In this document: piece by piece, positions 1-64,000 of the stretch
How the letters are laid out: the number at the start of each line of letters is the position of its first letter
Numbering within the stretch: the stretch's first letter is position 1
Assembly: GCA_030704615.1 (NCBI GenBank)
Contig: CM060733.1
Coordinates: 68,944,001-69,008,000 of the forward strand
DNA from: Takakia lepidozioides
Lineage: Eukaryota > Plantae > Bryophyta
Direction of reading: 5' to 3'
DNA: 64,000 nt
Program-made: the position numbers and the translations under genes
Notes under the pieces: generated by a model
The model's database searches: none
What the model was told of the DNA's origin: nothing
What the model saw: the letters and a program-made list of their open reading frames with translations, nothing else

Positions 1-642
1 ACACAATCAGTGATAGCAGATCTGTTGTTGTCACCTTGAAAAATCAGCACGCATGAAGGGCTGTAAGCGTTCTTGATCAAGCTAGTTAGCTCTGGTGCTT
101 TCCGGGGTTGCATTGTAAGTGCTCTTGCTTTTGTTGGGAATATTGGTGCAAAGGATTAAGGCTCGGCATAGCTACGGATCTCGACTGGAGGAGAGCAGGT
201 CACTGGTAACCAAGAGCTGTGGGGGGTGCATTTGTAAACACAACTGAAATCCTAGAAATTATAGGGCACGTGGCCAGGGAACCTAGGAAACCATATAGAA
301 CTTAGGGAACCGGGAACCAGTTACCAGATATTTTGGGTGTAACTTTAAATTTTTAAATTTGAAAACCTTTAAAAAAAAAAGGGGGCCCTTTTGATCTAAT
401 TTAAATGATTTAAAGCCAAATTGGTCATATCTTTGTCAAATGGACTCTGTTTGACTCAGTTTTTGGGGGGATAGCTGCAGAAAGGGGGAATCTACCTACC
501 TAGACTTGGTTTTTGTTTTTGGGACTCTGCTAAAAATCTATGGAATTTTTAGAGTATGAGTGTGCCATGAAAGATCCACAATCCTGTTTCTAGAACCTGT
601 TCTGGTCTACATGAGGGATAAATCTGGGGATGTACTCCTTGT

Positions 643-1377
643 ATGGCTGGGGGAAATGAGGACGTGATTGAAGGGCAGGTCTCTTCTCTTAGCCTGTGCA
701 CCAAAGGGGACAAGATTTATGTTTCCCAAGGAACTCAGACTGATTTGAGTGGAGAACAGTTGGACGAGTTGATTGCATACTGGGAGTCAGGCATTAGCAG
801 TAGACAACAGACTGCTGTAGTTGGCATTGAGGGCCTCAATATCGCCTTGGACAGTCAGAACTCTGTTGGAGCCAGCAGTTCTGCAGCTGTAGGTGAAATA
901 CCAAAGTGGGTGAAAGCTAGGCTTGGAACACAGCCAAAGACAGCCCCGGGGACCAAGGTGTTCAGCCACAAAGCCGTGGTGTACTGGAGTAGAGGAGCAG
1001 GAGCTACACAAGTTTGTGCAATCAGACAGCGTTGCAGCCGGACACGCTCTGCACAAGGCAACCACGAGCGGGGGTTCATTACCGAGGACAAGTTTGTTCT
1101 GTTTGAAGGAGATGCAATCATTCGCAATGAGGACACCCGCAACCGTCTCAAAGCTTTCGAGTTGAGAGACTATCAGACCCTACCTTTGTTTTCTTTAGTG
1201 TTCAGTGAGCGGGAGATAGGGGAGTATTGCTTTGTCTCTACCTGGCAGAAAGAGGAGGAGGGTTGGTTAGAGCGAGTTACTGTAGCTTGGGACAAGGTTA
1301 GTGGCAGGTTTCTGGACATAGATATACCTCCTACACCTTACCATCATGCAGAGCGAGGCACTTTGAGAGAAGTCTGA
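643..1377 (+). CDS. Hypothetical protein, probably a 5' extra ORF of element B
   Basis: Uninterrupted 244-aa ATG ORF, about 450 bp upstream of element B gag once element A is removed. Confidence 0.5.
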   Translation: MAGGNEDVIEGQVSSLSLCTKGDKIYVSQGTQTDLSGEQLDELIAYWESGISSRQQTAVVGIEGLNIALDSQNSVGASSSAAVGEIPKWVKARLGTQPKTAPGTKVFSHKAVVYWSRGAGATQVCAIRQRCSRTRSAQGNHERGFITEDKFVLFEGDAIIRNEDTRNRLKAFELRDYQTLPLFSLVFSEREIGEYCFVSTWQKEEEGWLERVTVAWDKVSGRFLDIDIPPTPYHHAERGTLREV

Positions 1378-1659
1378 CAGTTGATAGCATAGATCAGGAT
1401 TAGATCTTGCTTGGTCGGGCTTCTATTCTTCCCCTCCATCTCTGTACTATTTTCATTACCTTGTACTTGTAGTTGCCAAAGCCTCTCTTGGTGGAGGCCA
1501 GTCAGTCCGGGGTTTTGGGCTGGGCTATTCTGCAGGATCAGCATTGCAGCTGGATTTTGGTGTGGGGGTGTTGATGTTTTGATTTCTTGTGTTTGGATCC
1601 CCCCCAACACCTGCATGCTTGACTGTGCGCCATGTTGGTTGGATTAGGCCGGATTTGAT

Positions 1660-2605
1660 TGTTAGAGGACTGTCGGGGACTTAGACACTTATACGGGATC
1701 TGTAGGGTACCCTTAATTTTTGCACAGACTGAGACCAACAGGAGCCTTAGGGGTGACAGCAGCGCACTGCAGAGGGGGGTTACACAGCCCGTCACAGTCG
1801 TCACAGCCACACAGCCAGTCACAGCCCGACACAGCCAAACACAGTCGCACAGCCAACACAGCCCGTCACAGTCGTCACAGCCGACACAGCCAACACAGCC
1901 CGTCACAGTCGTCACAGCCACACAGCCAGTCACAGCCCGTCACAGTTTCACACAGCCAGTCACAGCTTGACACAGCTGTCACGATCATAGGGAACGAAGA
2001 GTAGGACAAGGAACGACTGTGGGGAACAACACCTGCGAAGGGAACATGTTAGTTCACAGACACTGTTAGTGAGGGAAACGGTTAGAACCGCGGAGAGGAA
2101 GATAAAGGGAAAGACGGGGAATTGAGGAGGGGGATTCAGAGGAGGACTTCTTGGTGATAGAGGAGAGGGGATCGGGCAGAGATGAAGAACGGAAGTGAAG
2201 ATAGAGAGATGATGAGTAGATGCTTGATATATGCAAGGCTGTAATGATATTGTAGAGTAGATTAGAGACACAATGGCTTCGGCCTGATACCTGATAAATC
2301 ATAATCGGATACTTTTACGATACAATCACACTGTGTAGAGAGATCTGAGTGAAGCTGTGGAATGAATGGATGAGTTGATGGAATCCAATAGATTGATAAA
2401 GCAAACTGATACTTAATTATCAATGGTAAGATAGTTAACATGAATACCAAAAGGGAAACAAATAGGAAACACCCCCATGATACACTAGCTGTAGGTCATG
2501 ACTGATTGTTCTGCGCGGGCTGAGTACTTAGAGATTTCCAACTCTTCAATCTTGGAGTTTCCGCCTCGAATAGCGAAGGGATGGGTGAGTAAAAGCCGCG
2601 CGACA
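1660..2605 (+). repeat. 5' LTR of element A
   Basis: TG...CA termini; direct repeat of 13865-14751. Confidence 0.96.
1783..1982 (+). repeat. CACAGC(C)-based degenerate tandem array inside the LTR
   Basis: Repeated cacagcc/cacagtc units; copy number differs in the 3' LTR (about 13987-14132) and in the related LTR (about 60545-60755). Confidence 0.9.
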
Positions 2606-3193
2606 TTTGGCGACCATACTGGGGACCTGGGACATGAACAACCAGATGTGACAGGCATCTGGTGGGATCATGGTGGTTGGACCATTAAAGAATTTGAAGT
2701 GAATCAAATTCCCTGTGGAACGAAGGAAGAAAGATTGTCCAAACAATTCTTTCAAAGGTTCTTGGAATTGCCAGACGGTTGTAAAGAAAATATTCTTAAA
2801 CGAGTGCATGATGCTGATCCAGAATGGGGTCTGGAGAAAGGAGTGATAAAGATTTATCAGGTAGCCTGTAGAGGAAGAGCACGTTGGTTACCAACATTGG
2901 TTTATGTGATAGCATTGCTATCCATTAAACGAGTAGAGTTTGAAGGCTGGGAAGAAAGAAAGGTGAATGTTTATACTCATATGCATGAAGAGCTTGTACT
3001 GGTAAAGAATTGGATTCCAAAGGATATTTTGTGGATCAAACTCACACCAAGAATAGCTTTTCAGACTTGTTTGCCATATGGTTATATGGTAACGGAGACT
3101 TCAAGTATAGCCAAGGGTGCATTGAAGCTTGAAAGAAACCCAGGCATATACGAGAGATATTACAGAAGAGAGTTTTGGTTATTGCCACATTAA
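2498..3193 (+). CDS. Extra ORF upstream of gag in element A, unknown function
   Basis: 231-aa open frame running through the LTR end and PBS into the leader; true start uncertain; no recognisable motif. Confidence 0.55.
   Translation: MTDCSARAEYLEISNSSILEFPPRIAKGWVSKSRATFGDHTGDLGHEQPDVTGIWWDHGGWTIKEFEVNQIPCGTKEERLSKQFFQRFLELPDGCKENILKRVHDADPEWGLEKGVIKIYQVACRGRARWLPTLVYVIALLSIKRVEFEGWEERKVNVYTHMHEELVLVKNWIPKDILWIKLTPRIAFQTCLPYGYMVTETSSIAKGALKLERNPGIYERYYRREFWLLPH
2608..2625 (+). other. Primer binding site, tRNA-Arg-like
   Basis: TGGCGACCATACTGGGGA, 2 nt after the LTR end; resembles the complement of plant tRNA-Arg 3' ends (TGGCGAC...CTGGGGA). Confidence 0.8.
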
Positions 3194-3214
3194 AAGAAAT
3201 GAAAGACATGGGAC

Positions 3215-5535
3215 ATGAGTGATGAAAGAGAAGCTAGACGACAGAGATATTCAGCAAAAAGAGAAAGCTATCTGAAAGCTAATTATCCATATCTTTGGGA
3301 GAGAGGAATAGACATAGGGGAATCATCTGGACCTCTCACACCATTAAGATCAAAGAGTGCATCACCTATACCAGAAGAACTAGAGTTGGATGCCACTCCT
3401 TCTGTTTCTTTGCAAGAAAGATTAAGGGAATTGGTACAGGAAGAAGATCAATCATGAGGTGAAAGATCTGAGGTACATCCTTGGATAAAAGACTTGACAG
3501 AAATCTTTGATAAGAGTTGGCATGGAACACCAAAAGCAGGAACTCCAGTTTCTGAAGCAGAAGGTGAAGAAGGAGAAGAGGATGTGGCAGAGCCAACGGA
3601 GAGTTCAGACTCTCCGACACCATTACAGTTGAGTTACATGAGTGAAGAAGAAACCCAAGGGCAGAACTTGGAGGATGAAAACAGAGAGAAGAAATTAGAA
3701 GAGGAAGAATATGAAGAAGTAGACCCAACAACTGAGGTTGAGACTACAACCAGGACATCCCAACCCGTTGGACCTGGATCAAGTGGAGCACTTGGATCAC
3801 AGGCCAACGAAGGTGTCGGCTCAGGGGGATCAGGCGGGCTGCCTGGATCTGGCTCTGGGGGGACAGGGAGTGTGGGAAGTAGTGCAACTGAAGCTGGGAA
3901 TACTGTGAATATCGTGGGGCCAGAAGCAAGGAGTGCTCAAGGGCCACCACTTGGTGGAAGATCCACCACAAAAACAACAGGTCCAAAGGACCAGCACCAG
4001 CAAAGGTGCCAGCACCTGTCAGTGGGCAGAAGGTAGGGCCACAGATGGCGTTACAACCAACACGGGCAAAACCACCCTTTCCAATATATTCAGGAAAAAG
4101 GGATCCCGATGTACACATTAGCCAATTTGAGCACATGTGTATAGTGAACAATGAGAATGGCGATGATGCCAAGATGAGACTGTTTCCTTGTTCACTTATC
4201 AAGAAAGCAAGTGAATGGTATGCAAGATTCCCTGATAATCATTTCCTAACCTGGAATGGCTTGAATACAACATTTCGAAATAGGTTCAGGACAAGTAAAA
4301 CTGAGGATGAAGTGTATGGAAGTTTACAACAGCTGAAGCAGAAGAAGCATGAAACTGTTGAAGAGTATATGGAGAAGATGGAATTGATGATGAAAAAGCT
4401 GGCTGCAGTACCAGCGCCCGGTTTACAGAAGACTTGGTTTGTGAGTGGACTAAGACCAGAGTTGCAAAAGAAAGTGGATATGTTACCCCATAATACAGTG
4501 GAGGAGGCATTTGAAACTGCGAACAGAATTGAGCAATTGGGAATGCTCAGGAGAGAGAAAAAAGAAGATGAGGACTCTGAGGATGAGTCAGATGAAGAAG
4601 AAGAGCAAGAACTAAAAAGAAAGAGTAAGAGAAAGGAGAAGTTGAAGAGGGATAACTATGAAAAAAAATTGGAAGAAATCTTGAAGAAGTATGCCACAGA
4701 GGCTGCAACACATTGGAGGAAGGGTGTATGGTGTGCAAAGTGCCAGAATGAAGGCCATACCACCACAGAATGCCACATGAAGGAGAAACACTGTACTATC
4801 TGTAAAATGGATAACCATTCTACTGAGAATTGTTACTACAACAGAAGGACAGCTGCAAGAGAACCTAGGCAAGTAAGGGTGCATCAGGTGCAGCCCCAGC
4901 CAAGAAGAAACAATGATCAGGACCACTATGGTAGGTCTGGTGGTTATAACAATGGCATGGAAGGGAGAGGTAATTCAAGAGGGAATTACCAAGGAAATTC
5001 CAGAGGCAACTATCAGGGTAATCCAAGGGGGAATTACCAGCCCGGGAATCAGGATTATAGAAATAATCCAAGAACAGACCAAGGGCGAGGACCCAATGGT
5101 GAAGAGCTATGTTACTATTGTAATCAGCCAGGACATCGCAAGGCAGCCTGTTCATTCTGGATAAGACACCAGAATGAGATGAGAGCTCCTGTGAATGAGG
5201 GCCCAGTGGTGGCAGCTCACATGGTTAGGCCATGTGTTGTACCAGAAGTAAGTACAATGATAGTAACAAGAAGTAAAGCCAAACTAATACCTCCAGTAGA
5301 AGAGGAAGAAGATGAGACTGGAAGTGGCAATGATATGCCTGAAGATGAAGAGACTTGGAAAGATGAGAAGGAACTGCACAAGGAAGTGGCAGATACTATA
5401 AGGAAAATGCAAAAGAGTACTGATATTCCTGTGGCAGATTCCTCTGATTCGGATGGAGAAAAAGAAGGGAGTGAGGAAGAAAGAAAAAAGAAGATGCAGA
5501 CATGCAAAGTAATGAAGAGACTTTGGCTGAAGTAA
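3215..5535 (+). CDS. gag: Gag of element A (acidic N-terminal part in shifted frames; capsid and zinc knuckles in 4006-5535)
   Basis: Retrotrans_gag-like segment (MRLFPCSL...ASEWY...QKKHETVEEY...FVSGLRPEL); CCHC knuckles CAKCQNEGHTTTEC, CTICKMDNHSTENC, CYYCNQPGHRKAAC. Confidence 0.9.
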
Positions 5536-8500
5536 TATGTCAGACCAAAGCAGAAATTACCATTGGACAGCTATTAGCTGTGGCACCTTATTGTAGGCAC
5601 AGGCTGTATCAAGCAATCAATCGAATTGCCCAAGAGACAGGAAACACAGACCTGAACAGCAAGGTGACCAGTTATAATGTGAAGCCGGAAGGGCGAGAAA
5701 CAGTCATGGACTTTGATGATTCTATGCCAGTAATCCAATTGAGAATTGGAAGCACAGAACTAACTGATGTACTGATAGATGGTGGTTCTGGAGTAAATAT
5801 CATGACAGACCAATTAAGGAAGAAGCTTGGTCTAAGTAACATGAAACCAGCCCCATTTACAGTAACAATGGCAGATCAAAGAAGTGTACAGCCATTGGGA
5901 TTAATAAGAGGAGTTAAGATACAGATACAGAAAATGATCTTTATGATCACAGTAACTGTATTAAAAATGGATGAAGTCATGGAGGCTTACTCCTTATTAT
6001 TGGGACGTCCGTGGCTGAAACAGGCCAGGGTATTCCATGACTGGAATTCTCAGTTACTAACCGTGCATAATGGGATACACGAGATACAAATTACCACAAA
6101 GAAATCTAGTAGATTACCTGCTACAAGAAGACCTCGAGGAGTCAGAGAGTATGACTGGAGAGGAGGACTGGATGAGGAGCAGGAAGCTACCCTATTTGCT
6201 GCACACCCAGAGTGGGAGCAGGTTGCAGAGATGCGGCTGGAAAGCCTAAGTTGTTTGAGAGGTATCTGCTGTGGTGTAGTGACAGCAACACCAACTGAAG
6301 AGGAAACCAGCATTTACCCATCACATTTCTATGAAGAAAGAGAAGGAGAAATAGAAATCCTAGAAGAACCAGCCACTGTGAGCTTACAGGATGAAGTGGT
6401 GACTGGTTGGACAATCACAGCTGATGAGCAGGTGAGAGAAGTAAATGTGGGAACTAAAGAGGAACCGAGGATGGTGAAAGTAGGAGCTGATTTGGAGCCG
6501 GAATTCTTCGAAGAAGCTAAAAGCTTGTTCATCAAATACAGAGATGTATTTGCTTGGAGCTATGAGGATCTAAAAGGGATACCACCTGAAGTCTGTCAGC
6601 ATAAGATTGAACTGGAACCAGGGTCAGTACCAATCAAGCAGGCGAGGTATAGAATGAATCCCAACTACGCACAGAAGGTTGGAGAAGAGATAAAGAAGTT
6701 GGCTGAGGCTAAGTTTATATACCCAATAGAGTATACAACTTGGTTGTCACCCATTGTTATAGTTCCCAAGAAGAATGGCAAACTAAGAGTATGTGTGAAC
6801 TATAAGAAGCTGAATGCTTGTACGAAGAAAGATCCTTTCCCTTTGCCATTCACAGAAGCAGTATTAGACACTGTGGCAGGCCATGAGATGTACTCATTCA
6901 TGGATGGCTTCAGTGGTTATAATCAAGTGCAAGTGGCAGAAGAAGACCAAGGGAAAACAGCTTTCATCACAGACTGGGGGGCTTATGCATACAAAGTCAT
7001 GCCCTTTGGACTTTGTAATGCACCAGCGACCTTTCAGAGAGTGATAAGTGAATCTTTTCATGAGTATCTGGATGATTTCATGCAGGTATTCTTGGATGAT
7101 TTCAGTGTGTACAGCTCTAAGAGTGAGCACTTGCATAAATTGGAGTTATGTTTGGCCAGATGCAGGATGAGAGGTCTGGGCCTGAATCCAGAGAAGTGTA
7201 CTTTCTGTGTGAACTCAGGGGTGCTTCTGGGACACATTGTGTGTAAGAAGGGACTCCTTGTGGATCCCAGAAAGACAGAGTCCATTAAAGCCTCTCCACC
7301 ACCAGTGAATGTTAAAAGTCTACGGAGATTCCTTGGGCAAACCAGTTATTACAGGAGATTTGTCAAAAGGTATGCACAAATAGCAGCACCATTGAGCAAA
7401 CTACTGAAGAAAGATGCAGTGTTTGCCTGGACAGCTGAATGTCAACAGGCATTTGAGGAACTTACACTGTCAGTAACAACTACACCTGTGCTGATTAACC
7501 CTCACTGGCATGTAGTATTCCATGTTCACTGCGATGCATCAGGAGAAGCGTTGGGAGCGGTGTTAGCCCAGAATGTTACAGGGAATATAGATTCACCTGT
7601 GTACTATGCTAGCCGGTTGATGAACAGTGCTGAGAGGAACTATAGCACAACGGAAAGAGAAGCATTGGCAATGATCTATGCAGTGAAGAAATTCAGGCAT
7701 TACCTGTTGGGCAAGAAGTTTATGTTCTATGTGGATCACCAGGCTCTGATATATCTGGTAAACAAACCTCTGATAAGCGGAAGAATAGCAAGATGGTTGA
7801 TAATCTTGCACGAGTTTGAGTTCGAGGTTGTTTACAAGCCTGGAGACTGCATCTTGTGGCGGATCATTTGTCACGATTGTCAACAGGAGAACCAGCCACA
7901 GGAATAGATGATCAATTACCAGATGCGAGTCTCTTTGCAGTGGAGGTGCAGGGAAGTGCAGATGACTGGTTAGATTGGCAGTGGCCAATCAGATACTACC
8001 TTGCTCATGGTCAGTGCCCACCTAGTTATGGTAAGGAGCAGAGGAAGAGAATCGCTATCAAAGCTTTACCTTATACTATGGTAGGAAGCAGAATGTATAA
8101 GTTAGGACCTGATGGAGTACTAAAACGATGCTTGTACCACCATGAAGTAAATAAAGTTTTGGCGGAAGTTCATAAAGGAGTGGCTGGAGGTCATTTTGGA
8201 GAAGAGACTACCAGTAGAAAGATACTACTCGCAGGATACTGGTGGCCTACTTTGTTCAAAGATGTACACGAGTATTGTCAGAAGTGTGATGAATGTCAGA
8301 GGCTAGGACCTTTGCAGAGATCTGGAAGGATGGCCTTGCATCCTACAATGCCTACGGAACCATTTCAGAAATGGGGACTAGACTTTGTTGGACCAATTAA
8401 CCCACCATCCAAGAATACACGAAACAGGTACATAATTACAGCCACTGATTATACTACAAAGTGGGTGGAAGCTAAAGCTTTGAGGGACAACACAGCCAAG

Positions 8501-9556
8501 TCCACAGCAAGGTTCCTGTACGAGAACATACTTACACGATTTGGCTGTCCCTTAGAATTTATCAGTGATCAAGGAAGTCACTTCATGAATGAGACCATTG
8601 AGTTGTTGACTAAAGAGTTTATGATTGTGCATAGAAAGAGTACAACATATTACCCACAGGGTAATGGGCAGGCAGAGGCTACCAACAAAATACTATGTAC
8701 TATCTTGGCTAAGATAGTCAATGCAAACAGAACGGATTGGGATACAAAGCTGCTGACAGCTTTGTGGTCATACAGGACTTCATATAAAGTCACCACTAAG
8801 TATACACCATTCCAATTAGTTTATGGTATGGAAGCCTTACTTCCAGTGGAATTCCTGTTACCTACCATGAGAACGGAGTGGGGAAAAAGAATGGAATTGC
8901 AAGACTCCATCAAGGTCAGGAAACATGAATTATACCATGTGGAAGAAGTACGTGCTGATGCAGCTGATAATATGACCAGAATTCAGATGAAGCGAAAGGA
9001 ACAGTTTGATGAAGGCAAGTTAAAGACTTTTAAGACGGGGGATTTGGTTCTATGGTTGCAGAAGAAAGGAAAGATTCAAGCTTCTAAGCTTAAATCACCA
9101 TGGAAAGGACCTTATGTCATACAAAAGATGTATGATAACAACACCGCCATGTTACAAACCATTAACAAAGAAATGCTGGGAAGAGTCAATGCAAATAAGT
9201 TGAAGGGGTACAGTGGTATCCATGACAAACCCTTGCAGCATGATTTGCATGTTGAACCGCAAGAGCAGTCACGGGCTGCACCAGTGTTACGAACGGAGTA
9301 TGGAGCACTTGTCGCTAGGCCCAGCATATATGACCAGGGTGGGCAAAACAAACGTGACACAGCCTATCACAGCCCATCAGGCGCAACACAGCCTATCACA
9401 GCCCATCACGACGTGACACAGCCTATCACAGCCCATCACAACGTGACACAGCCTATCACAGCCCAGCACGGCGCAACACAGCCTATCACAACCTACCACA
9501 GCGTGTCACAGCCTATCACAGCTTACCACAGTGCATCACAGCCTATCACAGCGTAA
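5502..9556 (+). CDS. pol: Pol of element A (protease, RT, RNase H, integrase); one frameshift near 7850
   Basis: Protease LIDGGS; RT YKVMPFGLCNAP and FLDDF; RNase H HCDAS...TEREAL...YVDH; integrase HHCC, GLDFVG, SDQG, NGQAE and a GPY motif; no chromodomain. Confidence 0.95.
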
Positions 9557-9595
9557 CACAGTATGACACAGCCTGTCACAGCTCAACACAGCCTA
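9355..9595 (+). repeat. About 30-bp tandem repeat (ACACAGCCTATCACAGCCCATCAC...) at the 3' end of pol
   Basis: About 7 units, translated in frame as TQPITAHH-like repeats. Confidence 0.9.
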
Positions 9596-10059
9596 CTAAA
9601 GTTACACGATCCATAGAATCAGTGACAAGTGGACGCATAATAACTTCAGGAAAATGGCTGACGGAAGAGGAAACGGAAATTACTTTAAAAATAGACACGT
9701 GGAGGTCAGGGCGCGACACACAGCCGAGAAGGAAGTGCAAGAACAGGTGTCAAAAAGAAAGAGGACAAGAACGGCCGTCAAAAGGGATGAAAGGCGGGCC
9801 CATTAATGAATACGGAAAAAGGGAAACGGAACGAACGGCAAGTACAGAAAAGCGAATTCTTGTCACATGTGTGATCCTAGTGGACTATCCAACAGGGAAA
9901 GTCCACTAAAGAAGATAAAATCTAAAATCCAGTCACAGCGGATACAGCCAATAGAAAACCAGAGAAAGGATCAAGAAAATGGAGGGAAATTGAGCGCAAG
10001 AGGCGGCGTCGTTCTGAGTAACGGGGCGTCTCGACAGGACAGACCATCAATGCTATAGC

Positions 10060-13000
10060 TTGGAAACTATGGAGGAACTAACAGACTATACGCTCGCAAT
10101 ATTACTTACGCAGTGGCATAGACACGAAAGGACAGAGCAGAGCTTTTCTCTTGAGCGATGCTTGCAAGCCCCGCAGGCTTACAAGAAATTACCCATAGCT
10201 TTCTGCGGCAACCATACGTTTATGCTTTGTGCACTACAGGCATTCCTGCAGTTGTTACAGCCAAAACAGTTCTGTGAGTCTAAAATGAAGAGAGTGAGAG
10301 GAATGGAGGAAATCAGGGTGAAGAGCACCACAATTCTGCAGAAACAAACGATTGCTACCCCACAGGCGATACAGATACTGGAGGAGCTGAGATTGCAAGG
10401 ATTGCAAAGCCTAGATTGGACACTACACCATAGACAGTACATGTTACAATTTTTGCAGAACTTTGAGCCAAGGACAGGAACAACAACGGTGAAGGGAGTT
10501 GAATTAATGATTACTCCCCTATACCTCCAGCAATTGTTTCGATTGCCAGCAGGTCAGGTGCATGTGGAGGAACACAGGGCAAGACTGCAAATAGGGGACT
10601 TATTCCAAGAAGGGAGTTTCTTTAAAACTCAGGGTTATGCTTGTACCAAGGCTGTGTACCCAGGGTTAAAAGAGGTAGGCCAGGTATTGAACGTTCTGAT
10701 TGCCATGAAACAGAACCAACAGTATTTTGAGCAGATCCTTCACGGAGGAAATACTCAAAGGCCTGAAGGGACAAGAGGTACAATGGGCGGACATAATGTA
10801 CAACGCACTGGTAGAGGAGATGAAAAGATTACAAGGTACTACCGCAAAGTCTCCTATCATAGTGTCTGGCCCAATCATTGCTCAAATAATCCTTGATTCT
10901 GGCATACTTAATGCGCAAGAAAGAAAGGAAATGGGAGTGTTTGAGCCAGAAACAACTGCAATGGAAGAGCAAGGCTCTTCACACAGTGAGGGTGGACTAG
11001 CAGGGCAACCGAGACTAAGAGGCAGAGACGGGGAAAGACTGTAGTGGCGGATCCACTGGCTTCACGGATTCCGCATGATAATGTTTCCCAAGCTCATGGC
11101 CAGGAAGGGGCACAGCAGCACAGAGAAATGCTATTACTGGAAGCAGGACCTTCAGAGAGGGAGGAGGAAGTTACTTCTGCATCACAACCACACAGCCACC
11201 TGAACGACTTGTCACAAGGTCACAAGTTATCCATGCAGCTCAACCAGAAATAATTGATTTGGAAAGTGAAGGGTTAGATATTCCAACTACAGAACAGATA
11301 GTGGCAGAAATAGAGAAGGGGGACCTTCTCTATGAATATTCTGGTCTGGTCAAGGAGACAGAAATCCCAGAGGTGCAACAGTTGCCCAAGGGAAATCCTG
11401 AGGTGCATATAATACACACACCTGTGTCGGAGGTACCACAGGCGGAAGGTCATGACACTGTAGCACCGGTGATAGATGTAGTTCAGGAAGAAAATCCGGT
11501 GGGACAATGGCCTGAATGGTTAGTGAGACATCACACTGTTGAAGATCAGGAGGAACAGCAGCAACCTCACCATGATGACCCTCAACAGGCAATGCTGATG
11601 AGTTCCATAGGCAGGACACTTAATTTGTTGGGGACTTATGTCAAATCCCATGTTCCAATTACCCAATTGACAGCCTTGAGAGAGGAACTCAGGAAGGAGT
11701 TTGAGGCTCGACTTGCCACTGAGTGTGCAAACAAGGTCGATGAAGAGGTCACTCTCAAGATGAAGCAGGACTTGGGAAATACAGAAATGGCTTTGCAATT
11801 GGCCAAGGAACAATTGATTGAGGCAGGCCTCGCGCAAGACCAGTTGCACGAAGCACATAAGCAACAGCTATACCAAATGCAGGTGCAGCATGAAAGCAAG
11901 TTGCAAGAACTGAATGCACTACATACGGAGTTGCAGACAGTGCATAACAGGATGGCGATACAATGTGCTACATTTACAACTATGCTTGACCAATCTACAA
12001 AAGAAATAAACAGTCAAGCGGAAAATGTACGAAGGCAGAAGAGAGAATGTTGAGCAAATGAAGCTCATTGTCGATATGAAGAATACAATCTGTCGCAATG
12101 AAGATACTTTCAAGCAATACAGGCAGATTGAAGCTGATCAAGAGAAGCACATCGTGGAGTTGCAACAAACCATCATGGCCAATAGAAATGAAATCGCGGT
12201 CAATAACAAGGCTTGGAAGGAAGCCAATAATCTACTTGCTGCTTATGCGCAATTGGTTTGAACCTCAGGCGAAGCGCATGGAGGCTTTACAACAGCAGTT
12301 GGAATTGTACAAGCTAAGAGAGGAGCAAACTCTCAGGGGAACCACAAGCAACTTGGTGGATAACAGCCTTATGCAGGTCTGGTTAGCACAAGGGCCAGTA
12401 GAGGGCAAAGCACCACGGAAGCTCACCCAAAGCGAGATGAATGAGCTCAGGCTGCAGGTGCAGAACATTGCCACAACTACTATAGACAATGTCTATAGTA
12501 GGATAGCAGAGTTACAAGAGGATGTAGACGGACTCCAGACTCAAGTGGAAGACCTCACTTCAAACATCGACCAAAGAGTCTATATCCCTCAGGAACAGCT
12601 AATGGCTTCTTATTTACAAGCCAGAACTTTGGCTTTTCAGTCTTCACAGGAGGTGCAGGAGATGCCAATGATACAAGAGCCAGTACCACCACCACCACAA
12701 CAAGTCACTGTACCAGTAGCTGAACCTGTGGTTACTACAAACCACACCACAGCCACCACAGCCGGAGGTATGGGGCAATGCCGCTTTTAACCCACCTAAA
12801 ACTCCAGCTGCAAGGGAGTACAGTAGGGCTATGATTATGCCCTTCAACCAAATTCCCATCATGTTGGATTTGGCTTGGAAAGAATTTAGTCCTCCGCAGT
12901 CATCGCACATTACTACCAAATCATGCGTATTTGGCTGCCAGTGGCAACTAGGACTAAAGTTCTTCCAAACAATCGACATATTGAAGATCATCACTTTGCA

Positions 13001-13827
13001 CAATACTGGGCACGAGGCAGGTACCATGTTGAGGGATTGATTGCTTTCCAGGTTGTACATGGACTCATTTATACCAAGACCAAGGAGATAGCAAGTATTG
13101 TCATGGGGTGCGGGTTAACTACGCTGCTTGTTTTTCTGGTACGTTACCACATTGAGCAACAAAAGATGCAAACACGCTTTCTGAGTTATTCCAGTGGAGA
13201 TCATTGGGTATTACCTTCGGTGCCACCTCATATGTACCTATATGACCCAAAAGTTATGATGCAAAAGGATTCTCAAATTCGTTCATGGTTTCAAGCGCCT
13301 GAACATTTGTCAACACAGAAATTCGGCATTGATGACATTTTCTATAAGGGACATGTGGCATGGAAAGTACTTGCACGCTGCACCAGTAATTGGTACCCCA
13401 CTCACCTGGACAGACAAGGAGCTCAGTGTCTACACCAATTTTGCTGTTCAGCGGTTACACCAAGTTGTAAAATACAAACTTCCAGACATGGTAGGACAGC
13501 ATTGTATGCCCCAGATGATTCCACAAAAAGTTCGAAAATTAAAACACCTGAGAGGCGATGAGGATTCTGATACAACTGTTTCTTCACCGAATTCTTTTGA
13601 CATGGGAGAAGACTATGCAATTCAGATGCAAGAAGAAGCGACGGGGGTCTCCTATGCCGGAAAGGTTACCTCGATATCAGCCTCCAGAGGGCCTCACTTA
13701 TCCAGGTAGTGATCAACCATCTCCGTCAACCAGAGACAGACCTCGGGCTCGTACACACAGTCCGCCACGAAACTCTCAACGTCAAGAAGGTGCTCACTCA
13801 CAAAGGTTTGCTAGTCGAAATCAGTAA
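10060..13827 (+). pseudogene. Large 3' extra ORF of element A (frameshifted), with a plant-transposon-protein-like N-terminus and a long coiled coil
   Basis: Successive overlapping ORFs from 10060 to 13827; the same protein is encoded by the related copy at 60946-63951 (e.g. QGPVEGKAPRKLTQ.EMN.LRLQVQNIATTTIDNVYSRIAELQ). Confidence 0.75.
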
Positions 13828-13848
13828 ACCGTGAGGACACGGCTTTTT

Positions 13849-13861
13849 GAGGGGGAAGGGG
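13849..13861 (+). other. Polypurine tract of element A
   Basis: GAGGGGGAAGGGG ending 3 nt before the 3' LTR. Confidence 0.9.
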
Positions 13862-13864
13862 TAA

Positions 13865-14751
13865 TGTTAGAGGACTGTCGGGGACTTAGACACTTATACG
13901 GGATCTGTAGGGTACCCTTAATTTTTGCACAGACTGAGACCAACAGGAGCCTTAGGGGTGACAGCAGCGCACTGCGAGGGGGGGTTACACAGCCGTCACA
14001 GGTCGTCACAGTCGTCACAGCGTCCTCACAGCCACACAGCCAGTCACAGCCCGACACAGCCAAACACAGTCGCACAGCCAGTCACAGCCCGTCACAGTTC
14101 ACACAGCCAGTCACAGCTTGACACAGCTGTCACGATCATAGGGAACGAGAGTAGGACAGGGAACGACTGTGGGGAACAACACCTGCGAAGGGAACATGTT
14201 AGTTCACAGACGACGGTTAGTGAGGGAAACGGTTAGAACCGCGGATAGGAAGATAAAGGGAAAACGGGGAATTGAGGAGGGGGATTCGGAGGAGGACTTC
14301 TTGGTGATAGAGGAGAGGGATCGGGCAGAGATGAAGAACGGAAGTGAAGATAGAGAGATGATGAGTAGATGCTTGATATATGCAAGGCTGTATGATATTG
14401 TAGAGCAGATTAGAGACACAATGGCTTCGGCCTGATACCTGATAAATCATAATCGGATACTTTTACGATACAATCACACTGTGTAGAGAGATCTGAGTGA
14501 AGCTGTGGAATGAATGGATGAGTTGATGGAATCCAATAGATTGATAAAGCAAACTGATACTTAATTATCAATGGTAAGATAGTAACATGAATACCAAAAG
14601 GGAAACAAATAGGAAACACCCCATGATACACTAGCTGTAGGTCATGACTGATTGTTCTGCGCGGGCTGAGTACTTAGAGATTTCCAACTCTTCTATCTTG
14701 GAGTTTCCGCCTCGAATAGCGAAGGGATGGGTGAGTAAAAGCCGCGCGACA
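13865..14751 (+). repeat. 3' LTR of element A
   Basis: TG...CA termini, followed by TSD TTGAT. Confidence 0.96.
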
Positions 14752-14912
14752 TTGATCACCGGTCAATCCTAGAGTATGCTGTCGGTGGTGAGGCTGGAGT
14801 GATGACCAGCAAGACCACCAGTGTTTCTTCTATGGTGAGGCTGGGTTGATGACCAGCCAACCATAGGAGTTCTTGCGGTGGATGCAGGTGCAGGTGCCCT
14901 GAGCCATTGGGA

Positions 14913-17094
14913 TATGACCCTTAAACTGCAACAGGTGCCCACCCGTGTCACTATTAGATTAGTACTAGAGCCTTATAGTGTCACGTGGAGGAGGTGCACA
15001 TTGTGAGTGTCATTACGGAGTTACCCAAGGGTTTTGAGGGAAGTACGGCTACAGGCAGAGTAACAGTGAGAGTGGGTTCACAAGACGAGGTATTCGGTTC
15101 AGACCACCTTCACCGCCACCCTCAATTACTGTAGAGTCAGACACAGACTCGGAGGCTTCATCAACAGGTGTGCACTTTCATTCGCCATTGTTGTGGGACG
15201 ACATGGAGGAGATGTATGGAGCTACCAAGGGGCCTCGTAGGTACTCTGGAGCTGTGGGCACAATCGAGTTGGATGACTTTATCCAGGAATTCGACAGCTG
15301 GTGTGATTTGCAGCAGATGCGCAATCCACAGCTATTCACCCCATTCATGGCGTGGAAGGGACTGTTCCAGCATTTGGAAGGCCCGCCTATGGACGATTAC
15401 CACGAGTTCAGGCAAGGACATGAAGCAGAGATTGAGGAGTGGAGGATGTATTGGTCACCTGACTACGTCTCCATTATTCGAGGCACGACGCAACCAGTAG
15501 CTGCATCAGTACCAATAGCTCCCATGCCAGCACTAGTAGTGGAGCAAGTAGTGCTGGTACTTCTGTAGGTGGTACCAGTTCAAAAGGTGCTACTACTCCT
15601 CCTGCCACGACTACAACACATGTGCCTAGATTCAACCCGGTGGTGGAGTTCTTCCAGGAGTTGCGGAGGAACTACCAAGGTGTACGGACAGAGAAGCTGC
15701 GAAGTTTGCAAGACTTCCAGCGCAAACCCAGTGAGAGCCTGCGAGAGGCGTACACTCGTATGAGGCGCTTGATAAGTGTGACCCAAGGGGTTACTGAAGC
15801 TCAGGCAATCCAGTTTTGGTATGGAATTCTGGACAAGGAGCTCAAGAGAAGGGTGCGAGATGCAACCTTGTTACAAGCAGCCCAACCCACATTAGCAGAT
15901 GTGTTTCTGCTGGCTGAGCGGATTGAGCTCAACATGGTGGAGAAGCGAGTTGTCACCATTGGATTTGGCAAGGACATGCCTGCACAAGGCGCAGCTGCCA
16001 GCCCACAGGCACAAGGTACTGCCCAGCAGCGTGGTCAGGGGGGCAAGGTTTCCCAACCCAAGTTCCATGGAGCTTACAGGGGACCTCAGGTGCAGAGGCC
16101 CGTGGCATCTTTTGCAGGCCAACAGCAACCAGGGATGATATGTTGGACATGTGGAGGACCCCATGTCAAGAGAGATTGCCCAGAGAGTGGCAGACAACCT
16201 GCACAGTTGCAGTGTGGGCATTGTGGCAAGTATGGGCATGGAGATGCCCAGTGTTATGACTTGCATCCTGAGTTGCGCCCAGGCCAGTTCCAAGGGAACA
16301 ATGGTGGCCGGGGGCGAGGTGGACCAGCCCAAAGAGGACGAGGTGGTCGGGCACGAGGTGCAGGCCAAGGGAAAGCTCCACATGGCCAAGGACGCGGAGG
16401 TCAGGGTGTTGACCAAGGCATGGCCAATCGGCTTCAGCAGCTAGAGCAGAGGCTCGCTGCCATGGCTATAGCTCAGGCGGTACCGGCTCCCAGGCGGGAT
16501 GGTCCACCTCCTGCTCCTGAGGGAGGAAATATGGGAGGCATGGGATTCATGTGCGGAGCAGCACTACCACTAGAGCAGGTGGAGTCTGCTGCAGCCGTGA
16601 CTCAAGGAGCAGCACGAGTTCCTGAGCCACGAGGTGCAGAGGTGGAATTGGATCCACAGCGTGGGGAGGCAAGCCGTCAGGTGAGGCTTCCTCAGTCATT
16701 CACATTGGCAGAGACTGTGTCGACGCCATCCATGGCACCTAGTTCTCGCCCGACTGTTACCGAGGCGGAGGTTTCTATGCCATTGGGGAGAGCTACACGT
16801 GCAGCACTGACACCTACTGCAAAGGCTAGTGCAGCCGGTGTGTTGTTGGGGGCAGCCACCTCTGTGTGTCAAGCCCCACTGTTCTCGGCAACCATGATTG
16901 CGACGCCGGGGGTAAGACCAGCTGCAGTGTTCAGACTAGCAGCAACACTCTGTGAGAGTGGGGAGGTCATTTCATCTTCTGCGGAGTTAGTGGAAGGGTG
17001 TAGTGGCAGAGGGATCCTCGGATTTGAGGGTCAAGACTGCCACGGCTGCGCCCTGGCAAGCTGCAGCTGCCAGGTTGACGGAGCTGCCAGCTAG
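14913..17094 (+). pseudogene. gag: Gag of element B (frameshifted; start approximate)
   Basis: QRKPSESLREAYTRM capsid-like motif; knuckles CWTCGGPHVKRDC and CGHCGKYGHGDAQC. Confidence 0.85.
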
Positions 17095-17099
17095 GCCAG

Positions 17100-17560
17100 C
17101 CTTTGAGCGCGCCATGGTGACACCTGGAGTTGTCTTGTTAGACAACCAGGGAGGCATTTTCACTTTGAGTGGACCGGCAGGCAAGAAGTACCGGCCACTG
17201 CGGGTCTTGTTGGACTCGGGAGCTTAGCCACTGATGTTGGGCAGAGCTGCTGTTGCAGGTTTGGGCCTCATGGAGGCGGATATGGAGCCTTGCCCTTTCC
17301 AGATACAGACATCTCTAGGAGGATCAGAGCAGGCTCGGGGCATGACACGGCATCAGTTGGCCATTAGACTGCAGCGGATCATCCTATCGATGGCTCAGTA
17401 ATGCGAGCCAAGGCCATTGTGACAGACGCAGTCTCTTACGATGTCCTCGTTGGTGGGGCAGTGTTATACCCCATGGGCTTCACCCTGGACTTTTGGGAGG
17501 AGTCAGCATCCTACAGGCCTGGATGGCAGTCAGGCGATGGTCGCCGTGCACAGCTCCCTG
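17100..17560 (+). pseudogene. Aspartic protease of element B
   Basis: RVLLDSGA active site followed by an in-frame TAG (17225-17227); downstream YDVLVGG motif. Confidence 0.8.
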
Positions 17561-17909
17561 TGACATTCATTGGGGGTATAGTGGCTGCCCAGCGGGGCAA
17601 GATGCCAACACTAGCCGCCTTTACAGCTGCAGTTAGTTGGCCTGGAGAGTTGCTGGAAGGCAATGCCCATGCAGAGGATGTGCCACCTCCAGCAGAGCAG
17701 GATGACATGCATGGTATGGCGGAGTTGCCTGCCATGGTTGCTCACACTCCATTGTGGGGTACGAGCAAGGATTTGCAGCAGGTTGCTGATCGACGGGTGC
17801 AACAAGCCTGGGTAGAGGCTTTTGTTCCGTCAGGAGAGGAGGAGAGTGCGGGTATTGCACCAGGACCACCTCAGTTGTCACCATTGGATACCACACCTAT
17901 TGTGTGGCA

Positions 17910-18880
17910 GTATCCGGATGAAGGCATTTGCCTTCTGGACTTGTTTGGCGGGATCAGCACCGGATTGGCTGCTGTGCTACAGGCAGGTGTACGAGTTCGA
18001 CGTTACCTGTATGTGGAGAGGGATGAGACTGCACGACGCGTCTCACTGCGCCATGTTGCTCAGTTGGTACAGCATACCCTGACTTGTTGCCAGTGTCTGC
18101 AGTTCGTGGATTCCAACAAGCCTTGCCAGCAGACATTTCTTTGCTGGGGGCGCAGGATTTGGAGCAGGTTGGCTCCATTGATCTGGTAGTGGCAGGTTGG
18201 CCCTGCCAAGGGCATTCATCAGCCGGGCATGGCAATGGATTGCGAGACTCGAGGACGGGTCTGTTTTGGGAGATGGTGCGGATTTTGCGCACTTGCAGCT
18301 TCATCAAGCTGTATCTCCAGCATACATCTTGGAGAATGTACCACTGATGGGTGATTCTCGGGCCAGGGTGATGGCCAGTGTGCATCAAGTCCGGTCGTGG
18401 CTTGGGTCAGCAGTGTTGCTGGATGCAGCTGCAGTGGGGTCACGGGCTCATCGTCCACGGCTTTGGTGGACTAACTTGATGCCACCCGCACTACTCAAGC
18501 GTGCATTTGATGGGGTGCAGCGGCCAGCACACCTTACCGTGGATGGCATTTTGGACACAGGGAGGCAGTCTCAACGTGTGAGACACGATGACCGTTCGCC
18601 TTTGGCAGTGGTCAACAGGGTGGGTCAACCACGAGCAGCATTACCTACACTGCTCAGCTTCCCAGGATCCCATGCTTTTCGGGATGGTGGACCTGGCCTC
18701 CTGTGGGATGCTCAGTTGCAGCAGTTAGTGGAGCCTAATGCCGACGAGCGAGAGCGGGCTATGGGGTTTTCCACTGGGACCACGGCGGTGCCTTCTCTTT
18801 CTGAGGCATCACGTCGTCAGGTGTTGGGGCAAGCAATGGATCTCAATTGCTTGACCTGGATTGTCAGCTTGGCTATGGCT
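17910..18880 (+). pseudogene. C5 DNA cytosine methyltransferase domain (DNMT3-like) inside pol of element B; two 1-nt frameshifts
   Basis: Motif I LLDLFGGISTG; II YVERD; IV IDLVVAGWPCQG (PCQ codons 18201-18209); V GLFWE; VI YILENV; VIII AHRPRLWWTN; IX ERERAMGF; X RRQVLGQAM; all in canonical order. Confidence 0.93.
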
Positions 18881-19236
18881 GAGCAACGTAGAGTGCGGAG
18901 TGCACTTCCCTTGATGGTCTCTCTGCCTACCGAGACGGTACAGGCAGCGAGTGGGGGCGAGCCGGTGAGGACCACGGGGTGTAGACATCCATGGCACACG
19001 TGGGAGGTGCTCGAGGTTCAGAGGGAGTTGGCAGCCAAGGCAGCTGTGATGGATGAGGTTGGGGATTCTTCTCGGGATGAGGAGGTTCTCAATGATGAGA
19101 TGATGGGGCAGGATGAGGCCTTGTCATTGACTGAGCAGGAAGGGAGTACTGCTCAAGAGGTTGCAGCATAGCAACCACGGGACGCGTCCTCTACCTCTAA
19201 GCCCACTGGACTTAAGGTTGCAGTTACGGAGGACAA

Positions 19237-22200
19237 TTGCCTGACATTGGACCCATTGTCACTGGAGGAGAGAGACGACGTATACGGCGGTTCCTGAGGG
19301 CTTACAGGAATTGCTTTGCCTTCAGTTTGAAGGACTTGGGAGCACTGAAGGGTCAAGAGATCCGTATTGAGTTGGCCACTGACACGCCAATCTTTCGGAG
19401 ACCCTATAGATACAGTGACATGGAGAGGTCTTTGATTCAGATGAGGACTCAAGATCTCTGGGAGGCAGGTTTGGTGGAGCTCTCTGGTGGAGAGTATGCT
19501 TCAGCCACAGTGATGCCAACTAAGAAGGATGTCTATGGCAATTGGACGGAGAGACGTATGTGCGGTGATTACCGGCCTGTAAATCGTCAGACCAAGTCCG
19601 ATAGGTATGCCATGCCAACACCAGAGGAGATCTTTGATGCCATTGGGCATTCCAAGGTCTTTAGCACGTTGGATTTACGATCCGGATATCACCAGTTGCC
19701 GATCAAGGAGGCGGATAAGCAAAAGACGGCATTCTGGGGGATCAATGAGCACGGGAAGGATTGCCTATACCAGTGGCGGTTCTTACCATTTGGGCTTAAA
19801 AACGCTCCCGCTGAGTTTCAAAGAGTCATGGACAGGATTCTAGCAGGGGTGGAGTTTGCTCGGTGCTACATAGATGACATCATCATCTTTAGTGCTACGG
19901 TGGAGGAGCATGAGAGACACCTTCAGGGGGTATTTGAGCGCTTGAGGACGCACGGATTGAAGTTACATCCGGGCAAGTGCAAGTTTTTCCACAACCAGAT
20001 TGAGTATCTGGGTCACATGATATATCCTGGAGGATTGGGGGTACAGCAGACTAAGGTAGAGTCCATTGCACAGGTTCCACGCCCCACGGATGTGAGCCGA
20101 GTTCGAGCTTTCATGGGGTTAGCAAACTATTACAGACGGTTTGTTAAGGGATTTAGTGCCATTGCAAAGGCTCTAACCAAGCTGACCAAGGTGGACCAGG
20201 AGTGGCAGTGGGAAGATGAGCAAGAACAAGCTTTTCAAGAGCTCAAGGCGAGGTTGACCTCGGCGCCCATCTTGAGACGACCTATCAGGGGGCGTCCTTT
20301 TCAGCTGCATACAGATTGGAGCATGCTGGGGCTTGGAGCGGTGCTCACACAGGTGGATGATGAGGGAAGAGAGTTCGTAGTGGCTTATGCTAGCCGCTCG
20401 AACAATGCTGCAGAGTCTAAGTATAGCTCATATGAGGGAGAATGCTTAGCTGCAGTGTGGGCCGTGGCACACTTCAGGTGCTATCTATACGGCAATCTCT
20501 TCACCCTTGTCACGGATCACCAACCACTCAAGTGGTTGATGGAGTCAGACAAGCTTACGGGGAAGCTTGCACGGTGGGCACTCATCCTTCAAGAGTATGA
20601 CTTTCAGGTGGTGCATCGACCGGGTTTGGTCAATCGCAATGCAGATGGGTTGAGTCGCAATCCATGCACGAGCCAGCAGGATGACACTGGAGCTCGGTGG
20701 CATGGTGAGACGGACGAGGAGATGGTGCCCGGATGGCATGCATCTGCATTTCTGTGTATCTTGGCAGCGGAAGGCCAGGTTGGACCTGCAACAGGGATGA
20801 CTGTAGATCAAGTGTCTGAGGACCCTGAGGCCAGCAATGAGCAAGGTGGCGCCAAAGATATACATGAGGATTCAGTTGTGTTGGACTACCTCCGCACTGG
20901 AGACACGGCAGCCACTGTGACTGCCAAGGAGAGGGATCGGATCCTACAACGAGCCAAGAGGTTCAAGTGGGAGGGGACACACCTGCTCCGAGTGTGGGAG
21001 GATGGTCGAGTGAGGATTGTGCCTCACCCAACACAGCGGGCACGGTTAGTGCGCCATGCCCATGAGGAGTTGGGGCATTTTGGGGTGCGACGCACTCATA
21101 GTCTACTGCAGGGGCAATATTGGTGGCGTGGTATGCACACAGAGGTGCAACAATTTGTGGCTAGGTGCATGGTGTGTGACAGGGTGCGTGCTTCATTCAA
21201 CGCCCCTACTCCACAATTGCACCCTCTTCCGATCATGGTATTGGGCTACAGGTGGAGTCTTGACTTCGCAGGGCCGTTGCCACTGACCATGCGCCACAAC
21301 AAGTACGTGTTGGTGATGGTGGAGCACTTCTCCAAGTGGATTGAATTGGTTCCATTGCCTGATAAGGCTAGTGAGGGAGCTGCGTATGTTCCTGGATTGT
21401 GTGCTTAGCCGATTCGGTGCTCCAGCTGAGGTACTCACGGACCAAGGGAGAGAGTTCTTGGGGGAGTTTCAGGCTTTGTGTGACAAGGCCTTGATAGACC
21501 ACCGCACCACTTCTCGGGATCATCCTGAGGCCGATGGCTTGGCAGAGAGAGTTGTTCAGACAGTAAAGAGGGGTTTGCGCAAGTATGGCTTGCAGAAGGG
21601 ACACCTAGGAGATTGGGACCTTCAGTTACCCTGGTTAGCCATGGGCTACAGGTTCAGCAAGCAAGCATCACTTGCCTCCTTCTCACCATACTTTCTTCTC
21701 TTTGGCCGAGAGCCGGATTTGCCTACATCCATTCGCAGAGAAGCTGCTACAGTTCTTAACCTTGACGATCCGGACGTGTGGGCACGTGCATGTGAGCAGC
21801 GTGCAGAGTTGTTCAAGAGAGTCATGCCCATGGCTTTCGAGAACCTTGCCATTGCACAACACCGTGATACGTTGAGGTATGCTACCATACGTGGTGGGGG
21901 CTATCGTCCTGGGGTTCGGAGATTCAACCCTGGTGACTATGTCTATCTGCAGCAGATTGCTCCTACGACCCTGGATGTGACTGCAGGACGTGTTATTTTG
22001 AGGGTTCGAGAGGTCTTGCCCTCAGGCGTCTTGGTCTTGGAGGGTCGGGATGGCATAACTTGGAAGGACCATGTGCGTAATTGTGCGCCATGTCACCTTC
22101 CGAATGTCGATGGCAGCATTGATCCAAACCTGGCAGTGGTATCTGCAGGTTTGAGGTGCATGTTGTGTGGGTCTGCTAAAGGGGCAGCCACCATGCTGGT

Positions 22201-22300
22201 GTGCGATCGATGCTCTAGAGGTTGGCATATGGGATGCTTGACTCCACCTCTTGAGATGGTTCCAGATGGGGATTGGTTATGTCCACATTGCATTGGATAG
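19237..22300 (+). CDS. pol: RT, RNase H and integrase of element B (frameshift near 21390)
   Basis: RT LPFGLKNAP and YIDDI; RNase H HTDWS...YEGECLA...VTDH; integrase HAHEELGHFG...CMVC, SLDFAG, LTDQG, GLAERVV. Confidence 0.95.
22157..22291 (+). other. PHD finger at the integrase C-terminus
   Basis: C4HC3 pattern CMLC...MLVCDRCSRGWHMGCLTPPLEMVPDGDWLCPHC. Confidence 0.93.
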
Positions 22301-22549
22301 TGGGAGTGGATACAACCATGGAAGGCTAACAAGCAACGCAAGGCCCAGCTACTAGGAGACCTTGAACACACGAGATCCTGGCTCAAGTTCACAGATTGCA
22401 AGACGGCGACTAACGATGGGGCTACTCTTGTACCCGGCCCCTTGGTCTATAGAGTTTGAGTACAATAGGGACAGTGATAGAGGACTTAGTACGGCTGTGG
22501 CTATTACATCTTGTAGCTATCTGGAGGTAGAGGGACCTATCCACCAGCT

Positions 22550-22630
22550 AGGGGGGCGATTGTGGCAGACTACTTTATTGTGCATATATGTGTGGTGTGG
22601 TTTGGACAACGATGTAGTTGTGTAGCGATA
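22550..22630 (+). repeat. PPT and start of an apparently truncated 3' LTR of element B
   Basis: AGGGGGGCGAT then TGTGGCAGAC at 22561; no matching LTR copy recognised elsewhere in the window. Confidence 0.5.
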
Positions 22631-22699
22631 TGTATGCGCACGACAGAGACAATGTGCAGCAGGTCCACGAGGAAACATGGCCACAAACCAAAATTTGGT

Positions 22700-24500
22700 G
22701 TTCTTACAAAATGTCCTTTTCGACACTCATCTCGTTCCATTGCATGGAATCATGGTTGGTGGGAAGAGCGCTTATAACAAATCATCTCTCCCACCATTCC
22801 AGTGTAATATTCTCGAGCCTTCTAGTTTGGTTCCCAGTGTTCGTTTTTCCTGGCTCATATTTTGTTCTTGTTTGCAATGCCGCCTTCCAAACGTGCTTTC
22901 ACTAGAGCGTATCTGCGCATATGGAGAGGCTACACGCAGAAGACATATCTCGGCAAGCTGATGAAATAAGGCAAAGTGCCCATGTAGAGGAGGCATCATG
23001 GTGGTTTTGCATTGGCAGGGAGGAAGTGGTGTGCACATGAAGCAGGCTGTTCTAGAATTCGCTGCAATTGCATGTTGCGGCATGAGACTCTTGAAAACTA
23101 GGCGAATATATCCGATCCTCTACCATTACGGGTTGTGGTACCGATTATTAGACCTTTGGATTTACAAAGTGACAGACAGGTTAGCAAGACAAAGTCCATT
23201 GCACGCAATTGACTTATTTTGCATTGCTTCTACATATGTCATGTAACTTCAGAGTCTTCCATTAAATGTATGATTGTCCATGCTCTTGATGGTGATTTCC
23301 ATTGTGTCAACAGGTGTATTTGTGAGGAGTTGCATGACATCCTTATTCCATTGTATCGCAAGTAATCCTGAGTAATTTACCAATTCCTACCTACAGTCTA
23401 GTTTCTCATTTTGTTGCACACCACTCGTATGTTGACGTCCACCATGGAGTCTACACATTCTGGTTAAAGAAGCACCAAAGCCCGTTAAGCAAATTTAGGC
23501 TGTGCCCCTCCAAACATGTAGAATATGATCTCAAGTGTTCTATGTTAAGGATGAGAATGTGGTTTTGCATGAGTTAGTGCTAGTGGATTGTCATTGAGCG
23601 ATTTCGGAGGCCTAGGCTATTTTGGAGTGCTGTGAATGTAGAATGATAAATAGTCGCACATATACTGTGAACTGTTTCATTCAGGGTAATTTATTGATTG
23701 AGTGATATTTAAGGAGAAGCCGGTGGGAAATTACATGTTATAGGATATAAACTAAGTATAATGTGTTGGAAAGCGATGCCATTTTGCTTCGCTGCAAGTG
23801 CTGAACACTGATAGAGTTTCGATCAGCAGAATGACGGCCACCCTGGCTTGTTATGACCTGGCTCATGTTTCAGGTTTACTATGAAGATAAAGAGGACTGG
23901 TTCACACAGGCTCTACCTCAATGATTGCAAGCAACCTATACTTGGAAGCTCTGGATCGTTGTTAGAGCGTGTAAAAACATGGAAGAATGACCCTTCTCAC
24001 ACGCAAGGGAAATCCCCTCCAACCTCTATGTATATGGCATGAAGACGATTTAACCATATCAATCTCTCTCTCTCTCTTCATGCCAAAAAATAATCCCAGA
24101 ATTAATAAACTAGTAGTTCATGGAGAATGCAGGTTGCAGTCAGTGTCCTTTGAACAGTGGTGTTCGATGACATTCATAAGTACATGATGAATTTATATGT
24201 ACAACTCGGGGCTGGATACGAGCTCTCCACTTGGGACGACTGACACTGTATAATGTGCACATCGGTCTATGAATATGTTCAGGAATGCAGAAGGCGTGGG
24301 AGAGGTTGCCTTAGGGCCGTCAAGCTTTGTGCCCGTTGCATCCCTGGGCGACAGCTTTAATGACATGATAACACAAGGCACGACACGGCCATATATGTTC
24401 TGAATCCCGGGGATGAAGTGATTGACCACGAAGCCAATGCAAGGCCATGGGTGAGCATGGGAAATCAAAAAGGGTAGGACCCCAATTCTGGTCACTATGC
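22700..24500 (-). pseudogene. Highly decayed, possibly Mutator-like transposase remnant
   Basis: Minus strand near 23020-23080 reads ATCNCSEF*NSLL-CAHHF across a frameshift, like a SWIM finger; the rest is full of stops. Confidence 0.3.
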
Positions 24501-27500
24501 ATGCTGATTTTGCTTAGTTTCTCCCATTTGTTTTACATCTTCGTTTTCAGCTTCATGTCTATTATCATTACAATAAGACTTGTCCAGAAATAGGTGTAAC
24601 ATTACTTTCTCCTGCTTGCATGACATGATTTGGAAATCATCCACTGCTACTGAAGTTGATGCCACCAGAACACTTGTTAGAGCGTAATCAGACTTGATGT
24701 AAACGCTGTTGATAAATTGGCGAAGATGGTGACTCTAGTGGGGAGTTCCCAAAAAATCCATCAATGTAATAATGATATGCTAGAGAGGAATGTCTAATGT
24801 AATTCCCATGTAATTACAAGATTTCAAGTACTTCACATTCAGTAGTTTTCGGCAGCGTCTTCTCATCAGTGGGTGCGATGTAAAGGAAGGCCAGGTTGTG
24901 CACTCCATGTTGTGTTTTTTTCCCCAGTGTAACTAGATTCAGTTGTTGTTATCCATGTTGTATAATTGTTTCTTATACTAAATAAAGTTGTTCTTACTAC
25001 TTGTTGAGTTGTTCATTCGACTATAGTAGAGTAGACCAGTTCTTTCGTCCACTACATGGACTTAATGTTGCTAGTACTTGTCAATTTGTTCCCCCTACTG
25101 ACTCCAGTTGTTCCTACTACTTGGGTGTTTTAGCACACGACTCTAATATTGATGTGTGCCACGCGATTCATGGATTTTTGACAGCGCCGTAATTCATCCA
25201 TCTGGATTCTGCGGGAGTACGGTTTTCGGGTTGGCCCTTTCATCCGAGTTACAGCGTAATTCAGATGGGACAAGAGTTTACCGTTGTCAGGATGGCCCGT
25301 TCATCCCCATTTCGGCGCCATAATTCATCCATCTGCGGGGTCATGGTTCTCGCTCCCGCCCCTTGCAGTGTTCAATGTCTCTTGCGTCTCTCATGTGCCT
25401 TGTAATACTGAATGTCTGGGACTTGGGGATCGGAAATTGCTCGGCTGACGTCTGTGCGTTGCACCATCCAAAATCCCGCCCGCAATCCATACTGCAGATG
25501 CGCACTCGCATGCAACTATCGCGAGAGAGGGAGAGAGAGAGGGAAAAAAAACCAAGCGGAACAAGAAGGTTGCGGAAGCTCGGAACCAAACATGTCCTCT
25601 GCTCTATGTCGTCCAGCTTCATTGACGCGATTGATGCTTGCAATTGAAAACGTCAACCATGAAAATAGATATTGCTCCATGGAACCTGCGCAAGCATAAG
25701 AAAAAATATGAAGTTTGCGAAAATCCTTCAATCTCCACAAACATTGTTGGCATTCTACTTTGCTCGCACTCGACTTGTTGAAAATGTACGCCAGCTGCTC
25801 TGCTGCTTCTAGAACGCGCTTTGGCAATCCAAAATGGTAAAGAACATAGCTTGCAGCAGGCACTTTATGATAGAATAGAAGAAAATGAGATGATGAACGC
25901 ACGAGTAGAGCAAGTCCCTGAATCCTTGGAACACCGTCTTGTTTTTTTCCACATACTTGCAAAGATCTGGCCTCTCATCAAGCACTTTTATCGAAACTGG
26001 AACCCCAACAGCCTCACAACTATCGACCTCTTCCTCAACTACGACCCAACAGCAAAACAAAGATCCCTGGTCTGTCAGGTCTTTGAAACCCTGAGGCCAC
26101 ACTTTGGATGGTGTCTCGAATGCATATGCTACAGTGCTACGTAAGACCTCTGTGTCTGGACCAAGAAACCCCCAGTTGTCTGCTGGCGAGCTCTCAACGC
26201 CACCATCCACTGCCTCCCCCGAGTCCGAGCGTGAGATTAATTGGAAACATCTCAAAACTTCCACGAAGGCTTCATGAATTCATTATCGGTAGATTCTGTT
26301 TTTGGCTTAGCTATTTCTCGTTTCTAGTTCTTGGTTCCTCTTAGTGACATAATAGCCACGTTTACTCTTCTTTATGGCGTGGCTACTTTACGAGAGCCCT
26401 TTTTGGTGTTGTCTTTTCTTGCTTTTCGGGCCTTAGCTCGGTTTGTCATCTACCGGTTAGGTCGTTCACTAACTACGGTGTGTGCCTTATGGTGGGCTCG
26501 GGAATTTGAATTTTTTTTCTCCCCAAATAATTCCAAATAAAGTGGCATCAAGGGCCTCTGTCCCCTCTTCATTTTTTTAAAAAAAATGTTGGGTTTTTGT
26601 TGTCTATATTTTGGACAATTAATATATAGATCTACTAATTTATTATAAGCACACATCAACCAACTCTACTATAGATACTGGATGTATGTAGTACATCTAT
26701 TTAGTCTCTATATTTACACATTTTAAATCCACTTGTTAAGATTTTGATTTAAAAAAACTTTATAGAACACACCCTTGATATGAATAAAAATGAATCTTAG
26801 TTATGTCAATTCTAATCGGAGTCTTTTTTCTCTATAATAAAACAGTACCATTAATTGACTGAATATTATTTTTTTAATTTTAAAATTTATTTGAAGTGTA
26901 CTTTTCTTGAGATCTATTGTATTTTTAATTTAAAATATAAAGAGATATTGAACCATATAAGAAAGAAATAAGGAAAAACAACTCTTGCATAAGCACACAG
27001 AACTTATGGTGTTGTAGTGTGAATGCAGGGGACAGAACATATGTTTACCATTACGACCTACATCACTATGACGGAGTGCCCGTCATCCCAACTGCAGAAA
27101 GGATGTATCCCTTCATGTAGGTAATTTCATGAGCGCACTGAACTTATGCTTTGCCAGGAGAAAATGGCTAAGTCATGACGGTACACATTTTCATCCATGC
27201 GATGAACGTTTTCATCACTGGTTCTTGACCTAAAAGATCGCGGGTTGAGAAAAACGAAGAGGAAGATGACGGATGGCTCGTAGCGGCTGTTGCAAGCAGT
27301 GGTGTCGGCAGGGCAGCCTGTGTTAGGAGGTTGTACCTGCGCGGTGGGATCTTGCTTGGCTTAGGAAGCGGCATTAAGACGCCTCTGCTTGGTATTCTGT
27401 GTAGAAAGAAGCGGTGCCGCCTCTCTCGTAGTGATGATCAATTCCAAGAGATAGAAGCATGTAAGGAAAGCGGCGCACCACCACTGCCGCCAGTGCCTTG

Positions 27501-29361
27501 AAGATGATAGTTATGGGCAGATGAGCAAGCAAGGAAAAGGCCAGCTGCTGAAAGCACAGGGAAGAGAGTCTGGGCACAATCAATGGGGGGGGAGGTAAAG
27601 CATGTGGAGTTCTGGCTGTATGGTATCTCAGGTTCTCTGTCATTAAGCTTCTAGCTGCTTTGTGTCTCCTTGTTATAGGACCAGGCCAATTCGAGAGGAA
27701 GAATTGCATAGCGTAATCTGGTTGTCAGGCCACAGGATGGTCCAAGTGAAGAAGGGGAGCCATCATGGCGTCATAAGGTCTGGAATCAAGACAAAGAGAA
27801 AGGGTTGAAGTGGCTGCTGACGGGCGATGGCAAGGTGCCACCTTGACAGGCAGACCCGCCGCTTCACTAGTGGATAAAAACAGATAAGTCGATGAACAGA
27901 GGCTTCTTTTTGGCCAGGACTTAGAAATTGCTTTGGTAGATTTAGGACTGCCATCTTGGCAGAAGAGAAAAGGTAGAGACATGTGACAAGAAAAAGTTTT
28001 TGAAATGGGAATGGAGACTCTGGACTTCAGACCAGAACGTGGAAAGGATGGATGCACCTGATGTTGTGATGACAGTGAGAGAAATAAGTGAAGAGAGAGA
28101 GAAAGAGAGAGCCTGTTCGTCACTGAATTCAGAATGGTCACTGTTGTCTTCATTCTTGCATTTTGATTCAGTGTCATAAACCTGGACACCATGCTGCCGT
28201 GTGTAGTGATAACCTGGAACCAATGTAGATTTGGCTTGTTTGTTTGGAGAGATCAATGATGGTTAGCTGGAGTTGCAAAAAAACATGGAAAGGATAAGGT
28301 GATTTCACTATGGGATCAGGATCTGAACAACTGCGTTCCACAGTTGAAAGGAAAAGAGGGATGTTGGGGTATTTGGGTTGAAGTCTGACAAAAGAGATGA
28401 GAGCTGTTTGAGCGATGGGTCATTGGAAAAAGGGACAAGAGAGAGAGAAAGAGAGAGAGACTGATGGATGGGATGGTTGTGTCTTGAGAGACCGAGGATG
28501 ACTTCAAGGCTGGCCGCACTGGATGCCTAGCAGCGTGTGCATTCACATTACATGACAGATCTGCTGCTGTGAAATAGTGGGGAACCTGGGGACATAGACA
28601 GAGATAGTGAAACAGACAAAAAGGGAAAAGAAAGAGAGAGAGAGTGAAAAATGGGATTTGGGTAAGGAGAGAGCTGCAATTCAAAAGGGCTGTTGGGGGG
28701 GGGGTTTGGCCAATTTGGGGAGATGAGATGAAGAAAACCTGAAAGAAACCAGTGCCCCTGCAGACCATGAAGATCTGAGCTGCCTCCTCCTAAATCTGTG
28801 TCACCACTACAAAAAGGGGATTTCCGACCTGTCACTGCTCAAGTGGGCTTCACATAAAGGATCGTGTTTACCGCTGCCATTGGGCTGATTTGCATCACTG
28901 AATACATCGCACCAGCATAGCTGGTGTTGTACCTGCTGATAGGGGATGTTGTGTAAAAGGTAGAACCAAGAGTGAACAACAAATTGACTCCCCATCCATG
29001 TCTTCCCTTCCGCTGCGGCGTGGATGAGGATTGCTTGAACTCTGATCATGGAGGAGCTGAGGGAAACCCACAGCCAAGTGACGACAGTTGGACAGATTAG
29101 AAAGAACGCTTCTTTCCTCTTGCTCCGCAATCAATGGAGGGGAGCACAATTAGAATTATACAGAAGGGGATTCACGCCCCTTCTTTTCACACTACAGTGT
29201 CACTTCACCCTGAAAGCCTATTGCTTCCGACATCGCCTGAATCGGGCAAAAGTACCATCGTACTCATACATTAAGATTTTGTAAAATCTGAATATTGTTC
29301 TCAGAAGTCGTCACGAGTAGTGCGGAACAACGCTCAGCCCTAAACATTGTAACTTCATTAA

Positions 29362-31634
29362 CCCTTAAATGCCGAGTGCCATAGTGTGTCTTTTGAAGAA
29401 AAAAGACCCCTGTAGTGAAAAAATGGTGTAACTTTTAAATTAATTTTCTTGAGAACTTGACCACACATTATGTGCGCGGCACACCCTTTCTGCCCATTGA
29501 AATCCTCCTGCACCCACATGCCAATTACCAGGGCAATCAGCCCAAGATCCAAGAAACAACACTCTTGAATGTGGGACCCGTTGGAGAAACATAAATTTTT
29601 TGGCAGTTTTTTAAAGATTTGAGTGGCTGGATCAACTCGGATTGAGGCGAGATTAGTAGGGTGTCATCCCCTTGGATACCTCATCCAATAAGCCAAAATT
29701 AGTCCAATTTGGCGAACGGATGTGGTGCTGCCACTTGGTAAAACCTGGGCAAATCCCCTCATAATGACGACATTTCACACACGTGTGGAGAAATCCCAAA
29801 CCCAACCCTTTTGCTTGCATGATGGTCTACTTTGCTTTAACTCGAAATTAGGGCAATCAGCTACCCAATCATGGCAGTCCACAACAGGGGCCATTCTATG
29901 GCACAGATTTCATAAATTGAAGCACATCTGAAAAAGCAATTTACATTTAAATAGGGCCTGAAGCCCGTTTGGGGCCTGGTGGACGATTAAGTGCCCCTAA
30001 ACGACGATCCGACCCGAATCGGGTCGGCCCGATTTTTCATCCATCCGTAGCATGCACGGATGAAGTCCGATGAACGAGCGGCTTGAATGAAAAATGTAGC
30101 GCGGAACGAGTTGCACACGCAGGTCTTTATGGCGCCCCCAACAGAGAAAAACTCCGCCGTCAGGAATTTTTTGAAGTTTGGAAATTGTAGGATTTTGGGT
30201 GGAGGGGGGGGGGCCCACGGCGGTTGACCGTCGACGTGGCAGGTGGTAGCGGCCACGCGGGTGGGATTATAGGCGGGGGGCATGCAGGGGTTGGAGTCGG
30301 GTGCTTGTGAGGCCCTCCCCAAAACGCCGAGGAACACGGGGACGGCTCGAATGAGCTGGCCCTGGCAAACACTGGAAACCTCGACGTGGCCCGGAAAACG
30401 CCGCTGGATTTAGGCGAAATTCCGGCCACCGATTGCCTAACCTGGAGGAGGTCGGGAATTTCACAAAATCCCACATCCCAAATGCAATTTAGGGAATTTT
30501 TGGGAAATTCTTGGGCAGGCTTGTGTAGTTCTTGGCCTATGAGGGACTGACCGTTGGAATTCCCAATTGAAGGAGAATTTGGGGTCCCAATGGGGCCTAT
30601 ACCATTTCAAATTCTCTTTTTGGACCCCCATTCCAGTCACATACAAAGCACCCCCACCTTCATTTTGGCAGATTGGGGTGAATTTGGTGTGAGGGTTTGG
30701 GATTGTGCACTTCACAGGAAACTTAGCACTTTTTCTCCCAGGAAAATTTGGGATCATGGATAAATTGCTTGGTCATTTTTGCTTTGTTTTTTCCATTTTC
30801 CAAAAATTGCACCATCTTCAAATGTTATAATCTCCCAAACGACAGGGTGGAATCTCCCCAAATTTGGGGGGCTTGTGCATCTGGTAGGTAGGAAGCAGTT
30901 TGTACGGTGGATGAACGTTAGTGGGCTGGTAGCCGCTGACGCTGGTGGGTCCCGGAATGTCCAAAAACCCAAAAACACCTCTTGTTGCCTCAGAATTTTG
31001 TGTGGCCTAGTCGCAATGAGGCCGCACGGTGCAGAGGGGACAGGGACCTGACAGCGGCCCCGCTACATTAAAAAATCCCTATTCCCCTGTTTCTCTTATA
31101 TATAAAGAAAAACGTCAAAATGTTGTCATGTTGGAGGTTGTGGTCCGTTGGTAGGTCGATGGCGATGGCTACGCAGGTCTTGGGTTCCATTCCATAAACG
31201 TAGTTCTGGTGGTTGGCGCTTATTGTAACTACCTCCATGGAGGTGGTATGCAACTACTCTCATGCAGGTAGTTCAGCCTGGTTTTGCAACTCTCTTCATG
31301 TAGAAAACTTTTGTTATACCTGCAAAGACAAGTTCAAAACAAATGAATGACTACGCATTATATGCAAGTGAACTCAAGAGAGTACATCACAAAACCGTGT
31401 CCATTGTGCATGGATGTGAGTGGATGGAGGTGGGTCCCGAAGATAAAGTGAGGGGGTTAAGGAGAAGCACACGTGTGAATTTAAAGCGCCCTGAATATGG
31501 AGGTAGTTCTAAAATTCATATGCCAAAAAATTCTAAGTCCTTGAGTCCTATGTTAATGAGACGGCCTGACGGTCGTCTGACCAGCCTCGTAACAACGTAA
31601 CAACGAGGCCACACAAAATTCTGAGCCTTAGGGG
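29362..31634. mobile_element. Non-autonomous TTAA-flanked DNA element with CCC termini (piggyBac-like)
   Basis: TTAA|CCCTTAAATGCC at 29358 and TTAGGGG|TTAA ending 31638; the right TIR appears split by a MITE; no transposase seen. Confidence 0.4.
30987..31627. mobile_element. MITE (Tourist/PIF-like) with about 27-bp TIRs
   Basis: GCCTCAGAATTTTGTGTGGCCT ... AGGCCACACAAAATTCTGAGCC, followed by TTA; left TSD not clean. Confidence 0.6.
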
Positions 31635-31645
31635 TTAACCATAGA

Positions 31646-31855
31646 ACCACCAGTCAATAGCTTAGGTCGATAGTGCACTGAGTGCCACCAGACGATTCTG
31701 GGGACAAATCCTGCTACATTGTTGGGTGTGGTATGTTCTTCTCCCCCCCTTCCCTGTGGCGGTGTCCCATGAGCTTGGCGCCTCACGGCGAGGTTACTGA
31801 GGCTATTTTCTCCTTTCAATATGTCACTCCTGGGTGTTTCCCTTTAAAAACAAAC
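31646..31855 (+). mobile_element. tRNA-derived SINE, copy 1
   Basis: tRNA-like head 31653-31722, A-rich tail, TSD AACCATAGA at 31637-31645 and 31856-31864; homologous to 41485-42139. Confidence 0.8.
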
Positions 31856-33158
31856 AACCATAGAGGATTGGACTACACCCCCCTTGACGGAACTGCACCT
31901 TCCCACCAAATTTGGAAAGAAAGAGAAAATGCTCCAACCTATCGCTGAAAATTTCTAGAAAATTGTTTTCTGTGATAAGCTACATAATATGTTACGTGAC
32001 TAATCAATATTTTGAAATTTTTCACTTTATCACTTCACGTTTTCCCTGCAAACTGCATACTAGTGATGTCTAAACTGGTTCAATTGAGCAGATTATACCC
32101 GCTTCAAGCGATGCAAAAATATTGGATGGTATGTAGAGAGGGTTGGGGGGTGAAGTGAGGTGTCTTGCTAGGGACATCTTCAAGCATTTTTCTCTTCTAA
32201 CATACTCTTTCCACATTATGCCCTGCTATTGCAGGTAAAACTTTAGGCACTCTGATGCCATCCATCTAAGCGCTGCCATAACATTCGGCAAGAATGTTGT
32301 GTCAATGCGGACAACATGAACCATGCCAACAACAAATCTTTGCAAGACTCTGTAAACCTTCATTCCATAGTTGAGACCAACTTGCCTGACTAGTAAATCT
32401 GCATTTTGCCAAACATGAAAATGAGTTATAATAACCAAAAGGAGAACTCCAAGGCACTAACCCTCCAAAAGACAACAAACAACTAGATCAATCTGGTTTG
32501 TCAACAGCAACATACAAAGCCACGCATGAGCTGAGGATTGTAGTATATTCCTATCAACAAGAGCCTCCTTCTGTCGATGTGAAACTCGAATGACAGTCAC
32601 TGGGCTGTCACATGTCGTGCTCTGAATGGACCGCAAAGTATGCTGTGCAAAAAGTACTCCAGATCAAAGCTTTAAACAAGTAGGCCAAAATATAACCCTA
32701 GTTTATAACTGGTGTCTGGCAGGTACCACAGGGTCAAAATTGTGGTGGCTGATTTGTGGATCTACAAAGAAGGAGAAAATCTTGGCAGAAAACTTCCATG
32801 TAAAGAGTTGATGTCTTGAAATCAACAGCCACCCACCCCGCCAACACGACCAACAACTTGAAGGTTACATCCAGAGAGAGGTCATTCCTGCAAACATGCT
32901 CATCCAGCCTGCAAAACCAATTGTCTGCCTCATGGGATCCCATTGGAGGGTGCTGCAGTGAGGGTCTATAAACCATGTGAATTGCGACCCTTGGTCACAG
33001 CAGCAGATCACCCTGCCCAAGCCCCAAGTCTGAGTGCATTTGCCTTGGGACCATCCCAACTGCCCCACTCTCTCGACCATTATCAGAAAGAGGGAAAGAC
33101 TCAAAAGGAGATATACTCAGATGGGGTCCATCTAGAGACTTGACTACAGACTCCCCAT

Positions 33159-36100
33159 TCATCCACCTGGCGGGGAGATGTTGATGTCAGTGCGTCGGGC
33201 TTCTGCCAATGCCTGGGGGCTTGACCAACCCCCCATTTGGAACATGCCCATACCAGCTTGATTGCTAGGAGGTGGAGCCCCAACGGCTTGATGTTGCCCT
33301 GCACCTGAGTTCATAGGTGCATGATAACCGTCTCAATTTCAACCAACCCCTGACAAGATAATTTGATTAAATTACCTACTCCAATGGAAAGTATTCATCA
33401 AGGCAAGAACATACAGAGGACTAAAACATGCCAAAAAAGAAGGCAGGAGTGCACTTCGACCCAGCCTCCCTTCAACCATCAAACATGGTTGAACATGGAG
33501 ACTTATCATGGATTTCAACATGCAATTATCAGTCCCTCACATGAATAAAATTCTAAGGTTTCAGAACAACCTTATCAACTCCCAGTGTGATCCAGACAGA
33601 ATTGTTTCAGTGCCCCTACCACTGACCCTTTAAGTAAGGAGGGACAACTAAATGAAAGCTACAATGTGAAAAGTAGATCAATATCAGAAAAATAAGTCAA
33701 CAACCATCCTGTAGCAAACCCAACTCAAAGCCACTGTCTTGCACACTCAGAGAAAGCAAAAGGAAGAGCAAACCAGTACCAGCAACCTGCACTGCACTAA
33801 GAGCAATGCAGTACACCACCTGACCTTCAAGGATCAAAGTGAGACAGCTTGGTGTGTACCACATATGTAAAGAGTTTAGTTTTGTAAAGTAAAGAGTTTC
33901 CAGCCACTTGAAGCAGGACGCATATCTGCCTGGTTTGTCAAACCTACTTGAGTTTCAACACCAAGTAGAGCAACATCTTGGAAAAAATGAACTGGCCATT
34001 GCCACTCCATTCTTTCATGATGTAAACCTGGCACATCCAAAAATTTGCATTCTAGAACCAGCAACATAACATACTGAGTGTAGACCTATACAGTCCGAGC
34101 ATGTCATTTCCTCATAAAGCAAGTTCACCTGAGACACCCTTCGGTTCGTTCTTAGGAGTGCGGTGTGCAGGAGTGGTGGCAGCCCCAGGAGTGGCTGTTG
34201 GAGACAACCCGATTGATGGATCTTGCCCATTCCCAGCCTTTGCTTGGCTCTTACCTGGATCCGCAATGAAACTCCCAACCACCACCTATTTGGCAACAGA
34301 AAACAGCAGGTAACTTCATCTACTCAAAACTCACCCCAAGGTTCAAGGAATATCCTCTTAAGGACCTCTCACCCAGAAGACCACAAAACCATCAGCTTAA
34401 GGTATCCCAAACTATGTTAGCCAGCCACGTACTCAAATTTAATAGCAGTTGCAAAATTACAACAGTCATTCACACCCATTTCCTGCGCAACTGCCAGAAA
34501 AAGGTTTAGATCCAACATGTATTAATCTTAGAACTTCTTGGCTCTGAGAAATGATCTCCAGAGCAACCACATAACAAAACATTGACTGCCTTGCCACTAT
34601 GAGCATGAGAGAATGAAGGACAGCAGACACACACAAGCTCAACAATCACGGGGGAACTACCTGTATAGGAGAAGCTGCCATAAGCAGGCCTGCCACACCA
34701 CCGCCTATCACACGCCCATCAGACGCCGCCAAAGAAACACTAAGACCCCCTGTTCGTTGGCGGGACCCACCTCCTGCGTCTGTAGGAAGAAATGAGCCCA
34801 TCAAAGAGAGAATTTCGAAACGCCCCTGCACAAAATTACAAATCAAGTGCTTCAGAAAGTATAGGTCTAGCTTCAGCCATGGTAACTCAATTACTACATC
34901 AGACACCAAGATTCCTCGATAAGAAACGATACATCTCATCCATATGCCATCACTGAATAGACATAGCCGTCTGGCAGTAATAGTCTAGATACAGAATCAA
35001 TTCCCTGGCAGGTTCCACTTTTTCAGTATCGGGTTGAATGTCGAATGGACTGAGATTTTGAGAACCCAAGGCTAACGAGAATCTGCATCTTTTGAGCCCA
35101 TGAACATGTCAAACAGTGCAGTGTAGGCTCCTAGGCACTTGGTCAAAGTTGGGGGTGGGGGGGGGCAGCTTGTGCACAGCAGTGTAGATAGGTCTATGTC
35201 TGCCTTTAGGCAACATACATGTCCAGCGAAGACCAAGAGTACCAGGTAGCATTGGAATTCAGGTTTCAACCAAGAAAACTCAGTCTACTAAACAGAGCAA
35301 ACTGCCTTCAATTTATCATACCTCATACGTTACTGTTCCCCCTGAGGATGCTTGCTGGCGTAGTGTGACATTGGAAATGGCACCATTGGCAGACATTACA
35401 CACACTGCACGTGGGCCATGTTGTGCAAAAGACATTATCTTTGTGGCAACATCCTGCATATTCCAACCAGTCCGAGTAGATGACAACAATGCACATGTAT
35501 TCCCCTCATTATTCAGACAACAATATTGACATTCTCACACCCTTGTTTAGAGCTATGCTTTGAAGATGGTTTGTAGTTCGGCAACACAACCAAGTGGAAA
35601 AAAGCTTCATTGATGGTGGTAATCTTGAATCAGGAATACAAAAAGAATAATGTTTGCTAACAAAAAGCAGTTTGTGCATATCAGATGGTTTGAAATATGC
35701 AATCAATAATCACCACGAAAGATCACACAGGCCTACTTTTACATGGAGGACAGACAAGCAGTGAAAGTGCAGTGAAAATGAGTGGAAGTGGCTAACCTCG
35801 CCAGCTCCAATTGTAATGATGTGAGGGGTGAAGCCCTGCCCCACTGAGGAGCCTACCACTGATGCCCCTGATAAGAAAGGATTTTGCAGCAACATGCGAC
35901 CACCAGGTTAGAATCAGACAACCCACCTGTGGAAGGGTTACCATCCTGAGACCATGCTCTTGAGGGTTATCTCACAGGCAATGATCCAAAGGAACAGGAA
36001 AAGTCAAGCAAAAGTAAAAGTAAAGGAATTTTCAGAAAACAAATTTCAGAAAGGTCCAGTACAGCTAAGGCTGTTGAGAAGTTAAAGGAGTACTAAGTTT

Positions 36101-36345
36101 CTCTCCCTCTCTCTCTCTTCTTGCTGGGTGTGAACACCACAAAAGCTCCGGGAGGGTTAGTTTCCCCCAGGGTCAATGGCCGTAAGGCTATGGCAAGCCA
36201 ATGTTTGGGTGTGTTCCACCCTTGTGACGCCCAAACTAAGTGCAGGTTCTATGGCCACTAGGCTACGGAAAACAACGTCTATGAGTACATTCTCTGTTCC
36301 GCCCAAGCTGGGTGCAGGGCTATGGCAAACAGCGTCTTAAGAGTA

Positions 36346-36383
<38 letters not shown>

Positions 36384-37654
36384 CTCTCTAACCTCAGCTG
36401 GTAAACTACAGAAGGCACAATCAAGCTACCATTTGCATTGATGAAGCAATGAGTAGGGCGAGACTTTACCAAGAGATGCTAGCTGCTGTTTTTTGCCTGA
36501 ACCAGGAGGCCGCCCCCGCCCCCGCTTCTCTGAAGGAGTCTGTGGTGATACTGTAGATGAGGATAGGGGTGTTGTGAGTGCAAGTTGCATATTTCCTGGT
36601 ACCGCTTCAGGACCTGCGTACTTGCGGGGCCTCCCCCTCTTCCTCTTTGGAGGCTCTGCCCGTCCTCCAGACCCTATACCCATGCCCATACCCATGCTAG
36701 GCGGCAAGGTCATCATGGCTGTTGGGGCTCCATCGGTTGGAGAATTGGAACTCCCAGAAGGCATCCCTGGTGATGAGGCTGGTGGCGGCCGTATGGCAGC
36801 TGGCGCATGGAGGCCTTGCCCTTGCCCTACACCTAAGCCTGTACCTCTCTGCTGAAGAAGTCCAAAGGGAACCTGCATAACTAAGCAGTCAATAAGCAAC
36901 AAACATAGCGTGCAAGTCTATCAATGTATTTCAGCCTATTCAACCAACTGTTTAAGAACTTTCACGCAGTCTTTGGAAGAAAAAATATATTCAGCATGGA
37001 AGAGCCCTTGCGAAGTAGCTAGAATATGGCCACTCCAGAGGATATGTTGCAGCCAGCCTGCAAACTGGAGTCATCCTCCTGATACAGCAATTGAGCAGAT
37101 AAATTCTTGTTTGCAAGTGCTAAAGAACAAGGTTCCAAGGTCCAAAATTTCACATACGTATAGAGGTCCAAGTCATCCCTGCATCCTGAGATAGACCAAC
37201 ACACTAATCCAAGTCTCTTGACATGAAAGCAACTATGACCATAACCTCCCAAAGATTAGTAACAGGCACTATCCTCAGTGCAGATTTCAGCCAATAGCCC
37301 TTCAGCATAAAGTTTGCTCTTTTTATGGGCCCATCTGCTATGGAATACTCTTCTGTTCATCAGTAGCCTTACTGCCATACACATAAATGAAGAATCCTCA
37401 TGCAACTAGCATATATCCAGAAATGCTCTCTGTGTTTTGATGAGTGGCTTTGCCCACTTCACTTCCATTGTTGAGGTGGTTTACAAAAACGAACCAGTCC
37501 ATGGAGGGCTGTTTCATCCATTAGCATTGCCCTACTAAAAGTCCCAAGTGAGATTAGAGACATTTTTAAGAATTGCATTTACCAATACAAGAAGACTAAC
37601 CTGCATGTTACCACCTGGCCCGGATGCCGCTCCCACTCCATCCCTGCCTTCCAT
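33159..37654 (-). CDS. AHL: AT-hook motif nuclear-localized protein (AHL, two AT-hooks plus PPC/DUF296), about 375 aa. Coding exons: 37654-37601, 36872-36470, 35867-35797, 35453-35322, 34825-34661, 34285-34129, 33304-33159
   Basis: AT-hooks KRKRGRPRKY and KRGRGRPPGSGKKQ; PPC motifs FTPHII...GEDVATKIMSF...GRFEILSLMGSF...GGGVAGLLMAASPIQVVVGSF; C-terminus TDINISPPGG*; GT-AG introns with consistent phases (1128 nt total). Confidence 0.95.
36349..36378. repeat. (CT)n microsatellite in an AHL intron
   Basis: About 15 TC units. Confidence 0.9.
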
Positions 37655-40600
37655 GCATAGACTTCACTGCTGTTCTTTTACCTTGATAAAGACAATACTA
37701 TCTCAAGCTGCTACTAGCACGCTTTCAGGCAGATTGCCAGATTGCCAGAACACTATTCGCCACTGAAAAGCATAAGACCTCTATGAAGGTACACGTATCT
37801 CCTGTGAAAGGAGGCTTAGTCATCTTCTCTGTCAGTGCACCAGAACTCCAGTGGCTAACCTGTTACACAGCCATACTAAGCATAAGAACATACTGAGACC
37901 AGTCAGACGTTTTACCCAAGAGCTAGCTAACAGGTAACTGGTGTCTATTCGTCATCACCCTAGTCCAGTGCTCTATGCGCCTTTGATTTGTTTCGAAGAC
38001 ACTTTCGAACAGTCTGTGGGCTGTTCTGTGAGCTTGATCTTCAATGCCCTCTCAAGAGAGAAACCCTGTCACCCTCATGTCCCGCAGTCACGAGGAATCC
38101 TATGCGCACACCTCAAGATGTGCTGCACTGAAAGGACGCGAGAGGAGGATATTTAAGCTGCACTTCCTTCGAAGTGATGCTGACACCACTTAAATTTTAT
38201 GGGAAGGAACTTGAACTAATTGCAAAGGGTTTATATAAGAAAAGTCCACTAGAAGATGCATGTGCCTGTGGCTCTGGTGGCCAAGGGTTGCCAGTCAGCG
38301 TCTCCCAACAGAGGCAGTATACTCTTTAATCTGTCTGGCACTTATTTATAGGAGAGAGAATAGCAGTGGGTACTCCGTGGCAATTTGCGAGCACAAATAA
38401 ATCCCTCCTGGAGATGTCTGTAACTTCGCTGTCAATCACCGCGACTTGGAGGTCACACATGCCAGCTTCCTTGCCGAAATTATACAATGATTCTGCTAGA
38501 CCTACATGCTCTGAACCCTGGGTCATAATGTAACCAGAGAATACGAGGACCTTCCAAACACTAATCATCAACCGTCACGCCGCTGCTTTGGTATCTCAAT
38601 CGGCTAATTCATGAGAAACTTTCAGAACAACCATACATCTCTGACCAGCCTCCCCTCTTCTATGACTGCCAAGCTGCGCCAGTACCATTGTGATTGAAAT
38701 TAATGATTTGTCACGCTGATAGCTTTGATGTTAACTTTTCCCCTCCCTCTTCTACGTGGATAAAAGGGCAACGAGATCACGGTTACAAACACTTGCAACA
38801 GACGCATGCCAGGCAGAGGGTCGAGAAAAATGTGTCCAAGGTAGGGTTGCACACAGAAACCAAAACAGAGGAGGAAAACAAATGATGATTGCGGTGCCGT
38901 CAAATCTCCTAGATCATACACATTTCGCCTCTTCATGCAGAAACAGAATAGGTCTAGCTTAGGCTGATGGTGAGGCTCAACATGACGCTGGCCTCTCCAG
39001 CTCCAGCTTCACAAACGCGCCAAAAGGCGGCGGATACAAACAAGACACAGCTGAGAGAAACAGAAAGGAAAACGGATGGAAACTCCCTCTACCTCCAACG
39101 AGGGCGTGCGTTCCTTCAATCTGGTTCGAATCCCCCCGAAACAACGAAGAGGAAGTAGAAAGAGTAAGGAAGGGATTTGGAATGTAGTTCCACGACGGAA
39201 GATCAGCGGGAGAAACCTGGAAGAGTTCCCACCATCCCCTTGTGGAGCGTGACAAGGCGAGAGAGACGAGAGGGGCTATCACATCACGGTAAATGTCATT
39301 GTCACCGCAGTAAAGTATTATTGTAACATTTATGTGGTAAGCCGGGCTCGTGAGGATAACGTGGATCTGTGGGGGAGTGAATGTCGAACGTCCCTCCCGA
39401 GCCTGTGACCAGCAACATCCTTGCCTCGGTCCAATCCGAACGTACCCACGACCGTTCGTGGCAGTTTCCTATCACTGAAATCTTATGAATCCCCATGACA
39501 TATTCTAATGGCCAAATCTTACTCATCCCAAATTCTTACTAATTCCAATGCCCAATTTCGAGCTCTTTTAAATTAAAAAAAAGGGGACGATGGCCCTTTT
39601 AATCAAATTAAATATTTATATATGTATGACCCCAACCCAAAAAAAAGAAAGACCCCGACCGAAATTAGCATAAATAAGAGCCTCTTCTCCGAGCTTTAAC
39701 TAGATTCAACTCACATTTTCCCGCCTGCCATCTTATTACTAAGCATCCAGTTTGAGACTGTGAAATAATAAATAAAATGAACATTGAGTGTTGCCTTGGT
39801 TGGATGACCAACTTGGTATGTGACACCGTGATACTTTATTAATAGTAAATAGATATGTTCACCGATAGTTACTGAGGTGATGATAGGAATAAATATTGAG
39901 GAGTGTGCACCACAGTAGCAGGAGACCGTTTAAACGCCAGACCAAAGAGAGCCGTGCAATCGCACGTGCGATACACTCGAGCTCGGGTGCCCGTTGGGCG
40001 AGCACCCGTGCAGCCATCGCAACGTTCATCTGCTGCGGTTCGTACGTGCGACCCACCCGGGCTCCGGCGCCACAGCTGCGCGAGCCCACCCGGACCAAGG
40101 TATGCGCAAGGGTCGAAAGGCTCTCCGTAGAGGAGAGGACCCTATGCCGCCCAACGTGTGTACTGGATGGTCTTCATCCATCCGACGTCATCATGAATCG
40201 GAGCTTTTGTTGTCCAAGGCCGACGCTTGGAAAACGCCAATCGCCACTGATCCGGTGTACGTGGGAAGTAGTCGAAGCTGGCTGAAGGTAGGTCCGGAAG
40301 AATGTGGTGTTGGCACTTGGCACCCCATCCCAACCCACTGAATCCTGCCACTCATCATCTTTTCAAAACTCACGGTTGAGTGTCGTCTCTCTTTACTTCA
40401 TTCCTTTGGATGATCAACAGAATTTCATTTTATCGTATTGAAATATTATCATTAAGAGAATCCAGATGAACCTTTTAGAATTTCACCTGCTTATTTATTC
40501 TATTGTTTGCAAATTTGAAGGGAAATGAATTGAAGGCTTGAGAGCTTAATAGTGCAGGGAGTGGAAGGGTGCAGTCATACTTGCTTGTTGACACATGTCA

Positions 40601-40862
40601 TTGTGGATGATCGGTCTATGGATGGATGTATATCCAACACATGTGAAGTTGTTTTTACATATTTCTATATTAGTCCCAAAATTCACTGGCACAAATGTCG
40701 AGGCATCTACGGTCCATATTCCTGAGCTAAAGTATCGAACGGCCCCCATAAATTCTTGACGGTGAGGATGGCGGGCCCATTTTAATGGGTATCTCTGGCA
40801 AAATGGCTATATTGAAGATATTTAAAATATAGGCTATTTCTGGAGGAAATAAGCGTTATTAC

Positions 40863-41368
40863 CAGTGTTGTTCTGGTATCAGTGTTAGGACATACCAGAC
40901 TGGTCCTGGTACCAGACGTATCACAAAAAATTTATACCAGTCTGGTCTATATAATGGTGGATGTATAATTCTCTACATACTGGTATGAGTACGAGTATCA
41001 TGACCACAATATCAGCTGGTACGAGATATCAATTCTGGTATCATTCCAAAGCCATCTTGAATTACAAGTTTATCACTAGCAAGTATCAAATGAAAACAAA
41101 TACAATATAAATAAAGAAATAAATATACATAAGTACAAGTATGTAGGCATATATACACATAAATTAATATAGTATACATACCAGAGTAAATGAGGAAGAC
41201 GGCGGGGAAGTACTGGTATTGAGGCTGGTATGAAAAAACTGATACCAGCCTGGTCTGGTATATGACCCAGTATTCTCCCAAATGATACCAGACTGGTCTG
41301 GTATCTAATACCAGTGCATATACCAGTATTTTATACCAGTCCTTCACCTATATACCAGACCAACACTG
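40863..41368. mobile_element. Non-autonomous hAT element (MITE)
   Basis: TIRs CAGTGTTGTTCTGGTAT / ATACCAGACCAACACTG; perfect 8-bp TSD GTTATTAC (40855-40862, 41369-41376); many subterminal ATACCAG/CTGGTAT motifs. Confidence 0.92.
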
Positions 41369-41484
41369 GTTATTACAGTTATTTTCTTATTTAAGATTAT
41401 CCCGAAATTCTTACATATTTCTTTTCCTAATTATACGGTTGGCGGAAGCAGGGTAGTAATTGGTGGCCAGTAGTTATTATTAAT

Positions 41485-42139
41485 ATTTTATATTATTATT
41501 ATTATTATTTTAATAAATGGAAACACCTGGGAGCGATAGCTCACAAATCAGGCCCCTTAATAGTGAGAGGAGAAAATAACCTCTTTCAGAGTAACCTCGC
41601 CATGAAGGCGTAGAAATGGGACACCGCCCAAGGGAAGGGGGAGAATATGTAAACCCAAGTTTCAATCAAGGAAAATCGGCGAGTGACTAGCTAGCACGAT
41701 TGAAATGGGGGGCTAGTGGAGAGGCAGGGAAAGACACACAGGGGGCGAGAGAAAAGGGGGGTGGTCGAGTAGACGGGTGGGGCCAGGCTGTAGGGACACC
41801 TAGAAAGAGGGGGGAGGGAATGTTTTATTTATAGAAGGTAAGGAAATAGGCCCACCATTGGAGCAGCCAATGGTGGGTTAGGATTTGAGGTTTTGTAGGG
41901 TTAGAATTAGTGGAAACGTGTCAAAGGGTGGGGTAGGGTACGACATGTGGGGGTATCTCTAGGGTCTTCTAGAAGGCCCCACCACCGCCTCGCGGGGTCT
42001 TCTGGAAGTCTCCAGCGCCGCCTCCCAGGCCTATATAAGGGGGAGAAGAGTATAGCACACCCGTCAAGTAGCAGAATTTGACCCCATAATCATTTGGATG
42101 GCACTCAGTGCACTAACCAACTGAGCTACTGACTATTGG
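41485..42139 (-). mobile_element. tRNA-derived SINE, copy 2, with about 400 bp of extra internal sequence
   Basis: Minus-strand head GTCAGTAGCTCAGTTGGTTAGTGC...GGGGTCAAATTCTGCTACTTGAC (42133-42063); (AAT)n tail; TSD GTTATTATTAAT at 41473-41484 and 42140-42151. Confidence 0.82.
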
Positions 42140-43217
42140 GTTATTATTAATTGTGTAAATAAAATGCGGCCCTTATGAAGGCGTAATCCTGCTTCACTAT
42201 AGATTCTCCTTCCTCTATAGTGTAAAGCTAATTTTGGGAAATATAGCTCAACAGAGCGTGCATGCTAGGTAGAAAGGATAAACCGCAGAGGATCTGAGAT
42301 GTTGATCTCGTGAATCTACTGAATGTTCATCTATGAGCCTTGTACTTCCTTCACACATCTTTCATCCACATATGGTACGTCGGTTTAACACAACAAAACA
42401 CCATACCGAGAGTTGGAACTCCTATGTTTAAATAGATAGTGCTTATCAAAATCGGTCCAACCACGTGGCACTCATACATAGGGTACCCAAATTTCACCCA
42501 GGTGTTGTGACAGCAAGGCTGCCAACAAAGCTTAATCCACAACTAATATAGTTGTTTGATAAGAGACAAATTCTCAGCTGATTTATAGGCATGCCAACTA
42601 ACAACTGTTGTCTATCCTAAAAGTAACTTGAACTTTCATCAATGAGGAATAAAATAGCGCGAGGAGTAAGGAGCTTCATATATGTGAAGGTTGCCGCCGC
42701 CCTTGCTAGCGAGCTCCTGCGAGCTGAAGATGACATGCCATCTAGTAGTCATCTTGACAAATGGGATGCAAAAACCTAGGAAGGAAAATCTTGCTCTGCA
42801 AGTTGGGCAAAAGACAAAACCTGGAAAATCCCAAGTGTCTACAAATAAGGCACCTAATATAATATTTGTCTCTCTAGGTGAACACCAATCAATCCAACGT
42901 AAATCCAATCAAAGAGTCGCCATGAGGGCTGCTGATCAATCTTCAGTGTCTACCACGATCGTATCTGATCTACGTTTGCGTGGAGTCAGAACTACATGAC
43001 AATTTTTCACGTTAATACAGGTGAGATTAAACATGAGCTTGGAAGGAACTAACTGATAAACATGAACAATGCCAGGGATTTCCGCAGTAGAAGAATGTTG
43101 TGGCAAGAACTAGTTGTATTGTCGCCCAAAAAGAATATCAGCAATGAGGTAGGGCCCGTCAATCCGAAGATTACCCTTGGAAACCTGCTTGTCAGGTTGA
43201 AGCCGCACACAAATAGT

Positions 43218-44150
43218 CTAGCCAATAGCAAAGGACTCCGAGTAAACAACCTTGCGATTGTACTGCTTAGGCTGAACAGCTCGAGCCACTGAGATGTTGT
43301 ACTTGGCAGTTTCCAGCAAGTTGAGACGAAAAGCAGTGAGGTTAGTCATAAAGGCATTCCAATCCACAGGCTCATGTACTTGCACGGCCTGTAAGACAGG
43401 GTCAGGTAAAGGCGAAGTGGTCTTGCGACCATATAGTAATTCAAAGGGGGTCAGACGAGTGCTAGCATGAACAGAAGTACGATAAGCAAAAATAAATATA
43501 GGTAGAGTGATGTCCCAATCAATAGTCATCCCACTATACTTCTTCTCCAGAAGCTGACACATGGTTTTGTTGAACCGCTCCGTAAGCCCATTGCATTGTG
43601 GGTTGTATGGGGCTATGAGGCAATGTTTCACACCCATGTTAAAGCAAACAACCTCCATCAACTGATTGCAGAATTCAATCTCCTGGTCTATAAGAATCTC
43701 AATCGGGCAGCCATGTTTAAGTATGATGTCATCAAAGAAGAACCGTACCACCTCATCGTTGTCCTTAGCGACTAGTGGTCAAACTTCAACCCATTTCGAC
43801 AGGTAATCTATGGCTACAGCAATGTAGGAATTTCCCTTAGTCGTAGATTCCAAAGGTCCGACTACATCTAAACCAACCCTTGTAAACACTTTGGTCATAG
43901 GAATCGGCTGTACTGGTAATGTAGCTTGGGTCCTAGGCAGCAAGGTTTTGAACTTGCATGGTACGCACTTAAAGCAATGAACTTCGATACATCTTGACAG
44001 AGGCCCTTCCAATAATACTTCTTTAATACCAAATTACTTGGGATAAACTTTGTAAAACGACGATGTGCATGTCCAGATTCCGGCCTAGTGCGGCGAGAGA
44101 CATCACCACCCTCCCCCTTCCTGGAAATTTTGTCTGTGGGATTGCTACTG
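43218..44150 (-). pseudogene. Decayed gypsy-type DDE integrase
   Basis: GH...YYWKG...CFKC; VGLDVVGP...IDYLSKWVE; HGCPIEILIDQ...YNPQCNGLTERFN...AYRTSVHASTRLTPFELLYG. Confidence 0.85.
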
Positions 44151-45899
44151 TGGCGCCGCATATTGTTTCTGCTCAGCTTCAATACTAAACGTAATACCTC
44201 TTGTGTTCAAGATCAAGTAAATTCCAGCAGGACCCTATTGCTGCACCCTTATATGATCTTAAAAATGTATTTGATGCGGGCAACAGCCAGTACAAGGCTA
44301 GAAGTCCACCGTTTTGTACTGAACATTATTACTTTTCTACTGAACATTTCCCCCAACACCGAATAAAGTGGACCTTCCGATTATTGTAGTAGATTGTAGT
44401 TCGCGGAAGATATGCTGGGAATGTGACTTCCACATCCTGAACACAATGATTTCCAAAATGCGCATTTTTATTCATGAAGGGAATAACATCTAAACAATAG
44501 AAGGTTGGAAATGAAACTGTGCTATGGCGAGGACCCACGATCACTGTCCAAACCAACCCCAGACTGATGCCCTTCACCTACTTCCGATCCTTCGCTACTA
44601 CTATCGATGTTACTCTCGACAGCCCTCCCCTCCAAAATACCATCCTCACTAGTTGGAACTGACTACCTAGGTATGGAAGTCTCCTCATCATTCCCCTCGC
44701 TCTCAGACGCGGATTCTACGACCCACTTCCCTACTCTGGCTTTCACAATTCTATGTTTGGCCTCATGCTTCATTATAATTCTCTGCTCCTTTTTCGTCTC
44801 CTCCTAGAGCCGCAACCATCTCCGAGTCGGGCAAGTCTCCAACCATTTCCTCATCGGACGACTCTGCAAGGCTGAGTACATGCACAAGAAAACAATCAGG
44901 CACAAATGAATAAGGATACATGAAACATGTGCACGTTGCGTGCTCCCTACAACCAAAACCAATACACTTACGATGGTGCAACTCACTCGAAGACAGACAT
45001 TGCAGGAAGCGGCTTCAGGCGTTCTGGAATCTCCTGAACTTCCTCCTTTTCCTCCCCTTCCTCCTCATGCTCTTCGTCGTTCTACTGCTCAATTGCAGGG
45101 TTTCGCTGCAAGCCACTACAATAGATCCCGCCTTTTAGGTCTGCCACATTTGCCCAGTCGTGGCATATATGTCTGCAAAATGCAAAGGGCAGTCTTGAAT
45201 GCCAATGGAGACCACCAGAAGACGTATATGCCACTGTGTGCCTCCGCCACGTCAGGATCTGCGATCAATCACATTTGACCAAATAGATTGAGATGATAGA
45301 TACGACTACGAGTCATGGCCAAAACTACAGCAGGATGACGTGGGTATTGCAATGTATGACTGTTAGTATTCACGACTACACGTGGCGATTGTTGGTTGCC
45401 CAAGGAATATCTACGTGGAAAATGCAAAGATAAATGGATGAAACAGACGAGGATGTGACTGCAAAATGACGACGTGTCTACATATCATTGCTCGCGTGGT
45501 TAAAATATTGTGGTGTATTGGATGCAAATGCATCTAACGGCTGCAAATGATACTTCTTCGAGGGTGACGTCGACTTACTGGTGATTTATTTTAAATTGTA
45601 AGTGGTTCCAACAACTTCTCTAACAACTCCACAATTATGTTTTAAATTTATGTAATTTGAACTATATATTAGTAATTAGATAGAATATACAGTCCTTTTA
45701 ACTACTCATTTAATGACTACAAAAATATATATATAAAGCTAAAAATACCTTCACATAATAACATGGAATATATAATCATTTTATAAACTATTAGGGTACA
45801 AAACTTTAAAAAAATTCAAAAGGTTGGCTCGAATTTAGGGCTGCTAGGTCGCAGTGTGCAGGGCTGGGACTTAATGTTTTTTGGGGTCTGCGTCTTTTT

Positions 45900-47050
45900 A
45901 GTGTCATGGAGTGCGATGATCGCAGGATATGCACAGCAGGGGCACGGGATAGAGGCGTTGGAGACCTATGAGCAAATGATGTATGAAGCCTGACCGCATC
46001 ACGTTTGTGACCATTTGAAATGCGTGTGCAAGCCTGGCAGACCTAGTAACTTGGGCAAAGAGATCCATGGTGACATCGTCAAAGCTGGAACTGTACCGGA
46101 TGTCATTCTGAACAATACCCTCATGGACATGTATGCCAAACGTGGGAGCATTGAAGATGCAAAGGGAGTGTTCAACAATATGGCTGAGCGAAATGTGTGT
46201 CGTGGAACGCGATGATCGCAGGACATGCGCAACAGGGGCGGGGATTGGAGGTTTTGGAGATGAGCAAATGACGTGGGAGGGGGTTTGTTTGCGTTTGCAA
46301 TGCATGTGCGAGCCTGCTGGAAAAGGGCAAAGAGGTCCATGGTTGCATCGTCAAAGCTGGAACACAAGGTCGAGGACAATGTGGTGAGGGCATATTCTTC
46401 AACCTATTTCAGCCTGTTTTTCCCTCTCATCAGACTCGGACCTGCGATGCATATTGAATTCTGTAAGTTAGCTCGTTGGCTTTTGAAAGAGGATCAAGAG
46501 AGGGAGTCCACAGTGCCTCTTCTGGCTCTTTTGGGCATGTGAAGATGTTTTGTGAGGCAGGCAGACTGAAAGAGGCTCTACAGACTTTAAACCAAGGAGT
46601 ATTTCAGCAGATTCAGATATGTATGTATGTCTCTTGCTTAAGTGCATCAAGATGAAAGGTCTGGAAGCTGGAAAGCAAGTGCACACCCACATTATCCAAA
46701 GTGGATCCACGCCAAGTGTTTTCTCCTCAACACCCTTGTCAACATGTATGTGCCTCATGAATGCTCACCAAGTGTTCAAAGGAATGCCTCAACGATCTTT
46801 GATCACATGGAATACAATGTTGGCAGGATTTACCAAGCATGGGTGTGGTAGGAATGCTTTGGAGACATATGAGCAAATGATGTGCGAAGGGGTGAAGCCC
46901 AACCACATCACGTTTGTTTGTGTTTGCAATGCGTGTGCAAGCCTGGAAAAGGGGAAAGAGGTCCATGGTGACATCGGTCGACAATGTGGTGAGGGCACCT
47001 TCTTCTTCAACCTATTTCTGCCTGTTTTACCCTCTCATCAGACTCGGCCT
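45900..47050 (+). pseudogene. PLS-class pentatricopeptide repeat (PPR) pseudogene fragments, partly duplicated
   Basis: GKEIHGDIVKAG...NTLMDMYAKRGSIEDAKGVFNNM; ITWNTMLAGFTKHGCGRNALETYEQMMCEGVKPNHITFV; frameshifts and stops. Confidence 0.85.
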
Positions 47051-49299
47051 TGAGATGCATATTGAATTCTGAAAGTTAGCTCGTTGGGTGGATCTGTGGT
47101 GGTTAGGAGTGACTAAATGACAAGTTACTGCCGTTGTGGCAGCAGGAAAGTATCCAAAAATAGATAACATAGATGAGGAAAAGCTCGTTGGTGGATCTAT
47201 GGTGGTTTTGGAGTGATTTTGACATGTTACTGTAGGTAGGGTTAGGGCGTCAGTGTCGGCTGCTTCAGCTGCTAGCTGCAGCAAGGCTGAGGATGTATTC
47301 ACAATTTGTACACGGGCATGGATAGCCGAAGGAGTGCACGGATAGATTGTGGGTCCAGACTCATCCAAGAGGCCCGGATTTCAAGCTCCAGATTACCTAT
47401 GATTCCCTGTGGAGGATAGCTACAAGAAACAGATGGTCAATTGGAAGCCGCAGCAGCAGCGGCACAATGGATAAAATCAGGCACTACTAATGAATGCACC
47501 TTCTTCAACACATTTCAACCTGTTTTTCCTTCTTATCAGAATTGGCCCTAAATTTCCATGTTGAATTCTGCAAGTTAGCTGGTTGAGTGAATCTTGTTTG
47601 GAGTGACTTTGACATGATACTGCCAATGTGAACAATTCTTGGTTCCAATTCACCGTACCAAAGCTTTTGGTTGGCATTCTATCCAAAGTTTATTGAGCTT
47701 GTACCAGTTGTCGCGATGTCTAGTAGAAATAATTAACCTTTTTTCTTGCATGCTGGAAATGTGAGGGTGTAAATCTAAAAGGTGAAGCCTCAGTTTGTTT
47801 CTGCTTCAGGATTACTGTATTAATGACTTTGGCACTTCGTTAGTCTGTCTCTCAAAGCATTTTAATGCAATGGGTTGAATATCAACCAATGTGAAACCCC
47901 CTTATTGGAACAGGCTCTATATGAGTCAAATTGGATCCCCTCAGCTTGGGGCTAAGTCATCTGTCGGTCCTGAGAAATGTAGAAAGGTTTAAAAAATGAT
48001 CACCATTGATCGAAACTTCCTGGTAAAACGTCATTATAGAAATGGTATTCAAATGGGTGAGTATATCTCTTCTCAAGGCTCTCCACTCCAAGGGCCACTT
48101 AGCTTGCCCTTTCACTTTTCCCCTATTGCTTGTACCCGTCAAAAAAGGCTAATATGAGACAGCACAAAATGATTGTTGATTGTTATTGAAAAACCGCTTG
48201 GACCTTAATAGTTGGTATGTGTGAAGTTGTGGTGGATGCTCACCACCAACACTTTCATTTCTCAAAAACCGTTGGCAAAAAAACCCTATGCCTCAGCCTC
48301 GGGGCTTTCAAAATTGGTAACCAAAGGCGGAGCATCCCTATGGTGCTAGAGCCCAAGACAATAAATCCTTCCTCTTGTTCTATCTTCAGGATGCCCACAC
48401 CATGGAAAAATTTGTTGAGACCCAACGCTTTGTGATTATCATATTGAACCACATTTTGGGTATGTGAATCCTAATTACACCGTTTATCCTTTTAACCCCA
48501 AGACCCACAACCAAAACCGCCAATCCAAAACCCAGCATTATAAAGAAAAGCAAACACCCTAACCCAGTACCATATGAAAAAAATAAATAAAAAAAAATAA
48601 AAAACTAAGAAACCCAAAAGGCCCTAAACCCTAAACCCAAAAAGGCCGGCCGTCGCCTCCTGCGATACCCTCGCGTCGCATTTGACGACGAGTTTTTTTC
48701 AAATTTTTACCTGGGGGTCGCACCCCGCGACGGCAAGCCGTTGCGGGGGGCGACGTGTTTATTTTATTTTTGGGACCGGGGGTCATAAGCAACGACGGCC
48801 GGCCGTTGCAAATATCATTTTTACATTTCAAAAAAGGGTGGGGCACAGGCGTGCGACAGCCGAGCGTCGCACGTAGGCACCACGCCTTTTTTTTTCCCTA
48901 AGTGCTTGAAGCATCTCTTTCCCCTTCCGTTTGTGTTTGTTCTTTGGGAGAGAGGTAGTTTAGAGAGTGGGGTTTAGGGTGGAGGAGAAACGCACCTTCT
49001 GCTAAGCCCAAGGTGGTCGCAAGGCCCCAAGGAGTTTGCCCCAACGCCGCTCCAATGCCCAAGGTAAGCACCGCCTCCTCCCTCACTTTCTCTCTTGCTT
49101 TCTTGCCCTAAGCACGGGCTGATGTCTCTCTCCCCTGTGTGGTAGGAACGCCGTGCAGAGTCGCGTTGTAAACGAGCTGAAGAGAGAGAGAGCCGTGGTG
49201 AGCGGGGGAGAGACGCCCTGCAGTGGCGGGGACCCGCGCCGTTGGCAGCCGCGACAGCACCGCAACAGCTCGCTTCAAGCACCAGCAGCAGCAGAGGTA

Positions 49300-50634
49300 C
49301 GTTAGGGAAATTGCACTCTCCCTTTCCTCTCTGCTTCTGTTTACTGTTCAAAGGTAGTCTTCCTGCCCTGAGTTTAAATTTTGGTCTGGTGCCAAGAGTG
49401 GGATAGACCCTTGAGCGCATCCATGATGTCCTCCCCCATGTCACAGACTGGAAACAGGTTCAGAGAAGTTTTCTTCCTAACTTCATTTTCATCGAACAAT
49501 TTTCTGGTAACAGACGTGGCTTTGGACACTACACTCTCTAAGTCAGGTTTATCCAGCAAGGTCAAGACTTGCGGGTCCAGATTCAGATCCTTGAGAATCT
49601 CTTCTACTCTCTTCTCCCACGGCTTACCCTGTTTGACAGGGCGGTCCTGTTTCCAAGATATAGAGTCGATTGACTTAGGAAATCTGGTGTTGGACATGTG
49701 TTGCAGCTGAACCCACCATCTGACCTTGAATTTATCTCATCGGGAGCTTAAAAGAGAGTAGCACAGAAGAGAGTCAGCTCAGTCACTCCCCCCATATCCC
49801 CCCATATCCCCCCCTCCCATATATTTTTTTTTTCTTTGTTGCCCCCTCTCTTGGGGAAACAAAAGGGACAAATCCTACCTCTGTCAGGGGCTGACGTTGG
49901 TAGTAAGACTTACCTTCACATATAGAATTAATCCGGGTTTTCCAGATATCCTCTACAAATCCCTTCACACAAGCATCAATCTGCTGTGTATGAGTTGCCC
50001 AAAAACTAGGCCTCAGAAGGGGCTGGGCTTTTGGCTCAGCCTCGACTTTTTTTCAAAGTTAGTAAACAGAGGTACATACACAATTCCCTTGATAGATTTG
50101 AAGAGAGCGTCTCTTTGGTGAGAGAACCACGGACAGTGTATCAGAAAATGAGTATTGTCTTCAGCTTGCCCACACAACGGGCAATTGCACTCTCCCTTTC
50201 CTCTCTGCTTCTGTTTGTTGTTCAAAGGTAGGCTTCCTGCCCTGAGTTTAAATTTCAGTCTAGTGCCGAGAGTGGGTAGACCCTTGAGGTCATCCAAGAT
50301 GTCCTCCCCCATGTCACTGACTGGAAACAAGTTCAGGGAGTTTTTTGCCTAACTTCATTTTCATCAGACAATCTCATGGCAACAGACATGGTTGGACACT
50401 ACAGCCTCTAAGTCAGATTTATCCAGCAGGGTGAAGACTTGCGGTTCCAGGTCCAAGTCCTTGAGAGTCTCTTCTACAGTCTTCTGCCAGGACTTAGCCT
50501 GTTTGACAGGTCGGTGGGCGGTCCTGTTTCCAAGATATAGAGTCGATTAACTTAGGATATCTGGTGTTGGACATATGCTGCACCCGACCCCACCATCTGA
50601 CCTTCAACTCATCTCGTCAGGAGCTTAAAAGAGA
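49300..50634 (-). mobile_element. Two tandem 3' fragments of a LINE ORF2
   Basis: Duplicated KFKLRAG.LPLN.KQKQRGKGEC; CCHC CPLCGQAEDNTHFLIHC; poly(A) tail (T-run at about 49823-49833 on +). Confidence 0.75.
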
Positions 50635-53600
50635 GGGAAGATATTCATGTCATGTCAAGACATAGACAAGACTTAGTAAAAGTCATTGTCAAGAAAAATG
50701 ACATAGCAGCCTCATTACAAGGCATTGTCAAACATCTCCTTACATGTACAATCCAAGAAAAAAGATCCTTAAATTACAAGGTATCCTTATATCATCATGT
50801 TAACACTTCCCCTCCATAAATAGTTCATCTTAAATAAAAGAGATTGGATTTCAAAGTTCTTGAAATCATAGGGTGGGAGGGTGGGGTCTTCTAAAAAAAC
50901 AAACACATATCATGAGCATGTAGGGTTCTAAAGAATATATGTACGTTTGCATACAGTCAATCAATCAAAGTCTGAACCACTTTATTTAAAACAAACTGAG
51001 TTTTAAATAAGAGCTGTACGTGTTCCAGTGGCTTACAACAACCAAGCAGAGGGCAAATGCTGTGATGATCATACAAAAACCCGTAAGTCATTACCATGTC
51101 ACATTCCCAATCTCTGGGGGGAGCTTAAGAATACAATTCGTAATAAAAAAAAGCCCTTTAAAAATATTGGCTTGGTAATTCTTGGGTTCAAAAAGCTTAA
51201 ACAAGTATGTTGTAAGCTCAACAGGTCTTTGAGAAAACCATTCCAGCAGGCCTCAGAGTGAGAGCTTTGATGAAAACAATTCTCTATTACAGCTTTAAAA
51301 GACTTGTATGTTCCTAAAAGCACAAGCTGAACTGATTGTACTTCCATAAGTAGATGCAGGGCTATGGTATGTATCCCAGGGCCTTATCCAGTCACTCTGC
51401 CAAGTTTTAGAGAGATCCTCAAAAATACCAATCTGTAATCAGGTTATAATCTCCATGGGGGAGCCTGAAAGAATGTATGTGTTCTTAAAAAGGCTTACCC
51501 AATGCCTTACTTAATACATTCTAAACTGGTGAGGCATAAACAACACTGTCTAACTCTCCAAAAGGCCAGAAAACAGGTCTGGAAAAATGCATCCAATGTC
51601 ACACTTGCACCACCAAACCCTTGTCATCACAACCAGCCCAAACCTTCACAATAAGGTCTGATTTCTAGGAGGCCCAGCCCATTTACTTCCCTGACTTAAC
51701 AGATTTGGTTACAAGAACCAGAAATCAAAGTAAAGGTTTAAGGCATATCCCCCTTGAAGCAGCTTTGAAGCAGAAAATTGCAACAACGGCAGCTTGGAGC
51801 ATATCTTATCCCTCCTGCAGTAACCAGATCATCTGCAAGCCAAAGAGTTCATGCCAAGTGAAATCCCTCACCTGCGCCCGTCCCAAAAACAAACACAAAA
51901 AATATTTTGTGCGTTAGTGAGGATGCGCGAGGTGAATTATAGGATTTCACAGTTGCTATCCATGTCAGGTATGAGCCATAAAGCATGCAAAGATCACAGA
52001 ACCAGCAGAAGAAAGCATAGATGTGACACCACAAAGAACCTCAATCTTTTGTGGAGTAGGACGCTGCAGTGTTCATCATCTGAATTTGAACGAGCACAAC
52101 AAAATGCAACGGGAGAAGAGTTGAGGACAGGTTGTATCTTGTAATACAGGCCGCTTCCCCACCTCCATAACCGCCGCTGCTTCATCAATGAGGAAAAAAC
52201 GTAGGCAAACACAATAGTATGTCATTTGCCATCGCGGGAGATGAAAGTGTCTGCCGTCATCGCGCGTTCAAAAAACAAGAACACACCCGTTCGGATCTTG
52301 CTGCTCGGGCGTTCAGCCGCCATCGAGCATTCCTCCGCCATCGCCCTCTTCCAGAGAGAAAAAACACGCATGATATCGTGTTGTGTCTAGGGCAGAGAGA
52401 CACTTAAAGGAAAACCACCCGCGATTTCATCCACCATCCGGTATGGATGGTATCAGACCAGGATGAAAATTGGGCATTCAATAGGTTTAAATCAAAGGAG
52501 CATAAACCTAAAATGCATTGAAATGCATATCTGCCTATAAATCATCCATTTATGGTTATAACAGAAATTTCATCCAGTATGGATGAAACCTTAAAAATTG
52601 GGATTAAAAATATATAGTATTTCCAAAATAAGTATTATGGAAAAAAATTGATAATCCCAAACAAGTAGTTGGAGAGTCACCATGGAAGAAAAGAATTACC
52701 TCTATGAAGGTTGCCAACAACATCTTTTTTTTCATCCATACCGGTTGAAAAAATACTAGGATAATTTTTTTTCATTCCTCTTTCATTGACGCTTTTTATC
52801 CATACCGGATGGCCTGGTGAGGAATGTTGAATTACCTAGGAGGAGGTAAACTGCTGCCCGGATGATATTCCCTACTTTTTTCATCCTGACATAGTGATTT
52901 GTTTATGGATGACATGATTGTGGCCTGGGATTGATCTTTACTACCCCTAATTATGATTAATTACGGGACAAACCCTAACCCCTACCCTAAAACCTATTTT
53001 CCTGCTGCGGATGGAATCCGTCAGGGTACAATGATGTGTTCTACTATTTTTCATCCACGGATGAAAAATCGGGGGACAAAAAACCCTATGTTGTCTCTCC
53101 CGCTGTCAGAAGCACACGATGTGCTTTTGAGCTCGCGGGGAGAGTGTTATGGCGGATGTGCTTCGGTGGCTGCCTCGTCTGTGGTGTCGTACCCATGCTG
53201 GACGAGCGCCTGGGGAGGCGCGAAGGCGGCGCCTTGTCTCTCTTGCAGCGGGAAGCACCGCTATGAATGCAGTGGCATCTTCCCTCCTCTGGCTTTTTAT
53301 GTTTAGCAAGGGCACTTGTGCTGGGAAGTATCTCTCCCTCCTTTCTAGTGCCTTGCGATTGTGCCTGCTTTGCTTCATTGCTTACGTGCTTTGCGGAGGC
53401 GGCTTGCTGCGGGTGGTGATGGCGCATAACCCTCTTCCCCAATCGCTTAAGGTGCCTTTGGAGTTTAGGGATTCTCATGTTCTTATCTTCTTCTCTTGCT
53501 TTTGAGTTTCTTAGTTGACATCGATGACAAGTGTGAGGGTCTGTGATTCACCTGGGGTTCCACAATCCTCACTAATCTGTTGATTTTGTGGGGGTTTGTG

Positions 53601-54903
53601 ATGGGACCAAGTGAGGACCCTCACCTACTTTGAAGTTTCTTGAGCATGCAGTTGGGATATGGGCTGAGGAGACCTGTGGGTTATTGCGTTGTGAGGAGGC
53701 TGTTGCCTGCAGCCCCGATTTGAACCCGACTGCTCCTGGTTTGGCATGCTACAGCCTGTGTTTTGGCCTTTGTCATTCTACCGTTGATGCGCAGCTCGGC
53801 TTGTCTGGCCTGTTTCCTGAGGCCTGCATACAAACCATACCCTACCTTTTGATCTTTGACAGCAGGGCCTGTGGATTATTGAGCTAGGTTGTAACTTCTT
53901 TTTGGCCAAAGAGGATCTGGTTTTAGGTGGTATGTTTTTGGCGGTTTTGGGTCTCTATGGACATGGTGGCCTTGAATGTTATGGCGGCAGCCTGATAAGG
54001 CACCGACTTGCGCCTTTTCGGGCCTGTTTCTGATGTGTACTGGATCATAGTGAGGTGTTCTTTGCATGCTTTAGCATGGAACTCTTGAAGGATGAGGATG
54101 GTAAGCTGCAATGGGATCCTACCTATAGTTTTGGCTTTGTCATGACATCAGGCCTATGACCTGCAATCTGGTTTTTTATATGCAAAAGAGGCTGGATCTC
54201 AGTTGTTCAAGTAGCTTGTATGTACAAGTTTTGAACCTGCAATTTGACAGGCTGAATTCACATTCCCTTAACACCTTGTATGATCACATGTCTCGGGGTG
54301 AATACAAATGAAATAGAATTTATTTCATCATGCCCAAGTAGGACTGCTTGGTGGCATATTGTGATTCTGACAAATTGCAGGCTGGTCCTTATGCCTTGGC
54401 TGATGCATGACCTGCCATAATTAATGGCTGAAAAAGTAAGATGTTGCAACCTGTCGGTCATGTCCAAGATGTATGTGTGAAAACGTGTCTTGAAATGGTA
54501 ATAGGGCAGGCTGGACTATGGTACCTTGCCCTTTGCATGACCTTAGCACTTTTGTGCTCCTTCAATACATGACCTGCTGGCAAAGTATGTGTGCAGGCTG
54601 AACCAAGAGGCCTTGCAGCCTGCACATGGCAGCAATATCTTATCTTGTCCCACACAAGAACAAATGATTCATTGGCCAAGATGGCCGGATCTCGAGTGTT
54701 CAAGATGCTTACATCCCCTACATGAACAAACCCCACCCTCCCACCCTATTTTATCATGACTGATTGGGTGATGTCAATTCATGGGAAGCTATGACAAGAA
54801 TGGAAATCTTAGATGGTGCCCTGTTTTGGGCTGTTTATGTCTTTAATTGACAATGACCCTAGTAGGTCTTGTCCATGTCTTGACATGACATGAATATCTT
54901 CCC
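50635..54903. mobile_element. About 4.3-kb DNA element with about 75-bp imperfect TIRs, inserted in the LINE
   Basis: GGGAAGATATTCATGTCATGTCAAGACATAGACAAGAC... at 50635 and its reverse complement ...GTCTTGTCCATGTCTTGACATGACATGAATATCTTCCC ending 54903; no clean TSD; no intact transposase. Confidence 0.75.
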
Positions 54904-54929
54904 ACTCTCTCCCACTCTCTTTTTAATTT

Positions 54930-56300
54930 TTTCTACCCCCTCTCTACCATAACAGAGGCTCACTTAGTTGGTGACAGTCCTAGATGTACCCAACACTTCT
55001 ACTCCTTGGCAGCATACACCACTAACAGCACCATGACATGTCAATACAAGTTTTGGCAAATGTCAAGCTCATTGAGTGGGCTGTTATAACCAAAGCTTCA
55101 ACCATATTGGTTTGATGAAATCTGACAGAATTAGGAATGCGATTCTCAAAACGCACATATTCATCAACTGTGATAATTAACTACATGGAGCCCTTGAATG
55201 TCAAAGGTTCACGGACATCTGACATTTACTTGCCGTTTGCTGACGTAAGGCTGGACTTCCGCAGGTCTTAAAGTGGAATTAGCACCCTGCTTTCCCAAAG
55301 GCCTTCCCAGCTTTATCGACTCCCTCTGTTTTTCAGCCTCAAATTCCTTCTGACTATCACGGCGCGCCAAACGTGACCAAAACTGGGAAGCTAAGTGGTA
55401 ACGTCCTGTTGGACCGTATCCTTGTTGGTCTCTCCTATCTGTTCCCTCTCAATCTCTGCCCTTCGCTGTTCAGCCCATGTTGCCCCAACCCCGTTTGGGT
55501 TTCTAAGCTTGGCCAATTCTCGATACTTGGGTCCAGGAGAGCAGTGGCCTACTAGGAACGGCATTGACTGAATTGGCTTTAGATACCTGTCCGTCATCGC
55601 TGGGCTTCAGCCATGGAGGCGGGGCTCCCGAGTGTATATTACCCTCACCAGGTTGCAAGGGGTACGGGCGAATGGTAGTCATGTCTTCACACACCACACA
55701 GATGATGCAAATTTTCTGTTACCTTTCCACGTATTGCATACTATATGTTGATTTAAATCATAGCTGCTTCAATCCTTTCTCTACTTGTTTCCTTCCATCC
55801 TGTGCAACGAAAGGCAGACATGATTGCTATTGCATGGGAGCCCCTTGCCTTTCCCCATTACCCAGCTCCTACATCCTCGCAATAGTAGCCCAGCCGAGAT
55901 TGCTATTGCATGCAAAATACGGTAGTTGTTGAATTGCAAGAGAAAGATAAATCGATGGGCTTGAGGCCTTCAAACTAAGCCAAGGTACACCCAGATAAGG
56001 AAACCCTGCTAACAATAAAGTATAGATCATGCAGACAACGATTATCCCTCATCCACCGAAACAGAAAGCATTAGTATATTACCAGGCAAATACGCTATGT
56101 TTTTCACAGATTTCATGTTCGCAGAAGTAGCACCAGAACTTGTTGTGCACTCGATCCTCTCCACGCAAGCGCGACACATTCTTCACGAAAAAATGACTTC
56201 CTGGATCTTCTGGAGGGCTTTGGACAACAACTGCGACAGGCACTCCTTGAACTTTACAGCATATCTGTGGCCTTTCCCTTGATTGCGGTTCAGCCGGCAC
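54930..56300 (-). pseudogene. Decayed LINE RT and post-RT region continuing the 50634 fragment
   Basis: Weak remnants (IAIMS, YAIRGKVTENLHHLCGV, VLGTSRTVTN) collinear with LINE ORF2. Confidence 0.35.
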
Positions 56301-57619
56301 ACCCGGCAATACTGAAACTGCTTAGGCATCTATCTACTTCTCAGTTTCTCCCCTTCCAAAACAGACTGTCATCGCAAACCTTCCTAATCCACGCAGACTC
56401 ACTGAAACCCACCCTCACTGTTCTTTCTATCTCCCAAGGCCCGCCTGAGAACAGAATTTGCCCTTTTCAGGCCCTCATGCACCATCAGATTCCAGAATGG
56501 GCCTGCACAGCGTACGAATAACACCACCATGAAAACTCATTCAGATTCCAGTCATGACACCTAATTGCTACAAGGACCTCCTCTATGAATGCATCAATTC
56601 AACACTCCTTCCTAGACAATTCTATCTGCAGATCTCTCTTTCCATGAGACTCATTCCAAAAACATGAGTCACTCTGCAGCCTCACCAAATTCAGTCTACC
56701 ATCTCAGTGGATTGAACACCTTCCATCAACGCTCTGTATTCATGATCCTTTTTTCCCATTTTTCTAAATGTACATGTCAATGTCCTACCTCCCTTTGCTG
56801 CAATCTTCTTCTGAATCATAATTAAAATTCGCTGACTTACCAACCTTCTCCCCCATCTTATGAGCTGCTCCCAATCAGCTTGGATACATTCCCACCGCTT
56901 AGGCAACCCCCGAGCTTATCCCTTCGGCATACTGAAATGTGTGCATCATTGCAGCAGCACCACTCAACAACTTCACCATTACCTCCTGCCGTCACCGCTC
57001 TCAGCAGCACAAATGCCTCTGTGGTCCAGGTCACTCAATTGAAAGCACATTGATGTCACCACCGCGGCAAGTGTATCCTCCAACGATTCCTAAGTTAAAA
57101 ATCATCAAGGCATTGCCGGGACCACGATCTATTCTGGTAGTAGAACAGCGACAAATCTGCCCTACCCTTTCCATCTCTTGGCTTCCTAATCTACTCCTAA
57201 TCAACTCAAGTCTCAGGGCCAATCAAGAGGACGTCCCTCAAGCAAATCCAACCTCCCTCAGCTCCTCATTCTGCTCGTATCTTCCCAGTATCACCTGATT
57301 CCACGCCATTTACCCTTCCGCATCTAGGGCATCGTCACCAGCGAAAAATTATCGATTTCAACAAATGGAAAAACATGCAGGGTTTCATTAGTCCAAAAAG
57401 AATGAACATACTTAAGCATTTGAATGGGCAGAGTCCTAAGTTCCTGTGTAGGCTTCTTCCCTCCACTACATTCACACTACAAGTACCAAAGTACCCCTGT
57501 TAGTCTGTCCCTAAACCAGCTTAATCCAGGATCCTCTTGTCGGGTGTGTTCTCCAATCATCTGTCCATCAATCCTCTTCTGTGATATCAGGCAAAGACGC
57601 TCTGATTGCATTTAGAGTG

Positions 57620-58834
57620 TCTGAAGAGAGCCTGTACACCCTATCACCATGGATGCGATTGCTAGCCGGGGGCATGACAAACTTAGCAAGACGAATCAAA
57701 TGGGAGTAAACATATGTTGTTGGTTTTGAACCCAACAAAATGTAGGACTTTCCTGTCTTTCCAACCTCCTGATATTATTTCCCACCTATAACCATCTCTC
57801 CATCTTGAAATGCACACCCCCAGTTATCTGCAAATGGCTTGTCGACCCTAAGCAAGGGTTTGTCACAACAAATGATATAAAAATCAGCACCCTCGTCATT
57901 TTTTGGCTCGGCATTGACCACAAAATTGTCCCCAATTTCCAGGGCAGAGGCAAAACTTTCCTCATCTCCTCCAAATTCCCACTCTTCATTCTCGTTTACC
58001 TCACCCACCGCCTTTCTCACAACATCCGTGTTCTTTGGTTCCAACGCTCGAAGCCTCCATTTTCGAGTGTGGGCAATATTCACACACTTCTCCCAGTCAT
58101 GGTCCAAACAAAACGCACAGAAACAAGACAAGTCCCTAACCTGAAGCTTTGTAGGATCCTTGGCATTGATGGCCATAATGCAATGTAATTTCCTACTTCC
58201 AGCCACCGTCTTGCAACCCCACGAAGCTCTACGATCAACATCTGTCTTGCCAATATGCCAAAAAATCCTTTTCAAGGGTTTCTTTTGTTTGGCATACGAG
58301 GTTGCAGGCCTTTCCGATAATTGACCTTGCAAAAAAGTTACTGCATCAGCAGCACTTTGTAGCTTAGTCCCATGAGTTTTCAATTGCTCCGTGCGTAAGG
58401 CCCTCTTTACAACTGCCCAAGCACCATCATGTTCCCCTTTGCCATGGTCTGATCCAAAGAAATTCCAAGCCATGGTACAACCAGATGTAATGCTAGGATA
58501 TCTACTGATAAAATACCATGCCTTAGCACCCTTGAATTGAGCCGCACATCCGTCTGACCACACACAATGGTGGTCAGGAATGAACCCCAAGCCAACAAGA
58601 TACTGCCAATGCAGTTGCATGCAATGTTGAACGAAAAGAGAATCATGCGTTCCGTCGTCACTGATATAAAAATGAATCTCTTTTAAAATGGCTGAATCTG
58701 GGTCATTTGCCTTGGCTTTTGGATTGTGTCTATACGTGATATGGACAAGAATAGCAATCTGAAAAGAATGCCAATGCATTTCCTGGACCTCATTTTGGTC
58801 CTGAAATGCATAGTTCTCCGCAAAGTCTATCACA
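57620..58834 (-). pseudogene. Sola-like (Sola2-type) DDD transposase catalytic core
   Basis: IDFAENY...QEMHW...YISDDGTHD...WSDGCAAQFK...WNFFGSDHGKGEHDG...VVKR, then SCFCAFC; superfamily assigned from recalled motifs. Confidence 0.7.
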
Positions 58835-58835
58835 A

Positions 58836-59519
58836 ATGGAGAGAAAAGCCAGAGCAGGAAAAAGACAAAGGGATTACAGAGCTGCCTTAAAAGTGAGACA
58901 AGCGGCATTGAAAGCTGAAAGTAATTGCACTCCAGCCTTGCCTTTGACAAGACGAGCATTGCGAGAGAAGGTATTCGATATTGCACAGAGTTGTAGCACA
59001 TCATTGTGTAGCCTTGGAGATGTGGAGGTCCAAAAACAGGTTTGGGGTAGGGTCATAGACCACAACCTGTTGAGGCATGCTAGGCCAAGCCATTTTCTTT
59101 CTACAAAAGATACACAGGCACAAGCTGCCATAGTGAGCAATGTTAGAAGAGGTTTGCTTACTGTAAAGGGTGCCCAATCTAAAGATCATTTGGCTGCCAA
59201 GCATGCCACCATTAGCATGGCGGTTGGTACAAATTTGTCGGGAGTTAGGGCTACAGCACGAGCTCTAGGGGTCAACAGAAGCAATGTGACGGCAACGGTA
59301 CTACGCCGACGTGTTATTGATGGTGATGGGCAAGGTTTGTGGGCTTTGAGTGGAAGAAAGAAAAGAATGAATGTAGTTTCAGATGATACCAGGCATATCG
59401 TGGAAGACTGGTGGGAGACTGAGACGACAGTTTCCCCAAACAAAAAGGATGTCACCAGAAGAAGGATTGCAAGAAAACAGGACGAAGCAAGAGCAACTCA
59501 TTATTTGATGGAATCTCAA
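58836..59519 (+). pseudogene. Probable N-terminal part of a Sola-like transposase, on the opposite strand to the core
   Basis: HTH-like VRATARALGV and TTVSPNKKDVTRRRI...HYLMESQ, followed by a GTATGA donor-like site at 59520. Confidence 0.55.
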
Positions 59520-59890
59520 GTATGAGTTCCAACCAATCTGATGTACAACAATTCATGAGCATAGTTCATGTTTCGTTGAGTTTGATTGACATGGTCTTCG
59601 TGCTTGATGACAGCTTGTGCTTGCATGGTTTCCTAAGTTACTCTTCTTTCTTTATTGACATATTGCATGTTATTACATGTACTTTTATGGACCTTGTACA
59701 TAATAAAGTATTGTTCTATAGTGGTGGTTTATGTCATTGCCGTGGCCTTTGCTTTGTTTTGGTACTTCAGTTGACAAACTACTTTGTCAATTTTTTGTTC
59801 TTTGAACTTTGGTATGGAGCAGTTCTGGAGAAGTTTGGTACTTGCACTCCATGTCACTTAAGTACTGTCTAAGTATTATTTACACCTTAG

Positions 59891-60907
59891 TGTCGAGCGG
59901 CTTTTACTCACCCATCCCTTCGCTATCCGAGGTGGAAACTCCAAGATAGAAGAGTTGGATATCTCTAAACACTCAGCCCGCTCAGAACAATCAGTCATGA
60001 CCTACAGCTAGTGAATCATGGTTGTGCTTCCTATTTGTATTTCTTCTTGCCTTCATGTTAGCAAATTACCTTACTGTGTATACTGAAGCATCAGATTGAT
60101 TCAGTAACTAACAGGTTCCATTCACTCATCCATTCATTCCACAGCTTCACTCATGTCTCTCTACACAGTGTGATTGTATCGAATAAGTATCAGATTAAGA
60201 TTTATCAGGTATCAGGCCAATGCCATGGTGTCCCTAATCTGCCCTACTGTATGATTCTGTAGTTTGCATGAATTAAGCATCGATCCAGTCATCTTCCCAT
60301 CTTCGCCGTTTCCTCCATCCCTAGTTCCGTTTCCGCTCTCCGCTTCATCTCCTCTCCCCCTGACCAAGTCGCTCTCCCAGAAGTGATCCCCCCTTCCTTG
60401 CTGCTCTCCCTCAACTACATGCAAGCTGTTCTAACCACCTAACTAACTAACTAACTGTCACCCCAAGAAGTAACACGTTTCCCCTGCAGATGTCGTTCCC
60501 ACACAGTCGTTCCCTGCCAATGATAACCGTTCCCTATGTACGATGTGACTGGCTGTGCCAAACTGTGTCGGGCTGTGACTGTGCCAAGCTGTGACTGGCT
60601 ATGTTGGGCTGTGATTGGCTGTGTGAAACTGTGTGAAACTGTGTCGGGCTGTGTCGTGCTATGTCTGACTGTGCGAAGCTGTGTCAAGTCGTGATAGACT
60701 GTGACGAGCTGTGACTGGCTGTGTGAGGCTGTGTCGGGCTGTGACTGGCTGTGTAAGCATGTCTACCCCCCCCCCCTCTCCTAAAGCCTGCGTCTGTCAC
60801 CCCTAAGGCCTCTGTCGGTCTAAGTCTACCATCCATAAGTCTGCGCAAAAATTAAGGGTACCCCACAGAACCCGTAAAAACGTCTAAGTCCCAAACACCC
60901 TCTAACA
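59891..60907 (-). repeat. 3' LTR of element C
   Basis: Reverse complement reads TGTTAGA...CCGCTCGACA; contains a CACAGCC array. Confidence 0.92.
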
Positions 60908-63900
60908 TTACCCCTCCCCCTCTCAAAAAGCCGTGTCCTCACGGTTTACTGCTTAGGATCAGCAAACCTTTGTGAGCGAGCACCCTTCTGACGGTGAGAG
61001 TCTCTTGAAGGGCTTTGTGTGCGAGCTCGAGCCCTATCACTGGCTGATGGAGGTGATTGAGCACCAAATGGAAATGTCTGACCCGCCTGTGGTTGATAAC
61101 GAGGTAACCTCTCAGGCATAGGAGATCCCCGTCGTTTCTTCTCCGCCATCTGGAGGGCATAGTCCTCCGCCATGTCAAAAGGTTCCTCTGAAGAATCAGT
61201 AGTATCAGAATCATCTTCCTCCCTGAGGTGTTTTGGTGGCCGAACTTTAAGTGGCTCCTCCGGAATCCTGCATGGCATACAATGTTGGCCCACCATGTCT
61301 GGAAGCTTAAACTGTACTACTTGTTGTAAACGTTTGCAAGCAAAATGAGTGAACTCCCTGAACTCCTTGGCCGTATAGGTGAGAGGTGTGCCAATGACTT
61401 TGGAACAATGTATGTATTTCCAAGCTTCATGTCTCTTATAGAAAATATCATCAGGGCCCAATTTTTCTTTGACCAAGTTGTTCCAAGTCAAATCAAACGA
61501 AGCTGGGAATCCTTCTGCATCATGACTTTCGCATCATAAAGATACATATGGGGCGGAACTGAAGGTAAGACCCAATGATCCCCACTGAAATAACTCAAAA
61601 ATCGTGATTGCATCTTCTGCTACTCAATGTGATAATGTGCCATGAAACAAGCAGCATAGTACAATCCACAGCCCATGACAATACTAGATGCCTCCTTGGT
61701 CTTGGTGTAGATATACCCATGAACAACCTGGAAGGCAATTAATTTCTTCAGCATGGTGCCTACCTCAGACCAGTACCTTGCAAAATGATGATCCTCAATG
61801 GGTCGATTGTTCGGAAGAACCTTAGTCCGAGTTGCCACTGGCAACCAAATGCACATGATCTGGTAATAATGTGCCAAAGATTGGGGAGGACTGAATTCAT
61901 TCCAAGCCAAATCCATCACAATGGGAATTTGGTTGAAGGGCATAATCATAGCCCGATTGTACTCCCGCGCAGCAGGAGTCCTAGGTGGGTTGAAAGCAGC
62001 ATTGCCCCAAACCTCAGACTGTGGTTGCGCCATGGCATCAACAGTGTCAGCCACATGCACAGCAACCTGCTGTGGAGGTTGTGATATTGCCGCCGTTGTC
62101 CCTCCTACTGCTGGCAACTCTTGCACCTCCTGTGATGAAGATTGGAAAATCAAAGTCCTAGCCTACAGATAAGTAGCCATAAGCTGCTCTTCAGGAACTA
62201 AAGCTCTGTTGTCAATGTTCGAGCTCAGGTCATCCACTTGAGTCTGCATCCCTTCTACATCATCTTGTAACTCAGCTATTCTACTATAGACATTGTCTAT
62301 AGTAGTTGTGGCAATGTTCTGGACCTGCAACCTGAGATCATTCATCTCCCCCTGGGTGAGCTTGCGTGGGGCCTTCCCTTCCACCGGCCCTTGTGTTAAC
62401 CATATTTGCATAAGATGATTATCCACCAAGTCTTGCGTAGCACCCCTAAGAACCTGCTCCTCCTTAAGTCTGTACACATCTAACTGTTGTTGTAAACCTC
62501 CATGCGCTTTGTATGAGGTTCAACCAGGGCCGCATAGGCAGCAGCCAGATTATTGGCTTCCTTCTAAGCCTTGTTAGCCACAGAAAGTTCATTCTTCTGG
62601 CCCGTGAGAGTTTGCTGGAACTCCAAGATGGAAGGTATCCTCATTGCCACGGATAGTAGCCGTCAACTCAGCAATGAATTTCCCTTGCTCCACTGTCTCG
62701 GCCTGCCATATCATACACCTCTCTGCTTGTTTGTTAACTTCTGGTGCAGTCTGCTGCAGAGCAGTTGTCATCGTGGCGCATTGGATGGTCATTTTCTGAT
62801 GAACTGCTTCCAACTCTGTATGAAGCACCTTTACCTCCTGCAATTTATCCTCATGCGTCATTTGCAACTGGTATAGTTGTTGCTTATGCACTGCATGGAA
62901 ATTCCCTACTCCAAACCTGCTTCAATCATATTCCCCTTTGCTAGCTGCAAGGCAGCCTTGGTGTCCTCCAACTCTTTCTGTAACTTGAGGTTGGCCTCCA
63001 CATCTACCTTATTTGCACACTCAGTGGCAATTCTAGCCTCAAACTCCTGCTTGAGTTCCTCCCTCAAAGCTGCCAATTGTGTAGATGGAACATGGGATTT
63101 CACATATAAGTGCCCAACAAATTGAGTGTCATGCTTATGGAACTCATAAGCATGGCTTGATGTGGATCTTCATGGTAAACTTGCTGCTGTTCTCCCTAAT
63201 CCTCCATAATGTGATGTTTCACCAACCATTCAGGCCACGTTCCCATCTTGAACGACCTCATTCCCCACAGGCGCTGCAGTGCCCTAACATTCTACCTCTG
63301 GAACCTCCGCCACAAGTTTGGGTATCACATGCACAGCAGGGATTTCCTTGGTCAAACTCTGTACCTCTGGTACCATTGGTTCCCTGACCAAGCCAGAGTT
63401 TTCATAGAGAAGGTCACCCTTCTCAATTTCTGCCACAACCTGCTCTGTAGTGGAATGTCCAACCCTTCTCCTTCCAGAGCAATAGGCTCTGGTGCAACAA
63501 CATGTACTAACTGAGGGACCTCTGAGACAACCAAGTCAACTAGTTGTGATGGCTGTGGTACCAAAGTGACTTCTTCTTCCCTCTCCAAAGGTCGTGCTTT
63601 CAGTAATAACAGCCCCTGTGTGGCTGTTCCCCATCTTGCACAAGAGCTATGGAAAAATCATCATTTCGCGGTTCCCTTGAAGCTAGTGGATCAGCCACTA
63701 TAGGCGTGTCCCTCTAATGTTTCTTGGACTGGCGCCGCCCTTCCAATCCACCTTCACCATGTGAAGAGCCCTGCTCCTCAACTGCAGTGGTTGCTGCCTC
63801 AAACACTCCCATCTCCTTACGTTCGCGCGCATCAAGTATGCAAGAATCAAGAATAAATTTCGCAATCATGGGGCCAGACACAACGATTGGAGACATAGCA

Positions 63901-64000
63901 GCAGTGCCTTGTAACCACTTCATCTCTTCCACCCAAACCATTGTACATTAAATCCGCCCAAGCCACATCTTCCCCCCTCAAGGCTTTCAGTATCTCCTCC
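59891..64000 (-). mobile_element. 3' part of a second member of element A's family (element C); continues past the window end
   Basis: LTR 59891-60907 homologous to A's LTR; PPT 60911-60924; 3' extra ORF homologous to about 10750-13827. Confidence 0.93.

Follow-up and report, generated by a model that had tools for sequence, protein, structure and literature searches.

A DNMT3-like methyltransferase and a conserved in-frame stop codon in a high-copy Ty3/gypsy element of Takakia lepidozioides

Why retrotransposons keep cytosine methyltransferases is a question that has stood since 2018, when a retrotransposon DNMT and the idea of self-methylation were published (PMC5890265). The hosts known at that time, Symbiodinium and Klebsormidium, are hard to work with. 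The same question is raised by a locus in the land plant Takakia lepidozioides. The window analysed here is a stretch of 64,000 nucleotides (assembly GCA_030704615.1, contig CM060733.1, positions 68,944,001 to 69,008,000 of the forward strand; coordinates below are those of the window), in which an earlier note had pointed to a DNMT3-like methyltransferase embedded in a gypsy polyprotein. The region is a decayed copy of a high-copy Ty3/gypsy element of the Gypsy-DNMT3 kind, and it carries a DNMT3-like domain.

The C5 cytosine methyltransferase domain occupies 17914..18883 on the + strand, and its motifs I-X follow the canonical, non-permuted order of DNMT3-type enzymes. All of the motifs listed by the earlier note were located on the coding strand between the protease and the reverse transcriptase (RT): LDLFGG (17935-17952), GWPCQG (18195-18212), LENV (18329-18340), AHRPRLWWTN (18446-18475), ERERAMGF (18746-18769) and RRQVLGQAM (18812-18838), together with YVERD (18010-18024). 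Two frame breaks, near 18074 and 18289, spread the motifs across three frames; the catalytic Cys of motif IV, the Glu of motif VI and the two Arg of motif VIII are all there. When the pieces were searched against Pfam, the middle piece matched PF00145 (E 4e-11, 43 bits, cut-off 22) and the two outer pieces had no Pfam match. A profile built from 20 relatives gave E 2e-22 for DNMT3A, 1.7e-8 for the best plant DRM-type entry and 2e-4 for DNMT2. The top Foldseek matches of an AlphaFold model of one relative, P0008 (pLDDT 78.7), were DNMT3A/B with an E of 4e-18. Judged on the relatives and the profile, and with solved structures only, the domain resembles DNMT3 more closely by sequence and predicted fold than it does DRM, DNMT2 or bacterial enzymes; the earlier note had likewise read DNMT3, as opposed to permuted plant DRMs, from the motif style. 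The combined signal from motifs, profile and fold is far beyond chance.

The domains follow each other in the order gag, protease, DNMT, RT, RNase H, integrase and PHD finger, which is the Ty3/gypsy order PR-RT-RH-IN with an intronless DNMT3 as in Gypsy-DNMT3. All features of the copy lie on the + strand. Gag (15038..17000, breaks near 15524 and 16996) has two zinc-knuckle-like motifs (16141-16179 and 16213-16254) and matched Retrotrans_gag at E 0.002, below the cut-off. The aspartic protease region (17100..17560) contains LLDSGA at 17207-17224, followed by a premature stop just past this motif and a break near 17374; the protease of the relatives gave a weak Asp_protease_2 match. Beyond the methyltransferase, a linker, RT (19552-20022, with YIDD at 19867) and RNase H (20209-20598) together span 19178..20598 with a break near 19238, and the integrase (21028..22120, break near 21388) has both the HHCC motif and the core. 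A PHD finger at the integrase C-terminus (22157..22291, Pfam E 7e-11) was nearest to the fingers of CHD4, PHF12, KDM5 PHD1, ATXR5 and PHF21A, most of which are readers of unmethylated H3K4. A polypurine-tract-like sequence (22543..22556), also found in moss-type relatives, precedes a terminal B repeat (22559..22645) that ends in GACA and matches the B end of locus L073; depth drops there, and 22645 is the 3' end of the copy. With seven frame breaks and the premature stop, the copy in the window is dead.

The 5' part of the element (1..1659, with a depth of ~1e5-8e5 from ~400 onward) was severed by a nested insertion, and in one contig 1659 runs straight on into the sequence at 14757. This part includes a high-copy ORF of 251 codons (622..1374), across which other contigs list no indels and which had no Pfam match, no Atlas match and no tblastn match in the 80 loci described below. 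Two imperfect tandem copies of ~55 bp each are found at 14786-14865, also in the 5' region. The true 5' end was not found within the window and may lie before base 1. The insertion is an unrelated 13-kb Ty3 element (1660..14751, + strand) with LTRs of ~0.9 kb and a 5-bp duplication at 1655-1659 and 14752-14756. Its LTRs contain 10-bp tandem repeats, and extra ORFs between its integrase and 3' LTR (10018-13700) had no Pfam match. A copy related to it runs to the window end on the - strand (59890-64000). Elsewhere in the window there are an exon of an AT-hook gene (36429-36917, - strand), which we take to belong to the land-plant AHL family, and decayed PPR repeats (45900-47050, + strand), presumably of the PLS-type PPR family; both mark the host as a land plant. 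Long ORFs of 425 and 256 codons on opposite strands at 57778-59522 had no convincing Pfam match and are possibly another transposon.

Other copies were examined through contig depth and metagenome loci. Summed contig depth in run X2 was ~1.0e6 over the DNMT, 1.09e6 over the RT and 80 in the flank bin, so that the DNMT bin stood at 0.94 of the RT bins and ~1.3e4 times the flank bin; since summed contig depth is no copy number, these values are read only as thousands of copies, most of them with the DNMT. In a run labelled with a different organism, a 5-kb contig covers the DNMT through the PHD finger. At all seven break sites of the window copy other contigs differ by indels, so the family as a whole does not share these breaks. 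From 131 stretches confirmed in a metagenome scan, 80 loci were retained, 78 from one moss-type family (some of them duplicates) and two from a second family. When the DNMT in the window was compared with six of the 80 loci, dN was 0.20-0.24 and dS either reached 2 or more or was saturated; the same comparison gave a dN of 0.15-0.19 for RT and 0.46-0.55 for the region before the DNMT domain. By these substitution rates the DNMT is under purifying selection, as in Gypsy-DNMT3. Of 226 aligned rows, 220 retain the catalytic Cys of motif IV and 223 the Glu of motif VI. The earlier note had named copies without the domain, loss of these residues and absence of selection as results that would speak against it, and the data went the other way on all three. 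The DNMT is a stable family feature, not an accident.

Protein relatives were found well beyond this host. The C-terminal domain piece had 58, the best of them 77% identical: 17 Marchantia polymorpha gene models, two from Calypogeia, two from Sphagnum and 37 without an organism name. RT matches add Riccia, Closterium and Klebsormidium. The relatives from Marchantia, Calypogeia and K. nitens are known here as proteins or gene models. A profile search gave 595 clusters at E <= 1e-30, the best 150 of which were viewed, and viral contigs gave no relative.

In moss-type relatives split direct repeats are arranged as A..B-A-B, complete in L073 and L050, or as A..B, with partial forms in L004, L018 and L043. 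These relatives have a purine tract ahead of B, ends of the form TG..CA and 4-bp target duplications, which among ten copies with both ends were exact in seven, had one mismatch in two and had two mismatches in one. The window copy has a single B repeat, and other contigs of the host continue from there into a B-to-A-like junction. For this copy the window showed neither an LTR pair nor a 5' terminus nor a target duplication. A canonical two-LTR retrotransposon was rejected on the lack of an identical LTR pair in the window and the split repeats in relatives. Troyka was also rejected, as it needs CG..CG ends and a 3-bp duplication and the relatives have TG..CA and 4 bp. The B-to-A junction in L004 and L018 forms a GACA-GC-TGTC palindrome that resembles joined integrase ends; in L073 the junction lies at 14886-14895, and loose contig ends occur at 22642-22646 of the window.

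The frame that holds motifs VI-X closes at a TAG (19169-19171) followed by CAACCA. This in-frame UAG-CAA-CCA between methylase and RT (TAG CAA CCA, 19169..19177), absent from the earlier note, has the context of a readthrough-type stop and ends the Gag-PR-DNMT frame. Sixty-six of the 80 loci cover the junction, and 65 of them have a stop at the homologous codon (47 TAG and 18 TAA; the remaining locus has TAC). The six bases after this codon are CAACCC in 58 of the 66, TAACCC in four, CAACCA in two and something else in two. The linker is unbroken in 20 loci, and in 17 of these RT is in phase with the stop frame (two are shifted and one lacks RT); L057 has 766 open codons beyond the stop. With 78 of the 80 loci belonging to a single family or duplicating one another, and L062 not spanning the junction, three independent families remain. 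The string GCA TAG CAA CC is common to these three (window, L057 and L009) with differing neighbouring codons, and silent sites between the window and L057 and between the window and L009 are at or near saturation. Among the 1451 TAG sites in the window, just four are followed by CARYYA. The type I, or TMV-type, readthrough motif is UAG-CAR-YYA, and according to passages of PMC3542737 it also works with UAA. With the next frame in phase, the motif is exact in the window and in L057, and most moss-type loci have CAACCC, one base off the consensus. Liverwort and unnamed related proteins end 78-164 residues past motif X wherever this is measurable, and the window falls within a 13-row clade of the DNMT tree (99/99) whose proteins terminate behind the DNMT and are known mostly as protein sequence. 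Counter-cases are P0053 and P0062, which are in the RT clade of the window and are open through the junction, with no stop. RNA structure 3' of the stop gave a z of 0.09 over 99 nt and of -2.5 over a 143-nt span (3 of 200 shuffles, unreplicated); there is no clear 3' RNA structure at the DNMT/RT stop, unlike in the readthrough systems used for comparison.

As the in-frame stop is conserved, the DNMT is not inside one continuous polyprotein frame with RT, and the earlier proposal that it is embedded in a single gypsy polyprotein and cut out of it finds no support as written. The domain is instead the C-terminal part of a Gag-protease-DNMT frame, and methylase would be produced as abundantly as Gag. 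From the codon, its context and the phase of the next frame we consider it likely that the UAG is read through to RT-RH-IN-PHD. Most ribosomes would halt at the UAG and yield Gag-PR-DNMT, and a minority would read through and yield RT-RH-IN-PHD. Methylase would accordingly be packaged in amounts like those of capsid, presumably to be released by the protease. New cDNA is the sole double-stranded DNA in the particle, and its methylation is thus the simplest function: an active enzyme would act on cytosines of the new cDNA before integration. The likeness of the PHD finger to readers of unmethylated H3K4 suggests insertion into silent chromatin, with the finger steering insertion to chromatin without H3K4 methylation. 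Taken with cDNA methylation, such steering would bring new copies pre-methylated into silent chromatin. This chain sets out from the observed domain order, the stop and its context, the family-wide retention, the selection, the catalytic residues and the relationship to the Klebsormidium element, and a dinoflagellate retrotransposon DNMT3 that methylates CG de novo, as reported in passages of PMC5890265, supports it. We give the whole of it, from a leaky UAG through a methylase made and packaged near Gag numbers to methylation of cDNA before integration, about an even chance of being right. CG depletion in the element was no stronger than in the neighbouring Ty3 element without a DNMT (O/E 0.50 vs 0.35; z -7.1 vs -6.3), and eleven copy-specific transitions (5 CG, 3 CHG and 3 CHH) are too few to use.

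The seven frame breaks and the premature stop of the window copy could also be taken as the functionless decay of a host DNMT3 fragment captured once. Breaks that are not family-wide contradict this, as do the retention, selection and catalytic residues; the nearest DNMT relatives are all element-borne, and the searches listed no host-type DUF3444 for any of them. The depth over the domain, the dN/dS pattern and the retained catalytic residues refute the idea, to which we assign a negligible probability. A different alternative accepts that the DNMT ends the Gag frame and would have RT-RH-IN-PHD made by splicing, from an internal promoter or by reinitiation. Marchantia and Sphagnum gene models do bridge DNMT to RT over the stop site, and a pyrimidine-rich stretch lies downstream of the stop; however, the five gene-model joins examined have differing ends. 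A junction promoter is described for Tca2 in the abstract of PMC2194720, where the gag-stop-pol junction alone did not direct readthrough. Against any of these routes, three families have a linker that keeps the frame and contains one stop only, and a Met after the stop occurs in the moss-type family only. These points make the alternative rather improbable, and readthrough of the UAG stays the preferred reading.

Other alternatives concern the substrate. If the DNMT were released and entered the nucleus, it might methylate in trans, on other copies, rival elements or host chromatin, and so add a further route of de novo methylation or keep copy number in check. Synthesis at Gag level would seem to exceed the enzyme needs of one cDNA, the family is very abundant in its host, and all land-plant hosts known so far lack seeds, a group in which the host DNMT3 performs de novo CG and CHH methylation (PMC6453930, in part). 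Fusion to Gag nevertheless favours work inside the particle, as general retroelement biology would have it, and the methylome of K. nitens is ordinary and plant-like in the passages of PMC5890265, so action in trans is in our view unlikely, if less so than a bypass of the stop by splicing or a promoter. The domain could instead methylate or bind the element RNA or an RNA:DNA hybrid in place of double-stranded DNA. DNMT2, with the same fold, acts on tRNA; Gag-like stoichiometry would suit the coating of RNA, and no distinct CG-loss signature was seen. The K. nitens enzyme was without activity on yeast DNA, a result its authors called inconclusive (PMC5890265, in part). Yet sequence and fold are far nearer to DNMT3A/B than to DNMT2 (2e-22 vs 2e-4), and an RNA substrate appears the least probable of these three alternatives, well above a single capture all the same. 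Methylation of the new cDNA inside the particle remains our preferred function.

The broadest reading is that a Ty3 lineage of green plants, marked by split repeats and an integrase tipped with a PHD finger, is ancient and has had an active DNMT3 since before land plants, and that one branch shifted the enzyme from Pol to Gag dosage by a leaky stop, loading its particles with methylase. Wherever a host has thousands of copies, the element would then supply an unrecognised pathway of de novo methylation, acting on cDNA and possibly on host chromatin. Taken jointly, these claims are tentative and on balance doubtful. The stop itself leads to a quantitative prediction: the amount of methylase should match that of capsid, and RT/integrase should reach a small fraction of it. 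This contrasts with the published picture of one DNMT per RT. As 17 of the 58 matches are from Marchantia polymorpha, the question can be tested in a genetic model with existing methylation mutants. Without an LTR pair, the lineage could escape surveys that rely on LTRs, and Gypsy-DNMT3 copies may inflate DNMT gene counts in seed-free plant genomes.

No description of land-plant members or of a DNMT/RT stop was found, with subscription journals and Repbase outside the scope of the search. The family is not described in the passages seen of 10.1101/363937, PMC5009743, PMC8557442, PMC9033089, PMC12440569, PMC6890710, PMC6453930, PMC6317226, PMC2829016 and PMC10952607, and the main text of REXdb mentions neither methyltransferase nor PHD, Marchantia or Klebsormidium. 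Two later works (PMC12344493 and bioRxiv 10.64898/2026.05.21.726589) say just "streptophytes" in the passages available, one of them citing the 2018 work, and their supplementary trees may hold land-plant sequences. The kind has been known as Gypsy-DNMT3 since 2018, and the land-plant members and the conserved stop after the DNMT appear to be new.

Trees place the element beside a charophyte relative. The careful DNMT tree used 48 hand-picked of 227 rows and was unrooted, with no host DNMT3 rows. The DNMT trees were built without spans shorter than 250 profile positions or longer than 480 residues (P0053 and P0062 among these) and without most fragments, and the RT trees without matches shorter than 300 or 330 residues. 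K. nitens GAQ93235, with zinc knuckle, PR and DNMT, and Closterium proteins fell on the window's side of a DNMT branch supported at 95/92 (unrooted). The RT tree agreed, in that these proteins stood apart from a group of 63 rows whose DNMT comes after RNase H. Both trees bear out a relationship to the charophyte element, of a kind that the earlier note had mentioned, and it looks like common descent and not parallel capture. The 63 rows form one RT clade, with one named example, from Scenedesmus. They belong to a second, very diverse Ty3 lineage with a related DNMT3 between RNase H and integrase (P0044, P0221, P0260 and others). These trees imply that the DNMT module was relocated or transferred between Ty3 lineages, with a chlorophyte distribution absent from the papers compared. 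In 57 of 107 after-RNase-H rows and in the Closterium proteins motif IV is unusual, with Glu in place of the Pro before the catalytic Cys. P0219 (2112 residues) combines the copia-type RT family PF07727 with a weak DNMT match (E 2e-17) and is possibly a DNMT-bearing copia element.

The DNMT groups with that of the Klebsormidium element, KnitGypsy-Dnmt3 of 2018, which is the closest known system. It shares Ty3/gypsy domains and an intronless, non-permuted DNMT3 under purifying selection, and in passages of PMC5890265 it has the DNMT3 in the Pol ORF, DIRS-like repeats and, in its authors' reading, an origin by acquisition in the K. nitens lineage; Klebsormidium has 33 DNMT genes in all (Supplementary Data). 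Its host is an alga, whereas the present element lives in a land plant at far higher copy number. Its DNMT and RT are in one ORF according to the authors, in contrast to the conserved stop here, and the main text does not mention the PHD finger that the present element has. NCBI annotates one K. nitens copy (GAQ93235) as two neighbouring gene models with the break behind the DNMT, so a division of this sort could date from before land plants. In Symbiodinium, SymbioDIRS-Dnmt3 is likewise a retrotransposon-borne DNMT3 with split direct repeats, and in the passages of PMC5890265 it is the sole such enzyme with demonstrated CG de novo methylation; it is of the DIRS class and was described as independently acquired, whereas the present element has a DDE integrase and relatives with 4-bp target duplications. 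The EpiLTRs/DAM-LTRs are Ty3-like too and combine DNA methyltransferases with a chromatin reader, but their DNMT is sister to DNMT4 and comes with DAM and a chromodomain, and their authors separate them from streptophyte Gypsy-DNMT3 (bioRxiv 10.64898/2026.05.21.726589, in part). The host DNMT3 of seed-free plants (PpDNMT3a/b) has the same non-permuted catalytic domain, and host plant DNMT3 genes carry DUF3444 (PMC6453930, in part). The K. nitens host DNMT3 gene is multi-exonic in the passages of PMC5890265, whereas the DNMT of the element is intronless. The stop has its own comparisons. TMV-type readthrough, SIRE1 env, MLV gag-pol and Tca2 all have an in-frame stop between two frames, and TMV-type readthrough also shares the UAG-CAR-YYA context. 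Stop suppression has been described in a plant retroelement, SIRE1 (PMC2829016, in part). In contrast to SIRE1 env, MLV gag-pol and Tca2, the stop here follows neither gag nor pol but an accessory enzyme, dividing Gag-PR-DNMT from RT-RH-IN.
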